64,000 nt of DNA. Origin: a virus (taxonomy: Duplodnaviria > Caudoviricetes). The stretch lies in IMG/VR virus record IMGVR_UViG_3300037420_002493, positions 10,055 to 74,054 of that record; one strand, 5' to 3'. The notes beneath the pieces were generated by a model, which saw nothing but the letters and a program-made list of their open reading frames with translations, made no database searches and had not been told where the DNA came from. This document shows positions 1 to 64,000 of this stretch, piece after piece; within the stretch, counting starts at the first letter, position 1; the number at the start of each line of letters is the position of its first letter. Both the position numbers and the translations under genes were made by a program.

Positions 1-897
1 TTGTTCTACCGATTATTAGTGGCTGGTGTTGGTGAAGCGCAACGTGTGACAACCTCACTTCAAGAAGTACGTCAGGCTGCCAATGATATCAAGCCGTTTG
101 AGCGCAAAGATAAGCACACCCGATCGTGGGTGTGTCGTAAATGGGCAAAAGTATTCCTGCACTGGCGGGTTCACCCCATCTACGGACACGATCCGAATTG
201 GGCGGAGAAAACACGGGAAGAACGGCAGCTCACCCAAGCTCAGTGGGATCAGGAATACGAACTAGACTTTGGGGTTAGCGGTCGGTTTGTCTTTGACCTA
301 GAGAAGATTGAGCAACTGTCGATCGGGGCATGGCAAGCCCCTCAATTTGCTCATCGCTATCTTGCAGGCATCGACCCCAGTTTCGGTGGGGAAGACTTTT
401 TCACGGTGCGGATTTGGGACATTACAAAACTGCCCTATCAGCTCGTGGCGGAGTTTCGACAGAACTTTAAATCTAAGGACTACTACGTCGAGCAGACCCT
501 AACTCTGTTAGACCGTTACAAACCAGTGCTGACTGGAATTGAGACAAATTCCGGTGGAGCACTTTATTTCCAAGACTTGATTAAGCAGCGACCCAGGATG
601 ACGATCGCGGGTCTGAATATGAGCGGTACGAGTAAGCCTGTTCATACCGATCGTTTGGTGCTAATGGCAGAACGCTCTGAACTGAACTTCCCACCGGATG
701 CAGCCACAGAGTATTTACACTTTGTGGAGCACATTAGCAAATCTCGTACTCGCAAGGCAGAAGCCGGATATCACGACGATACGGTGATGGCAGATGCGGT
801 AGCGTTTGCGTTTATTGACGAGGTTCCACCTGTCCGATCGTACACATCCTCATCTAGTGGAAACAGAGAAGTGCATTCGTCGGCAAGTGTCATTTGA
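1..897 (+). CDS. terL: Terminase large subunit, C-terminal nuclease part (5' truncated by window)
   Basis: EYELDF; AGIDPSFGGEDF (RNase H-like D); ETNSGG; HDDTVMADAVA. Confidence 0.85.
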   Translation: MFYRLLVAGVGEAQRVTTSLQEVRQAANDIKPFERKDKHTRSWVCRKWAKVFLHWRVHPIYGHDPNWAEKTREERQLTQAQWDQEYELDFGVSGRFVFDLEKIEQLSIGAWQAPQFAHRYLAGIDPSFGGEDFFTVRIWDITKLPYQLVAEFRQNFKSKDYYVEQTLTLLDRYKPVLTGIETNSGGALYFQDLIKQRPRMTIAGLNMSGTSKPVHTDRLVLMAERSELNFPPDAATEYLHFVEHISKSRTRKAEAGYHDDTVMADAVAFAFIDEVPPVRSYTSSSSGNREVHSSASVI

Positions 898-957
898 AAT
901 CGGTCACGTATGACCGATTTGATAGGGCGCGGTTCACCTCCACCGCAAGGCTTGGAA

Positions 958-1572
958 CTAGGCAGCAGAAGCGGGTAACTCTTCTGGCAGTCCTGCGAGT
1001 AGCGTGACCATATCGTACTTGGACAAATGCTTGTTCCGACCTTTGGCATTGCGCCACTTAATACCCGCTTGCTGGCAACGCTTCCGCAACTCTTGAGGAG
1101 TTAGTTCGTTCAGGTCTACCGTGACCGTTGCCGCGGAGATGGCAGCAGGTAGCAAACCAGAGATCGTAACCACCGGAGTAACTAGGACAGGCAGGGGGAA
1201 GTAGAGAACCTCAGTAATTGGCTCTGCTGCGGGAGGAAGCAAGCCGATGACAGGTGAAGCGGGTAGAGCAAGAACTTCAGCCTCAATAGGCTCTTCGATG
1301 CCGTAGTAGCCAGCACCGACAATCTTGCCGGACTCATACGCACATTGGCAGGCGTAGGTGAAGAAGGCGATCGTGCAGACAATCGCACGAATGACATGGG
1401 CATAGACACGGAATGCACGTCTGCTGGTCAGTGCGTTGACGGTGCGACCGACACCCCAGCACAGGATGCTGAGTGCATCGCGAGTGAAACGGTCTGTAGC
1501 GAAGAAGGCGTTGCGAACGACGGTAGCGATGTCGAATGCGGTGTCGAGGTGGTTGATGAAAGCGTATTGCAT
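958..1572 (-). CDS. Hypothetical protein, hydrophobic N-terminal half, C-terminal SAP/HeH-like helix pair
   Basis: ATG at 1572 (MQYAFIN); C-term LTPQELRKRCQQAGIKWRNAKGRNKHLSKYDMVTLL. Confidence 0.55.
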   Translation of the reverse strand: MQYAFINHLDTAFDIATVVRNAFFATDRFTRDALSILCWGVGRTVNALTSRRAFRVYAHVIRAIVCTIAFFTYACQCAYESGKIVGAGYYGIEEPIEAEVLALPASPVIGLLPPAAEPITEVLYFPLPVLVTPVVTISGLLPAAISAATVTVDLNELTPQELRKRCQQAGIKWRNAKGRNKHLSKYDMVTLLAGLPEELPASAA

Positions 1573-1674
1573 TGTGAAAAGCCCGTGTAGTGAGTGGGTT
1601 GACCGTGAGGCGCTTGGAACGATTGCCTCTATAATCAGAATATGCCCGTTAACAGGCAATGTCAAGAGGGAAAA

Positions 1675-1872
1675 ATGGGAAACTCAAATCCTAAAACTGA
1701 TCACCTGAAACCTTACCGATATCCAGAGCACGATCGACCGCTCGGAAAAGTCATTGGGGTACGGTTCCCGATCGATGTCGAAGCTGTTTTAGCGGTCATG
1801 AGTAGCGCTGATCGGTCTGACTATGTTCGAGATGCTGTTGAGGAAAAGATGAAACGTGATGGCTTGCTGTAG
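1675..1872 (+). CDS. Ribbon-helix-helix (CopG/Arc-like) regulator
   Basis: KVIGVRFPIDV...RSDYVRDAVEEKM; paralog at 38718-38915. Confidence 0.65.
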   Translation: MGNSNPKTDHLKPYRYPEHDRPLGKVIGVRFPIDVEAVLAVMSSADRSDYVRDAVEEKMKRDGLL

Positions 1873-1931
1873 CCTACAATTCGGTCAGGCTGTTTGCTTG
1901 CATCTTCCCCGCAGGGGTAATCGATTTCACC

Positions 1932-2453
1932 ATGCCTGATCAGTTTTTCCAACTCGACATCGACACCTCCCAAATCGACAGCTATTTGGGTGAGTTAACC
2001 GTGCGACTGCAAGGGCTTGATCCGCTCTACGACACGATCGCAACCGACATCATTCAGCCATTTCTAGACCAACGCTTCGACACTGAAACTGATCCGACTG
2101 GGGCACCTTGGGCAGACCTAAAGCCTGCGACCATTCGGCAACGACAGCGTAAAGGATTAGTGCCGATTAAGAAACTCAACGCCACAGGTAAAGGACGAAA
2201 AAATATCAAGGTTGCTGCTGACTCTGGCGGCGTGAAAGTGTCCTATGGGGACGATGACACCGATTACATGGATTTGCACAACACGGGGACAGAACGCATG
2301 GCTCAGCGTCGGTTTGTCCCCACTCCGCAGGAGGTTGAATCGGGAGAAGTGGGACGGCAGATTCGGGAAGCGACGGAGAACTACCTAACGCCTGGAATCG
2401 GTCGGTTCGTGAAAGGTGAGATTCGACGAACGAAGCGGATTTTGCGGGGTTAA
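1932..2453 (+). CDS. Phage virion morphogenesis protein (Mu gpG-like)
   Basis: RFDTETDPTGAPWADLKPATI...L...HNTGTERMAQRRFV. Confidence 0.8.
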   Translation: MPDQFFQLDIDTSQIDSYLGELTVRLQGLDPLYDTIATDIIQPFLDQRFDTETDPTGAPWADLKPATIRQRQRKGLVPIKKLNATGKGRKNIKVAADSGGVKVSYGDDDTDYMDLHNTGTERMAQRRFVPTPQEVESGEVGRQIREATENYLTPGIGRFVKGEIRRTKRILRG

Positions 2454-2455
2454 AT

Positions 2456-3583
2456 CTAACATCTTCTAAACTTGACTCGACGCGCTTTACCAGCAGACAG
2501 TGAAATATTCCCCTGTGTCTCGCTTTCGCATACAGGGTAGTCATGAAATGTTGCGTCGGTCATTTCGCTACCTATCCTTATATTTTTTCTTGTTCCATGC
2601 ATAGTATAAGCCAGCCCACCACAGCGTTCTAGCTTTCTATCCCAGTAAACTTTAAGACTTATAAAACGAAGGCTTTTAAGAATGTATCGACGCTCTTTTA
2701 GTTCTGAGATTTCCTCGCCCTGTTGCCTGCGATAAACAAGAATCCAACAAATTCGGATGAGACGATCGCGCCTTTCATCCTCAACCCTGCTGTCGGTATT
2801 GCGCCAATACGATCGCGGTTGCGTGTATCGCAAATATTTTTCAAGGAGATCCCCCGCTTCTTTTGGATAAGGGTTTGGCGTGGGAGGATACCACAACCCC
2901 CACGCATGTTTAGAGCGATCGCCGCAATTTATCTGCTGATTTGCTTTTGTATATTGCAGTAGCTTGGATTTGCTCCATTCAGATGTTCCGCCACAGTCGC
3001 ACTGCATTAACCATGTCGGCTTGTGAGCGCGATCGCGTTTTCCGGTCAATCTGACTGCAACAAGTTCACCGAACCGCTGACCGGAAATGTCGTGCGGTCT
3101 GCGCTTGTTGTCCACTAATTCTTTCCTGCGTTGTTTCCCCAGGCATCCGCACGACTTGCGTTTACCTGAGTCTATGTCATGCCTAGTATCCTGAAACGTC
3201 TGTCCGCAGTAGCCGCATTCAAAATTCCAGGGTTGCCGATGCCGCCCATTTTTAACTCCTTGTTCTGCCTTGCCCAAAACAAGGATCATTCCAATTTTTT
3301 GACCAGCAATGAGATCTGGCTTTGCTCTCAATCTGCCATTTCTACGGGAAGCTTCAGCTTTTGTGCATCCACAAGATGGGTTTGGCTTGCTTGGGCTGTC
3401 AAAATAATTGCGCGGTTTCTGAACAGTTCTGCTGCATTCACATTGACACCAATACAATTGGATGGAAACTTTGCCACTCTTGTATTTTGGATTGCTAGTT
3501 GATTTGAAGACACGATCGCCCTTTCCCAAAACCGTGAGCTTTCCAAATCTTTGCCCTGTCGGATCTGGTTTTGCTGCTACCAC
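2456..3583 (-). CDS. Protein with three Cys-rich GQRFGxL..CxCG..SCGC-type repeats (homing-endonuclease N-terminal type); no clear nuclease domain
   Basis: PTGQRFGKLTVL..WCQCECS..SCGC; IAGQKIGMILVL..FECGYCG..SCGC; ISGQRFGELVAV..WLMQCDCG. Confidence 0.6.
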   Translation of the reverse strand: MVAAKPDPTGQRFGKLTVLGKGDRVFKSTSNPKYKSGKVSIQLYWCQCECSRTVQKPRNYFDSPSKPNPSCGCTKAEASRRNGRLRAKPDLIAGQKIGMILVLGKAEQGVKNGRHRQPWNFECGYCGQTFQDTRHDIDSGKRKSCGCLGKQRRKELVDNKRRPHDISGQRFGELVAVRLTGKRDRAHKPTWLMQCDCGGTSEWSKSKLLQYTKANQQINCGDRSKHAWGLWYPPTPNPYPKEAGDLLEKYLRYTQPRSYWRNTDSRVEDERRDRLIRICWILVYRRQQGEEISELKERRYILKSLRFISLKVYWDRKLERCGGLAYTMHGTRKNIRIGSEMTDATFHDYPVCESETQGNISLSAGKARRVKFRRC

Positions 3584-3942
3584 GGATCTCTACACCATTC
3601 GTCCCTTTCTACAAATCCATCCAGCTTGGCGTCAAAACGCAATCCAAACAGTCTGACACCTCCCGAGACGAAACTCAGAATGGTGATAGTTTTTCTAAAA
3701 ACAAGTAGTGATTGATGCAGTACTTTGGCATCTCTAGGGTAGAGCAAACACGAGTCCGCTCTCATCAGGACATTGATTGGTCGGTAGTCGTTAGGGTCAT
3801 CATTATTGTCTTGCTGTAACCACGCCCAATCTCGATCGTTGACCCCACCTCGATTGAGTACCGCTTGAATCTCTTTCGGTACTTCACACCTCAGAAATTC
3901 TTGCATTGATTGATATTGCTTCTGCTCAAGGTCTGTCATCAT
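3577..3942 (-). CDS. Hypothetical protein
   Basis: 121 aa ORF overlapping both neighbours. Confidence 0.5.
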   Translation of the reverse strand: MMTDLEQKQYQSMQEFLRCEVPKEIQAVLNRGGVNDRDWAWLQQDNNDDPNDYRPINVLMRADSCLLYPRDAKVLHQSLLVFRKTITILSFVSGGVRLFGLRFDAKLDGFVERDEWCRDPW

Positions 3943-4191
3943 TTACAACCACTGCTCAAACACATCTTCTCTGGTCAGTACCAGCGGGTTGTTTAGTTTC
4001 AGAACTTGCCCGATCGCGGGCAACAACTCAGTTGGCAAGCTGACTTCTCCGCGTTCAATTCGCCCAACCTGCCGACGAGAGTACCCGATCGCCAACGCTA
4101 ACACCTCTTGTGTGATTCCGAGTGATTTGCGTCGAGTTGAAATGTTATTGCCAACAATCTGAGGAGCGGTTTTCGGGCGAACCTGAGACAT
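3943..4191 (-). CDS. XRE-family HTH regulator
   Basis: IVGNNISTRRKSLGITQEVLALAIGYSRRQVGRIERGE. Confidence 0.85.
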   Translation of the reverse strand: MSQVRPKTAPQIVGNNISTRRKSLGITQEVLALAIGYSRRQVGRIERGEVSLPTELLPAIGQVLKLNNPLVLTREDVFEQWL

Positions 4192-4268
4192 TGCGTACCG
4201 AATCAGAACCAGCAACGCCATTTTACTCAAACTCTATCTATTGTGATGGTCAGATTACAGAATTCACA

Positions 4269-5708
4269 ATGGCAACTGCAACACAAACGCCACTCAGCAT
4301 TCTAGGTGTAGAACTATTTCTTCCTGGTGTACGCCGGGATAGTCTAGGTCGAACAAAAGAATGGGAGGACTGGGAATTAAATGAAATGGCGAGCTCTTAC
4401 AACTCTGTTGTAAGAGATGTGCATGATGCTCCAGTCTTGATTGGTCACGATGGAAAGACCCTAGAACAAGATCAAGGGCTTCCTGCAAACAGCTACGCAT
4501 CTCCTGAGATGACTCCGCAGGGAGAAGCCTCGTATGCTTGGCTAGAACGCGCCTATGTTGAGAACGGAAAACTTAAAGGCGACTATCGAAAAGTCAATCC
4601 TAGTTTTGCTCAAGCGCTAGAAAACGAGACCTACAAAAAGCGTTCAATTTCAATCTATCCGCGCAACCATCCAGACAATCCCACTCCTGGTAAGCTCAAC
4701 ATTCGCCATGTTGCATACGTTGCCATTCCTGCTGTGAAGGGAATGAAAGATCACGCTTTTGGAGAGGGCAATTTTTTTGAGTTTGAATTTGCTGAATTTT
4801 ACGGTTCTGCGTGGAGCGCGATCGCTCGGCTCATGCAAGGACTGCGCGATCGGATGATTGAAGATGCAGACCTAGAAACTGCTAACGCCACATTTCCCAC
4901 AGAACTGCTGGATGCGATTCAACGACAGGCAAACGACTCTAACGATTACGTCACCGTGAGTCAGTTTGTTGACGCGCTGAACAGTGTTGACGCATTACGC
5001 GCTCAAGTTTCCCAACTATCCATGCTCATGCAAGGCTCTGACCTTGCCTACTCGGAATCAACTATGAATCTCAAGAAAATGATGGCTGACAAGGGAGTAA
5101 CCGCTGTCAAAGGCATTGCTCCTATGGATTTGCAGGCAATTATCAAAGGTGACAAAACCGCCACATCGGAGCAGATGCAAATGATTGCTGACGCTTTAGG
5201 AGTCAGCGTTGATGAGTTAAAACCGAAAACTACCAACATGAGCGAACCAGAAGACTATCAGCAACTCAAGGCGCAAGTTGCCGCCTTAGCCACCGAAAAC
5301 AAACAACTGCGCGACGATCGTGAGCGCGATCGGGTGACGAATTTCGTTGAAAAATTGGTTCAAGAACGCAAGGTTCTCCCTGCTAACAAGGCAGAAGTAA
5401 TTGAACTAGCAATCAGCTTGCCCAATGATAAAACGCTCAACTACAGCGAAGGAACGGGGAGCGTTGAAGCCACACCGCGCGATCGTTATCTCAGCCAGCT
5501 TCAAAAAGGCAAGGAACTCTGGAGCAATTCCCAGATGCCAACCAACCCTTCAGACGCGCCGAACAATTTTAGCGAAACCGCCAAGCTCGAAGGGTTTGAC
5601 GCTGAATCGACCAAAACAGACCAACTGATTAAGCAGCGCATGAAAGACCAAGGCTGTGACTATGCCGAAGCGGTCAATCAACTCATTTCTACTGGCGAAA
5701 TTCGCTAG
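4269..5708 (+). CDS. Mu gpI-like prohead protease/scaffold with internal XRE-like HTH
   Basis: APVLIGH; YKKRSISIY; HVAYVAIPAVKGM; coiled-coil scaffold C-term; directly upstream of capsid genes. Confidence 0.8.
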   Translation: MATATQTPLSILGVELFLPGVRRDSLGRTKEWEDWELNEMASSYNSVVRDVHDAPVLIGHDGKTLEQDQGLPANSYASPEMTPQGEASYAWLERAYVENGKLKGDYRKVNPSFAQALENETYKKRSISIYPRNHPDNPTPGKLNIRHVAYVAIPAVKGMKDHAFGEGNFFEFEFAEFYGSAWSAIARLMQGLRDRMIEDADLETANATFPTELLDAIQRQANDSNDYVTVSQFVDALNSVDALRAQVSQLSMLMQGSDLAYSESTMNLKKMMADKGVTAVKGIAPMDLQAIIKGDKTATSEQMQMIADALGVSVDELKPKTTNMSEPEDYQQLKAQVAALATENKQLRDDRERDRVTNFVEKLVQERKVLPANKAEVIELAISLPNDKTLNYSEGTGSVEATPRDRYLSQLQKGKELWSNSQMPTNPSDAPNNFSETAKLEGFDAESTKTDQLIKQRMKDQGCDYAEAVNQLISTGEIR

Positions 5709-5747
5709 TCAATTTTTCCCTAGAATCCCCTCAAGAGGAATCCATCA

Positions 5748-6092
5748 ATGGCATTTAGACAAGATCCACACTGCTTATCCGTTCCGATAGCAGGAACCGT
5801 TACCAAAAAACGGTTTGTTAACTACAACGGAACTCAAGCCGTTGCTAACCAGAACACGATCGGGGTCGCTGTGTATGGCGGTGTATCTGGCGATTGCATC
5901 GAAGTTGACCATCTCGGAGTTACGGCAGTAGAAGCCGGAGCGGTGATTAACGGTTCTGAACTGCGCTTGCAAACCGATGCTCAAGGACGCGCCGTTCCCT
6001 ACACCACAGGTCCAACCGTCGCGAAACTCTTTCCCGGTCAAACTGCGACGGCAGCAGGGCAAGAAATCTCCGTCACTCTCATGCCGAACTAA
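5748..6092 (+). CDS. Capsid cement/decoration protein (DUF2190-like)
   Basis: Gly/Ala-rich 114 aa between protease and capsid; LQTDAQGRAVP. Confidence 0.7.
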   Translation: MAFRQDPHCLSVPIAGTVTKKRFVNYNGTQAVANQNTIGVAVYGGVSGDCIEVDHLGVTAVEAGAVINGSELRLQTDAQGRAVPYTTGPTVAKLFPGQTATAAGQEISVTLMPN

Positions 6093-6147
6093 TCTCTAAT
6101 CCTTCCCAACCCCTTAAGTCCCTACCCGATAAGGAATATCAAAATCC

Positions 6148-7143
6148 ATGGCAGTCATTACCGGAATGAATGTGAGAGATGTCAAGGCAGGTGATAACCG
6201 TGTCTTGACTAATCTCGCAAACGGCTACACCAACGCTGAATTTGTTGGAAAGTACCTTTCTCCCTTTGTTAAAGTCAAAAGCCGCACTGGCTTGGTAATC
6301 AGTTTCGATAAGTCTACGTTTCGTCGCCACAAGGACGATCGGGCACCCGGCGGACCCTACAACATCATTGAAGCGGGCTACGAATCAGATCCGTATTCGG
6401 TGAAGAACAAGGGTCTGATGTACAAGGTGCCTGTTGAGCACCAGGAAGAAGCTGCTCAGGCATCTATCAATCTGGGCATGATGGCTCAAAGCGCCTTATC
6501 TGACGCTGAAGCACTCAACATCGAACTTGAGCAACGAGATATGGCAATCAATCCCGCCAACTACAACGGCTCTACAGCCGCGCTGTCGGGAACAGATAGG
6601 TTTGATGATCCCACCTCAACCCCTGGCTTGTTGGTTCGTGATGTCAGTTCAGACACCGCTCGCAAATGCGGTCGAAGACCAAACTTGATTCTCACTGGAC
6701 CGGATGTGACAAATGCCTTGGCGGTGCATCCTGACGTGAAACAGCAGTTTCATCAAACAAATAGCGGATCCATCACCGATGACATGCTGAAAGAGTACTT
6801 CGGGCTTCCGAAGGAAGGGCGTTACATTACAGGCGAAGCCATCGAAGAAGTCAACCCAGCTACTGGTGAAACGGATTTTATTTGGGGTAAATACTTCATT
6901 CTGGCGTATGTCAACCCAGCGGCTTTGAAGTCTGGCGAGATTGCCTACACCGCTAACAACAACCTCAACCGTATCACTCAGCCCTCCAAGTTCTACACCT
7001 ACGTGCTAGATGGCAACCCAACGGTTTCTAACCCCTTCTGGGATGAGTTCCACGATTCTTGGTTCTACAAAATCAAGTTTGAGCGGTCCACAGAAAACAC
7101 AGGTATCGATTCGGGCTACCTGCTTTCAACGGTGGTGAGCTAA
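6148..7143 (+). CDS. Major capsid protein (HK97 fold)
   Basis: 331 aa; VLTNLANGYTNAEFVG..SPFVKV; RPNLILTG; position. Confidence 0.85.
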   Translation: MAVITGMNVRDVKAGDNRVLTNLANGYTNAEFVGKYLSPFVKVKSRTGLVISFDKSTFRRHKDDRAPGGPYNIIEAGYESDPYSVKNKGLMYKVPVEHQEEAAQASINLGMMAQSALSDAEALNIELEQRDMAINPANYNGSTAALSGTDRFDDPTSTPGLLVRDVSSDTARKCGRRPNLILTGPDVTNALAVHPDVKQQFHQTNSGSITDDMLKEYFGLPKEGRYITGEAIEEVNPATGETDFIWGKYFILAYVNPAALKSGEIAYTANNNLNRITQPSKFYTYVLDGNPTVSNPFWDEFHDSWFYKIKFERSTENTGIDSGYLLSTVVS

Positions 7144-7179
7144 TCACTGCCTTGTTCTAAACTACTCTCTCGTGAACTC

Positions 7180-7425
7180 ATGGAAAACTACACCGTCAAA
7201 AGCCGAGTTCGGCACAACAAGGAATGGTATAACGCTGGAGATACGATCGCGCTCACTCCGAAAGAAGCTGAACCCCTGATTGCAGATGGCGCGATCGACC
7301 CCAATGGAACTCCCATTCCAGAGCCAAAACCAGACACCCCGATCGAGACCGAAACCCCTCCCAAATCGGTCAGCGTGACCGATTCTGAAAAGCCATCCAC
7401 CAAAAAGCCCGCTAAAGAGGCGTAA
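7180..7425 (+). CDS. Small virion protein (Mu gp35-like position)
   Basis: YNAGDTIALTPKEAEPLIADGAI; paralogous to 8297-8467. Confidence 0.55.
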   Translation: MENYTVKSRVRHNKEWYNAGDTIALTPKEAEPLIADGAIDPNGTPIPEPKPDTPIETETPPKSVSVTDSEKPSTKKPAKEA

Positions 7426-7428
7426 CTT

Positions 7429-7848
7429 GTGGCATACATCACACCCGATGACATGATTGTGCTCTTTGAGGAGCCGGAACTTGTGGAGGCAACCAACCTC
7501 CGCAACGCTTCAGCGGTGCTCATCAACATGGAGAAGTTACAACTCGCGTGTGATAGTGCCCAAGGGATTATTGATGGCTGGATTGGTCAGCGGTACTCGT
7601 TGCCACTCACCGATATGTCAGATCATCTGGCTCAGACCCTGAGAATCCATGCTGCCAACATTGCGCGGCATCAACTCGACGGATCTACCGAGGAGGTTCG
7701 GAATAAGTATGAGGATGCAATTCAGTGGCTGAAGTGGTTTAGCGGCAACAGTACGGGCAGTACTGGCTCGAATACTGTGAGTTCGGTGAACTACGACATC
7801 AGCAAGCAGTCGAATTCAAAGCTAAGCTGCGCGGCGGAGTGGTTCTGA
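7429..7848 (+). CDS. Head-tail adaptor, Mu gp36/DUF1320-like
   Basis: MAYITPDDM..IDGWIGQRYSLPL..IARHQL..YEDAIQWL. Confidence 0.85.
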   Translation: MAYITPDDMIVLFEEPELVEATNLRNASAVLINMEKLQLACDSAQGIIDGWIGQRYSLPLTDMSDHLAQTLRIHAANIARHQLDGSTEEVRNKYEDAIQWLKWFSGNSTGSTGSNTVSSVNYDISKQSNSKLSCAAEWF

Positions 7849-8294
7849 TGAGCATTGCCACGATCGAGGCTGACTTAATCACCCGACTGCAAACCCTGGA
7901 AGCCGATCAGAACCTCAAGGTGATTGCGTTTCCCACGAATCCCGATGAGCTGTATCGTCCCCCCTGCGATCGCATTATCGTCGGATTCAACCGGGAAAGC
8001 CTATCTCGTCCGAATACCACGAGCTTTACAGCCCCCATCATTCAAGAACGGCAACTCGACTTTGGCATTTACGTTCAGATTCGAGACCTTCGAGGACGGA
8101 AGCAATCAAACCCAAGGCTGGTTGAGCTAATGGATTTGATTCGAGACCTGATTACTGGGATGCGTCCCACAGGCGACAAGACTCATTGGTTTTACCAAAC
8201 CGCAGGCAGCTTTGTTCAATTAGCCGAAGCGTTTTGGTTGTATTCGATGAACTTTTCCATCTCGGTGCCCTATACCAAACGCGATCGGAGTTAA
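7848..8294 (+). CDS. Neck/tail completion protein, Mu gp37-like
   Basis: IATIEADLITRL; LMDLIRDLITG; position after gp36. Confidence 0.65.
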   Translation: MSIATIEADLITRLQTLEADQNLKVIAFPTNPDELYRPPCDRIIVGFNRESLSRPNTTSFTAPIIQERQLDFGIYVQIRDLRGRKQSNPRLVELMDLIRDLITGMRPTGDKTHWFYQTAGSFVQLAEAFWLYSMNFSISVPYTKRDRS

Positions 8295-8296
8295 AT

Positions 8297-8467
8297 ATGT
8301 CCAGCGAAACCAAAGAAAAATACCGCGTCGTTCAGCAAATCACGTTTAAGTCAGGTGATGTTTTTCCAGATCAGGAAATTGAACTGACCCCCAAAGAGGC
8401 TGAACCACTCGTAGCAGCTTCTGCCCTCGTTCCGGTTAAGGCAGAAGAGAAAGCTAAGAGCAAGTAA
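8297..8467 (+). CDS. Small virion protein
   Basis: IELTPKEAEPLVAASAL, shared with 7180-7425. Confidence 0.5.
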   Translation: MSSETKEKYRVVQQITFKSGDVFPDQEIELTPKEAEPLVAASALVPVKAEEKAKSK

Positions 8468-8488
8468 TTATTTAGGAGCAACTCAGTA

Positions 8489-9235
8489 ATGGCAATTTTA
8501 ACGGGTTGGGGACTCCCTGACTTTCTGGTGAATGGTTATTTGTTGGATGTCGAGCCGATGGAGATTTCCGTCGATGCGAGTTCTGACACTAAGAAGGCGA
8601 AGAAGTTTGTCGGCGGCAAGCTCGTCACGGCAGGTACAGCAACGGGTGAAGAAACCTATGTGCTGAAGTTGGGAATTGAAGCCATTAAGTGGCAAGACAT
8701 CCAGTTCGCGTTAGGGCAACTTTCTACCGTGGCATCTACACTCAGCTTGCCAGAGCGCAAAGAGGCAACGGTACCGTTGACCACGCCTTACGAAATTACG
8801 GATGCCGATATTACCGATACCAGCGTGTGGGTAACGTTGCGAGATAAAGGAGCGTGGGGGCTACCAAAACCACTTACTAAAGTCATCACAACGCCTTCAA
8901 CAGGGCAGTTTCAGGTTGACGCAGAGAACAACAAGCTGATTTTCCCTGCCGCTTATGCAGGGGCACGCATTTTGTACCGAGTGTTTGTTGAGCAAACCGC
9001 GATCGATGCAATTGGCGTCAGCGCAACTCCAACCTTGCTCAATGAGCTTTCCTTTAGTGGTGTGACCTACGGTGACACCGAAACAGGACAGTTCAAGTTC
9101 TACATTCCCAAGGCAACCCGCTCATCAGCTCCGTCGATTAACCCCAGTGATGTGACAAAGCTCGAAATTGAGTATGAGCTAGTTCCAACCACCTCAAACC
9201 CGCTACCGTTCATCACCGTTCCAATCAGTGCCTAA
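8489..9235 (+). CDS. Probable tail tube / major tail protein
   Basis: Beta-rich 248 aa after neck genes; position-based. Confidence 0.55.
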   Translation: MAILTGWGLPDFLVNGYLLDVEPMEISVDASSDTKKAKKFVGGKLVTAGTATGEETYVLKLGIEAIKWQDIQFALGQLSTVASTLSLPERKEATVPLTTPYEITDADITDTSVWVTLRDKGAWGLPKPLTKVITTPSTGQFQVDAENNKLIFPAAYAGARILYRVFVEQTAIDAIGVSATPTLLNELSFSGVTYGDTETGQFKFYIPKATRSSAPSINPSDVTKLEIEYELVPTTSNPLPFITVPISA

Positions 9236-9806
9236 CTGGATTGAGTTTGCTCCGCCTGCTGAATTTCAAGATCGGGATGGCATTGTCCGCCCGATCGCAA
9301 CTTGCTCTTTAATTGGTCGGTTTGAGTTCAATGAACGAATTGAGCAAATTCAATCTCGCCTTGCTCTGGCAGAAGCGGGGGAGTCGTGGCAAGTCTTGTA
9401 CGATCGGGATAAGCGACTTCGGTTTTATGTCGATCGATGCCTCCAATTGAACGGCATTAGTCCGGAGTGGGTGACGCTGGAAATGGTGGAAGCATTCCTG
9501 TTTCACCGTTTTGATGAGGAGACTGACGAGTATCTTCCGGGTTGGTTGGTGGAGTTAAATTCGCCCAAACAAGCACCTCACAAGGTAGCACCAGAGAAGC
9601 CTTTGACGTTGGCAGAAATCCTTGCAGCATTGTCACTGCAAACCAGTGTTAGCGACGCTTTAGAGGTTGCCAGTTCCATTCCTGCTGAGATGGTGACAGC
9701 AATTAGTGAGGAGCGGAATCGAATGATGAGGCAGGCTCACGAGGGCAAGCCGCCTCAATCATCGAAACCTACTCGTGAAGAGTTGATGGAGTTGCTCAAC
9801 AAGTAA
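9228..9806 (+). CDS. Probable tail assembly chaperone
   Basis: Coupled to tube gene; position-based. Confidence 0.4.
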   Translation: MPNWIEFAPPAEFQDRDGIVRPIATCSLIGRFEFNERIEQIQSRLALAEAGESWQVLYDRDKRLRFYVDRCLQLNGISPEWVTLEMVEAFLFHRFDEETDEYLPGWLVELNSPKQAPHKVAPEKPLTLAEILAALSLQTSVSDALEVASSIPAEMVTAISEERNRMMRQAHEGKPPQSSKPTREELMELLNK

Positions 9807-9811
9807 GCAAC

Positions 9812-10114
9812 CTACCCTTTTCGCTTGGTCTGAGAATCTGAATCTTTACGATCGGGTGACTGTAAAGACTTTTGCGACTCTTCAGGGGTTACCTTGGGAG
9901 TTGGCTGGACAGGTAGTGAGTTGGGCTTGCTGAATGTAAAACTGTTGTTTCCAGACTTCAAGTCAACATTGTAACCTTGGTGGATTGCGTAGATAGACAG
10001 AATGAAAATCTGCGAAGCAATTATTAGTGCTGTGAAATTTTTATTCACCGGGGAGTGGGTGTTGTATCGTACCCGCCCCTGGCTAAAGCATCGTTGACAA
10101 ATAAATCCTAGCAC
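9812..10114 (-). CDS. Hypothetical membrane protein
   Basis: Hydrophobic FTALIIASQIFILSIYAI; convergent insertion before portal. Confidence 0.4.
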   Translation of the reverse strand: MLGFICQRCFSQGRVRYNTHSPVNKNFTALIIASQIFILSIYAIHQGYNVDLKSGNNSFTFSKPNSLPVQPTPKVTPEESQKSLQSPDRKDSDSQTKRKG

Positions 10115-10359
10115 AAGGATTTAGAAAGGTCTCCTCCTAGAGTAGGAGCCAAATCGGTCAGCTATGACCGATTTCAAAAACATTGTTACAGCATTTCTAA
10201 ACTTAACTACAATGACAGCTAAGTTTTATACGAAATTCTATAAAGATCAGCAGCTTTGCAGTCGATCGGTCCCTGTCACCACAGGGATTTTTTGTATCTG
10301 TCCGTCGATCGCTGAATTCAGCGTTATATTTGTCAAAGTCTTTGTCCTGACTTCGCTTC

Positions 10360-12177
10360 ATGCCGATCGCAGCTTCAGCAAGAATTGACCTAATCGACTC
10401 TGACCCGAATGTTGTTTCTAACATCCAAGGTGGTCCAGAGCCACAGGATGAATGGCTGCATTTTCGCTTCTCACAGGACTATCCTCAATACCAGCGAATG
10501 CGGCGTGACCCGCATGTTCGGTCTCGCCTAGATAAACGAGTTGATGCAATCCTAGGTCGCAGTGTTTTGGTTGAGGCTCCCAAGAAGCGGGGAGCTGCAA
10601 AAGCCGCAGAGAAAGTTCAGTCCATTCTCGATAAGGTCAAGTACGAAGCGCTTTGTAAGGCGGTACTGAAGTCAGGAATGCTGATTGGATTCAGCGTGCT
10701 GCAAATCGATTTTGTGGAAGATGAGGACGACAAGACTCTACTGATTCCAAAGTGGAAGTTTGTTCCACAATCACGCTTCACCTTTGCCTATCACAAGCCG
10801 GACGATCGGGCAGTTCTAGTGGTCAATGATGATGATCTTGACCCCGCAACCGAGATTTTATTAGTTCATGGCTATGAGCTGAGGCTACTCACCAAACGTG
10901 CTCCTATCTACGGGGAGCGAGTTCCCAAGAACCGATTTCTATGTTTTACGTTTGACTCTGAAGATAGCCCGTGGGGTTTGGGACTGGGCTACTCCATTTT
11001 CCCGTGGTGGGAAGTCAAACGGTGTGCGCTCAAAGCGTGGTTGCTGCACTCCGATCGACAAGGTTCACCACCGACGATCGGAACCACCCCAGCCGACCTA
11101 GACCCCAGCCATAACGACGACCACAAGAAGATCATTGCTGACTTTGAGGGGTTTCTGAAGGCGTTATCTCCGAGCAATTGGGCATCGTTTCCTGAAGGGT
11201 TTACGGCTCAGTTATTGGAAACGATCGGGCAGAGTGGACCAGAGGTGCATCAAGCCCTCATTCGGGAAGCAGACAACCAAATCAGTAAAGTTGTGTTGGG
11301 AGAAGTCCCCTTCTCGGACAAAGACACAGGCAGTTATGCCGCAAATGCATCTCAGGTCGAAGATAGAAGCTCAACCCTGACCGACGGGGATTGCAACCTA
11401 CTGGATGAGCAACTCTATGACGGGTTGTGGTTGCCAACTTTTGAGCTAAACAGCATCGTCGATGATGCCCCGATCGTGCGTCGGGAATCATTCGCAGACA
11501 CGCGCAAAGCCGCCCTTGAGAAGCAGAAGCTAGAGCATTCCAAGGCGGTAGCTGACCGAGACAAAGAACTGCAAGAACTGGGCTATCGTCGCACCGCTCA
11601 GAGTGTACTAGAAATTCATGGTGAAGGGCTGGAGTCGATTCAAACTGACACCGAGAAGCCGCCATTGGTGAGCACGATCGGGGTCGGTGGAACGCAAGCT
11701 CTATTAGGGTTGCTACAGCAAGCGTCGTCTGGAGAGTTGCCGAAAGAGAATGCGGTGGCAGCAATGGTTGCGATGTTTGGGCTTGACGAGAAAACCGCTG
11801 GCGCGATCGTGCCAGAACCGAAGCAAGAAAACTCGCAATCGTCGTCGCTCGATCAGCTTTTTGGAGGAGATACCGCGCCGACGGATACGACTAACTCAGA
11901 TACCCCAGCACCTCAACCGCAGTTTACCGAGCCAGAGTCAGAGCAGGTTGAGACGGTACGGGATGAATTACCCAGCGAGTTTGCCGCAGCCGTTGCAGCG
12001 TTGAGCCGACTGGATACGATCGGGCTTGAGGAATTTGGACTGGTATGGGATGACACGACCGAGTTTGATGAAGCGATCGCAGCGCTAAACCGAATTGAGG
12101 TAGATGGAATAGAGGTTGATATCTCCCTTGACTTTGAGGAGTGGGGGATTTGCCAACCCGATCGTAGTTACTCATGA
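10360..12177 (+). CDS. Portal protein (Mu gp29/DUF935 family) with acidic C-terminal extension
   Basis: YQRMRRDPHVRSRLDKRVDAILG; PWGLGLG; ISKVVLGE; GSYAANASQ. Confidence 0.9.
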   Translation: MPIAASARIDLIDSDPNVVSNIQGGPEPQDEWLHFRFSQDYPQYQRMRRDPHVRSRLDKRVDAILGRSVLVEAPKKRGAAKAAEKVQSILDKVKYEALCKAVLKSGMLIGFSVLQIDFVEDEDDKTLLIPKWKFVPQSRFTFAYHKPDDRAVLVVNDDDLDPATEILLVHGYELRLLTKRAPIYGERVPKNRFLCFTFDSEDSPWGLGLGYSIFPWWEVKRCALKAWLLHSDRQGSPPTIGTTPADLDPSHNDDHKKIIADFEGFLKALSPSNWASFPEGFTAQLLETIGQSGPEVHQALIREADNQISKVVLGEVPFSDKDTGSYAANASQVEDRSSTLTDGDCNLLDEQLYDGLWLPTFELNSIVDDAPIVRRESFADTRKAALEKQKLEHSKAVADRDKELQELGYRRTAQSVLEIHGEGLESIQTDTEKPPLVSTIGVGGTQALLGLLQQASSGELPKENAVAAMVAMFGLDEKTAGAIVPEPKQENSQSSSLDQLFGGDTAPTDTTNSDTPAPQPQFTEPESEQVETVRDELPSEFAAAVAALSRLDTIGLEEFGLVWDDTTEFDEAIAALNRIEVDGIEVDISLDFEEWGICQPDRSYS

Positions 12178-12376
12178 TCGTTGCAGGAGTTGATCTTCAG
12201 TTGGGTTTTGAGGAAGCTTGAGTTGCCAACCCACTCTCAATCTTCAAGCTCGTTGCAGGTTTAGGATCAGGCACTTGCCAACCCACTCTCAATCTTCAAG
12301 CTCGTTGCAGTTGCTGCATTTCAGCAACATACCGACGCCCTTGCCAACCCGCTCTCAGTCTTTATGATCGTTGCAG
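12150..12376 (-). CRISPR. Mini CRISPR array, 4 repeats and 3 spacers
   Basis: Repeats 12150-12186 (degenerate, 37 nt), 12223-12258 and 12275-12310 (identical, 36 nt), 12341-12376 (5 mismatches). Minus-strand repeat CTGCAACGAGCTTGAAGATTGAGAGTGGGTTGGCAA. Spacers 36, 16 and 30 nt. Confidence 0.9.
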
Positions 12377-14316
12377 GGCAACTCCCAAAGCGAAAGCTGG
12401 ATGTGGTTTTGAAGCCGTTTTGACAAGCGCTTTCTTGAAGATCTTGAAGATACCCCAGTTTTGCGGGTTGCTGACTCGCTACAGGTGTCACGAAGTCTAG
12501 CTGTGTCAGGGATTTCAGAATTTACAAGCATCCCTTTTCCTCCACTTGCCTGCGTCCTTCGCAATGTATGCGGATTGCGGGCAGTTCTAGGGATCGGAGG
12601 CACTAACACAACGGTTAATCCCTGACCAGACGAATCCGGTGATCCTTTGGCTGCATCCTCAGCAGGTTCACAAACAGTCGTGACTTGTACTTGACTGTTA
12701 GGCTCTGGCATGAGCAAGCCTTGTCGAATCGCTGGGGCAATTCGCAAGGTTCTGTTTTGGACGGGCATCAACTTGCCACACGTCCCGTAAGTGACAGAGC
12801 TAAGGAAGTTTGCACTTCCCACTCCGTCTCTGTCTCCTCTCCACCCACAACCCCCGTGTTTGGGATTGCAGTAGTAGACGCGGTTTCGCGGCTTGTGCCT
12901 GCGTCCGCATTGAGGGCACACTTGAGAGGTAAAGGCTTCACTGGCTTTCTCGGTTCCGATTCCGCCCGCCAGTTGCATCTTTTCCTCTAAATACTTCGCT
13001 TGGGTGGGCATCTCCCACATGTTGTTTCGAGACACTTGTTTGATGCGACGATTGCCCTTCTTTCTGCCCTTGGGCAATCGGTCCAAATCACCCACGTAAA
13101 TTTTGCCGACCTTACGTTCAACTGCCCAATCGACAGCGGTACGAGTAATGGTGTGGTTGGCATAGTTAAGTCTGATCCGGTAATAATCAGCGGCTTTTTG
13201 CTGACCCATGTAGAGACGATAATCCCGCTTGCTTCTGCGTCTCAAGGGTTTGGTGGATTGCTGATTGAGTGCAATGAGTGAGCGTCCCTTACCATCCAGC
13301 CCTTCTCTACGACGTTGCCGAATCATTCGCCATGCGTACTTGGCATCGCTGCCTGTGCGCTTTTTGCCTTGCCGTTGTCGCTCATTATCTTCTTCCTGCA
13401 ATCTGCGATAGGTAGCCTTCTCCTCAACAGAGAGGTATTGTCGGAATTGCCCCTTAAACACTCGCGCTCTTGCACGATTAATAGCTCGGTAGCGTCCGTC
13501 TCGCTCCCGCTTGAGAGCACAGATATCTTTGCCAGAAATAGTTGCCGTTTCTGCGGTTCCCTCTCCGTTCTGCACGGCAATGACAATGGCACGCTTCTGT
13601 CCAAAGTCTACGGCTGCCACTTGGGTGAGTTCAGGATTCGGTTCAACGGTGTGCTTTGTGCAGAGATGAAGATAGTAATGACCACTGCGAGATTTAGAAA
13701 TCTTAGCGTCACCGTCTAGCACTTTACCCTTTAGCTCTGGAAGTCGCAGCTTCAGTAGATAGGGCTTTGCACCCAGAATTAGCGTGTCTCCTTGGCGCTT
13801 GACGTGTAAGCCGCTGAAAGGAACTGGATAGTAGGACTTGAATCGTTTAGGTAGTTCAGCCTCGTGATCGCCCCGCTTGCGACGAGTAAAACATGCCTTA
13901 ATAGCTGCCTCAAAGGTGCGACAAATCGCATCTGCTGACTGTGCTGGAATGCCATAATCAGGTTTCTTGCTCTTACGGACAGCGATAACCAACCGCTCGA
14001 CACCCTTCTCTTTTCCTTGTTTGGCAGGCTTATTCTCCAACTGCTGAGGGTAGAGACTGTATTCCTGATTGGTGAACGTGCGAGTCAGTTCGTGTGCCCA
14101 TCCAAGCTGGAATAGATTTAAGTAGCTGTTCACCTCGTAAGGTTTGCAGCTTGGGTCAGCCTCTTTTAGGCGCTTGTACTCGTTGCGTTTGTACTGGAGA
14201 TGTTCAACCAACTGGTTATAGATGCGACGACTCGCTGCAAACATTCCTTCCAGCATGACTCTCTGGGTTGGAGTAGGAAAGAATTCAATTGTGAGGGTGC
14301 GAGTCGCTTCCATCAC
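12355..14316 (-). CDS. CRISPR-associated TnpB-derived (Cas12-like) RNA-guided nuclease, rearranged RuvC-II
   Basis: OrfB-type N-term FFPTPTQRVMLEGMFAASRRIYN; RuvC-I AAVDFG; RuvC-II IYVGDL with downstream SEAFTS; Zn finger CPQC..C..C; RuvC-III DRDGVGSAN; adjacent array. Confidence 0.85.
   Translation of the reverse strand: MMEATRTLTIEFFPTPTQRVMLEGMFAASRRIYNQLVEHLQYKRNEYKRLKEADPSCKPYEVNSYLNLFQLGWAHELTRTFTNQEYSLYPQQLENKPAKQGKEKGVERLVIAVRKSKKPDYGIPAQSADAICRTFEAAIKACFTRRKRGDHEAELPKRFKSYYPVPFSGLHVKRQGDTLILGAKPYLLKLRLPELKGKVLDGDAKISKSRSGHYYLHLCTKHTVEPNPELTQVAAVDFGQKRAIVIAVQNGEGTAETATISGKDICALKRERDGRYRAINRARARVFKGQFRQYLSVEEKATYRRLQEEDNERQRQGKKRTGSDAKYAWRMIRQRRREGLDGKGRSLIALNQQSTKPLRRRSKRDYRLYMGQQKAADYYRIRLNYANHTITRTAVDWAVERKVGKIYVGDLDRLPKGRKKGNRRIKQVSRNNMWEMPTQAKYLEEKMQLAGGIGTEKASEAFTSQVCPQCGRRHKPRNRVYYCNPKHGGCGWRGDRDGVGSANFLSSVTYGTCGKLMPVQNRTLRIAPAIRQGLLMPEPNSQVQVTTVCEPAEDAAKGSPDSSGQGLTVVLVPPIPRTARNPHTLRRTQASGGKGMLVNSEIPDTARLRDTCSESATRKTGVSSRSSRKRLSKRLQNHIQLSLWELPCNDHKD
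12434..12470 (-). ncRNA. Candidate anti-repeat (tracr/omega-scaffold part)
   Basis: Minus strand CAACCCGC-11 nt-ATCTTCAAG ATCTTCAAG is collinear with the repeat complement CAACCCAC-5 nt-ATCTTCAAG. Confidence 0.45.
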
Positions 14317-14522
14317 GATTCCTCAACTAACTCATCTTCATGGGCAGAGTCTTCAAACAGGTGTGGACGATCGAACTGGACAAAATACGTGAATCCAGGA
14401 CGCGACCAGCATGAACCGGGAGCGGTTAACGCATAGAGCACAGCACGAATCACACCCGCATCGTTATCGCTCGTTCTGACCCGTTGCCCAATTTGAAACC
14501 GACAGGGAGGCAGACTATACAC
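14313..14522 (-). CDS. Small SH3/KOW-like protein
   Basis: RFQIGQRV..GVI..PGFTYFVQFD; paralog at 48389; stop overlaps effector ATG. Confidence 0.6.
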   Translation of the reverse strand: MYSLPPCRFQIGQRVRTSDNDAGVIRAVLYALTAPGSCWSRPGFTYFVQFDRPHLFEDSAHEDELVEES

Positions 14523-14784
14523 GGTGACACTCCCCCTGTGGAATCTGGGCTAATAACTCAGGCGCATCAGCTTCTAGATGAGTAAGATTCTCGTTGACCA
14601 ACCTTCTCCCAGCCCTCCAAGTCTCTTCGGTAGAGGGAAGAATCCGATCGGTCTCAGTGTCTCCTATCTCCTGCCCAAAGGGGTCAAGAACGGCTGTTTT
14701 GTAGCCTCCGATGACTTCGATCGGGCAGATTAAATGACCGCGATATCTAAAGCTGCAACCCCACAGATAAATGTCTTCTCTCAT
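14515..14784 (-). CDS. Hypothetical protein
   Basis: Paralog of 48129-48392 (RGxLI..VLxPFGxEIGDT..APEL). Confidence 0.6.
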   Translation of the reverse strand: MREDIYLWGCSFRYRGHLICPIEVIGGYKTAVLDPFGQEIGDTETDRILPSTEETWRAGRRLVNENLTHLEADAPELLAQIPQGECHRV

Positions 14785-15071
14785 GACTCAACTACTCCAA
14801 TAATCCTGTCTTCGTGAATGGTTTCTACCTCATCTCCTTCGTCTCCACTCTCAAGGTGGTAATCCCATCCAGGCTCACAGTTCTCCGCAAAGGCAATGGC
14901 AACGCGAGTAAACCGACAGCCGCAAATTCTGCCTTCAGCAATCTCGTCTTTGCTGCTCCCTCTCACTTTGTAGCGAACGGTTTGCCAAATCTCGTATTTG
15001 GGCTTTGGAGTAGGGTTACTCAGGTAGTGGTAGAGTTTTTGTTCAAGTTTGGTTAATGCTGCTTTTGCCAT
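14781..15071 (-). CDS. Small SH3/KOW-like protein
   Basis: PKYEIWQTVRY..GRICGCRF..PGWDY. Confidence 0.6.
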   Translation of the reverse strand: MAKAALTKLEQKLYHYLSNPTPKPKYEIWQTVRYKVRGSSKDEIAEGRICGCRFTRVAIAFAENCEPGWDYHLESGDEGDEVETIHEDRIIGVVES

Positions 15072-15074
15072 GTC

Positions 15075-15428
15075 TCAGTCCTCCACAATGTCAGTTTCGT
15101 AAACCTCGATAATCCTGGCATCGGCTTCGATGCGGTAATACCAGCCGGGGTCTTCGCCTCGACCTTGAAGAAAGGCAATACCGACGCGCACGAAATGGAA
15201 GCCACAGACCCGACCTTGTTTAATTTCTGGGTTGTCGTTGTCGTAAGATTTATCGTCGTAAGACGTGTATTGAACGAGTTGCCACAAGTTGTATTTGGGC
15301 TGAGTTCTGGGGTGATTCAGCAACTCTTGCAAGTGCTGCTCAAATTCCTCAACCGGATCTGGCGTCACGCCAGTATTGATAGGGGTGGTCATAAAAACCT
15401 CGTAAATTAGCCCAACTGATAAAGACAA
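15075..15428 (-). CDS. Small SH3/KOW-like protein
   Basis: PKYNLWQLVQY..GRVCGFHF..PGWYY; tandem paralog of 14781. Confidence 0.6.
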   Translation of the reverse strand: MSLSVGLIYEVFMTTPINTGVTPDPVEEFEQHLQELLNHPRTQPKYNLWQLVQYTSYDDKSYDNDNPEIKQGRVCGFHFVRVGIAFLQGRGEDPGWYYRIEADARIIEVYETDIVED

Positions 15429-15859
15429 ACTTGCTCTGCATTGCTCAGTCCCAACTCGCGCAGAATGAAGCGCGAAATCTCCGAAGGGAACTGAGTTAAA
15501 GACAGCTCAATGCGGTTGCTAAACACACCGAGAAAGTGAGCGCGTCCTTGCTGTGACACTGCTTCTTCGATCAGGGCGTCTAAATCCTCAATCACCGATT
15601 GCAGAATCTCAGACTCATCGATCGCAAAGCCCTCTTGGATGTAACTCACTAAACGCCTTGCTTTTGGAGGTAAGCCCCCATGCTTGAGAATTAGGTCGGT
15701 ATCTACCTGGTCAAGACATTCTCTTGCCAGTTCTCGTGCGGCAAGTTCTGCCTCAGTGACAGTGCCAGTGGCGTATTCCTTGCCGTTGATTTTGAAGACG
15801 ATTAAGCCGTAGAAGTCGTCTTGGGACTTCTGAATTGCGGTTCTAACTGCTGTGAGCAT
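15407..15859 (-). CDS. Hypothetical protein
   Basis: 150 aa ORF in the same operon. Confidence 0.55.
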   Translation of the reverse strand: MLTAVRTAIQKSQDDFYGLIVFKINGKEYATGTVTEAELAARELARECLDQVDTDLILKHGGLPPKARRLVSYIQEGFAIDESEILQSVIEDLDALIEEAVSQQGRAHFLGVFSNRIELSLTQFPSEISRFILRELGLSNAEQVCLYQLG

Positions 15860-15930
15860 GACTCGCCTAATTCCTAGTTCAGTGGTGTAGAGGGTGAGGC
15901 ATCCTGATCGGATCAGGATGCCAAAGGGAG

Positions 15931-16197
15931 TTAGAAGGCTTGGCAGGTCTGAGCGAGTTCTTTCTCTTCGACGCGCCAGTCTTGACCCGTAGCAGCTTTT
16001 AAGGTTCGGTTGAGCTGGTCGTTAGCCCAGATATCTTGACGAACCAGGACATCGAAATCTTGAAAATCTAGGGTGGCTTGGCAGCTTTCAAAGCGTCTGG
16101 CTTTGACGTGGTAGCGACGAGTAACGACTCCGGTATAGGTAGCGCTCGGAGCGGTGATGAGACGGGTTTGCTTGGAGGGTGCGATCGTTGTTAGCAT
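15931..16197 (-). CDS. Hypothetical protein, first gene of leftward operon
   Basis: 88 aa; AAAGGA upstream. Confidence 0.55.
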   Translation of the reverse strand: MLTTIAPSKQTRLITAPSATYTGVVTRRYHVKARRFESCQATLDFQDFDVLVRQDIWANDQLNRTLKAATGQDWRVEEKELAQTCQAF

Positions 16198-16364
16198 GAC
16201 GTAAATCCTTTCGTGGGGTTTGTGGAGGAAGCGCTTGAAGTTGTCCAGACCCAGAGCGCTTTCTCTATGCTTTCAATATTACCTATTAAGTAATGCTTGT
16301 CAAGTAATACCTATGAAGATAAGATATATCTGTAGGCAAACGAGATACTTGAGAGGTGATACCT

Positions 16365-16619
16365 ATGGGGCAATTCTTGGTGAAGATCACCTATACGAAG
16401 GACTTTCCGGGAATTGGAAAGCAGATACGCGAATACAGACGGCAATCAGATAAGCCTCTAGCTGAGTTGGCAGCAGAGGCAGGTATCAGCGTTCCTCACT
16501 GGAACCGAGTTGAAAACGAAAAAGTTGGAGAGCTGCCACTAGAAACGCTTCGAGGTATCGAAAAGGCTCTTGGCGTTGATCTAGGAGTACGCTTCGATGA
16601 TTCATCCTCAAGCCAGTAA
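16365..16619 (+). CDS. XRE-family HTH repressor, divergent from effector operon
   Basis: IGKQIREYRRQSDKPLAELAAEAGISVPHWNRVENE. Confidence 0.85.
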   Translation: MGQFLVKITYTKDFPGIGKQIREYRRQSDKPLAELAAEAGISVPHWNRVENEKVGELPLETLRGIEKALGVDLGVRFDDSSSSQ

Positions 16620-16756
16620 CCCTCTCGCTCTTCCATCGGTTTCCTTGGAGAGCCGATCGCGGGTTAGCAAAGCAAATAGAGGATAATGAAATTAGTCGAT
16701 TTAAGAGTGTTCGCCAGTTTCTCAACTCAATTCCCACACGTCAACATGAGATCACT

Positions 16757-17206
16757 ATGATCCCGATGTTCAGTGCTAACGGAAAATTACCGCCTGGTAT
16801 CCATCGTTGTACATGGAAAGAATTTGTGGAGCGCTTTGGAATCACGCCCCATCGCTTGAACCTAATTGCTGGGCTTAAAAGGGCAATGGAGCACTTACAG
16901 ATAGCGGGATGTTCCATTATTTACATTGACGGCAGTTTTGTAACCGACAAAGTAGTGCCTGGCGATTTCGATGCTTGTTGGGAAACTAGAGGTGTTGATG
17001 CAAAAAAACTAATCTCGATCGCTCCCTCCTTGTTGGACTTTTCTAACAGACGAGCTGCTCAGAAAGCAGAGTACGGCGGAGAGTTATTTTTTGCTGGAGT
17101 ACCCGCAGATAATGCTGGAAATTTATTTCTAGATTTCTTCCAGATGGATAGAGATGGTCAGCCCAAAGGGATTATTGCTATTGATTTAGAGAGGTGGCAG
17201 CCGTGA
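16757..17206 (+). CDS. DUF6932-like nucleotidyltransferase-fold protein (putative toxin)
   Basis: GKLPPGIH..W.EF.ERFG; YIDGSFVTDK..PGDFD. Confidence 0.7.
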   Translation: MIPMFSANGKLPPGIHRCTWKEFVERFGITPHRLNLIAGLKRAMEHLQIAGCSIIYIDGSFVTDKVVPGDFDACWETRGVDAKKLISIAPSLLDFSNRRAAQKAEYGGELFFAGVPADNAGNLFLDFFQMDRDGQPKGIIAIDLERWQP

Positions 17207-17622
17207 TTGAAAACGAGCAGCAATATCACATCACGCAGGCTCAAGCTCAGAAGTTTGAAAAGGCTTTAGAGCGTATGCTTCAATCATCCGAGCAAGAGCG
17301 CGAGACAAATCCTCTGCTTTGGCAAGCTCAAATCTCTGCTTTGGAGAGTCAGCTTAGCGACCTGCGCGAAGAAATAGAGGAATACAACACAAGCCGCGTG
17401 AAGAGCGAGGGGCTTGAGACTAGATACGGTGAACTGATTACGGTACTGGTTGAAGATGTAATACGGGTAAAACAGGAAAATCGACCGCTTTCTAAAATTA
17501 TTGCCTCGATTGCAGTTGCAAGAGTAGTGGTGACAATCTTGCATGTTTTATGGAGTATGCCTATAGAGGGTACTATCTCTCTAAGCTCAGCACTTAAAGA
17601 AAAGAAGCAATCTGAAGGATGA
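17203..17622 (+). CDS. Partner of DUF6932-like gene (helical antitoxin-like N-term)
   Basis: GTGA overlap with upstream stop; IENEQQY..AQISALESQLSDLREEIEEY. Confidence 0.55.
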   Translation: MIENEQQYHITQAQAQKFEKALERMLQSSEQERETNPLLWQAQISALESQLSDLREEIEEYNTSRVKSEGLETRYGELITVLVEDVIRVKQENRPLSKIIASIAVARVVVTILHVLWSMPIEGTISLSSALKEKKQSEG

Positions 17623-17723
17623 TCGATTTCAGCGACGATCGTGATGACTGAATCGGATTGACGGGCGATCATTTGTCCTAGTTTGGTAATCTTGTAGAAT
17701 TAACCCCCTAGCTTAGGAATTCT

Positions 17724-18062
17724 ATGAGTAGCCAGAATCAGATTACAGCGATGTTAATGCTCAAAGTCTCCGGTCGAGACACCTGGCAAGGCATGGGAGA
17801 AAAAGCCTATAGTGTCCTTCCACGAACCGGAGAGTTTATCGAGATAGACGTTGATGGGACAGCCTATTGGTGCAAGGTTGTCGCTGTTGCTCATTCATCC
17901 GAGCCAACGACCAATATTGGCGACATTTATGCCGTCCCACTGGGAAAATCAACGGACGTGCTAAAACAACTTTTTGATTCTACTGAGTCACCTCATTTTG
18001 ATTCTGCTGAGTGGTCTCAGGAGCTTGAGGAGAAAGATGCAGGGTGGATTGGTAAGGTATAG
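17724..18062 (+). CDS. Hypothetical protein
   Basis: 112 aa; AGGA upstream. Confidence 0.55.
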   Translation: MSSQNQITAMLMLKVSGRDTWQGMGEKAYSVLPRTGEFIEIDVDGTAYWCKVVAVAHSSEPTTNIGDIYAVPLGKSTDVLKQLFDSTESPHFDSAEWSQELEEKDAGWIGKV

Positions 18063-18225
18063 CAGGGCTGGCATTTTTGCTGCGATCTCCTTTGTTGATT
18101 TTGCTGATCAAGGACTTGAAATCGGTCAGACGTGACCGATTTGGATTGCTTTTTGACTTGTCGAATTCAACAAGTTATCTGCTAGAGATCTGATCGCAGC
18201 CCTAGATAGTGATTAGCAAACCTGA

Positions 18226-18255
18226 TTGACAGTCCTCCATTCATCAAGATATATT
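18226..18255 (+). promoter_or_regulatory. Sigma70-type promoter upstream of NYN gene
   Basis: TTGACA-18 nt-TATATT. Confidence 0.6.
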
Positions 18256-18341
18256 GGGGTTAAGTCATCACCAGTTGGGCTTTATTAGCTCGCTGGCTCC
18301 CGCTGGGTTACGATCCAGTGGGTATTTTGCTTTATAAGGGC

Positions 18342-18980
18342 ATGGATCGCGTAACTTTTATCATTGACGGATTTAATCTGTATCACTCAGTTCGTCAAGC
18401 TTCTAGGGATTCAGGTGGTTCGTCTACAAAATGGCTTGATATCAAAAGCTTGTGTTCGTCGTATCTCTATCTTTTTGGTAGAGCCGCCGTCCTCCATGAG
18501 ATTTATTATTTTTCTGCTCTAGCTAACCACCTAGAAGCCGTTAATCCTGACGTAACCGAAAGACACAGGAGCTTCATCAAGTGTTTACAGGCAACGGGTG
18601 TGAAGACGGAACTTAACCGATTTAAAAGAAAGTCCATGACCTGTCCCTCATGCAGGCACGGTTTTAACAGGTATGAGGAGAAAGAAACAGATGTGGCAGT
18701 GGCAGTCAAACTGCTGGAGCTATTTTTCACTGATAACTGTGACATAGCGGTACTTATAACAGGCGACACTGATTTGGCTCCAGCTGTTAGAACCGCCAAT
18801 CAGATTTTTGCCAGCAAGAAAGTTGTTTTCGCCTTCCCTTACAAGCGAAAGAATCAGGAGCTATTGAGATTAGCGCCAGGGTCGTTTGACATCAATAAGA
18901 GGAAGTATTTGGCGCATCAATTTTCTGATCCATATATACTGCCAGACGGTTCAAAGATTCACAAACCTAGCAGTTGGTAA
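18342..18980 (+). CDS. NYN/LabA-DUF88 (PIN-fold) ribonuclease
   Basis: FIIDGFNLYH; EKETDVAVA; ITGDTDLAP. Confidence 0.9.
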   Translation: MDRVTFIIDGFNLYHSVRQASRDSGGSSTKWLDIKSLCSSYLYLFGRAAVLHEIYYFSALANHLEAVNPDVTERHRSFIKCLQATGVKTELNRFKRKSMTCPSCRHGFNRYEEKETDVAVAVKLLELFFTDNCDIAVLITGDTDLAPAVRTANQIFASKKVVFAFPYKRKNQELLRLAPGSFDINKRKYLAHQFSDPYILPDGSKIHKPSSW

Positions 18981-19063
18981 AAACTCTATAGATTAAACAT
19001 AAGGCTATGCTTTAAAGGCAAAAGTTATTGCTATTGCTACCCTACAAGCATTTAGGCAGTCCT

Positions 19064-19603
19064 ATGACCGTATCCACCTACAAATGGACGATCGACCGTT
19101 ATCATCAAGCCGTTGATGCTGGGATTTTTCATGACCAGTCGATCGAGCTATTGAAGGGAGAACTTGTTTTAATGCCACCTGAAGGACCGGAACACGCTCA
19201 TCGCTGCGAGACGGCTGCACGGTATTTAGAGCGTCTGTTTGGTGAGGGTTGGTGGTCACGTCAGGGTAAGCCCATCACTCTAGCCGATTCTGAGCCGCAG
19301 CCTGATATCGCGATCGTGCGTGAGCAAGATTACACGAACGGGCATCCTACCCCTAACGACATTCGGCTTGTGGTGGAATACGCCTACAGCACTCAAGCAA
19401 AAGATACGGGCATGAAGCGAGACGTTTATGCAGAAGCAGGCATTTTAGATTATCTAGTGATTGACCTGAAACGATCTGCCGTGATTCATTACGCTAATCC
19501 TGTTGAGGGCAGCTACACCACAGAGCAAACGTTCACCGATGGCATGATTCAGATTGGGCAGGTCACGATCGATGTTCGGAGACTGCTGAGATCTGTACTT
19601 TAG
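19064..19603 (+). CDS. Uma2-family endonuclease
   Basis: WTIDRYHQ; ELLKGEL; EPQPDIAI; LVVEYA; KRDVYAEAGI. Confidence 0.9.
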   Translation: MTVSTYKWTIDRYHQAVDAGIFHDQSIELLKGELVLMPPEGPEHAHRCETAARYLERLFGEGWWSRQGKPITLADSEPQPDIAIVREQDYTNGHPTPNDIRLVVEYAYSTQAKDTGMKRDVYAEAGILDYLVIDLKRSAVIHYANPVEGSYTTEQTFTDGMIQIGQVTIDVRRLLRSVL

Positions 19604-19677
19604 AAGTGATGACCAAATCGGTCAGCAGTCCTGCTACAGTAACCTGGTTGTAGCTGCAATTTCTAAGAGTATCAGTA

Positions 19678-20271
19678 ATGGATAATGACCCTCTACTAAC
19701 AGAGAGTGAAATTGAAAGGCTTCAGGAGCGGCTGAGTCAGGAGGTAGGAGATTTTGTTGTGGGTCTTGCAAGGGAAGGGGAGCGAGCAGCGGTGGTTTTG
19801 GGTGCCGCTCGCTTAGATGTAAGCCTTGAAAACCTTCTCAAGAAGTTAATGCACCCTCATCCTGGTGGTTCGGATAATCTCTTTGATTCTCAGCGTCCTC
19901 TTAGCTCCTTTTCTACCAAAATTGCTCTTGCATATAGATTAGGCGTGATCGACAGAAGCTTTGAACACGCTTTGCAGATGGTAAGAAAAATTCGGAATGA
20001 TTTTGCTCATTCCATTGCTGTTGCGAGTCTTTCTGCCCCACCCTACAAAAATCAGCTTAACGAGCTAATTAAAGACGTTAAAAAAGATGGGGATTCTTTC
20101 GACAATATAGCGAGTGGCTTGAGAGAACAAAGATTTCCTGAAGAAGTATTGGATTTCTGTGCTGCCGTTATGATATTGCTCATGCGACTTGAAATGCTGA
20201 CAGAAGTGAGCGTTCAGTTCCAACCAGCCAGGACAGCAAAACTAGATAAAACTCGATTTCTAGAAAATTGA
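19678..20271 (+). CDS. MltR-like / HEPN-motif protein
   Basis: ERAAVVLGAARLD; PLSSFSTKIALAYRLG; RNDFAH (Rx4H). Confidence 0.7.
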   Translation: MDNDPLLTESEIERLQERLSQEVGDFVVGLAREGERAAVVLGAARLDVSLENLLKKLMHPHPGGSDNLFDSQRPLSSFSTKIALAYRLGVIDRSFEHALQMVRKIRNDFAHSIAVASLSAPPYKNQLNELIKDVKKDGDSFDNIASGLREQRFPEEVLDFCAAVMILLMRLEMLTEVSVQFQPARTAKLDKTRFLEN

Positions 20272-20432
20272 AGCTGCTTGAGTCGCACAACAACAATTGG
20301 TCATAGCTGACCAATTTCAGGAAGGGACGATCGTCCCTTCCACTGAATCCATTCGGTGAAGCCAACACATAAATCATCCCTTCTTTTCTAAACAGCGTGT
20401 GCTAATGTCAGGGAAAGAGTTAACGCTGTATT

Positions 20433-20648
20433 ATGCCAAGAAGCACAAAGATTTCGACAAACATTGTTTTAGGTGACACAGCCGATGAGCGCGATCGTCG
20501 CCTAAATTCATTACGTGAAATCGCCTCATACTGCGGCTATACAGGTAGGTATGGCGGTAATATTAGCGAGTTGCTATGTGCGATTGCCGATTTACCGGAA
20601 GAGGATAGAAAGGTGATTGCGGGCGTGCTCCAGAAATTTTTGAAATAG
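20433..20648 (+). CDS. Small putative DNA-binding regulator
   Basis: 71 aa; NISELLCAIAD; precedes operator-containing promoter. Confidence 0.45.
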   Translation: MPRSTKISTNIVLGDTADERDRRLNSLREIASYCGYTGRYGGNISELLCAIADLPEEDRKVIAGVLQKFLK

Positions 20649-20651
20649 GGG

Positions 20652-20680
20652 TTGACGCTTCATTTAGCATACGCTAAATT
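20652..20680 (+). promoter_or_regulatory. Promoter with palindromic operator
   Basis: TTGACG-17-TAAATT containing ATTTAGC-N4-GCTAAAT (20662-20679). Confidence 0.6.
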
Positions 20681-20737
20681 AGATTCATCGAGAGCAAACG
20701 CCACACACCGCTCTCCCAAGTTTTAGGAATCGCTACC

Positions 20738-20965
20738 ATGCCTCAAGCTACTCAAGCCCAAGTCCAGTCTCTCATCGCTCAAGGTTACGTTTGCCCGGAG
20801 CGGATTGCCGCTCTACCATCCGACGCGGTTCTAACCCGTATCCACTGGGTTTATATCAGTGACGAAGAGTATTCGTTAGACCTTGACGCATGGATTAACT
20901 ATGCCGAGGCTCAATACCCTGGTCTCGATGTCGAAGCTCTCGACATGGCGATCGGGTGCTGCTAG
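20738..20965 (+). CDS. Hypothetical protein
   Basis: 75 aa; AGGA upstream. Confidence 0.5.
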   Translation: MPQATQAQVQSLIAQGYVCPERIAALPSDAVLTRIHWVYISDEEYSLDLDAWINYAEAQYPGLDVEALDMAIGCC

Positions 20966-21058
20966 TGCGACAAAGCCGCGATGGTGCCGGATCGAATCCG
21001 GTTCGCTCTCTCGCCTCATTCGAGGCACAACGTAAACACTTTTTTGGAGAATTCAATC

Positions 21059-21571
21059 ATGCTGACTATCAAAACCCTCGCAACCGCTTCTCTCGAACAA
21101 CTCAGAGCCTTTGCAGCAGAACACGGCATCGTTCCCGTTGGCGATAAGCGCCGTTTGGATACTTACCGTGATGCGATTCAAGACTTCTTCGCTGCTATGA
21201 AAGAGGTGGTTACAGAAGGCGTTGTTGTAGCTGCCCGCGTTGCTGACCAAGTAGCAGAAGCTGTCACCAGCAAAGAGGCGAAAGCATTCTATGGCAAGGT
21301 TTACGCTGCTGCTAAGGTGGTTGGGAAAATTTTCATCCATCTCATGCTGATCACGATCGCTCTTGGAATGCTTGCCCGTGACGTGTGGCAGAGTCGGGAG
21401 GAGGTGAAAGCCTCGATCGTGACTCTCTATCACCGCTCAATCTGCTCTACACAGGATTGGCTCAAAGCTCAGTCGAGAAAGGGTAGAGACGCGGTGAGGA
21501 TCAACATTATTCAGCCCGTTCTCAACCATCGTGAGCGGATTCGGGCAATGGCAAGAGCAGCCGCTAGGTGA
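21059..21571 (+). CDS. SAP/HeH-like N-term plus hydrophobic segment
   Basis: LATASLEQLRAFAAEHGI.PVGDKR; paralog at 49411. Confidence 0.65.
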   Translation: MLTIKTLATASLEQLRAFAAEHGIVPVGDKRRLDTYRDAIQDFFAAMKEVVTEGVVVAARVADQVAEAVTSKEAKAFYGKVYAAAKVVGKIFIHLMLITIALGMLARDVWQSREEVKASIVTLYHRSICSTQDWLKAQSRKGRDAVRINIIQPVLNHRERIRAMARAAAR

Positions 21572-21665
21572 TGGTAGTCGTAATGAAATCGGTCATAGCT
21601 GACCGATTTCACCTGCATAAAGTCAGGCATAATGGGGCAGCCTCTACGACTCTACACCTCACCTA

Positions 21666-22991
21666 ATGTCGATCAATTTTTCAGAGCTTAAAACAACTGA
21701 AGATGTTTACATCGAAATTGGTCGCCGCTATGTCGCTGAAACGCGGCTCCAGGAAGCGATCGCGGCTGCATTAAACGGCACTTACTATGAATTTGCTGCC
21801 GCCAAGAAGAAGGCGTCAGGTAAGAAAAACTGTAATCCCGCAAAGAGTCATTTCTGCCAGACCCCAAACGGAACAGGAAGCTGTGTCTCGCTGGGCAAGC
21901 AATGCAAATTCAAGCCAAGTGGCAGCGTCAAGCAAGCCGCAGTTTACACTGGCGAAAATGCGTCATCCGCGATCGCGGCACCTGAAAAACCTAAAAAATC
22001 AACAAAGAAAACGACCAAGAAGGCAGAAGCGGTTCCTGTAAAAGAAATTGACACAGCAGGAATTCATGAAGATTTTGTTCCTCTTTATAAAATGGCTAAT
22101 GGTTTCAAGCCTGATGAGATTAAACTGACGGATGATCAAGTCGAGGCTGCGAAGGGGTTTATGGAAGACAAATATAAAGGGACTCCAAAACAAAAGCAGA
22201 TCAAAAAAGAAGGCAAAACCACAGACGAGGAGTCGCAGGCTTTGGCTAATTGGCTAGGAATCTCCTATCAAGAAATGAGTGCCAGGATCTGGAAAGCTAC
22301 TTCGGTAGAAGATTCTGACGGGGGAATTCTAGCGGCGGATATTTTAGCAGCTAAAGCTTTGCATAAATTACCATCCGCTACAGCCGAACAAATCGCCAAA
22401 GGTGCTGAAAAGAAAGGGGTTTACGATTTTGATCCTACCAAGCCATTAAAACGATGGATGAGGATTAAAGGCGAGGGTGGGGCAGAAGAGTTTATCAAAA
22501 AATACCAAGATAATATTGGGAAAGAGATCACCGAGGATAATTTTTTTGGAACTTCCCACCTTAGCGCCAATCAAATGTCGGCATTCTCAACAGGTGCAAA
22601 CGTAATCTATCAGGTTGAGGCAAAACTTGATGGGACGGGGCAAGGGAAATATGTAGATCACTACAAGAAGACAATGAGCGAAGGGGAGATTCTATTCCCT
22701 CCATACTCAAAATTCAAAGTTGTCAAAGTCGTCGCGCCAAAAACAGATCCCCTAAGCAAAGAGGAACATACTTCTATTGCTATCCATGATGCAGTCGAGG
22801 AAGCAAAATTTATGTCGTCTTTGATTGGAACCTCAATGAAGGGGCAATACAAGTATCTCACAGGAAAAACACTACCAAAAGACTGGAAAGACCAAGTAGA
22901 GCTTGCCAAGAAAGCCAAAGAAAAATTGAAAAACTTCGATAGCCAAGATGGGCATCTTGATGCCTATACCATCCATTTACAGGAGATCTAA
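21666..22991 (+). CDS. Head-associated protein with C-terminal ADP-ribosyltransferase (R-S-ExE type) domain
   Basis: LKRWMR; FFGTSH; SEGEILFPPYSKFKV; Cys-rich N-term. Confidence 0.7.
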   Translation: MSINFSELKTTEDVYIEIGRRYVAETRLQEAIAAALNGTYYEFAAAKKKASGKKNCNPAKSHFCQTPNGTGSCVSLGKQCKFKPSGSVKQAAVYTGENASSAIAAPEKPKKSTKKTTKKAEAVPVKEIDTAGIHEDFVPLYKMANGFKPDEIKLTDDQVEAAKGFMEDKYKGTPKQKQIKKEGKTTDEESQALANWLGISYQEMSARIWKATSVEDSDGGILAADILAAKALHKLPSATAEQIAKGAEKKGVYDFDPTKPLKRWMRIKGEGGAEEFIKKYQDNIGKEITEDNFFGTSHLSANQMSAFSTGANVIYQVEAKLDGTGQGKYVDHYKKTMSEGEILFPPYSKFKVVKVVAPKTDPLSKEEHTSIAIHDAVEEAKFMSSLIGTSMKGQYKYLTGKTLPKDWKDQVELAKKAKEKLKNFDSQDGHLDAYTIHLQEI

Positions 22992-22999
22992 TAAATCAA

Positions 23000-23248
23000 A
23001 TGTCTGACAATGAAGAGTATGTTTTAGACAGCGCAAAAGAAGAGCAGTTTGTTAAAGAACTGAAAGGTTTACTTGCTGGTGATGGCAACGCATTCGATCG
23101 AATGAATGCGGGACAGGGCGGCGAAGGATTGCCAAAGTGGTTTTTAGATCTTGCAGAAAACCTAAGAAAGCAGGGTGTTACCGACGAAAATTTTGATGAA
23201 TGGTACGCAAAAAACAAGAAAGACAAGGGAAAGAAATTCGACGATTAA
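23000..23248 (+). CDS. Small charged protein, candidate ART immunity
   Basis: Starts 8 nt after ART stop; inside the same palindrome-bounded block. Confidence 0.45.
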   Translation: MSDNEEYVLDSAKEEQFVKELKGLLAGDGNAFDRMNAGQGGEGLPKWFLDLAENLRKQGVTDENFDEWYAKNKKDKGKKFDD

Positions 23249-23366
23249 AACCTATGTCCGAGAGTCGATCGTAAAACTCATTACAACAGCCAAGCAAATC
23301 GGTCATAGCTGACCGATTTCAACTAGATAAAAACGAGCAGATTTAACCCAAGACAAGCCCCTCTCA

Positions 23367-24104
23367 ATGCTCAAACTTCCCACCAATCCAACTGCCGATC
23401 AGATTAAAGCGATCGTCACCGCCACCATCCGTGAAACATTCGAGGACGACGCCACTCTCACAGGCGATATCAAGCCCTATGGGAAAAGCGGATGGCAGGT
23501 TACGTACAAAAGTGGTGATATTGAGTTCATCCTCGAATGGGACGGCAACGAATTCACCAAATATCCCAAGCCTAGTAACTTCAGCGAGTTTGAGTTTGGT
23601 GCCATCATTGACAAGGTTCTGAAGTGGAACGGTCTAGATATTGGCGTTGAGTACAACCCAGGTCAAGTAAGGTTCCCAGGTCGTAAGAACTCAAAGAAAC
23701 TACGATCGGGTTATGGGCATATCCGTAACCATGTGGGGGCAGACGGAGAGGCATTAGACTGCTACATCTATTCAGGGTTGCTAAATGACTCGCAATCTGG
23801 GTCTAATTTGATTTTCCGCGTCACTCAGCTTGCCGACGATGGCGACTTCGACGAGTACAAGTTTATGCTCGGGTATGCCAGTAAGGGAGCTGCTCAGGAT
23901 GCATACTTGCAGGAGATGCCCAAAGAGTTCTTCGGAGGAATTGAAGCGGTCGATCGGGAGCACATTGACGACTACCGCAAACCCTCGAACTACGCAGAAT
24001 CTGAGGTTCTGTCAGATAGTGAGTGGGATGGATTAGCAGGAATTGATGATGCGTCGATCGCGGATGCGCTAGACACGATGGCTGATCCTGGAAATCGGTC
24101 ATAG
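23367..24104 (+). CDS. Phage protein with inorganic-pyrophosphatase-like domain
   Basis: YGHIRNHVGADGEALDCYI; DEYKFMLGY..AQDAYL. Confidence 0.7.
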   Translation: MLKLPTNPTADQIKAIVTATIRETFEDDATLTGDIKPYGKSGWQVTYKSGDIEFILEWDGNEFTKYPKPSNFSEFEFGAIIDKVLKWNGLDIGVEYNPGQVRFPGRKNSKKLRSGYGHIRNHVGADGEALDCYIYSGLLNDSQSGSNLIFRVTQLADDGDFDEYKFMLGYASKGAAQDAYLQEMPKEFFGGIEAVDREHIDDYRKPSNYAESEVLSDSEWDGLAGIDDASIADALDTMADPGNRS

Positions 24105-24122
24105 CTGACCGATTTGATAACC

Positions 24123-24821
24123 ATGCAAGCATTAGCAATTCAATTCGACGAATGGTTTGATGGGATTAAGTGGGATCGGCGCGTGGGGCGCTATCGTCGC
24201 AGTGATGGCAAACTCATTTCTCGTGACACGGTTCTACAACTCACCCGCAATAATATCGACGAACAGCGACAAGAGTTGCTGAAGTTAGCTGACCAATATG
24301 ATGCAGGCGGAATTGATTTAATTGGGCTCCAACGATCGGTAGCCCAAATCATCAAACGGATTCATATTCAGAGCGCGATTCTGGGAAAAGGAGGCGTCGA
24401 TCGGGTCACGGATGCGGATTGGCTCACTGTTGCCCGTGAACTAAAGCGGCAATACTACACGGGCATCGACCCCATTACAGGTCAGCGCTTTGGTTTAAAG
24501 TATCTCGCTCAGAAGTTAGCAAATCAACAACTGTCTCTGGCTCAACTGAAAAACAGTCTGACCATGTTTGCGGCATCTGGGAAAGTGTCATATTTCCGTA
24601 TGGCAACTGCGGCATCAAAAGCAGATGGGTTGCTGTACGGCATTCGAGTATTGGGCAAGCTCGATAACTGCGACGATTGCACGGAATATGCTGCTCTGCC
24701 ACCGCAACCGATCGAAGATGTCATACCGCCTACGCAACGCTGCAAGTGTCGCACAAATTGCGGCTGTAAAATTGTTCCGCTAACACTGCAAGAAGCAATT
24801 TCACGTGGGATGCAGATCTGA
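24123..24821 (+). CDS. Minor head protein (Mu gpF/SPP1 gp7-like)
   Basis: RVLGKLDNCDDC..CRTNCGC at C-term. Confidence 0.65.
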   Translation: MQALAIQFDEWFDGIKWDRRVGRYRRSDGKLISRDTVLQLTRNNIDEQRQELLKLADQYDAGGIDLIGLQRSVAQIIKRIHIQSAILGKGGVDRVTDADWLTVARELKRQYYTGIDPITGQRFGLKYLAQKLANQQLSLAQLKNSLTMFAASGKVSYFRMATAASKADGLLYGIRVLGKLDNCDDCTEYAALPPQPIEDVIPPTQRCKCRTNCGCKIVPLTLQEAISRGMQI

Positions 24822-24885
24822 TCTTGGAAATGACAACTAGAATGAATTGTCCAAAGGCGATGGACAAAGCGGGGGACCGGGAAGC

Positions 24886-25635
24886 ATGACTCAGAAGCGA
24901 ACTGTAACTGGACGGATTCAACGCCCGGATCTAACTGGTTGGGCAAACGCATCAGTTGCATTTAAACTTCAGCCCTATTCTTATACGGACAGTAGTGTAC
25001 TACCACGCTCGATCGTGTCGGCAACAACCGACGAGAATGGCGAGTTTGAGGCTGATCTTTGGGTTAATGAAGAAGGAATTCAGCCTTGTGAATATCGATG
25101 TCGTTTGCCGTCAGGTGAAGAAGTTGTGTTTGTGCTTCCATCTGGCGAGGGAGAGATTAGTTTACCCGCGCTGATTGAGCTTGGACAGCCGCCTGCGCCG
25201 TCAAGCGATACTCTAGTCACTCTGATTCAGTCCCAAATTGAGCAGATTGCTCGCGATGTTCTAGACGCACAGTTGCAACCCCTTTCGGGTGTGGCGGCAA
25301 TTAATCTCAGCGCTCTCCGGGTTGTAGTTTTAAGCGATGACTATGAACTCATTTATGCTGACAGCACCAATCTGGATCATGCTTTTTCTGCACTGGGCAT
25401 CACGACTCAAGCGTTTAATATCGGCACTCAAGCTAGTGGCGTGACTCGCGATCGCGTGAGTGATCCTTCCTGGAATTGGGATATTCGCAAACCAATCTAC
25501 TTGGGTCAAAACGGACAGCTAACCCAAACTTTTCCGACTACAGGTTTCGAGCGGCAAGTCGCGCAAGCTCTTAGCCCGACTGACATTCTATTTTCTGCCG
25601 AGGAGGCGATCGTATGGCAAGCAACGTCTTTCTAG
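24886..25635 (+). CDS. Putative virion protein
   Basis: Beta-rich; W.W..RKPIYLGQNGQLTQ. Confidence 0.5.
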   Translation: MTQKRTVTGRIQRPDLTGWANASVAFKLQPYSYTDSSVLPRSIVSATTDENGEFEADLWVNEEGIQPCEYRCRLPSGEEVVFVLPSGEGEISLPALIELGQPPAPSSDTLVTLIQSQIEQIARDVLDAQLQPLSGVAAINLSALRVVVLSDDYELIYADSTNLDHAFSALGITTQAFNIGTQASGVTRDRVSDPSWNWDIRKPIYLGQNGQLTQTFPTTGFERQVAQALSPTDILFSAEEAIVWQATSF

Positions 25636-26120
25636 GACTACTCAACAATGTCCGAACCTGGATTACAGCAATTTCTCAAAGTGCGGGTGTGGCAGACGCT
25701 AACAAGATTGTCGCGACTGACTCAACGGGGAAGCTGCACATCTCCCTCATGCCGACAGGCGTAAATGCGGAAGCTCTCGCGGTTCCAGTATCCGAGGCGC
25801 TTTCAGCGGGCGACTTTGTAAATCTCTACGATGTAAGCGGCACTCTAACGGCACGAAAAGCAGACGCAAGCAACGGACGCGCTGCACATGGATTTGTCCT
25901 GGCGGCAGCACCATCAGGAACGGCAACGGTCTATCAGGAAGGGCTAAATAATGCTGTTTCTGGTCTAACTGATGGGGCGACCGCCTACCTTGGCACTGCT
26001 GGAGCCGCAGTTACAACCGCGCCATCTTATGTTAGCGGGCGGATCTATCAGGAGTTAGGCTATACCACTTCTGCCACTGCGGTCTTTTTCCAGTTCTCTA
26101 ACGCAATCCCCTACCAATAA
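25614..26120 (+). CDS. Putative virion (cement/fibre-like) protein
   Basis: SEALSAGDFVNL..ARKADAS..AHGFV. Confidence 0.55.
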   Translation: MASNVFLGLLNNVRTWITAISQSAGVADANKIVATDSTGKLHISLMPTGVNAEALAVPVSEALSAGDFVNLYDVSGTLTARKADASNGRAAHGFVLAAAPSGTATVYQEGLNNAVSGLTDGATAYLGTAGAAVTTAPSYVSGRIYQELGYTTSATAVFFQFSNAIPYQ

Positions 26121-27016
26121 TGCCGAGCGTTCTTGCCCTAGTTAACAACGTCAAGAATTGGGTTTCCGCGATCGCTGTGTCTGCGGGGATTGCTGATGCC
26201 AGCAAGGTTCCACTTACCAATAGCAGCGGAATACTTGATAACTCGCTGATTAACTGGGCATCGCCAGGAGCGATCGGAAGCACAACAGCAAGTACGGTTC
26301 GATGCTCTCAGTTTACGGTTGCGGGTTCATCGGGAATAACGAAGGATATTCGTTGGTTTACAGGTACTATTCCGCTTTGGAATCTGTTCTCTAACTCTTC
26401 TGATAACCTGGTTTTGTCCTACTACGATGCGGCGGGCGCTTATTTGGGCGATGCTCTAAGCGTCAATAAAGCAACCGGGGTTATCACCTTCCCAAAGACG
26501 AACATCTTCACGCCGGCTCAAACTTTTAGTGCAGGGCTGAATAGCTCAGGAACGATCGCCGTTACGGGTAGCCAATCTCAGATCACGCTCACGCCGTCCT
26601 CACCCTCGCCAGGTGGGGGTTTTAGATACGTCTATACATCGGGATCATCGATCGGACTGGTGTTTGCGGGCAATGGCTGTAACTTGCAATTCGGTTTAGG
26701 TACATCACTCGCCGCGATTTTTAATTCGGGCAGCCCGTTAACGTTTCAAGCCGATGCATCGGGTACAGCTCAAGGAATGATGTTTGTCGGCACAGGTTCC
26801 GCATTTAGCAGCAGCGATCGGTTACAGGTCAATGGAAATATTGCATCAAACGGATCGGTAAGAGTTGGCTCTTACACGGTTGCTACCGTTCCCGCTAATA
26901 ACGCCAATACTATTGGCGCAATGATTTACGTTTCAAATGAATCTGGCGGCGCAACGATCGCGTTTAGCGACGGAACAAATTGGAGACGAGTGCACGATCG
27001 GGCAATCATTAGCTAG
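26120..27016 (+). CDS. Fibre-like virion protein
   Basis: N-term homologous to 25614 (WxxAIxxSAGxADAxK); Gly/Ser/Thr-rich; C-term FSDGTNWRR. Confidence 0.55.
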   Translation: MPSVLALVNNVKNWVSAIAVSAGIADASKVPLTNSSGILDNSLINWASPGAIGSTTASTVRCSQFTVAGSSGITKDIRWFTGTIPLWNLFSNSSDNLVLSYYDAAGAYLGDALSVNKATGVITFPKTNIFTPAQTFSAGLNSSGTIAVTGSQSQITLTPSSPSPGGGFRYVYTSGSSIGLVFAGNGCNLQFGLGTSLAAIFNSGSPLTFQADASGTAQGMMFVGTGSAFSSSDRLQVNGNIASNGSVRVGSYTVATVPANNANTIGAMIYVSNESGGATIAFSDGTNWRRVHDRAIIS

Positions 27017-27023
27017 GTGAAAT

Positions 27024-27722
27024 ATGAAACCCTATGAATTTCTAGTTCGGTGGAACTCAGAAGGTGTGCTGCAAGGGGCACACGTCATTTTTCAAGAGCA
27101 GTTAACGGATTCTCTTGGGAACACGACTCCTGTGATTCATCCGGCTCAACCTGTGGCGATCGGAGAAGCGCAGGGCTTTCCCTTGGAAGATGTTCTAGGG
27201 GAAGTAAATGCAGCAGCACTAAAGACTATTGATGAGTTAAAGCAGTCTCACCAAGACGAGACTGAGGCAAACACCGCGGCACATAATGCTGCAATTCAGC
27301 AGCTTCAAGACGCGCATCAGACCGAATTGCTCGTTCTAAAACAAGAGCACGAAGCGAGTTTGAGCCAGTTGCGGCAATCCTATGAGCAACAGCTTGAGCA
27401 ACTCACCCAAGAACTAGAATCGTTCAAGAACCCTCCCATTAAGTGGAGTCAGTTTCGTTTAGCCATGATGGGTAATGCGGCTTACGATCGGGTGGAAGAA
27501 TCGCTATCTGACAGCAAAGAGGGAACGCGGCTGCTGATTAAGTTGACCACAGTGGTTAGCATGGACAATCCGAACCTTGTGGTGCTCCAATCGGTCTGGA
27601 ATACAGCGCTTGATTTAGTGGGCTATCCAACCGCAGATGACATTGCAGAGTGGAATGCAAACGCAACGGGCACGAATGTTCCGATCCGATTCGATGACAA
27701 CGGGAAAATCACAATAATCTAA
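27024..27722 (+). CDS. Hypothetical coiled-coil protein (fibre-associated)
   Basis: 232 aa ORF. Confidence 0.55.
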   Translation: MKPYEFLVRWNSEGVLQGAHVIFQEQLTDSLGNTTPVIHPAQPVAIGEAQGFPLEDVLGEVNAAALKTIDELKQSHQDETEANTAAHNAAIQQLQDAHQTELLVLKQEHEASLSQLRQSYEQQLEQLTQELESFKNPPIKWSQFRLAMMGNAAYDRVEESLSDSKEGTRLLIKLTTVVSMDNPNLVVLQSVWNTALDLVGYPTADDIAEWNANATGTNVPIRFDDNGKITII

Positions 27723-27858
27723 ATAGCGTCAGTGGTTCTGTTGATGCCGTTTTCAGAACATCAGGCATAATGGCGTGAGCAACGATTCAGCTACACGATC
27801 GGGATTACCAACCGTGTCTAAGCCCTCTCTCTCAAACTACAAACTTTTGGAGCTTTTC

Positions 27859-28242
27859 ATGACGACATTTACTCGATTGGTTGAACTTGTCCACGCTAGC
27901 CGCGCTGCTGATCAAGCATTAATTGCGAATTATCAAGCGCAAATCACTGAAAAGGATGCTGAGATTGCTCGGTTGAAATCAGAAGATGAAGTTGAAGATG
28001 CGGGCTACGAAGCAACGATCGAAGAGTTGCAAGCCAAAAAAGCGGAATTAGAAGCAGCAGCAGCAGAAATTCAAGCAGGAATCGACCAACTTGCGTCTGA
28101 GTACCAGCCTGAAGCGCCTGCTCCTACGCCCACTGAAGAGCCTGTCCCAACGGAAGAACCTACTCCTACTGACAATTCTGGTGAGACGACTCCTGCTGAG
28201 GAGCCCGCTCCTGATGTAGTTGTTGAAGAGGGTGGATTCTAG
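27859..28242 (+). CDS. Acidic coiled-coil protein with PTEEP repeats
   Basis: 127 aa; GGAG upstream. Confidence 0.55.
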   Translation: MTTFTRLVELVHASRAADQALIANYQAQITEKDAEIARLKSEDEVEDAGYEATIEELQAKKAELEAAAAEIQAGIDQLASEYQPEAPAPTPTEEPVPTEEPTPTDNSGETTPAEEPAPDVVVEEGGF

Positions 28243-28275
28243 ATCTTCAAATCACATCAGCGTTAAATCCCTTCC

Positions 28276-28306
28276 AAATCTCCTCTCAAAACAGAGGAGA
28301 TTTTTT
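28276..28306 (+). terminator. Intrinsic terminator
   Basis: AAATCTCCTCT-6-AGAGGAGATTT followed by T run. Confidence 0.75.
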
Positions 28307-28405
28307 ATTGGCAAATCGGTCACGTCTGACCGATTTCAAAGGAGCAGGTTGAGGATTGATATCTGTATGGCAGAATTCAATTTCTGAGTTCCTGTCACCA
28401 TCTTT

Positions 28406-30175
28406 ATGACAACAAAGACAAGGCGTGAAATTCAAAAGTTTGCAGAACAACACATTGGACTCGTCCGCAAAATTGCTCATCAGATCAAATTTAAATGCGA
28501 AACTGAAACCTTTGATGATTTGGTGAGCATCGGCACGATCGGGCTAATGAAAGCTGTCGAAAAGTTCGATGACAGTCAGGGCAGTGCTTTTAGCAGTCTT
28601 GCTGTGCCCTACATTCGTGGTGAAATCCTGCACTACTTGCGTGATGCCAAAGGTGAACTGATCCGCCACCGACGCGGCGAACAACGGCAGTTCATTAACA
28701 GTCTTGATGCTCCTCTATCCCATGATTCTGAAACCACGCTACTCGAAACCATTGCAAACACGACGGCAACGATCGAGACACAAGACAGCGAAGCAGTTGC
28801 ACAGCTCAGTACCTTGTTGAACCGGTTGACTTATCCCTATCGCGAAGTTCTGATCTTGATCGAGCTCAACGGACTTTTGAACAAAGAAGCGGCGGAATGG
28901 TTTGAGGTCAGTCCAGTGACAATTACTCGCTGGCTTGCCAACGCACAGCAGCAACTTCAACAATTAAAAGATCAGCCTGAGAAATTTAAAACCAAAACCT
29001 ACAAGCGCGATCGCAATGCCTTACCCTACCGCGATGAACTAAAACAACTCCACGTTCCTGAAATTAAACGTCGATGCGAAGTGTGCGATCGCGTGTTTGG
29101 GTTATGGGAAAAAGCCTATTGCATTGCTAAATCCAATATTCCTAAAACCTGTTCTAGCGTTTGTGCTCGTAAATTGTCGGGACAATCCAACCCTAACTTC
29201 AACGGTTGGAGCGATCTGGAAATCAAATTTCTCAAAGACCGCATTGGCAAAATGCCTACCATCAAAATTATTGAGGAATTTCAGAAACGCTGGACACATC
29301 GCACTAATACCGCGCTCAAAGTTAAGCTCAAACGCATTGCTAAATCCCTTAAATGCACTGACGACGGCTGGAGTATGCGCGATTTAGCTCGACTCCTCGA
29401 TATACCCGCAGATCGAGTGCGAGTTTGGAAAAAGCGTGGACTCAAGATGGACAAGATTCCCCGCGCTACAGTTGGGCAGTGCGTAATCTATCGCAAAGAT
29501 TTACACGAATTCTGCACTGAGCAATATTGGCGATTTAGCGGTATCGACGTTGAGAAGCTGACAGAAGTATTACAAGATCGCGCCCTCGCCGAAAAATGCG
29601 CCACTCAACCCTTAAGAAAGAAACGGGTTGAAGTTCAACATTTAGGCTCAAAGAGGGTGTATCGCAGTGCCCGCGAAGCCGCAAGAGAAATGGGCGTCGA
29701 TCGCCAATTCGTGTTGCGTGAAATTAAACGTAAAGATACTGCCTTGATGAAACAAAGCCATGTCGAAACGGTTGGGCTAGCAACACTACCTATCAAGTCA
29801 TTGCACGAGCGGCGCGATGAACGATCTGTCATTGACCCATCCTTACCAATGAACATTCGTAGACTTCGACATCCCGACGGCAGAATCTACGAAACTAATA
29901 ATCTAAGCTTGTTTGCCAATATTCACGACCTTACCGATTCGCTTTTGTCGCAACTTTGTCTGGGTCGGCAAGGCACTCACAAAGGATGGAGATTTATTGA
30001 TTTTTCTGACCGCCAAAGTAGATACACTTCACAACTCAATCAGAAAACAGCCGCTCGGAAACGGCTTGATGAACCAGAGCCAAAGCAGGTGAATTTTTTA
30101 CATGAACCCAAGACTTGGGAAGATTTTGCGAAACTGTTTGATCTATTGGTTCCGGTTGAAATCGGTCAGCTATGA
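28406..30175 (+). CDS. SigF-like sigma-70 factor fused to several DNA-binding modules
   Basis: FDDLVSIGTIGLMKAVEKFD..AVPYIRGEILHYLRD; region 4 HTH; ~390 aa extension. Confidence 0.8.
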   Translation: MTTKTRREIQKFAEQHIGLVRKIAHQIKFKCETETFDDLVSIGTIGLMKAVEKFDDSQGSAFSSLAVPYIRGEILHYLRDAKGELIRHRRGEQRQFINSLDAPLSHDSETTLLETIANTTATIETQDSEAVAQLSTLLNRLTYPYREVLILIELNGLLNKEAAEWFEVSPVTITRWLANAQQQLQQLKDQPEKFKTKTYKRDRNALPYRDELKQLHVPEIKRRCEVCDRVFGLWEKAYCIAKSNIPKTCSSVCARKLSGQSNPNFNGWSDLEIKFLKDRIGKMPTIKIIEEFQKRWTHRTNTALKVKLKRIAKSLKCTDDGWSMRDLARLLDIPADRVRVWKKRGLKMDKIPRATVGQCVIYRKDLHEFCTEQYWRFSGIDVEKLTEVLQDRALAEKCATQPLRKKRVEVQHLGSKRVYRSAREAAREMGVDRQFVLREIKRKDTALMKQSHVETVGLATLPIKSLHERRDERSVIDPSLPMNIRRLRHPDGRIYETNNLSLFANIHDLTDSLLSQLCLGRQGTHKGWRFIDFSDRQSRYTSQLNQKTAARKRLDEPEPKQVNFLHEPKTWEDFAKLFDLLVPVEIGQL

Positions 30176-30181
30176 CCAATT

Positions 30182-30631
30182 TCACTTTAGCAGTGGTTGA
30201 GGATTAATCGCGCTCCATCCCATTACTGTGCGTTGGTGCACTTCAAAATGCAAATGCGGTCCTGTGCTTCGACCCGTGGAACCGACTCGCCCGATCGTGC
30301 TTCCAGCTTCTACCTGTTGACCAGCCTGCACATCAATTTCTGATAGATGACCATAAAGCGTTCTACGAGCAAAGCCTTCGATCATGATGCACTTGCCGTA
30401 ACCCCCATACCAACCTGCCTTAACGACCTTTCCTGCGTGGGCAGCGAGCACGATCGTTCCTAATGGGGCTACCAAATCAATTCCTCTGTGCGGACGGCAG
30501 ATACCAGTAAGACAACGATTGGGGGAGAACGGGGAACTGACAGGGGCACGATCGGACAGGGGATATTGCAGCGTTTCTGTTAGAGGTCGAACATACGCTA
30601 GTTGAGCCGCAAACAAGAGAGAAACAAACAT
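30182..30631 (-). CDS. M23 metallopeptidase
   Basis: HRGID; YGHL; GRSTGPHLHFE. Confidence 0.9.
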   Translation of the reverse strand: MFVSLLFAAQLAYVRPLTETLQYPLSDRAPVSSPFSPNRCLTGICRPHRGIDLVAPLGTIVLAAHAGKVVKAGWYGGYGKCIMIEGFARRTLYGHLSEIDVQAGQQVEAGSTIGRVGSTGRSTGPHLHFEVHQRTVMGWSAINPQPLLK

Positions 30632-30747
30632 AGTGAGGAGATGTAGGGTTGCATTGTGTTTGTCGAATAAATTTGATTGGGCTTTTTGTAAAGTTAGCGT
30701 GAAGCTTCTATTGATTGGTACGTTATACCTTGCATTGCAGGATACGG

Positions 30748-31458
30748 CTAAAACAATTCAGGCATTCCGACAAACCACCCCTGTTGGAATTCGACGCCTA
30801 ACTCTCTTAAAAAGACTTGAACTGCTCTCGTCTCAACCCCTTCCGCGATCGTGGTGGCGCGTGTGAGCCGTGCTGCATTCACTAGAAAATCGACGGTGAG
30901 GAAATCGATCGGGCAATGACTGACCCCAGCCACAATGGAGCGGTCTAATTTCACCGCATTAATCGGCAGAAACTTGAGCAGCGCTAGATTTGTGTAGCCC
31001 ACACCAAAATCATCCAGAGCAAATTGCCCCCCTTCACACCGCCAAAATTCAGCAAAGGCACGAATTCGATTCAGGTCGGGAGCAATAGCCGTTTCAGTGA
31101 GTTCAAATGTGATGCGCGACGGGCTGATGTTGTACTCTGTGCAGGTATCCACAACCCAGTGGGGCAAATCGGGATCAGAGGCAGTGATGGCAGAGAGGTT
31201 AATTGAGTATTCAGCGGCATCTTTGGCGATGCGTTGAAGTGCCTGTTCGATGATGATTCGGTCTAGAACTGGAATCCATCCGCCCTGCTCAGCAGACCGA
31301 ATGATTGCATCTGGAGACGAGGGACGATCGTCTAAGTTTAGCCTCAGTAATATTTCATATTTGTCACCACAAATTTGCCCTAGCAAAGGTTTAATTGGTT
31401 GACGCATGAGCATTAACCAATCCGATCGTAGTAATGGTTGTAGTGCCGTAAAAACCAA
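30748..31458 (-). CDS. Stand-alone EAL-domain c-di-GMP phosphodiesterase
   Basis: QPI; EILLR; SINLS; FELTE; LDDFG; KLD; AEGVET; QGW. Confidence 0.9.
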   Translation of the reverse strand: MVFTALQPLLRSDWLMLMRQPIKPLLGQICGDKYEILLRLNLDDRPSSPDAIIRSAEQGGWIPVLDRIIIEQALQRIAKDAAEYSINLSAITASDPDLPHWVVDTCTEYNISPSRITFELTETAIAPDLNRIRAFAEFWRCEGGQFALDDFGVGYTNLALLKFLPINAVKLDRSIVAGVSHCPIDFLTVDFLVNAARLTRATTIAEGVETRAVQVFLRELGVEFQQGWFVGMPELF

Positions 31459-31616
31459 TGCTAAGGAATACGAAAAACTGAACCTATTCTAAAAGAATTG
31501 AGTAGCATTATAGGCAATTAGATAGATGGCAAATAAAAACAGGTTCAGTAGTTACAGCGATATCAGGTCAAAAAATAAAGAGATAATAAAGGAAGAAAGT
31601 TTGTTTGGGGATTCTG

Positions 31617-32066
31617 ATGTACAGTCCAGAATCGCAAGTTGCGGTTTTGAATCAAGCGGTCGAACTGCTAAAAGCAGCAACAGATCGGTTGTACAGCCGC
31701 TTTGAAAACCTCGATAAAAGTATCATTGATGCTGTAAAGTCGATCGGTCAAGACATGAGAGCTACTCAGGATGCGTTGAAGTTGGACATCGAGAAAGTTC
31801 AAGAAGAAGCTGAAACGCATCTGAGAGAAATGCAGCGCAAGTTCGACGCCGATTTGAAAGAGACGCAGAACAAGTTTGACGCCAAGCTAGAATTGGTGCG
31901 CTCTGAAGTAACGTTAGACAAGATTAAGATTGGTCAATTGACCCAGATTGCGACTGCTGCGTGCGTTGTCGCTACTGTGTCATTTACAGGTCTCGCAGGG
32001 ATTGCTATCACCAACGTTTTCAAACAACCTCAAGTAGCTGCCAGCGTGGCTGATGTCAAAAAGTAA
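31617..32066 (+). CDS. Coiled-coil protein with C-terminal TM (possible lysis accessory)
   Basis: IATAACVVATVSFTGLAGIAI; coupled to C39 gene. Confidence 0.5.
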   Translation: MYSPESQVAVLNQAVELLKAATDRLYSRFENLDKSIIDAVKSIGQDMRATQDALKLDIEKVQEEAETHLREMQRKFDADLKETQNKFDAKLELVRSEVTLDKIKIGQLTQIATAACVVATVSFTGLAGIAITNVFKQPQVAASVADVKK

Positions 32067-32854
32067 TGCCTACCCTGAAAATCATCAAACCAACGATCGC
32101 GAAGCAAAGTACTGCTCAAGCGTCAACACTTCCTCCCTGCTATCGAGTCAATTTGGAAGCAGGAACCTACTCAATCCTGAAGATTGAATACGCAGGCTCG
32201 AAGCACTACAAGGTAGGGTTTCCTAAACCTATCCAGTCATCCGACAAAACCAAGTCTTTTCAAACCTGGTGTATCTTTGCTGAGGATTTAGAAATTCCAG
32301 GGGATGCAGAAACGATCGTGGGCACAACGGGTGAAGTAAAACTCGGAATGCGCTACCGATCGCAGCGCAATAATGAACTGAATCCCGATGGTTCCTGTAA
32401 CGTGACATCATTTGCCATGTGCCTCGACTTCCTAGGAGCCAAGCGCAAAGAGAGTGAGGGGCAGTTTGAGGATGAACTGTATCGCTACTGCGAAAACCAC
32501 GATTTGTGCCGTCACACTCCGGAGGGTTTAAAGTCGCTAGCAGAAGCCTATGGAGTGAAAGATGATTTTCACTCAGATGCAGATATTGAGCAGATTAAAG
32601 CCCATCTGAGATTGGGGCTTCCAGCAGTGCTGCAAGGGTACTTCACTGGCTTTGGTCATGTTGTCGCGCTGAACGGCTGTAATGATGATGGATTCTGGGT
32701 GTACGACCCCTATGGGGAGTGGAATATTTGGGGCTACACCCGCAACAGTATCTGGGGTGAAGATGGACCGGGAGACAATATCTTTTACTCCGATCGTCTG
32801 ATTCAAGATACGTGCGATCGGGATGGCATTTGGGCACATTTACTGTCGAAGTGA
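32066..32854 (+). CDS. C39-family peptidase (possible endolysin)
   Basis: SCNVTSFAMCL (C); GHVVAL (H); VYDPYG (D). Confidence 0.8.
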   Translation: MPTLKIIKPTIAKQSTAQASTLPPCYRVNLEAGTYSILKIEYAGSKHYKVGFPKPIQSSDKTKSFQTWCIFAEDLEIPGDAETIVGTTGEVKLGMRYRSQRNNELNPDGSCNVTSFAMCLDFLGAKRKESEGQFEDELYRYCENHDLCRHTPEGLKSLAEAYGVKDDFHSDADIEQIKAHLRLGLPAVLQGYFTGFGHVVALNGCNDDGFWVYDPYGEWNIWGYTRNSIWGEDGPGDNIFYSDRLIQDTCDRDGIWAHLLSK

Positions 32855-32881
32855 AATCGGTCATAGCTGACCGATTGTTCA

Positions 32882-33346
32882 CTAGAACACGAGTCTAAAT
32901 AATCCAGAGATTCTCAACTTCCACAAATAGCCGTACTTATTGCGATTCGCCCACGGGTCAGCTTTGAAGGCTTGATAATTGCCGAAGTTATGGGCACATC
33001 CGGGGCGATTGGAGTGGTGCAAGTCACACAATGGGAACACCTGCCAGAGTGGAATCTCGAACCCTGGAAGCGGTAGGCTATAACCCCACAGAATAGGGAT
33101 GAGTGACAATCCAAATAAGGACAATGGAGTGATTAAGGCAACGATCGACGAAAGAATCGTAATCGGATACACGATCGGAAGTCCATAGTAAGCGTGATGC
33201 ACTTCGGTGGCAGGAGAGGAGCAGCACACGCATTTACCACGAGTGAGAGCCTTTGCTCGTTTAGCAGTCTTGCGCCATTTCTGAGGATGGTAGCGCTTGA
33301 TTGCGTTGGGATTGCTGACCCAACCATCGCGTTTTAGATATGACAT
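32882..33346 (-). CDS. HNH-like endonuclease with hydrophobic insertion
   Basis: W..A..R..CVCC..ATEVHH..[hydrophobic]..PLCDLHH. Confidence 0.6.
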   Translation of the reverse strand: MSYLKRDGWVSNPNAIKRYHPQKWRKTAKRAKALTRGKCVCCSSPATEVHHAYYGLPIVYPITILSSIVALITPLSLFGLSLIPILWGYSLPLPGFEIPLWQVFPLCDLHHSNRPGCAHNFGNYQAFKADPWANRNKYGYLWKLRISGLFRLVF

Positions 33347-33606
33347 TACACTTCAGCCGTTTTTGCCGCATTCAGAAAATCAGCCCCTAATATTTCCATC
33401 ATTTCTGGTAAATGTTTGGGGATTGAAAAGCTGATTGGGAAAGTTTCCCCGTTTTTATCGAGAAACGCTTTCATCGCCTCGTCGATCGTGTTTTCAACAG
33501 TGAAGTCTACAGGTACTCCGTCTTGCTCTAGCTGAGCGCAAATCACGCATCCTTGAGGGATTTTGGAATAGATGTCGTTTTGGTATTTCCAGATCTTTAC
33601 TTTCAT
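33346..33606 (-). CDS. Hypothetical protein
   Basis: Coupled ORF. Confidence 0.5.
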   Translation of the reverse strand: MKVKIWKYQNDIYSKIPQGCVICAQLEQDGVPVDFTVENTIDEAMKAFLDKNGETFPISFSIPKHLPEMMEILGADFLNAAKTAEV

Positions 33607-33609
33607 TGC

Positions 33610-33990
33610 TTATTTCCGAGAAGTACAAATTGCTGCGATCGCGGAGGGGAAAACCCACACGGCAGACTGAGGAGCAGAGAAGCCCACTAACAGAGAGGCG
33701 ATTCCTGAAACTCCAGTAAAGAGGGTGGTTTTGAGCGCGATCGTGATTAAGGTTTTCCGTCGTTCCTCTAGCAATGCAGCCGCGAGCTGCTGACCTGCAA
33801 TCCGATCATTCTCAAGTTCAACTCCACACTGCTGCTGAATAAAGCTATTGATTCCAGGCTGATACCGCTCACTAAACCCTTGTTGTAATGCGGCTAGTTT
33901 GGCATCAGCCACAATTGCCCCTAGCTCTAGGTCGTCATCAATTCCCAGGTCTAGCGGAATATCCGAGGGTAGAGGCTTGATTCGCTTCAT
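33610..33990 (-). CDS. Membrane protein (two C-terminal TMs)
   Basis: LITIALKTTLFTGVSGIASLLVG. Confidence 0.5.
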   Translation of the reverse strand: MKRIKPLPSDIPLDLGIDDDLELGAIVADAKLAALQQGFSERYQPGINSFIQQQCGVELENDRIAGQQLAAALLEERRKTLITIALKTTLFTGVSGIASLLVGFSAPQSAVWVFPSAIAAICTSRK

Positions 33991-34216
33991 AGGGTCTGAG
34001 GGTTTGGGCTACAGCCACAACGCAGGATAGGGTAAGAGCACTTAGAGCAAGCAATGCCACGATCGTGATGAGGTTTTGCCGCAATTCTGATCGTCTATGC
34101 TCTTGCGCCTGCCTTCTGGCATGAGCCGTTAAGGTATCAATCACCTCCGGATCATCCCCAGAGCAGGACAGATAACCTGTAGGGGTGACAGTGAATTGAA
34201 TCGGGGAATTACTCAT
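33938..34216 (-). CDS. Membrane protein
   Basis: LITIVALLALSALTLSCVVAVA. Confidence 0.5.
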   Translation of the reverse strand: MSNSPIQFTVTPTGYLSCSGDDPEVIDTLTAHARRQAQEHRRSELRQNLITIVALLALSALTLSCVVAVAQTLRPYEANQASTLGYSARPGN

Positions 34217-34550
34217 CTTTGCCGTCTCCATACAGGTCGGATTCGTTGACTCCATGAGCTTCATAGATGGCATTCTTCAGCAGAGTGTTGACCTTGCGCT
34301 GGGAATCTCGAATATGACCTTGAAATAGTTTCAGGTTGTTTGAGAAGCGCTCCTCATAGACCTGATATGCCTTAGCAAAGGGAGCATCAGCCGCTGCGAT
34401 CGCCGCTTCGCTTAACTCTTCACTCAGCTCAATTTTGGGCGCTTCCTTGGTTTGAGGTGTTAGCTTCTGTTTCTGCTCAGATTGAGGCTTGACGAGTTGA
34501 GATTGGGGTTTGGGTTGTTGAGATTGTTGGGGTTTAACTAAATCAGACAT
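34209..34550 (-). CDS. Hypothetical protein, Q/P/K-rich N-term
   Basis: GGAG upstream. Confidence 0.55.
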   Translation of the reverse strand: MSDLVKPQQSQQPKPQSQLVKPQSEQKQKLTPQTKEAPKIELSEELSEAAIAAADAPFAKAYQVYEERFSNNLKLFQGHIRDSQRKVNTLLKNAIYEAHGVNESDLYGDGKDE

Positions 34551-34559
34551 TCTGAACTC

Positions 34560-34955
34560 CTATACGATTAATGGTTTGGTAAGTTTTTTGGCAAGAAAGT
34601 TTTCAATCAGTCGGTCGCAATCTTCGCGAGAGCCACCCGCCAGCTTGACAAACTCTAGAGCCACCTCATCGCCTTGTTGAGTACACAGTTCAACAAAGCT
34701 TTTTCGTGAGGCAAAGGGGTGAGCCCGTTTGTAGCAGGCAAGAACATAGAGCCGCCACACTCCCTCTTTATTGATGGGTTTATATTCTGTTAGCCCGATC
34801 GCGACGGCATCACGACTCACGATCGAGGGGTCAATCCCTCCAAACATCTCCGCAACTTCGCGACGAGTAAAGGAAACAGGTTCTACCGTCACTGGAGTTG
34901 GGAGATGAGGTAAAGGGTCTTTCGGGGGTCTTCTCATGCAAAGCGTGTTAGGCAT
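34560..34955 (-). CDS. Putative HTH DNA-binding protein
   Basis: FTRREVAEMFGGIDPSIVSR. Confidence 0.5.
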   Translation of the reverse strand: MPNTLCMRRPPKDPLPHLPTPVTVEPVSFTRREVAEMFGGIDPSIVSRDAVAIGLTEYKPINKEGVWRLYVLACYKRAHPFASRKSFVELCTQQGDEVALEFVKLAGGSREDCDRLIENFLAKKLTKPLIV

Positions 34956-35115
34956 GTGAGTTCTTAAAACGTGCGATTACCATGCGATTACCATGCAAAC
35001 AATTCGAGCGCGTCGGTTAGCTAAAGTTGCACGAAGCCTAAAAGGTGGAAATTTTCATAATTGAGGCTGAGTAGGGATTACAGAGACTCTGAAAAAGTCG
35101 AGATAGCATGTCGTG

Positions 35116-36498
35116 CTACATCACCGCTTTGAACGACTTCAGATCGGGCAGAAGCTGAAGCTTAGACCCAATGGTTGAGAAGATCACAGGCGTTTTCACT
35201 TGCATTGATTTAGCTTTTAGTCCTTCTAACTCTGTGAGTAAACGATCTCCATCTACAGGAACTAGGTATCGATTTCTCAGCAAAGTAGCAATCATGTTGA
35301 AGTCGCCCCGCTGCCTGCCTAACTCATCCACCCATGCGTAGCCCTGGCAGAGAATGTTGAGGTTGTTGCGAATGTTAGCGTCTTCTGCGATTCCCAATGC
35401 TGCAACGTTATAACTTTGAGTATCCACAATCAGCCCAACGTTCATCTCTCTTCCTACGGTGACGAGAGTGGAGAGCTTTTTAGAATAGTTGGACTTGTAC
35501 CACTTCTCATCCTTAACGGTCTCCCAGATGGAATGCCAGTCGGACAGAATGAGACGAACCGGACGATCTTTAAAGTCACGCTGCGACTCAAGCGCCTGCC
35601 GCCGCTCATTGAAAATGTTGTAGACAGAATCAATGGTTTGAATGGCGGTTAGAGGGTTAACGGGGTCAAAAACGGTCAGCCGTCCCCGTTCTCTCAACCC
35701 ACAGAAACTGTCATTTTTTTGAGCAATCACCCACGCTTCGAGGTTGGGATATTTAGCAAACATCCGGTTCAAAATGTATGCCTCAGAGACACTCTTTCCA
35801 GTTCCTGTAGCCGATGCGAAGACAGTCGAGATATCGGTGACGACAATTTCATCGAGTGCCTGACAGATGCCAGGTTGTTCGATGGGTTGTTCAACGATCG
35901 GTGGTTCTGGATCTGCGACGGGCGTGGGGACTGCGACTGGCTGAATTGGCTGAACGATCGGAACTGGGGTAACAATCTGAGAGGGCTGAACCTGTGGAGC
36001 AGGCTCTTGAGTTAGTGCAGGTTGACTTACAGGTTGAGAGACTTGCTTGGGTTCGTCTTCCGGCTCCTCCTCGTCTTCTAGGTCTACATCGATATCATCG
36101 GGATCAACTCCTAGATATTCGGCGTAGTACCGACGCGCATCATCCTCGGCAATCACTTCATCGACTTGCAGTTTCGCGCCTGCATGGAGTTGAAGCTTTT
36201 GAACCTTGTGCTGGGCGATCGTTTGGTTTTGGGCGTAAGCGATATCCTCCTCTTGTTGCCTAAATCGTTCTTCGATGCGCTCTGCCTTCTCAATTTCTTC
36301 AGAAGCCTTAATCGTGAAAGCGAATGCACCACCCCCGATCGCGGCGGAAAACAGAGACGCGAGCAGCGTTCCACCGGATTTCTGCTCAGAGGATAGCGAG
36401 CTAGTCGCACAGATGATCCCTAACACCCCAATCGCTAATCCTATGCCGACGTGGGTTCGGTTGAGTCGTTCCGTGTGGGGCATGTGCTGTACGGTCAT
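35116..36498 (-). CDS. Membrane-anchored P-loop ATPase (FtsK/HerA-like)
   Basis: Two N-terminal TMs; ASATGTGKS; LILSDW; VGREMNVGLIVDTQ. Confidence 0.75.
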   Translation of the reverse strand: MTVQHMPHTERLNRTHVGIGLAIGVLGIICATSSLSSEQKSGGTLLASLFSAAIGGGAFAFTIKASEEIEKAERIEERFRQQEEDIAYAQNQTIAQHKVQKLQLHAGAKLQVDEVIAEDDARRYYAEYLGVDPDDIDVDLEDEEEPEDEPKQVSQPVSQPALTQEPAPQVQPSQIVTPVPIVQPIQPVAVPTPVADPEPPIVEQPIEQPGICQALDEIVVTDISTVFASATGTGKSVSEAYILNRMFAKYPNLEAWVIAQKNDSFCGLRERGRLTVFDPVNPLTAIQTIDSVYNIFNERRQALESQRDFKDRPVRLILSDWHSIWETVKDEKWYKSNYSKKLSTLVTVGREMNVGLIVDTQSYNVAALGIAEDANIRNNLNILCQGYAWVDELGRQRGDFNMIATLLRNRYLVPVDGDRLLTELEGLKAKSMQVKTPVIFSTIGSKLQLLPDLKSFKAVM

Positions 36499-36965
36499 CG
36501 TGACCTCCGAAACAGTAAACTTGCCCCCACTGCCGCCATGAGCACGATCGCCGGGACGCTAATCTGTAGCCCTAGCTTTTGGCTAGAGGGTTCTGCCATC
36601 GTGCCGTAGATGGCATCCCACGAGCCGCCGATAATGCCGAAGACGACGATCACGCCGATCATCACTGCCATGATGCGCTCGGAGGTGCGACGAGATAGAC
36701 AGGTGTAGACGATACAGCCCACGATCGCAATACCGACAATGAGCAGGTATCCGGGCAGTACACCCGGAATCAAGCGGGCAAATAGCGTAGAGCCAAGCCC
36801 GATTGAGAACAGCAGCCCGATCCGAGAAACGCCCCGAACGATGTCGTGGAACGTCATCGGTTTAGGTGCTTCCTCAACCTCCCAATCTCCGCCCGGAACG
36901 AGAAACGAGTTGCCCTGCTTCAGCCTGCGCGGGTCATAGATGAATGATTCGTCGTTGTCGAACAT
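36495..36965 (-). CDS. Multi-TM membrane protein
   Basis: Four hydrophobic segments. Confidence 0.6.
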   Translation of the reverse strand: MFDNDESFIYDPRRLKQGNSFLVPGGDWEVEEAPKPMTFHDIVRGVSRIGLLFSIGLGSTLFARLIPGVLPGYLLIVGIAIVGCIVYTCLSRRTSERIMAVMIGVIVVFGIIGGSWDAIYGTMAEPSSQKLGLQISVPAIVLMAAVGASLLFRRSR

Positions 36966-36974
36966 GGCTCAACC

Positions 36975-37634
36975 CTAGTTAAACAGCGCTGTCATTGGAC
37001 TGCCCTTTCTGGGCGATACCGTCTTGCCGTTGATCAAGTCGTTAAACTGACGCCGCTCGTCTGATCTAACTTTCGCTTCGGCGGGCTGCTCTCTGATTCG
37101 AGTTAAGTCATCAGCAACCTTTTCGCGACTGACTTGTTTATCGACCCTCATTTGGGCGATCGCTTTCTTCCGCATGGCAGCAAGTTCTAATTTGAATTTG
37201 TTCTTGCCAGCGGTGAGGTCTAGCTTGCCTTTGCGGTTAGCGAGCTGGATGCCATGCTGAGTATCTTGGGCGATTTTGCTTAGGGTTTGATGATGCTTGG
37301 CGACGGTGATCTCTAACTGAGACACCATCTTTTCGATTTGCTCTTTTCTGGAGAGGGACGCCTCGATCGCTTCCTTGCGAAGTTTCTCAATCTCAACAGT
37401 GCATTCAGTAATGATTTTGATGCTTTCAAGTAAGGACTTAGCAACGTCTACCTGAATCTTCATTGAGTTGGCGTAGTTGCGTAACTCGTGGGCATCTTGC
37501 CCTGTGGCATTGCCCAGTTTGGTGATATCAAAGCCGAATTGAGCTGACAACCCTTGGAGTAAACCAGGGGTGCTACCCTCAACACCTACTCGAAATTTTG
37601 GGATTCTGCCGTTTGAAGAGTTTGTGCTGGTCAT
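36975..37634 (-). CDS. Coiled-coil protein
   Basis: First gene of the ATPase operon. Confidence 0.55.
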   Translation of the reverse strand: MTSTNSSNGRIPKFRVGVEGSTPGLLQGLSAQFGFDITKLGNATGQDAHELRNYANSMKIQVDVAKSLLESIKIITECTVEIEKLRKEAIEASLSRKEQIEKMVSQLEITVAKHHQTLSKIAQDTQHGIQLANRKGKLDLTAGKNKFKLELAAMRKKAIAQMRVDKQVSREKVADDLTRIREQPAEAKVRSDERRQFNDLINGKTVSPRKGSPMTALFN

Positions 37635-37718
37635 GCTGCACCATGTAGGGAATGCAATTACTAAAAAACATACTCCCGTCAAGAGAGTATGTCAACTTGC
37701 CATAAGTCATTTGTTCTA

Positions 37719-37949
37719 TTAATCCTGGCTGTCAATGATATCAGACAGGTTTTTAACTTGAGGCGGTATTATCCTTATGGTTTGTAACCATGCATCAGTC
37801 AGATCAAGATAATTCAAAATTTGCTGTGTTGGCTGTCGATCGCTGTTCGGCGCAATCCAGTGATAGACCGTCGTAGGGTTGACGCCTAGAAAGTCGGCAA
37901 GCTGTAAACCAGTGATGCCATATTTTTCGATAAATTCTTTCGGGTGCAA
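37719..37949 (-). CDS. HTH protein
   Basis: FIEKYGITGLQLADFLGVNPTTVYHW. Confidence 0.7.
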   Translation of the reverse strand: MHPKEFIEKYGITGLQLADFLGVNPTTVYHWIAPNSDRQPTQQILNYLDLTDAWLQTIRIIPPQVKNLSDIIDSQD

Positions 37950-37950
37950 G

Positions 37951-38598
37951 CTACAAACCTCGTTGCTTCAGCAGTGCGATCGCATCCGCTTTCGATGCGA
38001 TTTCCATTCTGTACAGATCGCACCCATCTGGCATACTTTCTCCGGATTTCACCCGACTGAAGCCCATTAGACCCAAAATTCTCGCGCCGATTTCGTATTC
38101 CGCGATCGAGAAGATGGTAAGCGGAAAGGCGATATGACCTGACTCGAGCCAATAACGCAACCCCTGACGCAGCAACGGACGTAAGAACGGGTTTTCTGCC
38201 CCTCAAACTGGCTCAACAGCAACAATCCCACTGGCATACCAAAACGACTGAGGCGATTCTTGGCACTCCTGAACTGACACAGGCTGCAAAACAGATTCAT
38301 GAATCTCGCCATTTTGAAACGAAATTGCCATCTCAGCGGCGATCGGGTAAATGCCGATGCTGGCTTGAATCTGATCGTTGGCAAGCAAAACTCGACTGCC
38401 GAACGGGTAAAGCTCCCACCATTGCTTGAATCGCTCAAAGGACAGGGAGCACTCTTGGTAAGCGTCCTGGTCAATCACAAACAGTTCTTCGAGTCGTTGT
38501 AGGCTTTCTACGGGTTGCATAACGTAGCGGTGAGGTTGACTTAGAAGCGACTCTAGCGACTGACAAGCGGTAATGTTTGGAGACACCAGGATCGACAT
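37951..38598 (-). pseudogene. GNAT-like gene interrupted by one in-frame TGA at 38203-38205
   Basis: ORFs 38203-38598 and 37951-38175 are in the same frame with no other stop between them. Confidence 0.6.
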
Positions 38599-38717
38599 GG
38601 CTTATGGCAAAAAGACAGTGCCCTCAGCATATCCATGCCACCTCTAAAATGTCAAAAAGCCCGATCGACACTTCCATCGATCGAGCTTCTTAGCAAATCG
38701 GTCATACGTGACCGATT

Positions 38718-38915
38718 TCAGAGTTTTCCATCGGCTCTCAACTTTTCCTCAACCGCTTGCCGAATGTAGTCCTGATGGTTGGGAATCAACCGCAACGCTT
38801 CATCTACATCCACCGGATAGCGCGTTCCAATTACTTTTCCTAACGCCCGATCGCCATGTTTCGGAACCTGTTGCGCTTTGAATTCTGGAGTCTGAACGGG
38901 TTGCTTGTTTGCCAT
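38718..38915 (-). CDS. Ribbon-helix-helix regulator
   Basis: GKVIGTRYPVDV..QDYIRQAVEEKL. Confidence 0.7.
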   Translation of the reverse strand: MANKQPVQTPEFKAQQVPKHGDRALGKVIGTRYPVDVDEALRLIPNHQDYIRQAVEEKLRADGKL

Positions 38916-39096
38916 ATTCTTACCCTGTGATATACGGATGTTAACAGGGAATCAGGCTATTCTTGAATCAGTAAATTCAAGGGATTTTTTTATTCAGTTT
39001 TGACAGAAAGTTCAGTGTAAATACTCCCTGTATCCGTTGTTAACAAGGAATACAATAGAAGCATGAGAGGAAAACACTCTACCCTCTCATCAGGAG

Positions 39097-39297
39097 GTGA
39101 AGACCATGACACAGGCTGGAGGTAACGGGCATAAGCCAGATGTTGATTCCGACGACATCACAGTTTATGAACCCGCGTCCCTACCAGAGAGCGGTGAACC
39201 CATCGGCTGGTACGAAACCGATCCGAAGGGTGAAGAGGGAGAAATCACTCCCAACCTACCGCCCGAACTCGATGACGACACCGAATCGTCGAACTAG
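39097..39297 (+). CDS. Small acidic protein
   Basis: AGGAGG upstream. Confidence 0.5.
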   Translation: MKTMTQAGGNGHKPDVDSDDITVYEPASLPESGEPIGWYETDPKGEEGEITPNLPPELDDDTESSN

Positions 39298-39359
39298 CGC
39301 CTAGCTAGACAGCCCTCAAGCTCACTTTGGGGGCTGCCCCTCTATCACGGAGTATAGCA

Positions 39360-39677
39360 ATGTCAGATTCAAATGTGACTCATCCTGATTACATCCGTAT
39401 CGTGGAACGAGTGCCAGAAGGATGGATGTTCAAAAAAGGTCGATTGGTCTATAAGCGGTTGCCGATCGCTAGCGCCGATTTAGATAATCTTGAATTGATG
39501 TACGGAATCTCGAAGCAGCAAGTGACCATTGAACTATTCCGCATCAATGGCGGCAAAGCAGGCTACTACCTGGCAGACTTGCGGCACAAACAGTACTACT
39601 ACTGTGGAACTGAGACAGAAGACATCAAAGCGGTGCTTCTGAAGCTTGGGATTGGACGCGCTGACCCAATGAACTGA
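39360..39677 (+). CDS. Hypothetical protein
   Basis: 105 aa; GGAG upstream. Confidence 0.55.
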   Translation: MSDSNVTHPDYIRIVERVPEGWMFKKGRLVYKRLPIASADLDNLELMYGISKQQVTIELFRINGGKAGYYLADLRHKQYYYCGTETEDIKAVLLKLGIGRADPMN

Positions 39678-39783
39678 TGGAAGGTGAATTATCCCGATCG
39701 TCTCCTATCAAATCGGTCAGCGTGACCGATTGTGACATCACGCAATAGGGCATACTCAAGCCGACCCCTCAACTCCATCCCCA

Positions 39784-39993
39784 ATGACCGACCCCCTATC
39801 ACCCTTCACGATTCGCCCTAAGAAACTGTTGATTCCCCTGCTGGTCTCGCTATCAGCACTTGGCGTTCTAGCGGTAACAATCGTGTTCTCCTACCATCCG
39901 GTGATGGTCTGGCTCAATCACGGGCAATGGTGCGCGGATGTAACCGGAGAAGCTAAGGTCGTAGCGGTTCACTATGGGGCTGATTGCGATTGA
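39784..39993 (+). CDS. Small single-TM protein
   Basis: LLIPLLVSLSALGVLAVTIVF. Confidence 0.5.
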   Translation: MTDPLSPFTIRPKKLLIPLLVSLSALGVLAVTIVFSYHPVMVWLNHGQWCADVTGEAKVVAVHYGADCD

Positions 39994-40199
39994 GGGGTGG
40001 GGAGTGTCGATCGCATCTTCTAAACCGTCGATCGCACCAGTTGAAACACCTCCGATTTGAAATCGGAACTGAGGGGTGCGATCGCACCTTCCAACCCAAG
40101 CGATCGCATCTTCCAATCTGGCGATCGCACCCCTCACAAATCGGTCACGTCTGACCGATTTCAAAAGCGACAATGGTTATCCTTCTACAGCAACTCTGA

Positions 40200-41756
40200 T
40201 TGGCTATGAGAGCGAAAACGCCTAGCTTTGTAACCAATATCCCCCTGAGAGTCAGCCCCTCAGAGGAGCAAATCTTGTTGACTCGACTGGAAGCAGGTCG
40301 CCAACTCTACAATGCCTGCCTGGGAGAAGCGATTAAGCGAGTAGGACTTTACAAACAATCGAAGCTCTACCAGCTCGCTAAGACATTGCCGAAAGGGAAG
40401 GAACGAACCAAAGCCTTTCAAGCCGCACGGGAATCTGCGGGCTACACCGAATACGCTCTGCACTCCTACGCAACCCAAATCCGCAATGGTGGAGGTAAAT
40501 GGATTGCAAAACACATTGATGCCAATACTGCTCAGAAACTTGCAACTCGCGCATTTGAAGCAACAGAACGGGTCAATTTTGGCAAAGCTAAAAAGGTTCG
40601 ATTCAAGAGCAAGAATCAGCTTGACAGCCTGGAAGGAAAGACCAGCACAAGGGGAATTCGCTGGAAGAATGAGCAAGTCCATTGGTCAGGATTGGTTTTG
40701 AACCCGCTGATTGATGAGAATGATCCGGTTGTCCTGCACGGATTGAATAGTCCTGTCAAATATGTTCGTTTGGTGCGTCGTAAAGTCAGAGGGCAAAATT
40801 TGTTCTATGTGCAATTAATCAACGAAGGGCAGCCTTTCCGGAAGCCCAAACACCAAATGAGAGAAGGTGTTGTTGGATTGGATATTGGAACATCCACCAT
40901 TGCCATTGTTGGAGGTGGACAAGCCGAACTGAAACCGTTTTGCAATGAATTGGCAGACAGGCATAAAGAGATTCGGCAGTTGCAACGCAAAATGGAACGG
41001 CAACGCAGAGCCAACAATCCCGATAATTTTGAGCCTGATTCTATCGATTCCAAAGAACGCAAGAAGAAAGGGAAGGTCAAGAAGGGTGCAAGGCATTGGA
41101 AACACTCAAAGACCTATCTCAAAACCCGTCAGCGCAAGGCAGAGATTGAGCGTCAACTGACGGCACACAGAAAAAGTTTGCAGAACCAGCTTGCCCATGA
41201 GGTATTCAGTTTGGGTAATGTGGTGAAGCTAGAAAAGCTTTCGTACAGAGCCTTCCAACGGATGTACGGGAAGTCGGTGGGCAGACGTGCCCCCGGTATG
41301 TTTGTAGAACGGTTGCGACGGATAGCTGAAACTGCTGCGTCAGCCACCGTATTTGAGTTTCCAACCAGGGAAACCAAACTATCTCAACGTTGTCTCTGTG
41401 GTCGAATCCACAAAAAATCGCTCTCTCAACGAGTACACCAGTGCGAGTGCGGCATTGTTGCCCAACGGGATCTGTTCAGCGGATTCTTAGGGCAATTTGT
41501 GGATCTTGAAACCGCCTGTTTCAATGCGACCCTTGCAAATCAAGTCTGGGGTCAAGGTTGGGACACCATCCTGATGACGGCTTGGCAACAGGCGACCACG
41601 CTCTATAACCAATCTTCGATAGGGAGGCTAAATGCCAACCAACGTGGCGACAATGCTGCGTCGGAGAAGATCGTCTCGAAAGCTTTAGGGGAACGTTTTA
41701 AGACCCAGGATGCTGTAGCCTTGCGCGAGAGCCTGGGGGAAAAACTGATAACCTAA
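40200..41756 (+). CDS. tnpB: IS200/IS605-family TnpB RNA-guided endonuclease
   Basis: VGLDIG; KLEKL; TKLSQRCLCG..CECG; QRDL; all three RuvC acidic residues present. Confidence 0.9.
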   Translation: MAMRAKTPSFVTNIPLRVSPSEEQILLTRLEAGRQLYNACLGEAIKRVGLYKQSKLYQLAKTLPKGKERTKAFQAARESAGYTEYALHSYATQIRNGGGKWIAKHIDANTAQKLATRAFEATERVNFGKAKKVRFKSKNQLDSLEGKTSTRGIRWKNEQVHWSGLVLNPLIDENDPVVLHGLNSPVKYVRLVRRKVRGQNLFYVQLINEGQPFRKPKHQMREGVVGLDIGTSTIAIVGGGQAELKPFCNELADRHKEIRQLQRKMERQRRANNPDNFEPDSIDSKERKKKGKVKKGARHWKHSKTYLKTRQRKAEIERQLTAHRKSLQNQLAHEVFSLGNVVKLEKLSYRAFQRMYGKSVGRRAPGMFVERLRRIAETAASATVFEFPTRETKLSQRCLCGRIHKKSLSQRVHQCECGIVAQRDLFSGFLGQFVDLETACFNATLANQVWGQGWDTILMTAWQQATTLYNQSSIGRLNANQRGDNAASEKIVSKALGERFKTQDAVALRESLGEKLIT

Positions 41757-41790
41757 AGAACCCCCGCATTCTATGCGCGGGGAGTCGTCA
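41757..41790 (+). mobile_element. IS200/IS605 right end / omegaRNA 3' boundary
   Basis: GAACCCCCGCATTCTATGCGCGGGGAGTCGTCA hairpin ending in GTCA; no tnpA nearby. Confidence 0.75.
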
Positions 41791-42177
41791 GGAAGCAACC
41801 TTCTCAACCGCCCTACTCCGCTTTCCACCTCTCCGTTTCCGCGTCTTTTTCACCCGTGTGACAGGTTTACTCTTACAATCCTTCAAATCTGCTTCCTGCA
41901 CAGCCTTAGACGCGATTTTCTCATCTGTGACAGCAGCCGGAATTTGCATCTCTAAAACCTTCGCTACAGCCCGCAATTGCCCTTCCAAATGTGCGGGCAA
42001 TCGGATTGTCTTGGTGGGCGATGTGAAAGTGTGACACGCTTTGGGAAATTCGAGCCAGTGCGCGGGCAATATCGCGTGATTGCCATCGACTACAACGGTC
42101 GCGTGATGGGCGTCGAAAGCTCCGAGGAAATGGGCAGATTGGTTTGTGAAATAGCCTTGGGTAACTGTGACAAGCAT
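41788..42177 (-). CDS. Hypothetical protein with basic C-term
   Basis: Its stop codon coincides with the IS right end. Confidence 0.5.
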   Translation of the reverse strand: MLVTVTQGYFTNQSAHFLGAFDAHHATVVVDGNHAILPAHWLEFPKACHTFTSPTKTIRLPAHLEGQLRAVAKVLEMQIPAAVTDEKIASKAVQEADLKDCKSKPVTRVKKTRKRRGGKRSRAVEKVAS

Positions 42178-42409
42178 TGCTGATCCGGGTAGGGGTGGGA
42201 TCAGCTTAGACGAAGTTTTGAGAAGTGCGATCGTGGGTTTTGGGGTGGGCGATCGTGGGTTTTAGAAGACGCAGCAAGAGTGCAAGTTTAAAGGGCTAAC
42301 AGCTTAAGAGAAGAGATGGTCACAAATTGCCCACTTTCGCAGCCCATCTCTAACGGAGACTCCTAACCATGAGGAGTCAACGGACCCTCTTAAACTTGCA
42401 ACGAAAGTA

Positions 42410-42616
42410 ATGAAAACAATAAAACGCCCAATTTTCAAGATTTCTAGCCGCTTTGCTCAATTTGTAGTTACAGCACTAGCAGCAGGACTGTTTACCGCGA
42501 TCGTGATGCAATACCCCGGACTCATTGATGTACAGGTGAGTCCAACTGGTGGTCATATTACGATCGATGGACGCTCAACCGTTCAACCCGCTCTACCTCC
42601 GCGTGACCAAATGTAA
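42410..42616 (+). CDS. Small single-TM protein
   Basis: FVVTALAAGLFTAIVM. Confidence 0.45.
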   Translation: MKTIKRPIFKISSRFAQFVVTALAAGLFTAIVMQYPGLIDVQVSPTGGHITIDGRSTVQPALPPRDQM

Positions 42617-42625
42617 GGCTTAAGA

Positions 42626-42655
42626 CTAAGGGGGAGTAACCTTGCTCTCCCTTAG
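42626..42655. terminator. Hairpin between convergent genes
   Basis: CTAAGGGGGAG...CTCTCCCTTAG. Confidence 0.45.
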
Positions 42656-42702
42656 AGCCGCTTCCCCGAGGTTACCGTAATCAATTACGGTGAGCAGTGT
42701 AA

Positions 42703-43497
42703 TTAAATGCCTTGGATCTCGGTCATGCTCCTGTACTGACGCCATCCCCGAAAATTCTTGGAAAGTTCATCGTAGCTCGCAACGGCACAATGCTCGAATG
42801 GGGATAGATGCCCATTTTCTAGCAACGAATCGTGCAACTTCTGATCAGCTTCGTAACTGTATTCACCCAGGTGGGTGCTGTAACTTAGTCGAGCGCATCG
42901 AGCGGTAGCCACTTTCAACTTTTGCCTGATCGTCAAGCTGGCACAAAAATCATCGTCCGCAAACGGAATGTGCCATTCATGCAGCTTGAGCGGAATTGGT
43001 TGGTGCTCCTTGCGTAGTCTCAGCATCTCGACCGCGTATTCCCTAAATTCGGGCTGTGCGGTTGGATGGGTTCGCAGTTTAAAGAAATTCTCCCATTCGG
43101 TTGCCGAAACGATGACAGGCACCTTCATGAACGGTTCTAGAAGCCGGTTTGCATTCTGTTTATGAATGCCGATCGCAATTAGCTCATAGACCTGCTCTAC
43201 AGCAGCATCAAGAGCTTTCAGCCAAACATCTCTAGCAATGCGAATCTCATGCGGCTGCAAGTCCTCAACACCCTGCATTCCTTTCTGATTGCGGGTGAAA
43301 TGTGGGATGAATGGGTCTGCTTTGACCTTCTCAATCATCTTCTCGATCGGGATAGCGCGAGATGATGCCGCATTGCGTGAGAACATCCGGTGCGTGTTTA
43401 ATTCAGCAAGCAGACACTTCGGGAAATCCGAAATTAGAAACGTCGTGAGCCGATTGCCGTAGGGGTTGATTGAATCCGCCAGAATTTTAATTTGCAT
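42703..43497 (-). CDS. thyX: FAD-dependent thymidylate synthase
   Basis: ELNTHRMFSRNAASSRAIP; ARCARLSY; HLSPFEH. Confidence 0.9.
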   Translation of the reverse strand: MQIKILADSINPYGNRLTTFLISDFPKCLLAELNTHRMFSRNAASSRAIPIEKMIEKVKADPFIPHFTRNQKGMQGVEDLQPHEIRIARDVWLKALDAAVEQVYELIAIGIHKQNANRLLEPFMKVPVIVSATEWENFFKLRTHPTAQPEFREYAVEMLRLRKEHQPIPLKLHEWHIPFADDDFCASLTIRQKLKVATARCARLSYSTHLGEYSYEADQKLHDSLLENGHLSPFEHCAVASYDELSKNFRGWRQYRSMTEIQGI

Positions 43498-43498
43498 C

Positions 43499-43930
43499 TC
43501 AGAATTTCCGGGAGTCTAATGAGTAACTGATCTCGGCAATCAAATCAAACAGGTCTTTTAGGTCAAATGCGGGTTTTCCTATCCCGATCGACCACAGGAG
43601 ACGCGTCATAAAACTGGGGTTGATTTGGTTGAAGGTTTGGCGAATGGCGTACCATCGTGCTTTACTCAAACACTTCTCGATCGAGTCTTTCTCTCCCAGT
43701 CGCCACAGATACTTAACAAGGCAGGCTTCAGAGAAGTTCAACTTGTTCGCCTCAATGAAGTTGATGCACTTCATCTCAAGTTCTTCGGGCGTCAACCTCA
43801 AATACAGCAGAAAAGGTCTACCTGCATCCGACACCCTTTCGTATCGGCTTGGGTTATGAACATCAGTATTAGAGGAGATTTCGCTGTCTGTGTCGAATTG
43901 CTTGAGATATTGCTCGAAGGTTAGCGCCAT
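43499..43930 (-). CDS. DUF3310-like protein (T7 gp1.7 nucleotide-kinase-like)
   Basis: VHNPSRY; NFSEACLVKYLWRLGEK; LSKARWY. Confidence 0.65.
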   Translation of the reverse strand: MALTFEQYLKQFDTDSEISSNTDVHNPSRYERVSDAGRPFLLYLRLTPEELEMKCINFIEANKLNFSEACLVKYLWRLGEKDSIEKCLSKARWYAIRQTFNQINPSFMTRLLWSIGIGKPAFDLKDLFDLIAEISYSLDSRKF

Positions 43931-44235
43931 AGGTTCAGGGGTTAAAAAGCAATCTATGTGTAAAAGAGTTTAGTTGACAAATTGAGTTTGGTTGACAGCG
44001 CCATTATGTCAACTAAACTCGCATTCACCAGTATCGATCGACATCAAACCTTCTTCAATATCCTCGTCAATATCCACCAATGTTTCTGCTCCTTCTCAAA
44101 CCAGCAAAATGTATGGAGTGGCAAATCAAATGGTTTTTCACAGACGATCGCAACTCTATTGGTCGGAGTAATAACCCGATCGTCCTTAAAAAATATCGTT
44201 GTTGATTGCGTTGCCGTCTTCATAGATCAAATCGG

Positions 44236-44478
44236 TCACGTCTGACCGATTTGGGAGAGGTGCGATCGCTGGAAACCTTCTTCTAATTCCTGCATTGCGC
44301 GTTGCGATCGCTTCACTCGCTTCTCATATCCAGAGCGATCGCACTCGTGTTCTGTCCAGTCGAGGTTATAACTCTTCGACTTGCCATACACAAAGCGCCA
44401 CTGGATGTCTGCTGAGCAGAATCGACAGATTTGAGTTTTCGTTGGTTTTTGCGTTTGATCGACTTCGTCCATCATCAA
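44236..44478 (-). CDS. Hypothetical Zn-ribbon protein
   Basis: CRFCSADIQW..HECD. Confidence 0.5.
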   Translation of the reverse strand: MMMDEVDQTQKPTKTQICRFCSADIQWRFVYGKSKSYNLDWTEHECDRSGYEKRVKRSQRAMQELEEGFQRSHLSQIGQT

Positions 44479-44681
44479 TCCTCCAAGACGAGTGTTTGTG
44501 TATGACGCTGTTCTACAAAACGTTGCGATTCTCGAATTTGCTGAACGTGCTGCTCAAAATTTAACTTTGAACTTGCTAATTCAGGGAAATATTTTCGCAA
44601 GGCAAGGGCGATCGCTACAGGATCAGAACCGGCAGCCACGATCGCGGCTTTACCTTCGGAATTAAACTCTACGGTATTCAT
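44475..44681 (-). CDS. Hypothetical protein
   Basis: Coupled to dnaB. Confidence 0.5.
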   Translation of the reverse strand: MNTVEFNSEGKAAIVAAGSDPVAIALALRKYFPELASSKLNFEQHVQQIRESQRFVEQRHTQTLVLED

Positions 44682-46045
44682 GAGCTTACCAAATTTCTAA
44701 ACCGAGTAAATTGGGGTTCAAATAGCAATTTCACAGTTCCAACCGGACCGTTGCGCTGCTTTGTGATGATGAGTTCCGTGATTCCCCGATCGACGCTTTC
44801 CGGGTTGTAATATTCATCGCGATACAGCATCACCACCACATCCGCGTCTTGCTCGATCGCACCTGACTCTCTCAGGTCCGACATCATGGGTCGCTTGTCA
44901 GAGCGAGATTCAACACTACGGCTTAACTGCGATAGAACAACGATCGGAACGTCTAGTTCACGAGCCAACGCTTTCAAAGCGCGGGTAATTTTTGCAATTT
45001 CTTGAACTCGGTTTTCGCTGCTGCCTTCCATCAGTTGCAAATAATCGATCGCGATCATTCCAAGCTGCCCCACTTGAGCCATTAGCTTTCGACTTTTAGA
45101 TCGGATGGTAGCAACGCTGATTACAGGAGAATCGTCGATGTAGATTGGTCTTCCTGATAGCTTGCTCACCCCAATACCGAGCTGCTCCCAATCACGATCG
45201 CTAACTTTTCCCGTTCGCAGCGCTCCAGAGGTAACACTCGACTCCAGCGACATAAAGCGCTGTGCAATCTGAGTTTTAGACATCTCTAGACTGAAAATTA
45301 CAGTTGGTAAATTCAGAGTGCCGACGTGGTTCATTGCGTTCAACACCCACGCGGTTTTACCCATCGATGGGCGTCCAGCAACGATAATCAAGTCTTGTCG
45401 CTGAAAACCTTGAGTCATGCCATCGAGGTCATAGAACCCTGTGGGGATGCCAGGGGGCTTACCCTCCGACTGCAAGAGAGAAATGCTTTCATACTCGCTT
45501 TGAACTAAAGAACCAAGCTCTGCAAAATCCTGATTCCTGTCCTGCTCAAAGACGCCCATCAAAAGTCGTTCAGCTTCGTTCTGAAGTAAATCATCGTTCA
45601 CCGTCTCGTCATAGGCTAGAGAGGCAATTTGGTGGCAGATAGAAGCGGTTCTACGCCGCATCCACTTCTTACGAATTGCGTGAGCGTATGCATCAATGTT
45701 TGCAGCCGTCATGCAAACTTCGTAAAGTTCAACCAGTCGAGACTTCCCCCCAACCTTGTCTAGAAGGTTTTGTTCTTGCAGCCAATTCGAGACGGTGAAT
45801 AAATCTACAGGTTGCTGATTCTGATGAAGCACGATCGCGGCTTTGTAGGTTTCTTTGTTAGACGAGTAGTAGAAATGCTCTGCTTTCAGAAAGTCTGCGA
45901 CACGTTCTAGAGCGTTGGGGTCAAACAAGATTCCGCCGATTACAGCCTCTTCCATTGCTTGCGATGAAGGAGGGGCGGATTGCTGTCTTGTGATGTGGAT
46001 GACGTTCGATCTGGAGTCGGAGTTATCAGCAGAAAGTTCAGTCAT
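44678..46045 (-). CDS. dnaB: Replicative DNA helicase
   Basis: GIPTGFYDLD; AGRPSMGKT; FSLEMS; IDYLQLM; SQLSRSVE; DLRESGAIEQDAD. Confidence 0.97.
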   Translation of the reverse strand: MTELSADNSDSRSNVIHITRQQSAPPSSQAMEEAVIGGILFDPNALERVADFLKAEHFYYSSNKETYKAAIVLHQNQQPVDLFTVSNWLQEQNLLDKVGGKSRLVELYEVCMTAANIDAYAHAIRKKWMRRRTASICHQIASLAYDETVNDDLLQNEAERLLMGVFEQDRNQDFAELGSLVQSEYESISLLQSEGKPPGIPTGFYDLDGMTQGFQRQDLIIVAGRPSMGKTAWVLNAMNHVGTLNLPTVIFSLEMSKTQIAQRFMSLESSVTSGALRTGKVSDRDWEQLGIGVSKLSGRPIYIDDSPVISVATIRSKSRKLMAQVGQLGMIAIDYLQLMEGSSENRVQEIAKITRALKALARELDVPIVVLSQLSRSVESRSDKRPMMSDLRESGAIEQDADVVVMLYRDEYYNPESVDRGITELIITKQRNGPVGTVKLLFEPQFTRFRNLVSS

Positions 46046-46097
46046 GACGAATCCGGGGTAATTGAGGGTTGATGCTGTAGATGCTCAGGAATTGCTT

Positions 46098-46502
46098 TTA
46101 GCTGGCAAATCTTCTTTTGGCTGCTGCCTGCCTTGCTTGCATTTCGCGTTTAGCTGCCTGTACCATCTCTTGGACGTGGGGAGGTGGAGGGTTGAAGCCT
46201 TCTTGCCGCTTGCGGTAAAGCTCGGCTTCTTCTTCAGGGGTAAGAACGCGGTATTCCAGTTTGGGTTGCTGCTGTTTGCGGAACTGCAATCCTAAATCAA
46301 TGAAATCTTTTGGGCGTGGAAGAAAACTGCTGTCTCTGAAAAGTTGATTTGCAGCAAAAGTAAACTCTTCGTCGTTCAGCTCTTCAGAAATTAGGTCGTA
46401 GTATTTCGCGATCGCTGAATCATCCAGCTTCTTGCTGGTGTTGAACATGATTCGGCTGACAATGTTGAAAAAATGCTCTGCAAAAACTTCTTGGCTAATC
46501 AT
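46098..46502 (-). CDS. Putative helicase loader/inhibitor
   Basis: Between initiator and dnaB; FLPRPKDF. Confidence 0.45.
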   Translation of the reverse strand: MISQEVFAEHFFNIVSRIMFNTSKKLDDSAIAKYYDLISEELNDEEFTFAANQLFRDSSFLPRPKDFIDLGLQFRKQQQPKLEYRVLTPEEEAELYRKRQEGFNPPPPHVQEMVQAAKREMQARQAAAKRRFAS

Positions 46503-47728
46503 GACGCTATCTCTGTATGGTTTTCTTTCTGAGCTTTTTCTGCGGCTCTCATGGAAACTACGCGAAGGAAGCGAGCGCGTTCATCTTGGTTCGCACGATC
46601 GCCAGCGCTTTGAGGCTGAAAGGCTGATTGAGGTAATTGAGACTGGATTTCTTCACGTCGGCATTCGTCCAGCCAAACAGCATCTTCTAAAAATTTTTTA
46701 GCCCCATACATTGCCGCTCTACCTGTCCGAGCTTTGTCTTCCGCGCACTTCTTCAGGTAAAGCTCGGTTCCTCTCATGAGTTCAGGAACGCGATCAGACA
46801 GGTTTAGTCGTTGAAACGTCGATCGGGCAATATACTCTGGACCCGCACGACCATCTAGAGCCAAACTTCCAGTATCAAAAACATTCCACCAAGCCTTGAA
46901 CGGATCGGATGAGCCTAAGCGCATTCGATCTTCAAAATCCCGTGTTGGGTTATAAGCCTGCAAAGAATTATTTTCTTCTCGTGAAACTTTTTCGCGGCGC
47001 GTCGGAATACTTGTCTCACTAAGAATCTCCCCGTCATAAACGACAGCCTCTTTGTTTTTTTGACAAGGAACAGGAGTGATTGATTCTCTGGTCTTCGGTC
47101 TTGAAAATTCTTTTGATTTTTCTTCTTGAGGGGTGGGGGAGTCTTCTCTCTCTGTAGAAGTCTCTGGAGTAATTTCTGTATATAGATCAATCTCGATTTC
47201 TCGGTTGTCGCTTGCGGTTTTCCCGTCGTCGCTTGCGGTTTCTCGCTCCTCCTTGACCGATTTTCCGCTATTGCTTAAATTCAAGCTTTCCTTGTGCTTT
47301 TCAAGCCAACACCGCACATTGTCTTCCTCAAGAAGAAAGTACCGAGTTTGGTCAAATTTGTAGCGATCGTTTGGATTCTTGTGAACAGAGATAAATCGCT
47401 TTTCGACAAGCAGTTTGATAGAGGATCTAATTTTGTCCTTTTTGTAAATGCCAAGAATTCCCCTTTGTAATTCGGCTTCGCTGTGAAACTGAAGCAAAGA
47501 TGTGTCTTGAGTGGGTTCATCCCCGTGAGCCTGAGCAACTTTGTTAAGATGTCTCGCTTTAGAAGATTGATCAATTTTAATGCTGTGCCAGTATTCAAAA
47601 AAACTGAGCAGCATTGCGGCGCAAGGATTATTGTCACAGGCTATAACTTGCCATTCACGAACAAGAATGAGTGGCTGTTTCGCGGGGTGGTCAAAACAGA
47701 AATTCATTTCAGCGTCCCCCTTCTGCAA
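46499..47728 (-). CDS. Phage replication initiator (wHTH N-term)
   Basis: CAAMLLSFFEYW..SSIKLLVEKRFI..DQTRYF; low-complexity linker; position. Confidence 0.65.
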   Translation of the reverse strand: MQKGDAEMNFCFDHPAKQPLILVREWQVIACDNNPCAAMLLSFFEYWHSIKIDQSSKARHLNKVAQAHGDEPTQDTSLLQFHSEAELQRGILGIYKKDKIRSSIKLLVEKRFISVHKNPNDRYKFDQTRYFLLEEDNVRCWLEKHKESLNLSNSGKSVKEERETASDDGKTASDNREIEIDLYTEITPETSTEREDSPTPQEEKSKEFSRPKTRESITPVPCQKNKEAVVYDGEILSETSIPTRREKVSREENNSLQAYNPTRDFEDRMRLGSSDPFKAWWNVFDTGSLALDGRAGPEYIARSTFQRLNLSDRVPELMRGTELYLKKCAEDKARTGRAAMYGAKKFLEDAVWLDECRREEIQSQLPQSAFQPQSAGDRANQDERARFLRVVSMRAAEKAQKENHTEIAS

Positions 47729-47950
47729 TCAGTTCGCTTATCTTGTCTGTCAACTTGTAAAAAGCTTTAGAAATTAAGCGATGGTACTCGCAATGACAGT
47801 TAGGGCGAATCACATTGCCTGTGATATTTATTTGTCCTAGCGCTAAAACGCTGGAAGTCGGGTCTGAGTAGCCTTTCAATGTGTTACACTCCAGTTAGTT
47901 GATTGATTGTCGCAAGGCATCATTTAGTGGCGAACTGAAGATATTTTTGG

Positions 47951-47977
47951 AAGCGGACTGTTTGCAGCGGTCCGCTT
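47951..47977. terminator. Hairpin
   Basis: AAGCGGAC-11-GTCCGCTT. Confidence 0.4.
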
Positions 47978-48081
47978 CTGCTTTTAAAGAATCTCATCGA
48001 TAAAAGATCTGGGATTCATCATTTATCGATTAAATAAACCTAAACTATTTTGTGCGGAAACGATCGTTAAGAGTTTGAAAA

Positions 48082-48127
48082 TTCCGCTGAAGCGGAACCT
48101 AAATTTAAAAGTTCCGCTTGACCGGAA
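48082..48127. promoter_or_regulatory. Operator pair TTCCGCT-NN-AGCGGAA
   Basis: Perfect copy 48082-48097; near-perfect copy 48112-48127. Confidence 0.65.
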
Positions 48128-48128
48128 T

Positions 48129-48392
48129 CTAAATACTGCCTGCACGCTGCAGTAGTGGAATGAGTTCTGGAGCTGTTTCAACGATCGCGGCAATATCACG
48201 ATCGACAAAACTCTTTCCTGCAATCAGGCACTCGTCCACCGAAGCAAACCGACGGCTTAAAGGTGTGTCTCCAATTTCGTCCCCGAACGGATTGAGGACA
48301 GTTGCTTCAAAATGCTCAGAATGCTCAACGGGCACAATCAAGTAGCCGCGCCATTTCTGGGAAAATTGATAACGATAAATTCCATCCATCAT
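48129..48392 (-). CDS. Hypothetical protein, paralog of 14515-14784
   Basis: WRGYLIVP..VLNPFGDEIGDT..APELI. Confidence 0.6.
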   Translation of the reverse strand: MMDGIYRYQFSQKWRGYLIVPVEHSEHFEATVLNPFGDEIGDTPLSRRFASVDECLIAGKSFVDRDIAAIVETAPELIPLLQRAGSI

Positions 48393-48634
48393 TGTGCCTC
48401 TAGTTCTGATTCGTGGGCGGTGTCCTCAAAAGACGGTTCGCAATTGGCATCAAATTCAATGAAGTAGGTGAACCCTGGAAGCCGCCAGAATGAACCATTT
48501 GAGCGACGAGTATAAAAAATTCCGTAGATGATGCCGGACTCACCCTGAGTTGTTGTAACGCGCTGGTCTAAGCCGAATTGGGGGTTAGGGAATGATAAAT
48601 TATTAACCATGTTCAATCCTCTCCAGAGGGGCAA
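48389..48634 (-). CDS. SH3/KOW-like protein, paralog of 14313-14522
   Basis: PQFGLDQRV..PGFTYFIEFD..FEDTAHESEL. Confidence 0.6.
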   Translation of the reverse strand: MPLWRGLNMVNNLSFPNPQFGLDQRVTTTQGESGIIYGIFYTRRSNGSFWRLPGFTYFIEFDANCEPSFEDTAHESELEAQ

Positions 48635-48954
48635 GTGGACAGAGGGGGCGATTCGCGTGGCTTTGGTAGGTTAGCGATCGTCCCTTTGAAATTGAAATCG
48701 GTCACGTCTGACCGATTTGGTGAAGTTTTTCCCTAAAAATTTGGTTTTGGTAGCCACAAATGCGCTTGCTACGTTTCATGCTTGTTGCTTCTCGAAAGAG
48801 GGGTGATTTTTATTTGTACATCCCTAAGATGTGGGTTCTTTAGGTCAATCTACTCTTCACGTAGATTTTTGTCAAACTCACAAGTAGATTAATAGTATTG
48901 ACACGTCAATTTACTACGCTAGACTTTGAGAAGTACACTTTAAGAGACGAGTAT

Positions 48955-49218
48955 ATGGAAGAAATCAAGGTGATCCACTGGAAGTTAAACGAGGTGATGG
49001 CACGAAAACGTGTCCGAAATAAAGAATTGGCGACGGCTCTAGGAATCTCGGAGAACTCTGTCTATAGACTCCGCAAAACGGATGAAATGCCACGTTTAAC
49101 CCCAGACAGGCTGAATGGAATTTGCACGGCGTTAAGTTGTCAGCCTGGTGAACTTCTGCAATGGGAGCCTGACAGCGAAAAGGATCGCAAGGTGATTCCG
49201 ATCGTGGAGGCAAGTTAG
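48955..49218 (+). CDS. XRE (YozG-like) HTH regulator
   Basis: WKLNEVMARKRVRNKELATALGIS..ICTALSCQPGELL. Confidence 0.9.
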   Translation: MEEIKVIHWKLNEVMARKRVRNKELATALGISENSVYRLRKTDEMPRLTPDRLNGICTALSCQPGELLQWEPDSEKDRKVIPIVEAS

Positions 49219-49322
49219 CGCTGGGAATATGAACACCTTGAAAGTCAAGCCCTTCACGATTCTGGAGGGCTATTATTTTGCTCGTTTTTCTACGCGAGAC
49301 TTGGAAAAATCTACTTGAGGTA

Positions 49323-49352
49323 TTGACATTTGTTCTACGTCTGGCGTAGATT
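49323..49352 (+). promoter_or_regulatory. Promoter with TCTAC-N7-GTAGA operator (second copy 48849-48865)
   Basis: TTGACA-18-TAGATT. Confidence 0.6.
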
Positions 49353-49410
49353 AGATGCATGAGAGCAAACACACCTCAACGCTCTCCCAAGTATTTAAGG
49401 AGTCTTTCAA

Positions 49411-49938
49411 ATGCTGAATATCGCAAACCTTGCTACTGCTTCTCTGGCTCAACTCAAGTCCTTCGCCTCTGAGCACGGGATCAACCCCGTGGGTGACAAG
49501 CGCCTACTGACCACATGGCGCGATGCAGTTCAAGACTTCTTTGCTGCTACCGCTAAGGAAGCCGTTTCTCTCACGCAGGAGACGATCGAGGGTGCGATTG
49601 AATGCGCCCGTGAAGTCGTCACCCATGACAACACGGTGGTTGCTGCAAATGCCGCCTATACCTGGACACGCAAGGCAGTCAAGTTCACCGTCAAAGCGGC
49701 ATGGTCATCAATTCTGGTGGGTATCGCTCTCATCTGCATTGCCGTAGACCTTTGGCAAACCCGATCGGAAGTGAAGGAAGTTTTGATAACTGTCTACCGA
49801 CGCCAAGTGTCACGGATGCAGGACAGATGGTGCATCTGGCGAGAAATGGGCGACGCGGTAATTCAGGTGCACGTCACCGAAAGAATTGTCGACTACCGTG
49901 AGCGGCTCCAAGCCATGGCTCGCGCTGCTGCCAAGTAA
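49411..49938 (+). CDS. SAP/HeH-like plus TM protein, paralog of 21059
   Basis: LATASLAQLKSFASEHGINPVGDKR; both end AMARAA. Confidence 0.65.
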   Translation: MLNIANLATASLAQLKSFASEHGINPVGDKRLLTTWRDAVQDFFAATAKEAVSLTQETIEGAIECAREVVTHDNTVVAANAAYTWTRKAVKFTVKAAWSSILVGIALICIAVDLWQTRSEVKEVLITVYRRQVSRMQDRWCIWREMGDAVIQVHVTERIVDYRERLQAMARAAAK

Positions 49939-50233
49939 GTTTTCGGGCTGAAGCCTACAGCCCCAAGTGAAGGCAGATACGACAAAGCGATCGCCACTCT
50001 TTGGACGGATAAGCGATCGCCCCGCAAACCCTAGTTAAAGGTTCTCCCATCATGGTATCTCAATCTCTCAATCTCAAAGCTGCTCACATCAAAGCCGGTC
50101 TAGACAAACGCGATCTTCAGTACCTTGGCAACGCCACCGTCCCCACCAGCCGCCCAGCCACCTATCGAGGACGGACGATCGACTAGAGATGATGCGGGCA
50201 TCTCGCCCGCTCCTCAGTCATCGGCATTCAGCC

Positions 50234-50452
50234 ATGATCAGCACTATTTCCCCGATCGTCCACGCTGACGAGCTTATTGAAGGAATCGTCATTCAGCATC
50301 TTGGCGAAACCTGGAAAGTCTACAGCGCTCCCGTGTACACCGATCGCGGCATCGAGTTCGACGTTTTGCCGCTTTCCTCGAATAGTCCTACTCGAACAGT
50401 TCAGTTTGATCCGCAATGGCGCTTCACCCGCGTCCCAAATCGGTCACGCTGA
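50234..50452 (+). CDS. Hypothetical protein
   Basis: Ends inside a palindrome copy. Confidence 0.45.
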   Translation: MISTISPIVHADELIEGIVIQHLGETWKVYSAPVYTDRGIEFDVLPLSSNSPTRTVQFDPQWRFTRVPNRSR

Positions 50453-50545
50453 CCGATTTCACTTTACTAAATCAAACGGGCAACTGCTTCCGACTCGCAA
50501 TCTTGACAGTTGCCCCAACCCCCGAACTTTAAAGGAGTTGTTATT

Positions 50546-50770
50546 ATGCTACGACACATTATTTCTGCTGCTTCTGTTCCCACGATCGTTGCTACTTCTG
50601 CCCTACTCCCCTCCGTTGCTCATGCCCACGGGACTTTCAAGGAGTGTATCGACGAAGCTGGGCGCATCTACGCGCAGAATATCAAGAATGGAACGCCCCG
50701 TGATGCGGCGGCTGCACTGTTTGCTTCGGACATAGCAGGCTGTGAGGCAGAATTCAAAGCCAAACGCTAA
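50546..50770 (+). CDS. Small secreted protein
   Basis: Signal-like N-term ..VAHA; AAGGAG RBS. Confidence 0.55.
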   Translation: MLRHIISAASVPTIVATSALLPSVAHAHGTFKECIDEAGRIYAQNIKNGTPRDAAAALFASDIAGCEAEFKAKR

Positions 50771-50843
50771 TATCCCTCGATCGTGTCGTGTGTTTCCTGT
50801 TCCTAATCCACAAATCAGGAGCAATATTAATCTGGAGTCGATC

Positions 50844-51218
50844 ATGAACAACGAAGATCTTAAAAAACTGAAGCAAGACTGGTACAGCGAAGCGTCCAGC
50901 AATGGCACGATCGCAATGCTTTGGAAGATTGCGAAGGAACTTGGAACGAGTCTGAATGCCAAGTGCCCTCCCAAGTGGCAATGGACGCAAGGCAATATAA
51001 AGATTTACGCCGATGGCTATGGCAACTATCTAACCGTTCACGTAGCTGGGAAAGAGGTTGTCTCGACTCACGAAACCGAGCGCTTGTTTGTTCCGGGCGA
51101 CTGGTTGAAGGAGATTCAACCGTTTGTCTCAGAGGCTGAGTCTCACGCCTTAGAGCAGCGTCGAATCCGGTATCAATCCGAACGCCAAAAATTATTGGAA
51201 GAACTTGGGTTGATTTAA
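50844..51218 (+). CDS. Hypothetical protein
   Basis: GGAG upstream. Confidence 0.55.
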   Translation: MNNEDLKKLKQDWYSEASSNGTIAMLWKIAKELGTSLNAKCPPKWQWTQGNIKIYADGYGNYLTVHVAGKEVVSTHETERLFVPGDWLKEIQPFVSEAESHALEQRRIRYQSERQKLLEELGLI

Positions 51219-51264
51219 CGATCGTGTCGTGTGTTCCCTGCCCCTCTAAAACCCTATAGCTACC

Positions 51265-51459
51265 ATGCTGACAATCAACGATATCCAGAACGCCATCTAC
51301 CAAGAAGGCTCGATCGCGTTCCTAAACAAAGTTCATGATGCTCTCACTCAAATTGGCAAGCATGACCCCTTCTCTGCACATCTGGCAGAACAGATGCAAG
51401 AGGTGATTCTCTGGCAAGAAGATTTTTCTCAATTTCAAGACGCTGATCTTGTTGCTTAA
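51265..51459 (+). CDS. Hypothetical protein
   Basis: 64 aa. Confidence 0.5.
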   Translation: MLTINDIQNAIYQEGSIAFLNKVHDALTQIGKHDPFSAHLAEQMQEVILWQEDFSQFQDADLVA

Positions 51460-51470
51460 ATCGGTCAGCT

Positions 51471-51875
51471 ATGACCGATTTGCTGAACCATATTAAGTTG
51501 CTCCTAAAAATGCTGAAATTATCCGAATATCCCAGCGCGATCGCTGACGCTTCAATGGCTGTAAACGATGCTGACGCTCAAATCACAAAACTCAGACGAC
51601 TTATTGTTCAGGCGGAAAATGCGGCGGATGTCGAAGTTGCCTATGCTTTAGATCTGAAAAATGATAATCAGCGCAAAGCTAGACGATTGGAGATTCTCAA
51701 CTCTGATTTGTCTTATCTCGCCACCCTGCAATCGTTAGATGAGGGTGTTGCCGAGAAGTCGAAGAAAATGGCAGAACTTGAACGGCTTCGGAATGAATTT
51801 TCTGTAATCAAATTAGAAACTCGATTGGCGATCGCTCAAATTGGTGTGGAAGCTCGCGAGTTAGCTGGGCTGTAG
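51471..51875 (+). CDS. Coiled-coil hypothetical protein
   Basis: ATG lies within a palindrome copy. Confidence 0.5.
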   Translation: MTDLLNHIKLLLKMLKLSEYPSAIADASMAVNDADAQITKLRRLIVQAENAADVEVAYALDLKNDNQRKARRLEILNSDLSYLATLQSLDEGVAEKSKKMAELERLRNEFSVIKLETRLAIAQIGVEARELAGL

Positions 51876-51940
51876 TTGGCGATCGTGTCGTGCGTTCCCT
51901 GTTTTTAACCACTTTCAAGAATGTATTTCGGGGGCTGATT

Positions 51941-52678
51941 ATGTCAAAAGGATTCCAAAGCGATGCTGACGAAACCAAGATTCAAATCGGAGTTAAACGT
52001 CTTTTACCCTCTGCCAAGCGCAGAGATATTCATGCTTTCGCGGATGGGGTAAGGCAGCTTCAGCAACGCTATGGTCATGATGTCGCAGATGAGTCAATGC
52101 GCCGAGTAATGGAAAGCCATCCAGACATTGCAGACGGGATCATTGATGTAATGCCGGATGACATTCAGAGAGAGTTCCACGCGAAGTCGATCGAGATAAT
52201 GGTTGATGTAATTGAAGAAGCAGGTTTGAAGATCGAAGAAAATATCAGGGTTTCCGATGAAGGAATTGGATTGACAAAAGCAGCAGTGAAAGCGATCGCT
52301 GCAACTGGATATCCTCAAATCAAAAAGTTCGGAGAAGGAAATGAGACTCTGGAAGGTATGGGGCTGAAGCGGCTAGGAGGCTTTATGCACCCCTTGTCAG
52401 AAACTCATAACGCAAAAGAGCTAGGGCTACCAGAAGATGGCATGAATATGTGGGCAGTCGCCAGCATTATTGTCTCTGGCGCGTTTGGATGGATTGAGGC
52501 AAGCGTAGAGAAGTGTGAGGGGGCTTTAAAGGAGGCGGTCTTAGTCGCCGCTCCTACAACAGACGTTGCGACGCTAATGAAGCGTTCTCGGTATGACGAT
52601 CGGGCGCTTCTGCGGCTCTGCAACCTGGTTCAGTCTGGGATGGACGCAAAAGCTAGAGCAGTGTTTGAAAGCCGTTAA
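51941..52678 (+). CDS. Hypothetical protein
   Basis: 245 aa. Confidence 0.6.
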   Translation: MSKGFQSDADETKIQIGVKRLLPSAKRRDIHAFADGVRQLQQRYGHDVADESMRRVMESHPDIADGIIDVMPDDIQREFHAKSIEIMVDVIEEAGLKIEENIRVSDEGIGLTKAAVKAIAATGYPQIKKFGEGNETLEGMGLKRLGGFMHPLSETHNAKELGLPEDGMNMWAVASIIVSGAFGWIEASVEKCEGALKEAVLVAAPTTDVATLMKRSRYDDRALLRLCNLVQSGMDAKARAVFESR

Positions 52679-52745
52679 AACCGTCGTCACATATTCCCTA
52701 TTTTCACAATCGGTCAGCCATGACCCATTCTTTTGGAGAAATGCC

Positions 52746-53447
52746 ATGCCAACCGTAAAATCTGGCGATCGTATCACCCTTAAACCAGGGAGATTACCGT
52801 TAGCAAATCAAGTCCCCGAATGGGGGGACGATCGAGCCTTCAAACCGTTTGATGACGATCAGGTTTTCACCGTACTTGCGGTCAAAGGCTCCAAAGTTGA
52901 ACTCGAAGCATACGACCACTTCGAGACTCGTTCCTTCACTTGGTTCAAGAATGCGATCGCGAAGGTTCAGTCAGCCGATGCTAGCGAGTCTGTCAACACT
53001 GCTAGCAGTGAGCCTGCCAAGCCTTCCGTAGATGACGATTGGGACGCTCCTGATCCTATGCTTGTGAACGATCGAGAAGTTCAGCGAACCAGACGCACTA
53101 CATTATCGAGTGGTGTCACTGTTGAGTTGGACGATCGACAAAAGCCAGTCTGGTTTCCAAAAACACCAGAAGAGCTTCAAAAGGAGTCGGAGCCGAAACC
53201 GAAGACAATAAAATTCCCAGCTACCCAGGCAGAATTTGCTACAGGCATTGCGCCCTATAAAGGGTGTAGTTATTGGGTAGAAGGTCGTCATGCTAAGGGT
53301 AAAACTCCTGCCGAGTATTACTATTGCATCCAGCGAAACGGCACCGTCACAAAATCCGACGTACCGTATGACTCTGTTTACTATGCAGGCAGGTGGGCGC
53401 GAGAAGCGATCGATAAACTTGCCGACCTGGAGGGTGTCGCGTCATGA
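52746..53447 (+). CDS. Hypothetical protein
   Basis: GGAG upstream; coupled to HAD gene. Confidence 0.55.
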   Translation: MPTVKSGDRITLKPGRLPLANQVPEWGDDRAFKPFDDDQVFTVLAVKGSKVELEAYDHFETRSFTWFKNAIAKVQSADASESVNTASSEPAKPSVDDDWDAPDPMLVNDREVQRTRRTTLSSGVTVELDDRQKPVWFPKTPEELQKESEPKPKTIKFPATQAEFATGIAPYKGCSYWVEGRHAKGKTPAEYYYCIQRNGTVTKSDVPYDSVYYAGRWAREAIDKLADLEGVAS

Positions 53448-53986
53448 GGCTTTGTATTCTTGAGAAAGATGGCACGATCGTGGTTCCAAAATCTGGTCAT
53501 CAGTTTGTTCAATTTCCCAAAGATCAGATTCTGCTTCCAGGCGTGAAAGAGCGAATCGCCGAAATGAAAGCAGACGACTACACGTTCGTCGTCTGCTCAA
53601 ACCAAGGTGGGATTGCAGCGGGGCACAAGACGCTTGAAGACACGATCGAGGAGATGCGTTATTGCATGAGTCTACTGCCAGACGTTCACGAAGTTTTGTT
53701 TTGCCCTGATTTTGAAGGGGAACAGTGCTACCTCATGGAAACAGGCGACGTAATTGATCTGGCGCATCCCGATATCAATCACTCATTTCGCGGTTTGTTT
53801 CGCAAACCAAATCCAGGGATGCTGCAATATGCGATCGCTACCTGTTTTTGGAAGCCTTGGGACGCGCCTTTTTTTGATAAATGCCTAATGATTGGCGATC
53901 GTCCTGAAGATGAGCAGGCTGCTGAAGCGGCAAATATCTCATTCATGTGGGCAAACGATTGGAGAGGCAGCAATGGCAACCCCTGA
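53444..53986 (+). CDS. HAD-IIIA family phosphatase-like protein
   Basis: LEKDGT; CSNQGGI; RKPNPGM; MIGDRPEDEQAA. Confidence 0.85.
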   Translation: MRLCILEKDGTIVVPKSGHQFVQFPKDQILLPGVKERIAEMKADDYTFVVCSNQGGIAAGHKTLEDTIEEMRYCMSLLPDVHEVLFCPDFEGEQCYLMETGDVIDLAHPDINHSFRGLFRKPNPGMLQYAIATCFWKPWDAPFFDKCLMIGDRPEDEQAAEAANISFMWANDWRGSNGNP

Positions 53987-54800
53987 AGAACTTTTGCAAG
54001 CAATTCTGGATGAACTCCGAAGCTCGAAACAGCCGCTTGGCTTTGGTCATCCTCCGAAGCCGCGCTACATCTACGCCAATCGACAATACAGTGACAGCCT
54101 CTGGTACTTCTGGAATGGTGCAAAAAACGAGCATGAACCCATTGAGTTTCACGCCCTGACCGGAATCATTGAGAAGATTGAAATTGAAGAGAGAGAATTT
54201 CGAGGCAAGCCAGACCACAAGATAAACCTATTTGTTAGAGCAGATCGTGCCTACGTCATCCAGTCTGGCTGTGATACGCAGTTTGCCAAAGGATTAATCT
54301 ACACGCTGTCAAAACTGCCTGTTGAAGCCTTTCGTCAGCCTATTACCATTTCTGTCGAAGCAGGCGACACTGAACAGGTTTTGTTCTGCAAGATTTATAA
54401 TCCTGCCACAGGGCAAGCGGTGTTTGCTCCCTACGATGAGCGGGTCAATTGGAATGCCGTCACTCAAAAAGCTATTTCAAAGATTGCTGCGGCTCATGGC
54501 AAGCCTGAATCTAGTCCAGAGGTCACAGCACGTCCCATCTCTCAGCCCACACCTTTAGCCCCTCCCCTTCCGACTGGTGATTGGGAAGAAAAGCCGATCG
54601 ACCTATCAGATGTCATTGCCCAAATCGACACTGAAATTGACCGAATTGGATGGACCAAAAAACAGGGTAGCAACCACTTGCAGCAAGTTTACGGCAAGAA
54701 AACGCGCGCAGAGTTAATTGATTACGAGCTGCTTGAGTTTTTGGGCTATCTCCGATCTCTCCCTGCCGCAAGCCGAAAACAAAGCGTTTCAGTTGGGTGA
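53973..54800 (+). CDS. Conserved-looking cyanobacterial phage protein
   Basis: 275 aa; C-term helical KTRAEL..EFLGYL. Confidence 0.6.
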   Translation: MATPEELLQAILDELRSSKQPLGFGHPPKPRYIYANRQYSDSLWYFWNGAKNEHEPIEFHALTGIIEKIEIEEREFRGKPDHKINLFVRADRAYVIQSGCDTQFAKGLIYTLSKLPVEAFRQPITISVEAGDTEQVLFCKIYNPATGQAVFAPYDERVNWNAVTQKAISKIAAAHGKPESSPEVTARPISQPTPLAPPLPTGDWEEKPIDLSDVIAQIDTEIDRIGWTKKQGSNHLQQVYGKKTRAELIDYELLEFLGYLRSLPAASRKQSVSVG

Positions 54801-54820
54801 GGTTGGATTGACAATGGACA

Positions 54821-55075
54821 TTACGACGAAGACAAAATATCGAGATCAGCCACGTCTGCCCCATCCGCTAGTGCAAGATCTTCCATTGACACTCCATAAA
54901 GCTGTGTCAGTTTCACAGCCTGCCATATTTCCATGTAAAGAGGCTCTTCAGATGATTCCCATTCTTCGAGTGTTTCGGTTGAAATTTTGAGTGCATTAGC
55001 CACTTCAGCCAGAGACAAACCTGCACGATCGCGCAGTTGAGACAGGGTTGGATGATTTTCAGGACTCATAACCAT
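54821..55075 (-). CDS. XRE HTH regulator
   Basis: LSQLRDRAGLSLAEVANALKISTETLEEWE. Confidence 0.85.
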   Translation of the reverse strand: MVMSPENHPTLSQLRDRAGLSLAEVANALKISTETLEEWESSEEPLYMEIWQAVKLTQLYGVSMEDLALADGADVADLDILSSS

Positions 55076-55148
55076 TCTTTGAACGCTTGTACTACTTATA
55101 GATAATTCGTTCGTAGAAACAAATCACCCAATCAGGCGAAAAATTTCT

Positions 55149-55376
55149 TCAAATTTCGTCCGGATCAATCCGATCGAAGGCTTTGACCAGCTCATCCAGC
55201 GACGCCTGATAGAGTCGCATCAGAATCAGCGTTTCGGCAGGGCTTAATAGGGGACGTTTTACCCCACGTTCCCAGTCTGAAATTGTTTGTTCTCTTCGCC
55301 CGATCGCGGCTGCCACTTCTTTTTGAGTTAACCCTGCCCGTTTTCTAAGTTCAGCAGGAGATAGCCATCTTTCCAT
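55149..55376 (-). CDS. XRE HTH regulator
   Basis: LRKRAGLTQKEVAAAIGRREQTISDWERG. Confidence 0.9.
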   Translation of the reverse strand: MERWLSPAELRKRAGLTQKEVAAAIGRREQTISDWERGVKRPLLSPAETLILMRLYQASLDELVKAFDRIDPDEI

Positions 55377-55390
55377 ATACTTTAAACAGC

Positions 55391-55456
55391 TTCCGCTTGA
55401 GCGGAAGTTCATCGAGCATCCCCAAGGGTGCCCAAATAAACTCCGCTTGAGCGTAA
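55391..55456. promoter_or_regulatory. Operator pair TTCCGCT-NN-AGCGGAA
   Basis: Perfect copy 55391-55406; variant 55441-55456. Confidence 0.65.
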
Positions 55457-55704
55457 GTTAGTCCATAGACGACAACGGGTTCGCCGAATCACTCCCCAGT
55501 GCTGCGAACCCGTTGCTTATTGTGCCTGAAATCGCCTTTTTTCGTAGAGCGAACTAGCGCATTCCGCGAAATTACCTAGTTAACTAACCCAGTCTCCTTG
55601 GTGTATAAGTTTCACAGTAACTTCATATCAAGCGTGAAACGTATCCGTGTGATAGTCGCTACAGTAATAAGAGCCTTTTAAATCCTGAAGATCGTTGCCC
55701 CCGA

Positions 55705-56061
55705 ATGGACTTTTTACAATCTGATTTTGCGGCTGTTTTTCTACGATCGATTGTCCGCGAGCGTAAGCTAGTCACAGCCATTGACAGCATTTTGAATCAC
55801 CTAGAAGAGAATGGTGAACGCACCTTTTATCTGCGCTACAAACCTGGATGCAAAAGCATCATCGTTAAGAAACTGGCAAAAATTGCTCTAAAGCTCAACC
55901 AGCTTGGAACGTTCAGCACGATCGTGCTGAGTTGTAACGGCAAAACACAGACTTATCAAATAGATGCGTTAATAGCGCTCTGCCCTGGGATTTCGTCTTC
56001 GGTAGACGGACCTTACGACAAAGCGCTATTACGTGAAAAACCGCTTCAGTTTAGTGATTAA
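55705..56061 (+). CDS. Hypothetical protein
   Basis: 118 aa. Confidence 0.45.
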   Translation: MDFLQSDFAAVFLRSIVRERKLVTAIDSILNHLEENGERTFYLRYKPGCKSIIVKKLAKIALKLNQLGTFSTIVLSCNGKTQTYQIDALIALCPGISSSVDGPYDKALLREKPLQFSD

Positions 56062-56387
56062 TTGTGGTTGGTTACAGGGGGCGCAATTCGCTCCCCTGTT
56101 AGGGAAATCCTTTCGCGCATCACATCAACACAGTCCTCAAGGGTGAATGGCTTCCCGTCGGGAAACTTTAAAATTTTGGATTCCACGATCGCAATTAGCG
56201 TATCGGGGGCAACACTGTTTGCCCAAATCCCTCGTTCCAGCGTGTTGATTTGGGACGTGCCAATCTCGATATCGGTTTGCTGGGCCAACCAAGTTGCAAA
56301 CTCAGCCTGATTCAGGTCTAGAGCCTGTCTTGCCCCTCGGACAGCCATTCCAAATCGCTTCTTCCCCGCATCTGTAACTCCGCTCAT
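56058..56387 (-). CDS. XRE-like HTH repressor
   Basis: FGMAVRGARQALDLNQAEFA..INTLERG. Confidence 0.75.
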   Translation of the reverse strand: MSGVTDAGKKRFGMAVRGARQALDLNQAEFATWLAQQTDIEIGTSQINTLERGIWANSVAPDTLIAIVESKILKFPDGKPFTLEDCVDVMRERISLTGERIAPPVTNHN

Positions 56388-56593
56388 ATATCCTCTTTGT
56401 GCAGCTTCCGGCAGGCAGAACGACGGGAAGCTGCCCACATCGCCCTGCCCACTCTATTAAATCTCACTGTATCCGATCTGGCGGATAAATCAGATACCTT
56501 CTTTGAATTTTGGTTTTTGATCATTGATTTATCGATTGAGTGTGATAATCTAAGAAGCATTACACCCCTAACAGGCGTAACCCACAAGATTTC

Positions 56594-56731
56594 ATGAAAA
56601 AGAATAGCAACGTCCGGTACATCCCCAAGCCGCTATTAGCGCAGGTGGATGCCCTGATTCAGAGCTATCGCGTGCAGCAGGCGGAAGCTCAATTAAAGGA
56701 ACTGTTATCTACCAAAAAAGAAGCTGCATAA
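56594..56731 (+). CDS. 45 aa Cro-position protein (below ORF-track cutoff)
   Basis: MKKNSNVRYIPKPLLAQVDALIQSYR..; divergent from 56058-56387. Confidence 0.5.
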   Translation: MKKNSNVRYIPKPLLAQVDALIQSYRVQQAEAQLKELLSTKKEAA

Positions 56732-56848
56732 GCAAAGCGACTGCCCCGATCCCCATCAGCTCAGTCGCTTTACCAAGTAATTTAGAGTTGTCTAGCCACG
56801 ATAGCAAAACATCTCTAAATTGCAATCATCCCCGCGTAGGAGTTTGTA

Positions 56849-57154
56849 ATGTCTTTTGCTTGGCTTCCAGCATTTCAGCGTTTATGTTTGTCTTCTGCCG
56901 AAAGTAGCGCCACTCCAGAGTTCTCTTCTGGTGCTATTCAACCTGAAGAAGTGATTCTTAAAACCTTGTCAACATCCACACCACAGACTCTTGGTGAAAT
57001 TAAAGACGCCTTAAAGAACGCAGGGTTTGAGATGGATTATGCACCTCTTCAGGGCTTGATGAGGGTGCTTATTCATCAGAAAAAAGTTCGTCCTGACTGG
57101 CTCATCGGTGAGCCGCCCGTCAGAGTGTTTTTCTCTCTAAACAGTACCCGTTGA
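56849..57154 (+). CDS. Small wHTH-like protein
   Basis: AGGAG RBS; ends in a palindrome copy. Confidence 0.5.
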   Translation: MSFAWLPAFQRLCLSSAESSATPEFSSGAIQPEEVILKTLSTSTPQTLGEIKDALKNAGFEMDYAPLQGLMRVLIHQKKVRPDWLIGEPPVRVFFSLNSTR

Positions 57155-57218
57155 AATCGGTCATAGCTGACCGATTTGACGGGTTTTTTATTCGCTCTGC
57201 CCTTCAGCGAGAAAGGTT

Positions 57219-57677
57219 ATGTCTCAAGTCTTTATCTGTGTTTCCACATCCTTTGGTCAAGTTTGCAAGAAAATGAGTTCCGTTCAAGCGGAACTCACTC
57301 GCAGTGTGGCGATCGCGGTAAATCCAAACGGACTTATTGTGGCAAGGCTGTTCACAACCCAACGCTCGATCGTTGCCAAAGTGCAGTTAGAGCAATGGGT
57401 GAACCGAGAAAGCCAATTCGATACCCGCTACGTTCAATGCTCCATTCACACCTATGACAAGTTTGAGGTTGTTCCCGATCGAGGATCAGCCACACTCCGG
57501 AGAATTGAACTTGCTCTCAAGCGACTTCAGCCCTCTGAAGTGACTTTGCAGCGGCTACTTTCGGAAGCGGAGATTCCGGAGTACGTATTTCAGAGATACT
57601 TCGACGAATGCAAGTTGCTGGGCTTGATTTCTGCCACTCCGCAGCGCGAGATTTATCTCGTCAAAGGAGCAGCTTGA
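57219..57677 (+). CDS. Hypothetical protein
   Basis: 152 aa; AAGG upstream. Confidence 0.5.
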   Translation: MSQVFICVSTSFGQVCKKMSSVQAELTRSVAIAVNPNGLIVARLFTTQRSIVAKVQLEQWVNRESQFDTRYVQCSIHTYDKFEVVPDRGSATLRRIELALKRLQPSEVTLQRLLSEAEIPEYVFQRYFDECKLLGLISATPQREIYLVKGAA

Positions 57678-58051
57678 TGGAGGTTTACAAACTTTACCAC
57701 CTCGAACTTCAGCAGTTGTTGCCCACCTGCCTTTGGGCACAAAATCAAATTCGTCAAAACCTTGCTCCTAAGTGTCTTGGCGCAGACACGTTAATGGCGT
57801 TGCAAGCTACTGAGTGGAAATGGGTGACCGAGCGAATGCCGGAGCCAATGTTACAGGTGTTCTATCAGGGTGACGCAGTCCTATGCCACGCCTCGTTTCA
57901 CTCCAATCTAGTCATGTTTGCTATGTTTATCCGCTCCATCACAGGGATTGGACTGATCACGATCGTTGGCAACGACGGCATGTGGCGGCTGAGCTTTGAT
58001 CGGGCAAACAACAAGTGGATTCACGAATCGCTCTACGAGGAATCGCGATGA
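57677..58051 (+). CDS. Hypothetical protein
   Basis: TGATG coupling. Confidence 0.5.
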   Translation: MEVYKLYHLELQQLLPTCLWAQNQIRQNLAPKCLGADTLMALQATEWKWVTERMPEPMLQVFYQGDAVLCHASFHSNLVMFAMFIRSITGIGLITIVGNDGMWRLSFDRANNKWIHESLYEESR

Positions 58052-58236
58052 AAACATGGCGTGAAATCGAAGCGATTAACAGTAGAGGAATGGGTGTCTC
58101 TCGCCCCTGCAATCATCCCAACAAACTAATTGGTCTCCATGAGATTGGCTGTCTGCACTGCCGAGTTTGGTGGTACGACGCTCGCCAGCGCGAAGTTCTC
58201 AAACGTACAGCCATTGCCATCCAAAACGCCGCTTAA
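58048..58236 (+). CDS. Small Cys-containing protein
   Basis: ATGA coupling; CxH..CxxC. Confidence 0.45.
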   Translation: MKTWREIEAINSRGMGVSRPCNHPNKLIGLHEIGCLHCRVWWYDARQREVLKRTAIAIQNAA

Positions 58237-58260
58237 CCTTACCAAATCGTCACCTGAATT

Positions 58261-60072
58261 ATGCCAACTGCGACAACACGAAAAAGGAATCCATCATCGC
58301 TTAACGATCGCGAGAGGGAACCCAAAACCGTTAAAGACTTGTCGATCGAGCCGACCGTTCCAGACCTCGAATATGTTGATTTTCCCAAACCCGTTCCTGT
58401 GATTTGGCGCGGTGCCAATAATCGGAGAACCGAGGGACGTGCGACCGCTGCCAACAAAAAGGAGATGGTTCGGATCGACCATGCTAACGGACAAAGCGAT
58501 ACGCCCGTTTCTCGACTCATTAAGTGGGGAGATTTAGAAATCGGTGCGTCTGCCCGAATTGAAGCGATCGACCCAAGCGACAAATGCAACGGGCAACGCT
58601 GCAAAATCTATAAGTTCAATCTGAGAGCCTACGGACCGTATCAAGGGCAAGTCGCTGTATTGGTTCAAGTTGGTAGCAAGACGTTTTCATATCTTCCGAG
58701 CGAGTTGAAGCTGGAAGTCGAAAGCAGTGCGATCGAGAAGTCAGACTCTGCACTCGCTAACACACCAGACATCGCTACTGAAGTTGAGGCGATTAACTCC
58801 GAGCTGAACGAGACAGAAGCCACATTTGTCAATGCAGGCAGAGCCACTCTGTCTTTGTATAAGCTGTTGGGCGAGAAGTTGACTGTTGCGCGCCAAGATC
58901 CTGAGATTGGGGGTTATGGCAAATGGGGAAATTGGCTCAAAGCCCGAAATGTTGAGGAAAATCGCGCCAAGCGTGCCATCCGAATTGCTGATCCCGAAAA
59001 TTGGAGCAAGTTAGAAGCGATCGCCGCGTCAAATGGGTCAGCCGTGACCGATTTCACCCTCACAGATGCGCTAAATGCTCTAGCCGAAAAGCGTCTCCCT
59101 TCTGCTCCAGAAGAATCACCCCTCGATCGTGAGCAAGTCGCTGAACTCTTTCAGCCGTGGGGAGAGTTCAAAGCAAATTCTGGCAGCAATGCCAAATTCT
59201 ACCCCTTTGTTTTAGAGCGTCCTGGCGGAGCAAAGTGCTTCCGTAGCCTAAGTCAGGCTGTCGATTGGCACAACGAACACTGCAATGATGGCAATCGCCT
59301 TGATGCTCCTAAACCTCAGTCCTCAGCCCCTGTATACGGTGCCGTTCCCTTTGCTCCTAATCCAGAGCGGGTTGCTCAGCTTAATCAGCAGTTAGCTGAA
59401 AAGGTGGAGTTTACCCCAGCAGAGACGGCGGCAAAGGTAATGCCTGATTTGTCTCATGCTGCGATCGTGATTACCTCTCAGGAAGAGATTCAAGAAGAGG
59501 TTGAGGTAAGCATCATCCTTCCTCGCGTGGAAAATGATTTCTATCCCACTGCTCAAGCACTGACCGAACAGCTTCTAGAGGTTGTGGATATCGAAGGACA
59601 GATACTAGAGCCATGTGCAGGAGATGGAGCGATCGCAGATCTGTTCACTGGATTCATTGCTAACGAACCCTTCCCTCACGCCACCTTTCAGCCATGCTAT
59701 TCCCTCGACGCCACAGAACGCTCGACTTGGGAGCAGTTTGAGGCAGATGGCGGTTTTGATTGGGCAGTGACTAACCCACCATTTAATCTAGCTTCTAAAA
59801 TCCTGCCCCTCAGCTTTGAATATGCCCGCACTGGCGTTGCGTTCCTGCTGAGGCTCTCTTATCTAGAGCCATGCGACGATCGTGCAGATTGGCTCAAAGA
59901 GAATGCAGATCATCTCCGTCATGTAATTCCAGTTAGCCCCCGACCGAGATTTAGATCCGATTCCAATGGTTCAGACAGTGTGACCACCGCGTGGTTTGTT
60001 TGGCGCAAAGATTTTAGCTGGGAAAAGCTTGGCATCCCTTGCCCGTTCACTTTTGTGCGCGGTTGGCGATAA
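58261..60072 (+). CDS. DUF3102-like domain fused to amino (N6A/N4C) DNA methyltransferase
   Basis: LGEKL..GKWGNWL..AKRAIRIA; ILEPCAGDGAIA; VTNPPF. Confidence 0.75.
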   Translation: MPTATTRKRNPSSLNDREREPKTVKDLSIEPTVPDLEYVDFPKPVPVIWRGANNRRTEGRATAANKKEMVRIDHANGQSDTPVSRLIKWGDLEIGASARIEAIDPSDKCNGQRCKIYKFNLRAYGPYQGQVAVLVQVGSKTFSYLPSELKLEVESSAIEKSDSALANTPDIATEVEAINSELNETEATFVNAGRATLSLYKLLGEKLTVARQDPEIGGYGKWGNWLKARNVEENRAKRAIRIADPENWSKLEAIAASNGSAVTDFTLTDALNALAEKRLPSAPEESPLDREQVAELFQPWGEFKANSGSNAKFYPFVLERPGGAKCFRSLSQAVDWHNEHCNDGNRLDAPKPQSSAPVYGAVPFAPNPERVAQLNQQLAEKVEFTPAETAAKVMPDLSHAAIVITSQEEIQEEVEVSIILPRVENDFYPTAQALTEQLLEVVDIEGQILEPCAGDGAIADLFTGFIANEPFPHATFQPCYSLDATERSTWEQFEADGGFDWAVTNPPFNLASKILPLSFEYARTGVAFLLRLSYLEPCDDRADWLKENADHLRHVIPVSPRPRFRSDSNGSDSVTTAWFVWRKDFSWEKLGIPCPFTFVRGWR

Positions 60073-60109
60073 GTCGGTTTCGATTACATACCCTACAACA
60101 GGAAAAACA

Positions 60110-60424
60110 ATGCAAGAACAAATGGTTTCACTAGCAACGATGGGCAATGGTGCAGTCATTGAGAGAGCGGATGAAGAAATTCAAAAAGTGCTGAGCAATA
60201 TCGTTGATCCCAACACCGACCCAACCAAAGTTAGAGAGGTCACGATTAAGCTCACCATCCGACCGAACGAAGATCGTGACGTTGCTTCGGTTCATATTGG
60301 CGTTTCCTCAAAACTCGCTTCAGCAATGCCTGTTCACACCACCATGATGATTGGTCATAGCGGAAAACTTGTTGCTGCCACCGAACGCTACAACGACAAA
60401 GATACCCCTGTTTATCAGGACTAA
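60110..60424 (+). CDS. Conserved phage protein (pairs with next gene)
   Basis: QKVLSNIVDPNT..REVTIKLTI..SSKLA. Confidence 0.65.
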   Translation: MQEQMVSLATMGNGAVIERADEEIQKVLSNIVDPNTDPTKVREVTIKLTIRPNEDRDVASVHIGVSSKLASAMPVHTTMMIGHSGKLVAATERYNDKDTPVYQD

Positions 60425-60462
60425 TTTCCGCTGACCTCGTTCACCCTGATTTAGGATTTTAT

Positions 60463-61194
60463 ATGTCAGATATGTTTACTTCTCTCGTCCAAGCAATTCA
60501 AGAATCCGTCCAGGCAAACGAATTGCTTGTTTCAGATGCAGGCTACACCACTCGCCCGCTTTATCTTCCCCCGATCGAACCCACTGTTAAGCCGCTAACC
60601 ATTCATACCCTCAGCGGGCTGGTGGATTACCTCAAAAGCGATAAAGATGGCATTCGTGATAGCGCATCCATTCATGTTGTAAATCCCATGCGCGTCGAGG
60701 TGATTGGCTCACCTCAAGGACGACACAAAAGCCGTGAAACTTATGTGGTTTGCGATTGCTCTGATATTGTGGGCAGCGGCTTCACGTTCAGGCAGTTCCA
60801 AACAACGGAGCAATTTATTATCAATTTGCAATCTCAGTTCCTGCCCAGTGAGATGCGCGATCGTATCTTGCAAGTCGTTGGCAACATCAAAGAAGAATCG
60901 GTTAGACAGACCAACGACGATGGGGTGACTCAAACCGTTGTGGCTAAAGCGGGTATTGCCCGCGTGGAAAATGTTACAGTCCCCAGCCCTGTCATTCTCA
61001 AGCCCTACCGCACGTTCCGTGAGGTTGAGCAACCTGAGTCGAGTTTCGTGCTGCGACTCCAGCCAGGGCGGAACGGAGATATGCCGCAGTGTGCTTTGTT
61101 TGAAGCCGACGGCAAGCAGTGGAAATTGTCCGCGATCGATAACATCGCGCAATGGTTGAGCGGACTGCTCGAAGATATGCCGATCATCGCTTAA
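60463..61194 (+). CDS. Conserved phage protein (DUF2303/YfdQ-like)
   Basis: TLSGLVDYL; NDDGVTQ; LKPYRTFREVEQPES; ALFEADG. Confidence 0.65.
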   Translation: MSDMFTSLVQAIQESVQANELLVSDAGYTTRPLYLPPIEPTVKPLTIHTLSGLVDYLKSDKDGIRDSASIHVVNPMRVEVIGSPQGRHKSRETYVVCDCSDIVGSGFTFRQFQTTEQFIINLQSQFLPSEMRDRILQVVGNIKEESVRQTNDDGVTQTVVAKAGIARVENVTVPSPVILKPYRTFREVEQPESSFVLRLQPGRNGDMPQCALFEADGKQWKLSAIDNIAQWLSGLLEDMPIIA

Positions 61195-61198
61195 GGCT

Positions 61199-62338
61199 AT
61201 GACTTACGGAACCCCTGTTAAAGAAGCAATTCTTAGGGTTGTGCAAGAATCGCCTGGCATTTCGTTTGAGCAGTTAGCAACGCGCATCGGCGTTTGTGCA
61301 AGAACGCCCGCAGGACGCCTAAATAGCTCTCTAAATCAAACCTTATCCCACCTTGAGAAAGACGGACACATCGAACGGAAGCATCCTGAGTTTGCTAAAG
61401 GTCACGAGCCAAAGCGCATTTATCCCGCTGGCTACGTCCCCCAGAGACGGAAACGTCCTCTCTTTCAAAAGGTTAATCCACCCCCTGTCACCGTCCGTCG
61501 AGCTACGCCAGAGGAGTTAAATTCATCCCAGCGTAAACCTACAGTTCGAGCACTGCAACGAGAACCAATAGAAGATATGGGAAGTAAACACGAAACTCAA
61601 CGCGCAGAATTAGAGGCGGCTCTCGAAAAGTTCACTTTGTCAGGGAAAGAGTTCTCGATCGGGCATGTGTGCCGAGCTGCCAACCTAACCACAAACCACC
61701 TCACAAAATTTCCTGAATTGGGACAGCGCATTCGAGAAGCCGCGCGGAATTCTCAAGAACGAGCCAAGCTCGATAAAATCACTCGCGTTGAATTTGCCCT
61801 TGATGCTGCCATTCGCAAAGGAACACCCTTTACCAAGGCGGAGATAGCGCGCACTGCAAACGTCGATGTCAACTTCATTGATGCGCTTCCCGAATTGAAA
61901 GACAAGATTCGGGAAGCCGTTCACAACCCCCAAGACAACTCAGAGCCTATGCCTGAAACAGATAAGGCAGACATTGCTTCTGCTGCTCAAGCTGAAGAGT
62001 TGCGCTATCAGCTCGATCGGTTAAAACAGCAGCTTCACGACTCGAATGAGCGCAATCGTGAACTGAGGCAGCAACTTGCCGAGGCGCAGGAAAAGCAGCC
62101 GCAGATTGTTCAAAGCCCTTTAGATGCGTTCCGGTTGGGGCTGACATCGCATGAACAGAGGTTAGCTGAGTTACATGATCGGGCGGTTCGGTTGAGCAAT
62201 CACCTGGAAATGCTAAATGAGCAAATTGCTCAAGAAGAGGCAACGATGTCGCACTATCGAACGCTCCTCGAGATTGAGAGCCGCGCAATTCCATCGCCAA
62301 CCAACGGCAATTCTAAGAAAGTTGAGATTCCAACATGA
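61199..62338 (+). CDS. wHTH plus repeated HTH-like modules plus coiled coil
   Basis: ISFEQLATRIG; FSIGHVCRAA / FTKAEIARTA repeats. Confidence 0.6.
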   Translation: MTYGTPVKEAILRVVQESPGISFEQLATRIGVCARTPAGRLNSSLNQTLSHLEKDGHIERKHPEFAKGHEPKRIYPAGYVPQRRKRPLFQKVNPPPVTVRRATPEELNSSQRKPTVRALQREPIEDMGSKHETQRAELEAALEKFTLSGKEFSIGHVCRAANLTTNHLTKFPELGQRIREAARNSQERAKLDKITRVEFALDAAIRKGTPFTKAEIARTANVDVNFIDALPELKDKIREAVHNPQDNSEPMPETDKADIASAAQAEELRYQLDRLKQQLHDSNERNRELRQQLAEAQEKQPQIVQSPLDAFRLGLTSHEQRLAELHDRAVRLSNHLEMLNEQIAQEEATMSHYRTLLEIESRAIPSPTNGNSKKVEIPT

Positions 62339-62601
62339 CCTACTGTATTGGCCCTAACTGTAATGTCAGCATTGAGTCCGAGATTCCAGCACCGCTGCAT
62401 AACTCGCTGAATCATTTTTTGGAGCAGTGCCCTGAGTGGAGTCACGATCGGGTGGTCACCGCTGCTCTATCCCTATTCCTGCTTCAGAACCGCATGACCA
62501 ACGACAAACAAACCGCCCGCATTTATCTCGATTCCCTATTCAAAGTTCCGGTGGTAACTGATGACCGTTTACACCTTCCAGGAGCAGAAACAGAAGGGTG
62601 A
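62335..62601 (+). CDS. DUF2811-like cyanobacterial protein
   Basis: EIPAPLHNSL..PEWSHDRVVTAALSLFLLQN. Confidence 0.75.
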   Translation: MTYCIGPNCNVSIESEIPAPLHNSLNHFLEQCPEWSHDRVVTAALSLFLLQNRMTNDKQTARIYLDSLFKVPVVTDDRLHLPGAETEG

Positions 62602-63046
62602 GATTGGGGAAAGGGTTTTAGATGGCTATATCACCCGTTGTTATCACCTTGTCCCCGCAAATCGCTTTCAGCAGAAGTGTGGAATCGATCGAATTCTCTA
62701 CCTCAAAGACAACGGACGCCCAATCTATTTGGAATACAAAACCGATTGGAAAGCGGACACGACGGGCAATGCGTTTATCGAAACAGTTTCTGCTGATGCA
62801 GCCCGTAAAGCACGCGGCTGGTCAACTACAAGCAAAGCAGACATCCTAATTTACTACTTGCCTCCCAGTGGAAGAATCTACATTACGCCAATGATGCGGC
62901 TCCGCGATCGTCTCGAAGATTGGATAGCTCACCACCGAAGCCGTACCGCTCCAAACGAAAAATATTGCACTCACGGTCTCCTAGTTCCACTGTCTGAACT
63001 AGCCAGTATTTCAGAACTCGCTAAAATTCCACCTCGCAATTTATGA
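62561..63046 (+). CDS. PD-(D/E)xK nuclease-like protein
   Basis: GEIGE; GIDR; LEYKTD; NAFIET. Confidence 0.65.
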   Translation: MTVYTFQEQKQKGEIGERVLDGYITRCYHLVPANRFQQKCGIDRILYLKDNGRPIYLEYKTDWKADTTGNAFIETVSADAARKARGWSTTSKADILIYYLPPSGRIYITPMMRLRDRLEDWIAHHRSRTAPNEKYCTHGLLVPLSELASISELAKIPPRNL

Positions 63047-63798
63047 AACACTCAGATTTAGAATCTGTTGTCACTGTTCGCGCTCCAGGCGGGCAAACAA
63101 CCGCACTCACCAGTCGAGACTTACGTAACGCTACGATCGATGTGAAACGAAACGCTCAAATCGGTCAGCGTGACCGATTTGAGATTCAAGGCACTCAACT
63201 AGAGCTGGTCAATCAGAAGATGCTAAGTCTTCCCGTCGATTTCTATCCCAACTTTCTCTCGCCTCAAGAAGCGGATTGGCTGTTTGAGCAGAGTCAACAG
63301 CTGCACTGGCAGCAGAACAAAATTCGTATGCTGGGTAAGTGGATGGATATACCCCGCTTAGAAGCTATCTACGGCGATGAAGGCTGTGACTATCTCTACA
63401 GTAAGACTGTTTTGCTTCAGCCATTGCCGTGGGCAGAGTGCTTGCAATGGTTAAGAGAGAAGGTTGAGGCTCACACTGGCTATCGCTTCAATATCGTCAT
63501 CGGCAATCGTTATCGTAACGGGAAAGACTCCATTGGGTGGCACGCGGACAAAGAACCAACGATGGGAGAGAAGCCCGCGATCGCATCCATTTCGCTGGGG
63601 GCAACACGCAAATTCAGCCTCAAACCCAAGGGAAGTCGGGGCGTGACGCAGCATTTTGAGTTAGAGCATGGGTCGCTCGTATTTATGAACCCCGGATGCC
63701 AGACCTCTCATCAGCACTGCGTCCCGAAAACCAGCAAGCCCGTGGGCGAGCGAATCAATTGGACATTTAGACCGCATATCAATGGCAGAGATGATTGA
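63043..63798 (+). CDS. alkB: AlkB (ALKBH2-like) 2OG-Fe(II) dioxygenase
   Basis: IPRLEA.YGD; YRNGKDSIGWHAD; SLGATRKF; HCVPK; RINWTFR. Confidence 0.9.
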   Translation: MKHSDLESVVTVRAPGGQTTALTSRDLRNATIDVKRNAQIGQRDRFEIQGTQLELVNQKMLSLPVDFYPNFLSPQEADWLFEQSQQLHWQQNKIRMLGKWMDIPRLEAIYGDEGCDYLYSKTVLLQPLPWAECLQWLREKVEAHTGYRFNIVIGNRYRNGKDSIGWHADKEPTMGEKPAIASISLGATRKFSLKPKGSRGVTQHFELEHGSLVFMNPGCQTSHQHCVPKTSKPVGERINWTFRPHINGRDD

Positions 63799-64000
63799 GA
63801 TGCCAACTGAGGAAGATATTCAAGAAATTGCTGATAAATGCGGTGACACGCTGATTGAGCAGGTGCAAACACTTGCTAAACGTAAGGGTGTTGAGGTTTC
63901 AGTCAAGAAGATTTTGACTGCGGCTTTATCCCTGGTCGTGGCTGCGAAATGGCAGGTACAGAAGATTGTGATTTTGACTGCCCTTACCGCGATCGTCTGA
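63782..64000 (+). CDS. Hypothetical protein
   Basis: 72 aa at window end. Confidence 0.4.
   Translation: MAEMIEMPTEEDIQEIADKCGDTLIEQVQTLAKRKGVEVSVKKILTAALSLVVAAKWQVQKIVILTALTAIV

Follow-up and report, generated by a model that had tools for sequence, protein, structure and literature searches.

A phage gene for a TnpB-like protein that runs directly into a small repeat array can be read either as an ordinary transposon nuclease beside unrelated repeats or as the effector of a CRISPR system. This question is raised by a stretch of 64,000 nucleotides (the window) from the 74-kb record IMGVR_UViG_3300037420_002493, which is classed as a provirus by IMG/VR. We consider it likely that this phage locus encodes a type V-like CRISPR system derived from TnpB, predicted to consist of an effector, a scaffold RNA of ~430 nt within its ORF and a mini-array, and that it would target related phages. 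All coordinates of gene, scaffold and array given below refer to the minus strand.

Phage and host context

Genes for a protease, a major head protein and a Mu-like portal protein (10360-12177) confirm that the setting is a phage. The portal gene converges on the array, and its 3' end is overlapped by the terminal repeat. The examined neighbours of the effector gene comprise head genes of the phage and small ORFs that hit no known family. HIP1 sites are strongly enriched (34 vs 1.45 expected), and this excess indicates a cyanobacterial host. The sequence-only reading had named a cyanophage as carrier and had seen neither tnpA nor cas1 nearby. Both statements agree with our data; HMM searches of the 74-kb record gave no match for Cas1, Y1 TnpA or Cas12k. 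The effector gene is present as a single copy in the record.

Effector protein and catalytic site

The effector ORF extends from a GTG at 14316 to the stop codon TGA at 12355-12357 (12355-14316, 653 aa). An ATG at 14313 is the probable start, resulting in 652 aa and agreeing with the database gene call P0002. A 653 aa OrfB-type protein with an N-terminal HTH had been proposed before; the ORF is real and Pfam identifies HTH_OrfB_IS605 at residues 2-45, in addition to Cas12f1-like_TNB at residues 441-503. The NCBIfam model guided_TnpB matches with 77 bits, which is under its cut-off of 100. In the AF2 model, together with structural matches and alignment, residues 1 to about 530 (12727-14316) form a folded TnpB/Cas12f-like core with pLDDT mostly between 80 and 95, and the C-terminal ~120 aa are predicted to be disordered. 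The top structural matches of the model are ISDra2 TnpB (Z 16.8) and AsCas12f (Z 16.1). Compared to TnpBs of ~400 aa, the N-terminal lobe of the modelled core is larger, and a long helical segment is inserted at about residues 290-360; this comparison is based on the model and on the alignment with the nearest TnpBs.

RuvC I, II and III and a Zn finger had also been reported for the protein. RuvC-I Asp237 (13606-13608) and RuvC-III Asp497 (12826-12828) are present, as are the four Zn-finger cysteines C467, C470, C483 and C490 (12847-12918). The canonical RuvC-II glutamate is not: the position aligned to E324 of AsCas12f is occupied by Gly409 (13090-13092), and a glutamate, Glu435 (13012-13014), follows downstream in a W-E motif. 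D237, E435, D497 and the four cysteines are invariant in the 22 family members. The glycine is invariant in the family as well as in the nearest TnpBs. A rearranged RuvC-II glutamate is a known TnpB type, described from AlphaFold models (PMC10691335). By analogy, Glu435 is a candidate for the residue that stands in for the missing RuvC-II glutamate, and the site is probably that of a rearranged but active nuclease.

The glycine also speaks for a different reading, in which the effector does not cut but binds DNA under RNA guidance and represses, like Cas12m, Cas12k or TldR, and partly matching spacers regulate the phage's own genes. Inactivated nuclease lineages usually lose their catalytic residues, whereas D237, E435 and D497 are retained without exception here. 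The spacers bear on this reading as well and are discussed below.

Repeat array

The repeats are 36 nt long and all four lie on the effector strand; no such matches were obtained in shuffled sequences. Repeat 1 (12341-12376) shares 86% identity with the core repeat and holds the final 6 codons of the effector gene together with its stop codon. Repeats 2 (12275-12310) and 3 (12223-12258) are identical to each other, and repeat 4 (12150-12186) is a degenerate terminal copy that overlaps the converging portal gene at its final codons. The reading frame therefore ends inside the first repeat of a same-strand array of four repeats and three spacers, as the sequence-only reading had stated. Spacer 1 (12311-12340) comprises 30 nt, spacer 2 (12259-12274) 16 nt and spacer 3 (12187-12222) 36 nt, so that the array is irregular. 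Spacer 2 is probably truncated.

With its 16-nt spacer and its diverged first and last repeats, the array of the window looks worn. It might thus be assumed that the family is real but the copy in this prophage is a decaying, non-functional remnant. The irregular lengths of the spacers, of which there are only three, the divergence of repeat 1, the degenerate repeat 4 and the provirus class of the record are in line with such decay. Degenerate terminal repeats, however, are normal in arrays, and the ORF runs uninterrupted through its 653 codons and retains every family-invariant residue. In addition, the RNA elements described in the following section are preserved.

RNA scaffold and anti-repeat within the gene

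RNAalifold covariation predicts a structured, omega- or tracr-like RNA scaffold that takes up the final ~430 nt of the ORF (12377-12808). Of its 90 predicted pairs, 51 show compensatory changes. The predicted hairpins are located at 12785-12759, 12749-12719, 12715-12702, 12699-12673, 12535-12508 and 12499-12471, and a multibranch region occupies 12666-12549. Pairing was found in 91% of the scaffold cells vs 76% in shuffles and 35-44% with slid partners, and none of 500 shuffles reached the observed values, on all five measures. Identity at codon positions 1, 2 and 3 is 0.55, 0.57 and 0.56 in the tail, which hence lacks codon periodicity, and 0.66, 0.74 and 0.39 in the core. The flat codon-position identity and the predicted disorder suggest that the tail is conserved as RNA.

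Toward the array, the scaffold contains two blocks of anti-repeat. Block 1 (CAACCCGC, 12463-12470) covaries with the 3' part of the repeat, where its partners are GCGGGTTG in repeat 1 and GTGGGTTG in repeats 2 and 3. Over 9 loci, this helix is paired in 93% of cells vs 70% in shuffles and has 16 double-change cells vs 4, values reached in 0 of 500 shuffles. Block 2 (ATCTTCAAG, twice in tandem, 12434-12451) is complementary to CTTGAAGAT, a stretch at the centre of repeats 2 and 3. Duplexes of repeat and tail were more stable between cognate partners (mean -29.1 kcal/mol) than between non-cognate ones (-20.5 kcal/mol; permutation p<1e-4), and the cognate duplex ranked first in 8 of 9 rows and in 8 of 9 columns. 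This covariation of repeat with anti-repeat allows the architecture of the guide to be read from sequence alone. A large guide-scaffold RNA, apparently encoded within the 3' end of the effector ORF, is new relative to the earlier reading of the locus. Since the window retains the scaffold helices and an anti-repeat able to pair with repeats 1-3, we regard a non-functional remnant as very improbable.

Family and phylogeny

The family is rare: of 1.84 billion representatives searched, 17 reach E<=1e-30, and after a gap the ordinary TnpBs begin at 1e-27. In 5.8 billion clusters 24 relatives were found, the homologues being single-copy clusters, and the family is present in 1 of 401 sampled cyanobacterial genomes. 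In a tree with the 60 nearest TnpBs it forms a single clade (SH-aLRT 100) with a stem length of 0.92. The nearest TnpB loci examined contain no repeats, and one of them has a Y1 TnpA. In 11 of 12 informative loci, i.e., homologous loci with sufficient downstream sequence, and including the window, a same-strand array begins at or just before the effector stop codon. These arrays have 2-13 repeats, which differ in sequence between loci. The HMM search and the phylogeny thus set the family apart from ordinary TnpBs of ~400 aa; the protein does not nest among repeat-less IS-borne TnpBs, and the homologues keep the array.

These results bear on the simplest explanation, namely an ordinary IS200/IS605 TnpB with its omegaRNA, next to repeats that arose by chance or are unrelated cyanobacterial repeats. 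It is in line with the generic profile hits (guided_TnpB, 77 bits), with ISDra2 TnpB as best structural match and with an RNA that overlaps the ORF at its 3' end, as is typical of TnpBs. Nevertheless, the gene is single-copy in a record without a TnpA match, the family is monophyletic and separate from IS TnpBs, arrays occur at the same junction and repeat and anti-repeat co-vary. An ordinary TnpB was therefore rejected at sequence level, and we assign next to no probability to it. A TnpB-derived compact Cas12 lineage, as suggested before, is supported by the clade, the conserved gene-array junction and the covariation.

Spacer targets

Spacer 1 resembles the phage's own ART-domain head gene (22/30, 21720-21749) and spacer 3 a minor head gene with a pyrophosphatase domain (25/36, 23370-23405), both in codon phase. 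These matches reach just 73% and 69%, a level equalled by shuffled spacers in 2-3 of 200 trials. Spacer 2 gave no significant match, and no exact protospacer was found in IMG/VR. Near-self matches were also observed at homologous loci, with 34/36 and 31/35 in L020 and 33/34 and 34/42 in L012. The near-matches to homologous genes differ by synonymous-type changes or by seed mismatches; spacer 2 of L020 has PAM-proximal mismatches at positions 2-3 and spacer 10 of L012 one at position 4. The 5' flanks of six near-matches are ATT, ATG, ATG, ATC, GCA and GTA. Tentatively, these suggest a 5' PAM of ATN, with which two of the six disagree. The resemblance of the spacers to diverged in-frame homologues of prophage head genes suggests conflict between phages.

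The idea of a binder or repressor can be weighed on these targets too. In three loci the spacers match genes of the same element or of the host genome and not foreign DNA, spacer 1 of L021 matches 17 nt at the start of a downstream gene, and in L005, the nearest homologue, there is just one fixed guide, which abuts a DUF932 gene. On the other hand, mismatches that are PAM-proximal or at synonymous third positions are as expected if self-cleavage is avoided and spacers are taken from relatives, and the targets are head genes and ORFans instead of promoters. Together with the invariant catalytic residues, this makes a mere binder unlikely in our view, and a nuclease directed at related phages is preferred.

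Comparison with known type V systems

A single TnpB-like RuvC effector beside an array, in an association that is conserved across homologues, corresponds to type V. Judged by comparison with published systems, the closest analogue is Cas12n, followed by the TranC systems. In Cas12n (V-N, formerly V-U4), the C-terminal tail is reportedly unstructured and dispensable, the DNA coding for it contains the tracrRNA, and the array follows downstream (bioRxiv 10.64898/2026.03.27.714800). The present family shares the compact TnpB-derived effector, the lack of adaptation genes and the same architecture of tail, tracr and array, including a disordered C-terminal tail with scaffold RNA in its coding DNA. 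It differs by the Gly-for-Glu rearrangement at RuvC-II, by the length of the scaffold (about 430 nt vs 100-200 nt reported for Cas12n) and by cyanobacterial phages as hosts. The PADLOC profile Cas12u4 did not match this protein and matched 6 of the 22 members (best E 2e-11). In a profile comparison, RdCas12n (9J09) is matched over the Zn-finger region only (E 4.5e-4). Membership of Cas12n by sequence was therefore rejected. In the TranC systems and the candidate subtypes V-U6 to V-U45, independent TnpB lineages gained arrays by splitting the omega/reRNA into tracr and repeat parts; many of them lack cas1/cas2, and many reside on mobile elements (PMC10691335). By this published description they are likewise intermediates between TnpB and Cas12, but LaTranC (9JFQ) is only a distant structural match.

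With the RuvC-II-rearranged (RIIr) TnpBs the effector has in common the core fold (Z 16.8 to ISDra2 TnpB) and a guide-scaffold RNA that extends over the gene's 3' end, and the glycine at RuvC-II and the W-E motif are also found in the nearest ~400-aa TnpBs (PMC10691335). In contrast to them, it lacks TnpA, IS ends and multicopy spread, is about 130-230 aa larger and is associated with an array of exchangeable guides instead of a single fixed guide. Cas12f (V-F) belongs to a similar size class, AsCas12f is among the top structural matches (Z 16.1, TM 0.63-0.70), and dependence on a tracrRNA, predicted here, is common to both. The best PADLOC profile for the effector carries the Cas12f label (PDLC01691, 76 bits) but is no better than the generic guided_TnpB. 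Identity to Cas12f is 14-16%, and Cas12f has the canonical RuvC-II glutamate and an intergenic tracrRNA.

Cas12k (V-K CAST) is cyanobacterial, of similar length, and has the same order of effector, tracr and array on one strand. The claim of a V-K-like repeat held in part: GGGTTG near the 3' end of the repeat fits the published consensus wkrGGyGGGTTGAAAG, and an anti-repeat AACCC also resembles V-K. The Cas12k model NF038191 (cut-off 150 bits) gave no match at E<=1, nor in a six-frame search of the record. The RuvC residues are invariant here but inactivated in Cas12k, the structural similarity (Z 12.3) is below that to TnpB and Cas12f, and the examined neighbours are phage head genes and small ORFs, with no Tn7 genes (tnsB, tnsC, tniQ) among them. 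An identity with Cas12k was thus rejected. The cyanophage CL131 carries a miniature Cas12-like system of type V-U2 (PMC6293099). Like this system and the 'hacker' Cas12p, the present locus combines a phage-borne miniature Cas12-like gene with a small array and no adaptation module. The 466-aa effector of CL131 shows generic TnpB-level similarity only (best segment E 4e-5, pairwise); tblastn with it gave no hit and the Cas12u2 profile matched 2 of 22 members, and V-U2 membership was rejected. Cas12p differs by a separate tracrRNA and a GTN PAM (structural Z 12.9).

C-terminal peptide motif

At its C-terminal end the effector has the motif Q-L-S-L-W-E (residues 640-645, 12382-12399), which is kept at the protein level in distant members. 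It takes the form Q-L-x-L-W-(D/E), or Q-L-x-F/L-D-L-W in distant members, and W644 is nearly invariant across the family. Close members use the codons CAG CTT for its first two residues, whereas CAA TTG and CAG TTA occur in distant members; synonymous codon changes are seen in L012 and L022. In the distant members the ORF is open through 100-200 further tail codons. Synonymous codons and an ORF kept open argue for selection on the peptide itself. The motif resembles the one by which bacterial proteins bind the sliding clamp, QL[SD]LF or QLxLxL. The 3' third of the gene might accordingly be dual-coding, for the RNA guide scaffold and for a disordered tether with a clamp-motif-like end, by which the nuclease would ride the host beta clamp at replication forks. 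We hold this to be a rather doubtful possibility, and no Cas effector is known to behave in this way.

Proposed mechanism and significance

We infer transcription, processing, cleavage, PAM and biological role as follows. Effector gene, scaffold (in the last third of the ORF) and array (from the stop codon) overlap on one strand. A single transcript would serve as mRNA, scaffold and pre-crRNA. The 3' anti-repeat of the scaffold would pair with the 3' part of the repeats, acting in cis on repeat 1 but in trans on the remaining repeats, and the spacer 3' of the paired repeat would be the guide. The complex would bind, and probably cut, DNA beside a 5' PAM. Its targets would be related phages arriving by superinfection of the lysogen or by co-infection, and the resident phage would escape through mismatches in its own alleles.

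The family described here is real yet uncharacterised. It would represent an independent and very rare change from transposon nuclease to CRISPR effector, one that arose among the RuvC-II-rearranged TnpBs and is carried by phages of cyanobacteria. A single small family appears to display this change, with the scaffold still in the gene, the array fused to the stop codon and one close relative that still has a single fixed guide. With a core of about 530 aa, the protein is a compact candidate editor that is directly testable. The near-self spacers would add a further cyanophage example of mini-arrays aimed at relatives.

Effector gene and repeat array

The effector is encoded on the minus strand by an open reading frame (12355-14316) of 653 aa when read from a GTG; the database gene call takes the ATG at 14313 instead, which gives 652 aa. 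Pfam places an IS605 OrfB HTH domain at residues 2-45, which confirms the OrfB-type protein with an N-terminal HTH described in the sequence-only reading, and a Cas12f1-like TNB zinc-ribbon domain at residues 441-503. The NCBIfam model guided_TnpB gives 77 bits, below its cut-off of 100 bits, and the top PADLOC model, labelled Cas12f, gives 76 bits. Downstream on the same strand lie four direct repeats separated by spacers of 30, 16 and 36 nt. Repeat 1 (12341-12376, minus strand) has 86% identity to the core copy and contains the effector stop codon, so that the frame indeed ends within the first unit of a four-repeat, three-spacer array, as had been read from the sequence. Repeats 2 and 3 (12275-12310 and 12223-12258, minus strand) are identical to each other. 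Repeat 4 (12150-12186, minus strand) is degenerate and extends into the final codons of a convergent Mu-like portal gene (10360-12177). The C-terminal 180 aa of this portal protein lie outside the portal domain.

On its upstream side, the effector ATG overlaps the stop codon of a 69-aa ORF (TGATG; 14311-14316), and the effector is the last of a run of small minus-strand ORFs without family matches (14313-15071, minus strand). Together, the overlap and the run suggest one operon with translational coupling. A promoter and terminator scan gave no signal above shuffle level, and Rfam found no family over positions 9000-18000 of the window.

The surroundings agree with the proposed phage setting. 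The window belongs to a 74-kb IMG/VR provirus record that encodes head protease, major head and portal proteins, and the 34 HIP1 sites observed (1.45 expected) are a cyanobacterial signature. None of the Cas1, Y1 TnpA and Cas12k models matches the 74-kb record, in line with the reported lack of an adjacent tnpA or cas1. The head-gene block encodes an ADP-ribosyltransferase (ART) exoenzyme-domain protein (21666-22991) and an inorganic-pyrophosphatase-like-domain protein (23367-24104), which PHROGs groups alongside minor head and DarB-like proteins. Each of the two proteins may be an ejected or a virion-associated enzyme.

A rare family which keeps the array

The effector has 24 relatives in 5.8 billion clusters, almost all of them singletons between 500 and 850 aa long. 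When 1.84 billion representatives were searched exhaustively, 17 relatives reached E<=1e-30, followed by a gap to ordinary TnpBs of about 400 aa at 1e-27. A quick IQ-TREE analysis that included the 60 nearest TnpBs recovers the family as a single clade (SH-aLRT 100, stem 0.92), which stands apart from insertion sequence-borne TnpBs instead of nesting among them. The nearest TnpB loci examined are without repeats, and one adjoins a Y1 transposase. Named members come from Leptolyngbya, Trichocoleus, Floridaenema and cyanobacterial MAGs; among 401 sampled cyanobacterial genomes, one contains the family. An ESM Atlas search returned generic TnpB clusters only, tblastn against GenBank phages yielded distant TnpBs of Clostridioides and Geobacillus phages and nothing else, and the accession numbers of the members occur in no paper found.

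Twelve loci, the window included, have sufficient downstream DNA. In 11 of them an array of 2-13 repeats begins at the stop codon or a few bases before it, which answers in the affirmative whether homologues keep the array. The repeats measure 35-38 nt, the spacers mostly 34-39 nt, and the repeat sequences have diverged from locus to locus. The exception is the closest homologue, L005 of Leptolyngbya FACHB-541, where one repeat-like unit is followed by a DUF932 gene. At this locus (L005:9863-9898) a matching anti-repeat with a G.U pair is kept, and the DUF932 gene starts at the expected guide position. In homologous locus L023 (5656-6100) the effector ORF ends immediately behind the RuvC domain; further downstream, the scaffold, the coding bases for Q-L-S-L-W and a two-repeat mini-array persist. 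Since this contig has only 2x coverage, the break may be a sequencing frameshift, and the locus was discarded as proof of a dispensable tail.

The homologues lie in prophage-like surroundings with small ORFans, amidase, integrase and Cro/CI-like HTH genes. Small Xre/Cro-type HTH genes are often found just upstream of the effector (L020:4256-4960, L021:777-1434, L026:130-399, L024:2864-3751). A GIY-YIG/RHH gene also occurs upstream in L020 and a RES-Xre toxin-antitoxin pair in L024. All these upstream genes are mutually non-homologous, and no conserved upstream accessory gene was found at the homologous loci.

A predicted scaffold RNA encoded in the effector tail

In the family alignment the protein is well conserved to about residue 530 and poorly thereafter. 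AlphaFold2 predicts a disordered tail, with pLDDT <50 from residue 558 onwards and <60 over most of 535-557. Identity at codon positions 1/2/3 is 0.66/0.74/0.39 in the core and 0.55/0.57/0.56 in the tail, with third-position conservation climbing from about residue 503. This flat profile indicates that the tail is conserved as nucleotides and not as codons.

RNAalifold, applied to nine loci over 490 nt to the end of repeat 1, predicted 16 helices with 90 pairs, of which 51 show compensatory changes. Altogether 91% of the cells were paired, compared with 76% in shuffles and 35-44% with slid partners, and 116 double-change cells were counted versus 37 in controls; none of 500 shuffles attained any of five measures. 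The long-range helix nearest the 3' end connects an 8-nt block, CAACCCGC (12470-12463, about 115 nt before the stop), to the 3' part of the repeat, just 5' of the terminal GGCAA/GGCAG. The nine loci carry nine different versions of these blocks, all of them complementary. For this anti-repeat helix alone, 93% of cells were paired (70% in controls) with 16 double-change cells (4 in controls), attained by 0 of 500 shuffles.

The middle and the 5' portion of the repeat pair with additional complementary blocks, which in the window are two copies of ATCTTCAAG opposite CTTGAAGAT. This second block (12434-12451, minus strand) is a perfect tandem duplication of ATCTTCAAG and allows two alternative pairing registers. 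Cognate repeat:tail duplexes are more stable than non-cognate ones (-29.1 versus -20.5 kcal/mol) and rank first for stability in 8 of 9 rows and in 8 of 9 columns (permutation p<1e-4). Taken alone, RNAduplex energies did not tell the real repeats from shuffled ones; the signal comes from covariation and the cognate/non-cognate test. In the distant members L012 and L022 the two-block anti-repeat recurs and, owing to an insertion in their tails, lies about 300 nt upstream. As judged from these alignments, the layout of the effector 3' end is that of a tracrRNA anti-repeat, positioned as in TnpB omegaRNA.

The extreme C-terminus reads Q-L-x-L-W-(D/E) (12382-12399, minus strand) and is kept as a peptide while the remaining tail is conserved only as RNA. 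The tails of L012 and L022 retain these residues through synonymous codon changes, and in distant members the frame stays open through long tail insertions. For these reasons, the C-terminal peptide also seems to be under selection. It resembles a beta-clamp (sliding-clamp)-binding motif, and we hypothesize by analogy that it binds the host beta clamp.

Catalytic site and fold

The three RuvC motifs of the sequence-only reading stood in part. D237 (RuvC-I) and D497 (RuvC-III) are invariant, as are the four zinc-finger cysteines, but the canonical RuvC-II glutamate is replaced: in a profile alignment, the invariant Gly409 aligns with E324 of AsCas12f. Glu435, within a W-E motif, is likewise invariant. 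Glycine at the RuvC-II position is common to the nearest TnpBs, and W-E occurs in many of them. A Glu-to-Gly rearrangement of RuvC-II with a substitute glutamate from the following element characterizes a large TnpB branch, which probably retains activity (Altae-Tran et al., 2023, PMC10691335). By analogy, the Gly409/Glu435 arrangement appears to match exactly this type. The top structural matches were ISDra2 TnpB (Z 16.8), AsCas12f (16.1) and SpCas12f (15.8), followed by Cas12p (12.9), RdCas12n (12.7, partial) and Cas12k (12.3). By sequence, phmmer with the effector found no match in the PDB, and the family profile matched just Cas12f, weakly, across the RuvC C-terminal and zinc-finger region.

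Spacer matches

Spacer 1 matches the ART-domain head gene of the phage itself at 22 of 30 positions and in codon phase; the same seven residues are encoded and the first four differences are all third-position. Spacer 3 matches the pyrophosphatase-domain minor head gene right after its start codon (25/36, in phase). In 200 trials, shuffled spacers scored as high 2-3 times. Spacer 2 (16 nt) has no above-chance match within the record, and IMG/VR scans with codon-degenerate spacers 1 and 3 gave zero matches. Stronger matches were found at two homologous loci. Spacers 2 and 4 of L020 match an ORF on their own contig (34/36 and 31/35, mismatches near the repeat-proximal end), and L012 spacers match other contigs of the same genome (33/34, and 34/42 with a synonymous pattern). 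A match of an L013 spacer in G003:C116 was spurious, its alignment having extended into repeat sequence. Virus-borne mini-arrays have been described with spacers from related viruses, the resident alleles escaping. The simplest reading of the matches is that the spacers derive from relatives of the resident prophage, whose own alleles would escape.

The 5' flanks of the near-matches (ATT, ATG, ATG, ATC, GCA, GTA) point weakly to a 5'-ATN PAM. Each of the four near-protospacers checked on the sense strand (window 21717-21749 and 23367-23405; L020:3859-3894 and 3833-3867) starts at codon position 1, and in three cases the preceding in-frame codon is ATG or ATT. Either chance (about 1%) or the PAM may account for this pattern.

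Relation to known systems

The likeness of the repeat to V-K repeats is real for GGGTTG and AACCC but does not extend to the protein, as the family gives no Cas12k profile match. Matches to Cas12u4, Cas12u2 and Cas12f profiles are weak, and the CL131 V-U2 effector is remote. By sequence, the family belongs to none of the available profiles. PADLOC profile PDLC01039 ('Csx1', 'found elsewhere') matches the TnpB core in 15 of 22 members (best E 1.5e-19), and its label looks wrong for these proteins. The closest architecture is that of Cas12n, whose C-terminal tail was reported to be unstructured, dispensable and to contain the tracrRNA (bioRxiv 10.64898/2026.03.27.714800), and the closest concept that of the TranC and V-U* systems.

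The separate clade, the array kept in nearly all informative loci and the co-varying repeat and anti-repeat bear out a TnpB-derived type V-like system. On this evidence we consider the system genuine, rare, phage-borne and type V-like, with a function that we infer, and the family an unusually clear sequence-level case for guide RNA architecture.

Follow-up and report, generated by a model that had tools for sequence, protein, structure and literature searches.

The effector gene and its array lie in an accessory block of a cyanobacterial provirus

The window, by which we mean the whole 64,000-nucleotide stretch analyzed here (positions 10,055 to 74,054 of IMG/VR record IMGVR_UViG_3300037420_002493), is part of a 74-kb provirus record assembled from a soil metagenome. 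The provirus is a soil cyanobacterial prophage, and the window carries Mu-type virion genes, portal, protease and capsid among them. An ORF encoding a TnpB/Cas12f-like effector separates the portal gene from a block of minus-strand genes, and its stop codon falls inside the first of four repeats running from 12376 down to 12150. The features of this region are as follows.

12156..20674, no strand assigned: accessory block of ~8.5 kb with the effector, the array and neighboring genes (blastn synteny against the related phage contig L035)
12355..14316, minus strand: TnpB/Cas12f-like effector ORF (P0001), 653 aa (Pfam, NCBIfam, AlphaFold, Foldseek)
12463..12470, minus strand: anti-repeat inside the tail of the effector ORF, pairing with the 3´ part of the repeat (R4 12345-12352)
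12341..12376, minus strand: repeat R4, 36 nt, first in the direction of transcription, overlapping the effector stop codon
12311..12340, minus strand: spacer S3, 30 nt
12275..12310, minus strand: repeat R3, identical to R2
12259..12274, minus strand: spacer S2, 16 nt
12223..12258, minus strand: repeat R2
12187..12222, minus strand: spacer S1, 36 nt
12150..12186, minus strand: terminal repeat R1, degenerate, 37 nt, overlapping the last codons of the portal gene

Both S2 and S3 are shorter than the 34-37 nt that is the norm for spacers in the family. Rfam gave no family match, and no cas1, cas2 or cas4 gene was found adjoining any member of the effector family. Homology with L035 ends at 12155, the start of the terminal repeat R1, and positions 12156-20674 are missing from that contig by blastn synteny. 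The cassette is thus an accessory block, and relatives without it exist. No DNA match to the window was found among GenBank phages.

We also noted other repeated elements in the window. A family of 24-bp palindromes (AAATCGGTCA, a 4-nt loop, TGACCGATTT) is present in >20 copies at many gene ends between 894 and 63183 (for example at 21586-21609 and 23296-23319) and occurs in the related contigs L034 and L035 as well. A direct repeat of 139 nt with 73% identity links 21059-21197 and 49411-49549, and L035 1314-1364 also matches the window at ~49351-49400.

The effector is a TnpB-derived compact type V-like protein

The effector ORF matched Cas12f1-like_TNB (PF07282, 6e-11) and HTH_OrfB_IS605 in Pfam. 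In the AlphaFold model, a core of approximately residues 1-530 is folded with confidence, followed by a disordered tail (residues 531-653). The closest solved structures in Foldseek were AsCas12f, TnpB, Cas12m and LaTranC, with AsCas12f and TnpB the best and a probability of 1.0 for the match of the model to Cas12f and TnpB. The fold is shared with AsCas12f at a TM-score of 0.70 (target-normalized), and with the TnpB of ISFba1 and of ISDra2 and with LaTranC, which also were matched, while the sequence is only 12-16% identical to solved structures. Together, the Pfam match and the Foldseek results reveal a split RuvC domain with a zinc-ribbon (TNB) insertion, and the effector is a TnpB/Cas12f-like, TnpB-derived compact type V-like protein. 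It does not fit the transposon-borne TnpB of IS200/IS605 elements: its score against NCBIfam guided_TnpB is 77 bits, under the cutoff of 100, and arrays of 3-11 repeats replace the single guide. No TnpA-type gene adjoins the nuclease in the gene tables of nine relatives, which are non-exhaustive lists.

Residues D237, D497, E435 and E460 and the zinc ribbon are invariant over 19 effector homologs. The position of the canonical RuvC-II Glu is occupied by Gly409 (window 13085-13095), and Gly is present here in all 19 homologs; cleavage by the effector is thus not assured. The invariant E435 and E460 could substitute for the missing Glu in the D-E-D triad, and the active site may be rearranged.

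Approximately 23 effector homologs were found at 42-62% identity, the named ones from Leptolyngbya and Floridaenema. In most of the relatives for which downstream DNA is available, the first repeat overlaps or directly follows the end of the ORF and is followed by a same-sense array; family arrays have a period of 70-79 nt and spacers mostly of 34-37 nt. The same orientation and architecture are seen in six of these loci (L005, L007, L009, L011, L015 and L046) and in cyanophage CL131. For L047 we found no array, and for L013 no clear one; L006, a relative from Leptolyngbya FACHB-541, has a single repeat (11863-11898) and no array. This single-repeat locus corresponds to an omega-RNA-like state within the effector family. 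Another isolated element, an orphan repeat-like sequence at 4064-4100 of L009, is located ~390 nt past the array; the gene 60 nt downstream of this element matches, at its start, spacer 1 over the spacer's 3´ half. In IMG/VR, the Leptolyngbya FACHB-541 contig was the only close relative found, whether for the effector or for the S3 target gene, and the only effector relative among GTDB species genomes was a distant one in Floridaenema.

A covarying anti-repeat places the guide 3´ of the repeat

The array adjoins the effector gene on its downstream side and in the same sense. RNAalifold analysis of eight loci gave an 8-bp helix between the anti-repeat and the 3´ part of the repeat, with compensatory double changes in six pairs, and in four loci a duplex search detected additional complementarity, at 45-55 nt upstream of the first repeat. 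Since the anti-repeat within the effector tail covaries with the repeat, the guide lies 3´ of the repeat, and the order of the guide RNA is a tracr/omega-like scaffold, the repeat and a 3´ spacer. In TnpB and Cas12f, the guide likewise lies 3´ of the scaffold or repeat, and these enzymes recognize a motif that is 5´ on the non-target strand. A 5´ PAM or TAM is established for every TnpB/Cas12f-type enzyme characterized to date (review table in PMC11641405). The 5´ flank is therefore the right side to examine, and the choice of this side in an earlier reading of the window (the sequence-only reading) is borne out by the array orientation together with the covarying anti-repeat.

The DNA encoding the tail (window 12377-12760, residues 531-653) contains motifs that are conserved at the nucleotide level as far as CL131. 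This region looks to be constrained as an RNA scaffold as much as it is as protein. Such an overlap of the scaffold with a disordered coding tail sets the window system apart from Cas12f, TnpB and TranC, although the arrangement is reported for Cas12n (bioRxiv 10.64898/2026.03.27.714800).

The spacers are diverged versions of head genes that the phage itself carries

In minus-strand orientation, each of the three spacers matches a plus-strand site elsewhere in the window (S1 at 23370-23405, S3 at 21720-21749 and S2 at 11809-11824). With their 5´ flanking triplets, these sites are as follows.

23367..23405, plus strand: ATG flank and S1 self-homolog (25/36), the start codon and codons 2-13 of an InPase-domain gene
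21717..21749, plus strand: ATT flank and S3 self-homolog (22/30), codons 18-28 of a head-morphogenesis/ADP-ribosyltransferase-like gene
11806..11824, plus strand: ATC flank and S2 self-homolog (12/16), in the Mu-type portal gene

For S1 and S3, the match exceeds chance, being attained in ~1/300 shuffles each. The S2 match is not above chance by itself, and a 13/16 match is present elsewhere in the window. Its coding homology is nevertheless supported: its four mismatches all affect the third base of a codon, and the orthologous portal site of L035 matches S2 at 13/16 positions. Each of the three sites begins in frame, at codon position 1, and of their 23 mismatches, 16 are third-position changes. 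These patterns show which matches are real and mark the spacers as diverged versions of the phage's head genes. A second 22/30 match to S3 (27286-27315, minus strand) was dismissed as chance, being antisense and without a codon pattern. We also discarded the idea that the guides self-regulate the phage's own genes, the self sites being 25-31% mismatched.

AT-N triplets flank all three self-homologs

The sequence-only reading had proposed a 5´-ATN PAM from the triplets 5´ of the self-homologs. When we re-read them, all three (ATG at 23367-69, ATT at 21717-19 and ATC at 11806-08) were directly adjacent to the homologous sites. The first base beyond the repeat differs from unit to unit and agrees with the target in 3/3 cases; the PAM-side boundary of the repeat is therefore correct. 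The worry that the repeat might be 37 nt long leaves this side untouched, as the doubt concerns only the PAM-distal end. The repeats of the window end in CAA, those of L005, L007, L011 and L046 in CAG, and those of L015 in AAC or AAG; all of these triplets differ from ATN, as self-avoidance by an array requires.

It also had been suggested that Met and Ile codons would keep AT in orthologs, and this held for one part of the data. In L035, the one close ortholog compared, both Ile triplets are retained, ATC at the portal site and ATT before the S3 site, where the target protein is 84% identical. The start-codon flank of S1, in contrast, is not positionally conserved, the equivalent flank being ATA in L034, by a register shift only, and CCC in L036. 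ATN codons make up 7% of codons, and the probability that any dinucleotide is common to three random coding sites within 6 nt 5´ is 0.02. The caveats given with the original proposal, n = 3 and flanks taken from homologs, still stand; every flank was read from a site that, by definition, escapes cutting, and those of S2 and S3 would mean nothing if these spacers were truncated at the PAM side.

Four extra, independent flanks were obtained from self-homologous spacers of two orthologous systems, L005, which is 62% identical to the window system, and Floridaenema (L015); L009 spacer 1 and L015 spacer 8, with only partial or gapped homologs, were left out of the set. For L005 spacer 4, the match (31/35 positions, ATG flank) lies in a small gene 3 kb upstream, and L005 spacer 2 matches an overlapping site at 34/36 positions with a GCA flank. 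Positions 2-3 of the spacer 2 match also differ, so homology has already been lost at that end. With a 37-nt repeat boundary, Floridaenema spacer 10 has a 33/34 match with an ATC flank, and spacer 3 a 34/42 match with a GTA flank. The Floridaenema repeat is likely 37 nt, since the base after the core mismatches both targets and CL131 repeats have an extra G at this place; this boundary was chosen after the data were seen. Even with the L015 boundary left free, ATN in two of the four extra flanks has a probability of 0.039. The proposed motif thus gained two further instances, ATG and ATC, alongside two flanks, GCA and GTA, that depart from it. When the seven flanks were pooled, T was present at -2 in 6/7 and A at -3 in 5/7, with a purine at -3 in 7/7 and at -4 in 6/7. 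The systems combined here share only 42-62% identity, and their PAMs could differ. Within the candidate motif, the best-supported position is T at -2. The 3´ flanks revealed no shared motif.

Two L005 spacers (8256-8291 and 8400-8434) match overlapping sites at 5002-5063 within a single 88-aa gene, 3 kb upstream of the effector. Nearly all of the mismatches of these two spacers are at PAM-proximal positions 2-7, with one more at position 27, a distribution that resembles that of escape mutations.

Searches for exact targets

Exact or near-exact protospacers for S1-S3 were not found in IMG/VR, JGI metagenomes, 401 sampled cyanobacterial genomes, GenBank phages or sequencing runs, nor did exact S1 and S3 queries match in IMG/VR. 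In JGI metagenomes, there were no matches to the window repeat or to a degenerate pattern allowing for every possible coding sequence of the S1 peptide, and the 16-base repeat core gave single, chance-like matches only in IMG/VR. The S3 target protein had no match in the 401 sampled cyanobacterial genomes, among which the Floridaenema array matched above chance only in its own genome. Reads from the source soil metagenome held no variant at the self-homologous sites, and two other soil sequencing runs yielded scraps only, with the sites uncovered.

Relation to known systems

The window system resembles the putative V-U2 locus of CL131 and TranC/Cas12f-like systems. Among described systems, it comes closest to the uncharacterized, putative type V-U2 (C2c8-like) locus of cyanophage vB_AphaS-CL131 (PMC6293099), which likewise is cyanophage-borne and has a TnpB-like gene followed by a same-sense array of 36-nt repeats with no other cas genes. 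Both loci have the conserved DNA motif CAGCTT...TGG directly before the first repeat, repeats ending in TTGGCAA(G) and spacers that vary in length. The CL131 locus differs in that its ORF, with an annotated length of 466 aa, stops short of the scaffold region, and in that its 10 spacers have no detectable self-homologs; these spacers also matched no other phage among GenBank phages. Protein similarity is weak (BLASTP 4e-5 over 138 aa; hhalign probability 53%, for the zinc ribbon only). For membership in V-U2, the effector was compared with CL131 gp061 alone, to which it has weak protein similarity; locus architecture and RNA motifs are in common. No PAM is given for V-U2 in a recent review (PMC11641405).

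Cas12f, TnpB and TranC share with the window system a tracr-like anti-repeat, and all read a 5´ PAM or TAM. The ATN triplet differs from the TTTR/TTR motif of Cas12f and from the TTGAT TAM of ISDra2. There also is a parallel in archaeal SPV-type viruses, whose virus-borne mini-CRISPR arrays are used in conflicts between related viruses. These arrays, like that of the window, are small and viral, with spacers corresponding to genes of close relatives and mismatched to the carrier's own copy, but the window virus also brings its own effector, and its exact target virus was not found.

A candidate 5´-ATN PAM and a possible role in excluding related phages

In the model that we favor, the prophage encodes a compact type V-like effector derived from TnpB, along with a three-spacer array that would be transcribed together with the effector gene. 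Each repeat would pair with the anti-repeat encoded in the 3´ tail of the effector, and the spacer would serve as a 3´ guide. The spacers probably were acquired from versions of the portal, head-morphogenesis and InPase genes in related phages, which would explain why the self copies match only imperfectly. For each guide, the self site has at least four mismatches in the first 16 nt, such that the phage itself would be spared, and the likely role of the system would be the exclusion of related phages. We infer, with a probability of roughly 55%, that the AT-N triplet 5´ of all three self copies is the 5´ PAM of a presumably active effector, approximately 5´-ATN and possibly the looser 5´-RTN, with related phages as the putative targets.

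A somewhat doubtful alternative to a strict ATN is that the motif is real but looser or shifted, with only T at -2 required (5´-NTN or RTN) or with four nucleotides (RATN). The pooled counts of T at -2 and of purines at -3 and -4 fit this reading, and the GTA flank agrees with RTN. RTR is the PAM of Cas12h. Other known PAMs of compact type V enzymes include GTN for Cas12k and AAN for Cas12n (review table in PMC11641405). Seven flanks are, however, too few to separate these variants, and five of them do have A at -3. It is unlikely, if less so than the remaining readings, that the AT flanks of the window and the two in other loci arose by chance or codon usage and that the real PAM is different or longer. 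The numbers are tiny, the S2 match falls short of significance on nucleotide identity alone, ATN accounts for 7% of codons, GCA, GTA and CCC flanks occur, and the look-elsewhere p values are only 0.02 and 0.04. These two values, however, rest on separate data sets and together give roughly 1e-3, and the boundary was set by repeat conservation rather than picked to fit.

Decay could account for several features of the locus. The array might be a decaying relic, or the effector might only bind DNA, in which case the flank would be at most the acquisition motif of the host's adaptation machinery and not a PAM. No cas1, cas2 or cas4 accompanies any family member, two spacers are 16 and 30 nt against a norm of 34-37 nt, the repeats at the ends are degenerate, Gly stands in place of the canonical RuvC-II Glu, and the relative L006 keeps one repeat. 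We nonetheless regard this as improbable, given that the ORF is intact, that the four acidic residues and the zinc ribbon are invariant in 19 homologs, that R2 and R3 are identical and that anti-repeat pairing is kept by compensatory changes. The short spacers also are compatible with function, as guides of ~16 nt suffice for TnpB-type enzymes.

If the ATN reading is true, a two-base 5´ motif on a compact nuclease would be of interest to tool developers, and the PAM would let one predict which related phages the prophage can exclude; at present, the ATN PAM is a testable hypothesis with modest statistical support. It would be a long shot to go further and propose a distinct uncharacterized lineage, with a folded core of ~530 aa, a short 5´-ATN PAM and guides down to 16 nt, that is used by cyanobacterial prophages to exclude relatives.

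We also observed that six sense-strand protospacer homologs (window 11809, 21720 and 23370; L005 5063 and 5036, minus strand; L019 1538, minus strand) all begin at codon position 1, for which the chance probability is ~0.001. An ATN PAM alone does not explain this pattern, since only 39% of the ATs in window ORFs are at codon positions 1-2. Within the distinct-lineage proposal, such a strict start (6/6) would point to an unusual, possibly translation- or frame-linked, choice or acquisition of spacers.

Follow-up and report, generated by a model that had tools for sequence, protein, structure and literature searches.

Why would a prophage carry a CRISPR array whose spacers imperfectly resemble the genes for its own portal and minor head proteins? 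We examined this question in a window of 64,000 nucleotides, the whole stretch of DNA analysed here, which spans positions 10055-74054 of an IMG/VR provirus record of 74 kb (75% complete by estimate) that was itself excised from a 219.5-kb contig. The carrier is a temperate Mu-like cyanophage, present as a cyanobacterial prophage. Three of its genes are central to what follows: a Mu-type portal gene (10360-12177; Pfam); a gene for a head protein with an ART domain (21666-22991; Pfam), the relatives of which are annotated as head morphogenesis proteins of the SPP1 gp7 type; and a gene for a minor head protein with an inorganic-pyrophosphatase (InPase) domain (23367-24104), a domain known in both minor head proteins and ejected proteins.

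A CRISPR module in a variable island of a cyanophage

Adjoining the portal gene is a self-contained, adaptation-less, type V-like CRISPR module consisting of an effector gene, a guide-RNA scaffold and an array (Table 1). The module lies in a variable island that is missing from the contig of a related phage, L009, when that contig is compared with the window by blastn. In L009, the homologue of window position 20675 onward begins within ~420 bp of the portal end. A Pfam scan of the island for transposition genes found none, and Cas1 was absent from the 74-kb provirus record.

The remainder of the island includes, at 16757-19603, genes encoding a DUF6932 (nucleotidyltransferase-like) protein, a protein with an NYN ribonuclease domain and a Uma2 endonuclease-like protein, which are possible additional defence or toxin-antitoxin cargo. 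Elsewhere, a perfect palindrome of ~26 nt (11-bp stem, 4-nt loop) recurs at eight or more intergenic sites of the prophage (21584-21609, 10147-10176, 23297-23325, 24091-24116, 32851-32876, 48692-48719, 51458-51480 and 57152-57179). The same palindrome is kept in L009 and in a second related contig, L008, and is probably either a hairpin that acts in termination or RNA stability, or else a site for protein binding.

The array is genuine. It begins inside the last codons of the effector ORF, at its stop codon, and runs to the end of the convergent portal gene. Spacers S3 and S2 are both short relative to the norm of 34-40 nt in the effector's family, and, given these short spacers and the degenerate repeats at its ends, the array in the window may be eroding. 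An Rfam search of the window returned no match.

Table 1 Coordinates of the CRISPR module and of the resident sites that its spacers resemble (window positions)
Feature	Position	Strand	Description
Variable island	12156-20674 (8.5 kb)		CRISPR module plus DUF6932, NYN and Uma2 genes (Pfam)
Effector gene, 652 aa, TnpB/Cas12f fold	12355-14313	-	Pfam Cas12f1-like_TNB and HTH_OrfB_IS605
Guide-RNA scaffold (tracr/omega-like)	12463-12666	-	Eight helices, then 8-nt anti-repeat 12463-12470; overlaps final ~330 nt of effector ORF
Repeat 1	12341-12376	-	86% identical to repeats 2 and 3; holds effector stop codon; 3' part 12345-12352 pairs with anti-repeat
Spacer S3 (30 nt)	12311-12340	-	Homologue of codons 19-28 of ART-domain head protein gene
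Repeat 2	12275-12310	-	Identical to repeat 3
Spacer S2 (16 nt)	12259-12274	-	Homologue of portal VPEPK site; truncated relative to 34-40 nt in the family
Repeat 3	12223-12258	-	Identical to repeat 2
Spacer S1 (36 nt)	12187-12222	-	Homologue of codons 2-13 of pyrophosphatase-domain gene
Repeat 4, terminal, degenerate	12150-12186	-	Overlaps stop codon of convergent portal gene
Self homologue of S1	23367-23405 (match 23370-23405)	+	25/36; 5' flank ATG; start of InPase-domain gene
Self homologue of S3	21717-21749 (match 21720-21749)	+	22/30; 5' flank ATT; in ART-domain gene
Self homologue of S2	11806-11824 (match 11809-11824)	+	12/16; 5' flank ATC; in Mu-type portal gene

A predicted TnpB-like effector with a putatively relocated glutamate

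As in type V systems, the module has a single effector that combines a TnpB/RuvC fold with a zinc finger. Beyond its Pfam domains, the protein matched the NCBIfam guided_TnpB model with 77 bits, under the cut-off of that model. Its AF2 model (pLDDT 75) gave AsCas12f, OsCas12f, TnpB and Cas12m2 as the best Foldseek matches, with a probability of 1.0 to Cas12f, TnpB and Cas12m structures; in this fold search Cas12f and TnpB were nearest, followed by Cas12m, Cas12o, Cas12p and TranC.

The effector ORF is intact, and the zinc finger is present, as are the RuvC-I and RuvC-III aspartates (Asp236 and Asp496), both invariant in the alignment. The RuvC-II position is occupied by an invariant glycine, Gly408, which a profile alignment places on the catalytic Glu of AsCas12f, and an alternative glutamate, Glu459, lies just before the zinc finger and is likewise invariant. 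Both residues were found in 13 of 13 sequences of this alignment, which includes the nearest ~400-aa TnpBs. The idea that the Glu-to-Gly change had left the effector nuclease-dead was dropped when the alignment revealed the alternative Glu. Glycine in place of Glu together with a conserved compensating Glu is the pattern of TnpBs with a rearranged RuvC-II site (RIIr type), and TnpB clades in which this change is compensated by another Glu are considered active (Altae-Tran et al. 2023, PMC10691335). Judged by its alignment, then, the effector, 652 aa long, branched off from a TnpB clade whose RuvC-II site is rearranged, and it may plausibly retain nuclease activity.

The C-terminal tail of the effector (residues 530-652) is predicted by AF2 to be disordered. 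Despite this prediction, its ~130 codons (12355-12760, minus strand) are open in 19 of 19 aligned homologues, and the tail appears to have a dual use, as protein and as scaffold RNA.

A covarying guide-RNA scaffold within the effector ORF

The scaffold emerged when the terminal ~330 nt of the ORF, together with the first repeat, were aligned across seven loci and a consensus structure was derived by RNAalifold. The consensus has 54 pairs, and compensatory changes occur in 36. Across the alignment, 94.2% of cells were paired, compared with 30-40% when the partners were slid by 1-3 columns, and 0 of 500 shuffles reached the observed values. In the window's own row of the alignment, the scaffold pairs are preserved.

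Helix 9, which joins 12470-12463 to positions 12352-12345 of the first repeat, was 100% paired in all loci, with 6 of its 8 pairs covarying; on this covariation it is the anti-repeat:repeat duplex, and the 3' portion of every repeat pairs with the anti-repeat in this way. The module thereby has a tracrRNA-like scaffold with an anti-repeat, as type V systems do. A simple search for duplexes between the repeat and upstream sequence was not significant, and the anti-repeat surfaced only in the multi-locus covariation.

Related modules in other cyanobacterial phages

Searching 5.8 billion proteins yielded 24 relatives of the effector, and a profile search of 1.8 billion representatives recovered ~17 full-length relatives, followed by ordinary TnpBs of ~400 aa. 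Named members of the family come from Leptolyngbya, Trichocoleus and Funiculus. Their neighbourhoods look like those of phages or prophages, all of them being cyanobacterial phage-like contexts. No mention of the family accessions was found in the literature searched.

Arrays that begin at the effector stop codon, with 4-10 repeats and spacers of 34-40 nt, are present at 6 of the 7 other loci with distinct effectors (L002, L004, L012, L014, L015 and L016). Both repeats and spacers differ among these loci; an adjacent array is a conserved feature of the family, as it is in type V systems. At the Leptolyngbya locus, L001 (L001:11862-11900; Leptolyngbya sp. FACHB-541, GCA_014695875.1), the scaffold is followed by just one repeat, without an array, and this repeat adjoins the start of a DUF932 gene, such that the sequence of that gene occupies the guide position.

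Two of the other arrays also contain spacers that resemble nearby genes. One is that of L014, where the contig that bears the array also encodes an 88-aa protein; two spacers resemble the 5' part of its gene, with identities of 34/36 and 31/35. The mismatches fall at positions 2 and 3 of the first spacer and at positions 4, 5, 7 and 27 of the second, so that 5 of 6 lie at positions 2-7. Clustering of mismatches at the flank end in otherwise near-identical self copies is what selection against self-targeting is expected to produce, and this speaks for interference with matching DNA by members of the family. At L012, one spacer shares its 3' 17 nt exactly with the sequence around the start codon of a neighbouring gene, whereas the 5' half of the spacer is diverged and corresponds to the upstream non-coding stretch. 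Two neighbouring spacers of the L012 array (L012:3534-3568 and 3605-3639) are ~85% identical to each other and may represent two alleles of one protospacer or a drifted duplicated unit.

Spacers resemble resident virion genes in a codon-aware manner

An earlier, sequence-only reading of this DNA had paired each of the three spacers with a site in a resident head gene. The coordinates, sequences, translations and identities of all three pairs were reproduced exactly on recomputation (25/36, 22/30 and 12/16 for S1, S3 and S2, respectively). For S1, the self match was the top match in the window and was reached by 0.3% of 300 shuffled spacers, and none of 200 shuffles attained the peptide identity of 9/12. 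For S3, 1% of shuffles reached the nucleotide match and 5% reached the peptide match of 7/10. S3 has a further match on the minus strand (27286-27315), also 22/30 and so equal to the ART-gene match in nucleotides; it lies antisense within gene 27024-27722, has no ATN flank and is probably due to chance. The S2 match is at chance level when taken alone, with 13/16 found elsewhere in the window; the reading itself had called so short a match weak. S1 is clearly above chance, S3 is moderately so, at the borderline, and S2 is not on its own.

Considered together, the three pairs share features that single match scores do not capture. Third codon positions hold 16 of the 23 spacer-self mismatches (binomial P = 4e-4), and each of the three self matches lies on the sense strand and keeps the reading frame. 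The joint occurrence of codon bias, reading frame, sense strand and an AT flank (see below) is not expected of a chance match.

Spacers probably derive from orthologues in a third phage lineage

Two short public contigs from related phages carry the orthologous genes: L008 encodes an InPase orthologue with 79% amino-acid identity, and L009 carries the portal end and an ART orthologue with 77-82% nucleotide identity. The best S1 match in L008 (23/36) falls on the orthologous site, and the best S2 match in L009 (13/16, L009:550) falls exactly on the orthologous portal VPEPK site, with the same ATC flank. The orthologous S3 site in L009 matches at 17/30, tied for best in that contig. Because L008 and L009 are homologous to the window, these matches are partly expected by transitivity and are not independent proof. 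Summed over the three sites, the spacers agree with the window at 59/82 positions and the window agrees with the relatives at 59/82 (both ~72%), with 53/82 between spacers and relatives.

Divergence of a non-coding array would ignore codons, and the third-position bias therefore indicates that the spacer-self differences arose between two functional orthologues. These observations support derivation of the spacers from orthologues of the portal gene and the two minor-head-protein genes, and the divergence bears the mark of coding constraint. The extent of the divergence, being that between separate lineages, favours a donor in a third lineage over mutation of the carrier genes after self-acquisition, and we infer that this donor belonged to the same phage group.

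The opposite history would make the spacers relics of self-targeting, taken from the phage's own ancestor, with the resident genes subsequently gaining escape mutations. Such a history could describe L014, in which only 2 and 4 bases separate the self copies from their spacers and almost all of these fall in the seed; a third-position bias is also expected if the gene rather than the spacer has changed. The window spacers, however, as counted here, differ from the resident genes at 8-11 positions each, several amino-acid changes included, which far exceeds the needs of escape, and the spacer-window divergence equals that between the window and L008 or L009. We therefore regard relics of self-targeting as an unlikely origin of the window spacers.

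The sequence-only reading had attributed the spacers to orthologues in related phages and had proposed a search of sequence databases, in which near-perfect hits in orthologous genes would count as support. The third-position bias and the roughly equal three-way distances sustain the attribution to orthologues; the near-perfect protospacers did not appear. Exact or synonymous-codon protospacers of S1 and S3 were absent from IMG/VR, JGI metagenome contigs and 185,579 species genomes (one per prokaryotic species). Comparing the window array with INPHARED phages by blastn gave only noise at E~9, the L015 array had no match in the same collection, and a search of the carrier's own provirus record with the array recovered only the array itself. 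Formally, then, the outcome that the reading had named as counting against it, that nothing matches better than the self copies, holds in present databases. Sampling of the phage group is very thin, however, with a single close orthologue each of the InPase and ART genes among 5.8 billion proteins, so that the failure to find targets is weak evidence. When IMG/VR was scanned for relatives of the InPase gene and of the gene matched by the L014 spacers, nothing useful came up.

Three further matches were judged to be chance: a 23-nt match of the array to a Leptolyngbya record, which lies in a coding region; an isolated exact match of 15 nt between S3 and L010; and an isolated 14-nt match between an L015 spacer and the window, which is rich in a common cyanobacterial palindrome. 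L010 is a more distant relative whose InPase and ART domains belong to a single fusion protein of 599 aa (L010:43-1842). A different, downstream gene of L010 (L010:2077-3594) starts with an N-terminal motif like that encoded by S1 (21/36 to S1), and this N-terminal module seems to be mobile between head proteins.

Flank, strand and seed of the self sites

The three bases 5' of the window self sites are ATG, ATC and ATT, with AT at -3/-2 in 3 of 3 cases, and the corresponding sites in the relatives are preceded by ATA, ATC and ATT. One of the L014 self matches has an ATG flank and the other GCA. ATN is thus the likely 5' flank. The repeats end without AT at the flank positions, which would keep the array from being targeted.

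Every self copy in the window is mismatched within the first 6 flank-adjacent bases (at positions 6, 6 and 3). In Cas12a, Cas12f and TnpB, the seed is placed in the flank-adjacent region. The earlier proposal that self copies escape through seed mismatches is consistent with this pattern: flank-proximal mismatches are present at 3 of 3 window sites, and at L014 the cluster at positions 2-7 supports it further, suggesting that resident copies would be spared in this way.

All six informative spacers, from the window, L014 and L012, are sense to their target genes, and five of them lie within the first 30 codons. Work with dCas12a indicates that a sense-spacer arrangement also suits a transcription roadblock on the template strand, and a roadblock may accordingly be read beside cleavage as the mode of action.

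The same arrangement might instead reflect autoregulation, in which partially complementary guides bind the phage's own head genes and tune them, in the manner of CRISPR-like regulatory RNAs, long-form tracrRNA and TldR. The sense orientation near gene 5' ends, the missing canonical RuvC-II Glu and the ATN flank kept at the self sites would all suit such a role. Known regulatory guides, however, require flank-proximal complementarity, and here it is the flank-proximal bases that mismatch (first at 3 or 6 in the window, at 2-7 in L014 and over the whole 5' half in L012), which should block R-loop nucleation. In addition, the two Asp residues and the alternative Glu are invariant, which speaks for nuclease function having been kept. 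We consider autoregulation improbable.

A chance resemblance, or a decaying module without present function, would account for the chance-level score of S2, for the equally good unrelated match of S3 and for a control spacer from another array that also reached 25/36 somewhere in 400 kb; the truncated spacers and degenerate end repeats of the window array would fit as well. Against this stand the third-position bias, the in-frame sense matches, the ATN flank at 3 of 3 sites and the S1 peptide identity that no shuffle attained, together with an intact ORF, preserved scaffold pairs and two identical internal repeats. We judge this explanation to have little chance of being correct. An antisense-RNA action on mRNAs is ruled out, as the informative spacers all share the sense of their target mRNAs.

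Exclusion of related phages as the probable function

Collectively, we favour, as a reading with reasonable though far from complete confidence, the view that the prophage module serves for RNA-guided exclusion of related phages while sparing its carrier through mismatches. Spacers would have been taken from a third lineage of the same phage group, and crRNAs would be made in the lysogen or during infection. In incoming relatives, these crRNAs could then guide the effector to template-strand sites, most of them near the 5' ends of genes, where the effector would cut its targets through the relocated Glu or block them by binding only, so that competing relatives are excluded. The resident copies, in which the ATN flank is kept, would be spared by ~28% divergence with a mismatch in the first 6 bases. 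From these features we infer that the module may act in superinfection exclusion.

A more far-reaching version, which we advance only tentatively, is that the module represents an uncharacterised, prophage-specific type V subtype between TnpB and Cas12. Such a subtype would be distinguished by a relocated Glu, a scaffold of ~200 nt embedded in the ORF, an array that starts from the stop codon, an ATN PAM, targets at the 5' ends of conserved virion genes of sibling phages, and self-tolerance that depends purely on seed mismatches.

Examples of phage-versus-phage CRISPR warfare come mainly from archaeal viruses and huge phages. If exclusion of relatives is indeed the function, it would extend to ordinary-sized temperate cyanophages that carry a complete and compact module of effector, scaffold and array. 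The pairs of spacer and self copy, involving homologues of essential genes in the window and the flank-near mismatches at L014 and L012, would provide a natural read-out of the seed and PAM rules of the effector. The location of the scaffold inside the ORF, with the array starting from the stop codon, bears on how omega RNAs split into tracrRNA and crRNA, and the effector, whose flank is not T-rich, is a candidate for a small editor.

Comparison with known systems

[quoted passage not shown] An association of this kind is not seen here, as tnsB, tnsC and tniQ were sought near the module and none was found, and Cas12k was not among the phmmer, profile or Foldseek matches of the effector. The module also differs from dead repressors of the TldR type, given that neither Asp residue nor the alternative Glu has been lost, that the array has multiple spacers and that the self matches carry flank-proximal mismatches.

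Cas12m (V-M) and Cas12c (PMC11013384; PMC11656645) are likewise compact type V effectors on mobile elements for which roadblock interference is possible, and sense targets near gene 5' ends would suit a roadblock of the Cas12m style. Only the general fold is common to Cas12m and the window effector, however, and the profile match to the Cas12m chain (E = 0.83) indicates no meaningful sequence relationship. Moreover, the catalytic Glu appears to have been relocated in the window effector, in contrast to the gradual loss of the site in Cas12m and Cas12c.

Two systems are similar in their proposed ecology. Mini-CRISPR arrays of viruses have been described in interviral conflicts in Sulfolobales (Medvedeva et al. 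2019, PMC6858448; reviewed in PMC11656645). Like the array in the window, they are short viral arrays without adaptation genes, with spacers tied to genes of close relatives and a proposed role in excluding competitors. The Sulfolobales arrays depend on the Cas proteins of the host, and protospacers that match them occur in known sister viruses, whereas the module here has its own effector and scaffold, and its spacers match known relatives at ~65-72%; the matches in L008 and L009 (23/36, 13/16 and 17/30) fall short of the near-perfect protospacers in related viruses that characterize virus-borne mini-arrays. The Cas12r-CRISPR system of Thermus Lalka phages (bioRxiv 10.64898/2026.04.20.719267) similarly pairs a phage-encoded type V effector with an array, lacks an adaptation module and has been proposed to act in conflicts between mobile elements. 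It belongs to a different host and protein family, and its spacers mostly hit integrative elements rather than orthologues of its own structural genes. Interference by Cas12r has been demonstrated experimentally, whereas the window module is known here from sequence alone.

The closest parallels to the effector itself are the rearranged TnpB clades and V-U* branches of Cas12 (PMC10691335), which share a Gly at RuvC-II and an invariant alternative Glu before the zinc finger. An array without other cas genes is a further point in common with the TnpB-derived V-U* branches (PMC10691335) and, as far as they are described in PMC13565253, with the TranC intermediates and Cas12n (Jin et al. 2025). 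The guide is also reminiscent of omega RNA: the scaffold overlaps the 3' end of the ORF, within translated sequence that is predicted to be disordered, just as omega RNA overlaps the end of tnpB, and the repeats resemble duplicated scaffold ends. Compared with the TnpB clades, members of the window family are longer (~620-810 versus ~400 aa) and have, besides a REC insertion, a ~100-aa basic helical insertion and a ~130-aa tail; compared with both the TnpB clades and TranC, they reside in prophages, without a transposase or transposon ends. Thus, the effector fits among the TnpB-derived, array-only V-U branches (PMC10691335) and, to the extent that PMC13565253 describes them, the TranC intermediates, and it could be one of the branches already catalogued.

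What the first reader, a model, noticed from the sequence alone, without database searches (positions are those of the whole stretch)
12820..13610. Effector has a rearranged RuvC-II site (E to G with a substitute Glu) and a long basic insertion
Seen: RuvC-I D (AAVDFG, ~13607) and RuvC-III D (DRD, ~12830) are intact. The canonical RuvC-II E is G (IYVGDL, ~13091), and a Glu sits 51 residues downstream in SEAFTSQ.CPQC (~12938), where ordinary TnpBs have PAYTSQ. An Arg/Lys-rich stretch of roughly 100 aa lies between RuvC-I and II. Known: this rearrangement is described in Fanzor1 and some TnpBs that stay active. Inference: an active nuclease from a rearranged-TnpB clade that acquired an array; a binding-only repressor remains possible.
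Basis: partly seen in the sequence, partly recalled or inferred. Interest (0 to 1): 0.75.

Follow-up and report, generated by a model that had tools for sequence, protein, structure and literature searches.

The report
Phage Cas12-like nuclease, relocated catalytic glutamate
A cyanobacterial prophage carries a small CRISPR-like RNA-guided nuclease whose second catalytic residue sits in the alternative position known from Fanzor and "TnpB2" enzymes; this probably leaves it an active DNA cutter and makes it an unusual, though not unprecedented, branch of Cas12 evolution.

Summary
ORF 12355-14316 (minus strand, 653 aa) is a TnpB/Cas12f-fold protein with D237 (RuvC-I), G409 at the canonical RuvC-II site, E460 in the motif E-x6-CxxC, and D495-R496-D497 (RuvC-III).

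- **Conservation:** D237, G409, E460 and D497 are invariant in 22 family members (31-62% identity). D237, E460 and D497 are also conserved in all 45 nearest ~400-aa TnpBs.
- **Equivalence to a tested residue:** E460 aligns with E467 of mimivirus Fanzor2, a solved and mutationally proven catalytic residue, at the same G-to-E offset of 51 residues.
- **Origin:** the rearrangement is therefore inherited from the "Ealt/TnpB2" clade, not new here.
- **What the family added:** a 38-92 aa (here about 76 aa) Arg/Lys-rich lengthening of the native helical hairpin; mini-arrays of 36-nt repeats that start at the stop codon (7 of 8 related loci, the eighth with one repeat); and a covarying guide-scaffold RNA inside the ORF's disordered tail.

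An active nuclease is favoured (about 0.7) over a binding-only repressor. I could not measure model geometry because no coordinates are given.

The scan met this family before on other DNA (e1-5343828). I class it as a new variant of a known kind.

The parts
12355..14316 (-). Effector ORF, 653 aa from GTG (652 aa from ATG at 14313, which overlaps the upstream ORF's TGA as TGATG). TnpB/Cas12f fold.
13606..13608 (-). D237, RuvC-I aspartate in strand beta1 (AAVDFG; D-Phi-G type, not DPG).
   Evidence: Invariant in 22 family members and 45 outgroups
13117..13530 (-). Residues 263-400: four long helices (263-294, 297-315, 323-338, 363-400), Arg/Lys-rich. This is a lengthened REC2-like helical hairpin between RuvC-I and RuvC-II, about 76 aa longer than in the nearest TnpBs.
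   Evidence: pN/pS 0.2-0.35
13090..13092 (-). [quoted passage not shown]
   Evidence: Aligned to E of AsCas12f IQMEDL; invariant G
12937..12939 (-). E460, the alternative RuvC-II glutamate just after strand beta5, six residues before the first CxxC.
   Evidence: Aligned to ApmFz2 E467; invariant in family and outgroups
12847..12918 (-). Zinc finger / TNB domain: C467, C470, C483, C490 (second knuckle Cx6C here).
   Evidence: PF07282, E = 6e-11; Cys invariant
12826..12834 (-). D495-R496-D497. D497 is the RuvC-III catalytic aspartate, at the start of helix 496-510.
12355..12726 (-). ORF tail (residues 531-653). It is predicted disordered as protein, and it carries a conserved, covarying omega/tracr-like scaffold RNA. 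The frame stays open to a C-terminal QLx[LFI]W motif.
12463..12470 (-). Anti-repeat CAACCCGC, which pairs with GCGGGTTG in the 3' part of the repeat.
   Evidence: 8-bp helix, columns 344-351 / 473-480. Six of its 8 pairs show compensatory changes and the loci carry different complementary pairs
12341..12376 (-). Repeat 1 (36 nt, 86% identical to repeats 2 and 3). It overlaps the last codons and the stop codon of the ORF.
12311..12340 (-). Spacer 1 (30 nt).
12275..12310 (-). Repeat 2.
12259..12274 (-). Spacer 2 (only 16 nt).
12223..12258 (-). Repeat 3.
12187..12222 (-). Spacer 3 (36 nt).
12150..12186 (-). Degenerate terminal repeat 4 (37 nt). It overlaps the 3' end of the convergent portal gene.

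Best explanation
The ORF encodes a catalytically competent RNA-guided DNA endonuclease of the TnpB/Cas12 superfamily. Its RuvC site is D237 (beta1), E460 (just after beta5) and D497 (start of the last helix). This is the 'D-altE-D' arrangement of TnpB2/Ealt TnpBs and Fanzors, with Gly filling the canonical beta4 position.

The arrangement was inherited from ~400-aa Ealt TnpB ancestors. The cyanobacterial phage/prophage family then did three things.

1. It lengthened the basic helical hairpin between RuvC-I and RuvC-II. I infer that this gives more contact with a longer guide:target duplex, since spacers here are 30-36 nt.
2. It turned the single guide into a mini-array of 36-nt repeats.
3. It kept the guide scaffold inside the 3' end of its own gene.

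The scaffold's anti-repeat pairs with the 3' part of each repeat, and the guide lies 3' of the repeat. Cleavage of a matching DNA next to a 5' motif is inferred by homology.

The likely role is conflict with related phages: spacers resemble orthologues of the phage's own genes but carry mismatches. By analogy with tested Ealt enzymes, little collateral ssDNA cleavage is expected.

Shown here: the residues, their conservation, their homology to a proven site, the fold, the arrays and the RNA covariation. Inferred: activity, target motif and role.
For: - **Conserved acids:** only three acidic positions are conserved in all 20 family members and all 45 nearest TnpBs scored: D237, E460 and D497. 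G409, the four Cys and R496 are also invariant in 22 sequences.
- **Alignment to solved structures:** the profile places E460 on ApmFz2 E467 and G409 on the canonical Glu of Cas12f.
- **Published tests of the equivalent residue:** ApmFz2 E467A abolishes cleavage (PMC10530073). The cryo-EM triad is D324/E467/D501 holding Mg2+ (PMC11832414). Its canonical site is G416, giving the same 51-residue offset (bioRxiv 10.64898/2026.06.23.733943). The motif E-x6-CxxC is the published Ealt definition (PMC10711439).
- **Model:** AF2 has core pLDDT about 90. Beta4 is 403-409, beta5 is 454-458 and a helix starts at 496.
- **Fold matches:** ISDra2 TnpB Z 19.6, Cas12f Z 17-18, ApmFz2 Z 15.3.
- **Phylogeny:** the family is monophyletic next to Ealt TnpBs.
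- **Arrays:** present in 7 of 8 related loci; the eighth has one repeat plus a guide.
- **Scaffold RNA:** 53 of 71 predicted pairs show compensatory changes, including the anti-repeat:repeat helix.
- **Self-like spacers:** they carry mismatches near the repeat-proximal end, as expected if perfect self-matches are harmful.
Against: - No biochemical data exist for this family.
- The tools give no coordinates, so I could not measure whether E460 points at D237 and D497 in the model.
- No adaptation genes are present: no Cas1 in the provirus, and no Cas domains among the Pfam hits listed for neighbouring genes in eight related loci.
- No exact protospacer was found in IMG/VR or JGI metagenomes, so there is no target evidence.
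- The window's own spacer-to-self resemblances are only just above shuffled controls: 22/30 against a null maximum of 20, and 25/36 against 24.
- Some RuvC-intact Cas12 proteins (Cas12m) act mainly by binding.
Confidence: 0.72

Rival explanations
1. Binding-only RNA-guided repressor (CRISPRi-like, as in Cas12m, Cas12k or TldR). The protein binds phage or host DNA through its guides and blocks transcription or replication without cutting. E460 would be kept for folding or RNA processing.
For: - Arrays are very small and there is no adaptation module.
- Spacers resemble the element's own genes. In L004 two spacers match its own early gene at 34/36 and 31/35.
- A regulatory role was proposed for the cyanophage CL131 V-U2 system (PMC6293099).
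Against: - Every catalytic and zinc-finger residue is invariant across 31-62% identity and back into mobile TnpB relatives. From general knowledge of Cas12k and TldR, nuclease-dead lineages lose these residues.
- The self-matches carry mismatches at repeat-proximal positions 2-3 and 4-7. That would weaken binding as much as cutting.
Confidence: 0.13
2. Still essentially a transposon-type or homing TnpB. The nuclease cuts related co-infecting phage genomes at orthologous sites to drive its own inheritance by recombination. The 'array' is a tandem duplication of omegaRNA ends, not an immune memory.
For: - The scaffold lies inside the ORF's 3' end and the first repeat starts at the stop codon, as in omegaRNA.
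- L001 has a single repeat plus guide.
- There is no Cas1.
- Spacers look like orthologues of the element's own genes.
Against: - No TnpA or serine recombinase lies next to the gene in any of nine loci.
- The gene is single-copy in the provirus.
- The neighbourhoods differ between loci.
- Spacers are diverse and 30-40 nt long.

This rival concerns the biological role only. It also requires an active altE nuclease.
Confidence: 0.12
3. The rearrangement is an alignment artefact. Another acidic residue (D410 next to G409, or E435) is the real RuvC-II acid.
For: D410 is adjacent to the canonical position, and E435 is invariant within the family.
Against: - D410 is K in 4 and E in 2 of 20 family members. 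In 45 outgroups it is N in 11 and K in 1.
- E435 is acidic in only 47% of outgroups.
- E460 is E in 65 of 65 sequences.
- The HMM alignment to Cas12f and ApmFz2 is unambiguous around the zinc finger.
Confidence: 0.03

Closest known systems
Ealt / 'TnpB2' / RIIr TnpBs (for example Thermoplasma volcanium TvTnpB; the RIIr clades of Altae-Tran 2023)
   Same: Gly at the canonical RuvC-II site, Glu six residues before the zinc finger, and a D...altE...D triad. These are the closest sequence relatives (about 185 bits and below). TvTnpB is an active TAM-dependent nuclease without collateral activity (PMC10530073).
   Different: Those proteins are about 400 aa and are transposon genes with one guide. 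A Myxococcales cluster has several near-identical copies. This family has 502-848 aa ORFs, an expanded basic helical hairpin, mini-arrays, and a phage or prophage setting with no transposase.
Fanzor2 ApmFz2 (PDB 9B0L)
   Same: A solved D324 / G416 / E467 / D501 site with the same 51-residue Gly-to-Glu offset. E460 aligns to E467. Structural match Z 15.3 over 371 residues.
   Different: ApmFz2 has DPG at RuvC-I (here DFG), an N-terminal NLS extension, a eukaryotic-virus host and IS607 ancestry, and no array.
Cas12f (AsCas12f 8J12/8DZJ) and ISDra2 TnpB (8EXA)
   Same: Best structural matches (Z 17-19.6, TM by target 0.66-0.70). Miniature RuvC + zinc finger + WED/REC architecture, with the guide 3' of the repeat or scaffold.
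   Different: They use the canonical beta4 glutamate. Sequence identity is 12-16%.
TranC 'transposon-CRISPR intermediates' (LaTranC, PDB 9JFO/9JFQ)
   Same: A TnpB-sized effector that uses an omegaRNA-derived scaffold together with CRISPR repeats. Some are phage-borne (bioRxiv 10.64898/2026.03.27.714800).
   Different: Only a weak sequence hit (E = 0.4; Z about 13). The papers read here describe no relocated glutamate for TranC.
Type V-U2 system of cyanophage vB_AphaS-CL131 (gp061)
   Same: A cyanophage-encoded TnpB-like effector next to an array of 36-nt repeats, with no other cas genes (PMC6293099).
   Different: gp061 has the canonical Glu (IVMEDL), DPG at RuvC-I and no alternative Glu. It gives only a local BLASTP E of 4e-5 to this protein and is the long (3.15) midpoint-rooted outgroup branch in the tree. 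It is a separate origin.
Cas12k, Cas12m and TldR (binding-only TnpB derivatives)
   Same: Small or absent adaptation module, and short arrays or single guides.
   Different: From general knowledge of these families, they have lost or degraded RuvC residues. Here all are invariant.

Membership tests
TnpB / Cas12 superfamily | N-terminal OrfB HTH/WED, split RuvC and a zinc-finger TNB domain in the TnpB fold | tested here: met
   PF12323 at residues 2-45 and PF07282 at 441-503. Fold Z 19.6 to ISDra2 TnpB over 331 residues, rmsd 3.3.
TnpB / Cas12 superfamily | Score above NCBIfam guided_TnpB (NF040570) curated cut-off | tested here: not met
   77.3 bits against a cut-off of 100. The protein is a divergent member, recognised only below threshold.
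Ealt / TnpB2 (rearranged RuvC-II) | Non-acidic residue at the canonical beta4 position | tested here: met
   G409 is invariant and aligns to the Cas12f catalytic E.
Ealt / TnpB2 (rearranged RuvC-II) | Glu six residues upstream of the first CxxC (E-x6-CxxC), followed by a second Cys pair and the RuvC-III Asp | tested here: met
   E460-AFTSQV-C467PQC; D497. The second knuckle here is Cx6C rather than CxxC.
Ealt / TnpB2 (rearranged RuvC-II) | Alternative Glu placed at the metal site in 3D | not testable with these tools
   Model m53ead58c8151 puts E460 right after beta5, but no coordinates are returned. Support comes only through homology to ApmFz2 E467.
pro-Fanzor (Yoon 2023) | DPG motif at RuvC-I together with Ealt | tested here: not met
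   The motif here is D-F-G. Only P0025 in the family has DPG.
pro-Fanzor (Yoon 2023) | IS607 serine-recombinase TnpA association | tested here: not met
   No recombinase lies adjacent in nine loci. One tyrosine integrase lies nearby in L008.
Type V CRISPR-Cas effector (Cas12, V-U grade) | RuvC effector with an evolutionarily conserved adjacent CRISPR array, downstream of the gene | tested here: met
   Arrays of 4-10 repeats start at the stop codon in L002, L004, L005, L008, L009, L010 and L011, and in the window.
Type V CRISPR-Cas effector (Cas12, V-U grade) | crRNA-guided interference against invaders | not testable with these tools
   No protospacers found. Needs experiment.
Type V CRISPR-Cas effector (Cas12, V-U grade) | Adaptation genes (cas1, cas2, cas4); optional for V-U, V-F and V-K | tested here: not met
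   No Cas1 in the provirus, and no Cas domains among the Pfam hits listed for genes of the related loci. Cas2 and Cas4 were not searched for separately.
Type V-U2 (as in cyanophage CL131) | Sequence kinship with the V-U2 effector and a canonical RuvC-II site | tested here: not met
   BLASTP E = 4e-5, local only. gp061 has the canonical E and no Ealt.

The most novel reading that the evidence does not exclude
This is a bona fide CRISPR-type, array-using effector lineage that arose inside the relocated-glutamate (TnpB2 / pro-Fanzor-like) branch. [quoted passage not shown] If true, the effector would be a compact (about 520-aa core) cis-cutting nuclease with no collateral activity.

Its gene tail would also be dual-coded. 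It specifies the guide scaffold RNA and, at the same time, a disordered peptide ending in QLx[LFI]W. That motif resembles a beta-sliding-clamp-binding motif and could tether the nuclease to replicating DNA.
Probability: 0.3. Interest if true: 0.78.

Novelty: new variant of a known kind. Interest (0 to 1): 0.55.

Why it matters
The relocated RuvC-II glutamate is known and active in Fanzors and TnpB2. It has been presented as the mark of a branch distinct from CRISPR Cas12 (PMC11832414). A conserved, array-associated phage family with that site would add an independent TnpB-to-CRISPR transition from this branch.

It would also give a natural test of what the rearrangement does in an immune or conflict setting, for example loss of collateral cleavage. 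It would add a compact candidate editor as well.

The gene's tail shows how a guide scaffold and a translated frame can share the same DNA.

The finding's central point, the rearrangement itself, is inherited and already described, so the surprise is moderate.

Tried and rejected
- **Model geometry:** Structure prediction returns no coordinates and /data holds none, so I could not measure distances from E460 to D237 and D497.
- **Clamp binding:** The clamp-motif idea is untested.
- **Protospacers:** exact searches with spacers 1 and 3 in IMG/VR and JGI metagenomes found nothing.
- **Scaffold RNA family:** no Rfam family matches it. The single-sequence fold is not better than shuffles (z = -0.9), so the RNA evidence rests on covariation only.
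- **Cultured phages:** none carries a close homologue. The best hits are 24-33% identical TnpBs of Clostridioides and Geobacillus phages.
- **CL131 V-U2:** rejected as the same family.
- **Other candidate acids:** D410 and E435 rejected as the RuvC-II acid.
- **Foreign domain:** the insertion is not one. Language-model neighbours of residues 258-402 are OrfB_IS605 fragments.
- **Published catalogue:** the supplement of Altae-Tran 2023, which lists V-U6 to V-U45, is not held. I cannot say whether this family already has a V-U number.
- **Outgroup taxonomy:** mostly unavailable, because the sequences are metagenomic.
Full report
**1. Observation**

The ORF 12355-14316 on the minus strand gives 653 aa from GTG. 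An ATG one codon later overlaps the upstream ORF's stop as TGATG, which suggests translational coupling at the end of a run of small minus-strand genes.

- D237 (AAVDFG): 13606-13608.
- G409 (KIYVGDL): 13090-13092.
- E460 (SEAFTSQVCPQC): 12937-12939.
- D495-R496-D497: 12826-12834.

Pfam finds the Cas12f1-like TNB zinc-finger domain and the OrfB HTH domain. NCBIfam's guided_TnpB model matches residues 11-505 at 77 bits, below its cut-off of 100.

**2. Is the rearrangement real?**

A word-index search found 23 homologues of 38-62% BLASTP identity. In the cleaned 22-sequence alignment, at 31-62% alignment identity, these residues are invariant: D237, G409, E460, D495, R496, D497 and Cys467/470/483/490.

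A profile of the family searched against PDB sequences gives two key alignments:
- '..GkvyvGdl..' lies on AsCas12f 'GTIQMEDL', so G409 sits on the canonical glutamate.
- '..vekaSErfTSqtCPkCG' lies on Cas12f 'KIDPQYTSQRCSECG', so E460 sits on Pro. The same segment lies on the mimivirus Fanzor2 chain 9b0l_P 'VVNVNEYLTTKTCSNCG', where the aligned Glu is residue 467.

The literature fixes what that residue is. ApmFz2 E467A abolishes cleavage (PMC10530073). The cryo-EM structure shows the triad Asp324/Glu467/Asp501 holding Mg2+ (PMC11832414). The canonical position in ApmFz2 is Gly416 (bioRxiv 10.64898/2026.06.23.733943). The Gly-to-Glu offset is therefore 51 residues in both proteins.

E-x6-CxxC is the published definition of the alternative glutamate, Ealt (PMC10711439). 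RuvC-I here is D-F-G, not the DPG of pro-Fanzors.

**3. Where does it come from?**

An exhaustive profile search of 1.84 billion representatives gave about 15 clusters of the family proper (287 bits or more). Scores then drop to about 185 bits for ordinary 390-480-aa TnpBs.

Of 45 such neighbours aligned, 44 have D/G/E/D at the four positions and one has D/S/E/D. Among all acidic positions of the RuvC region, only D237, E460 and D497 are conserved in 20 of 20 family members and 45 of 45 neighbours. D410 and E435 are not.

A maximum-likelihood tree (quick search) makes the family monophyletic (SH-aLRT 100, stem length 0.85) beside these TnpBs. The relocated glutamate is therefore ancestral. It was not acquired with the array.

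**4. The insertion**

The distance from the RuvC-I Asp to the Gly is 95-103 residues in the neighbours. It is 133-187 in the family and 172 here. That is an excess of 38-92 residues, about 76 here.

The AF2 model has mean pLDDT 75.9 and about 90 in the core. It shows four long helices at 263-294, 297-315, 323-338 and 363-400, between strand beta3 and strand beta4 (403-409). K+R is 28-33%. The region is under purifying selection (pN/pS 0.20-0.35).

Language-model neighbours of this part are OrfB_IS605 fragments. It is a lengthening of the native helical hairpin, the 'REC2' of PMC10711439, and not a foreign domain. I infer that it contacts a longer guide:target duplex. This fits the general trend of REC accretion in Cas12 evolution (PMC10691335).

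**5. Fold**

Foldseek's best matches are AsCas12f (TM by target 0.66-0.70). VIA-align gives ISDra2 TnpB Z 19.6 (331 residues, rmsd 3.3), Cas12f Z 17-18 and ApmFz2 Z 15.3 (371 residues).

In the model, beta5 is 454-458 with E460 just after it, and D497 opens helix 496-510. This matches the description of the rearranged site as RuvX-like, with the Glu on beta5 (PMC10691335). No coordinates are returned, so the side-chain geometry remains untested.

**6. Arrays and guide RNA**

On the minus strand the window has 36-nt repeats at 12376-12341, 12310-12275 and 12258-12223, and a degenerate one at 12186-12150. The spacers are 30, 16 and 36 nt.

Eight related loci were fetched. Seven have arrays of 4-10 repeats that begin at the effector's stop codon. 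L001 has one repeat-like unit followed by a DUF932 gene.

The ORF tail (residues 531-653) is modelled as mostly disordered: pLDDT is below 50 for 535-548 and about 28 for 558-653. Its DNA tells a different story from the core:
- The three codon positions diverge equally (0.39/0.39/0.42), against 0.28/0.23/0.56 in the core.
- Synonymous divergence is lower than in the core (0.32-0.49 in the eight closer locus pairs, against 0.69-0.81).
- pN/pS is about 0.7-1.1. The constraint is therefore on the nucleotides.

RNAalifold on eight loci finds 71 pairs, 53 of them with compensatory changes. These include an 8-bp helix between an anti-repeat (window 12470-12463, CAACCCGC) and the 3' part of the repeat (GCGGGTTG). 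The loci carry different complementary pairs, and six of the eight base pairs show compensatory changes. No Rfam family matches.

The frame nevertheless has no stop in any of nine loci, although tail lengths range from 318 to 657 nt. The other two frames have 0-20 stops. The last residues, QLx[L/F/I]W, vary by synonymous or conservative codons. The tail therefore looks dual-coded.

**7. Nuclease or repressor?**

For the nuclease reading: the catalytic triad, R496 and the zinc finger are strictly conserved. Tested relatives with the same site cut DNA.

Spacers also bear on this. In L004 two spacers match an early gene of the same element at 34/36 and 31/35. The differences are at repeat-proximal positions 2-3 and 4-7, and they look like orthologue-type substitutions. 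In the window, spacers 1 and 3 resemble the phage's own genes at 22/30 and 25/36, just above shuffled maxima of 20 and 24.

This pattern fits guides aimed at related phages, with the element's own copy spared. It does not prove that reading. No exact protospacers exist in the collections searched, and no Cas1 is present.

A repressor role (0.13) or a homing role (0.12) remains possible.

**8. Comparison and novelty**

Phage-borne TnpB-derived V-U systems are known in cyanophages. CL131 carries V-U2 (PMC6293099). Its effector has the canonical Glu and is only distantly related.

Altae-Tran et al. report about 50 independent TnpB-to-Cas12 transitions and RuvC-II alterations 'of TnpB (or Cas12)' (PMC10691335). 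Their supplement is not available here. P0004 has been in NCBI as part of assembly GCA_014695875.1, so the family may already have a V-U number.

Schargel et al. describe the rearranged site as unique to Fanzor and TnpB2 and separate from the Cas12 family (PMC11832414). This family is a counter-example in architecture.

The family is restricted to cyanobacterial phage-like contexts: Leptolyngbya, Trichocoleus, Floridaenema and uncultured cyanobacteria. The window itself is a 74-kb IMG/VR provirus carrying a single copy.

An earlier report of this scan (e1-5343828) described the same family from the Leptolyngbya locus.

**9. Verdict**

- Class: new variant of a known kind.
- Interest: moderate (0.55).

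Noticed in passing
window 12355-12726 (minus strand): The last ~123 codons of the effector ORF appear dual-coded. All three codon positions diverge equally and synonymous sites are unusually conserved, which indicates RNA-level constraint. Yet the frame has no stop in nine loci whose tails range from 318 to 657 nt.
   Followed up: yes
window 12383-12400 (minus strand); C-termini of P0003-P0025: The ORFs end in a conserved QLx[L/F/I]W(D/E/S) peptide after a disordered linker. Codon variation there is synonymous or conservative. It resembles the bacterial beta-clamp-binding motif QL[S/D]LF.
   Followed up: partly
L004:8087-8122 and 8231-8265 against L004:4833-4894: In a related element, spacers 2 and 4 match overlapping sites at the start of its own early gene (4646-4912, minus strand) at 34/36 and 31/35. 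The mismatches cluster at the repeat-proximal end.
   Followed up: partly
L001:7867-7934 (Leptolyngbya sp. FACHB-541; same as IMG/VR L013): This family member has only one repeat-like unit, ending in CTGGCAG, followed directly by a DUF932 gene. This is a single-guide, omegaRNA-like state of the same system.
   Followed up: partly
window 12259-12274 and 12150-12186: Spacer 2 is only 16 nt, while spacers in related arrays are 30-40 nt. The terminal repeat is degenerate and overlaps the 3' end of the convergent portal gene (10360-12177).
   Followed up: no
window 14781-15071 and 15075-15428 (minus strand): Two adjacent small ORFs upstream of the effector are paralogues. They share motifs (KYEIWQTVRY and KYNLWQLVQY) and a 55-nt repeat at 71% identity. 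Neither has a PHROG match.
   Followed up: no
window 12847-12870 (minus strand): The second zinc knuckle is Cx6C (CNPKHGGC) here and in about half of the family, and CxxC in the rest. This is a 4-residue insertion inside the zinc finger.
   Followed up: no
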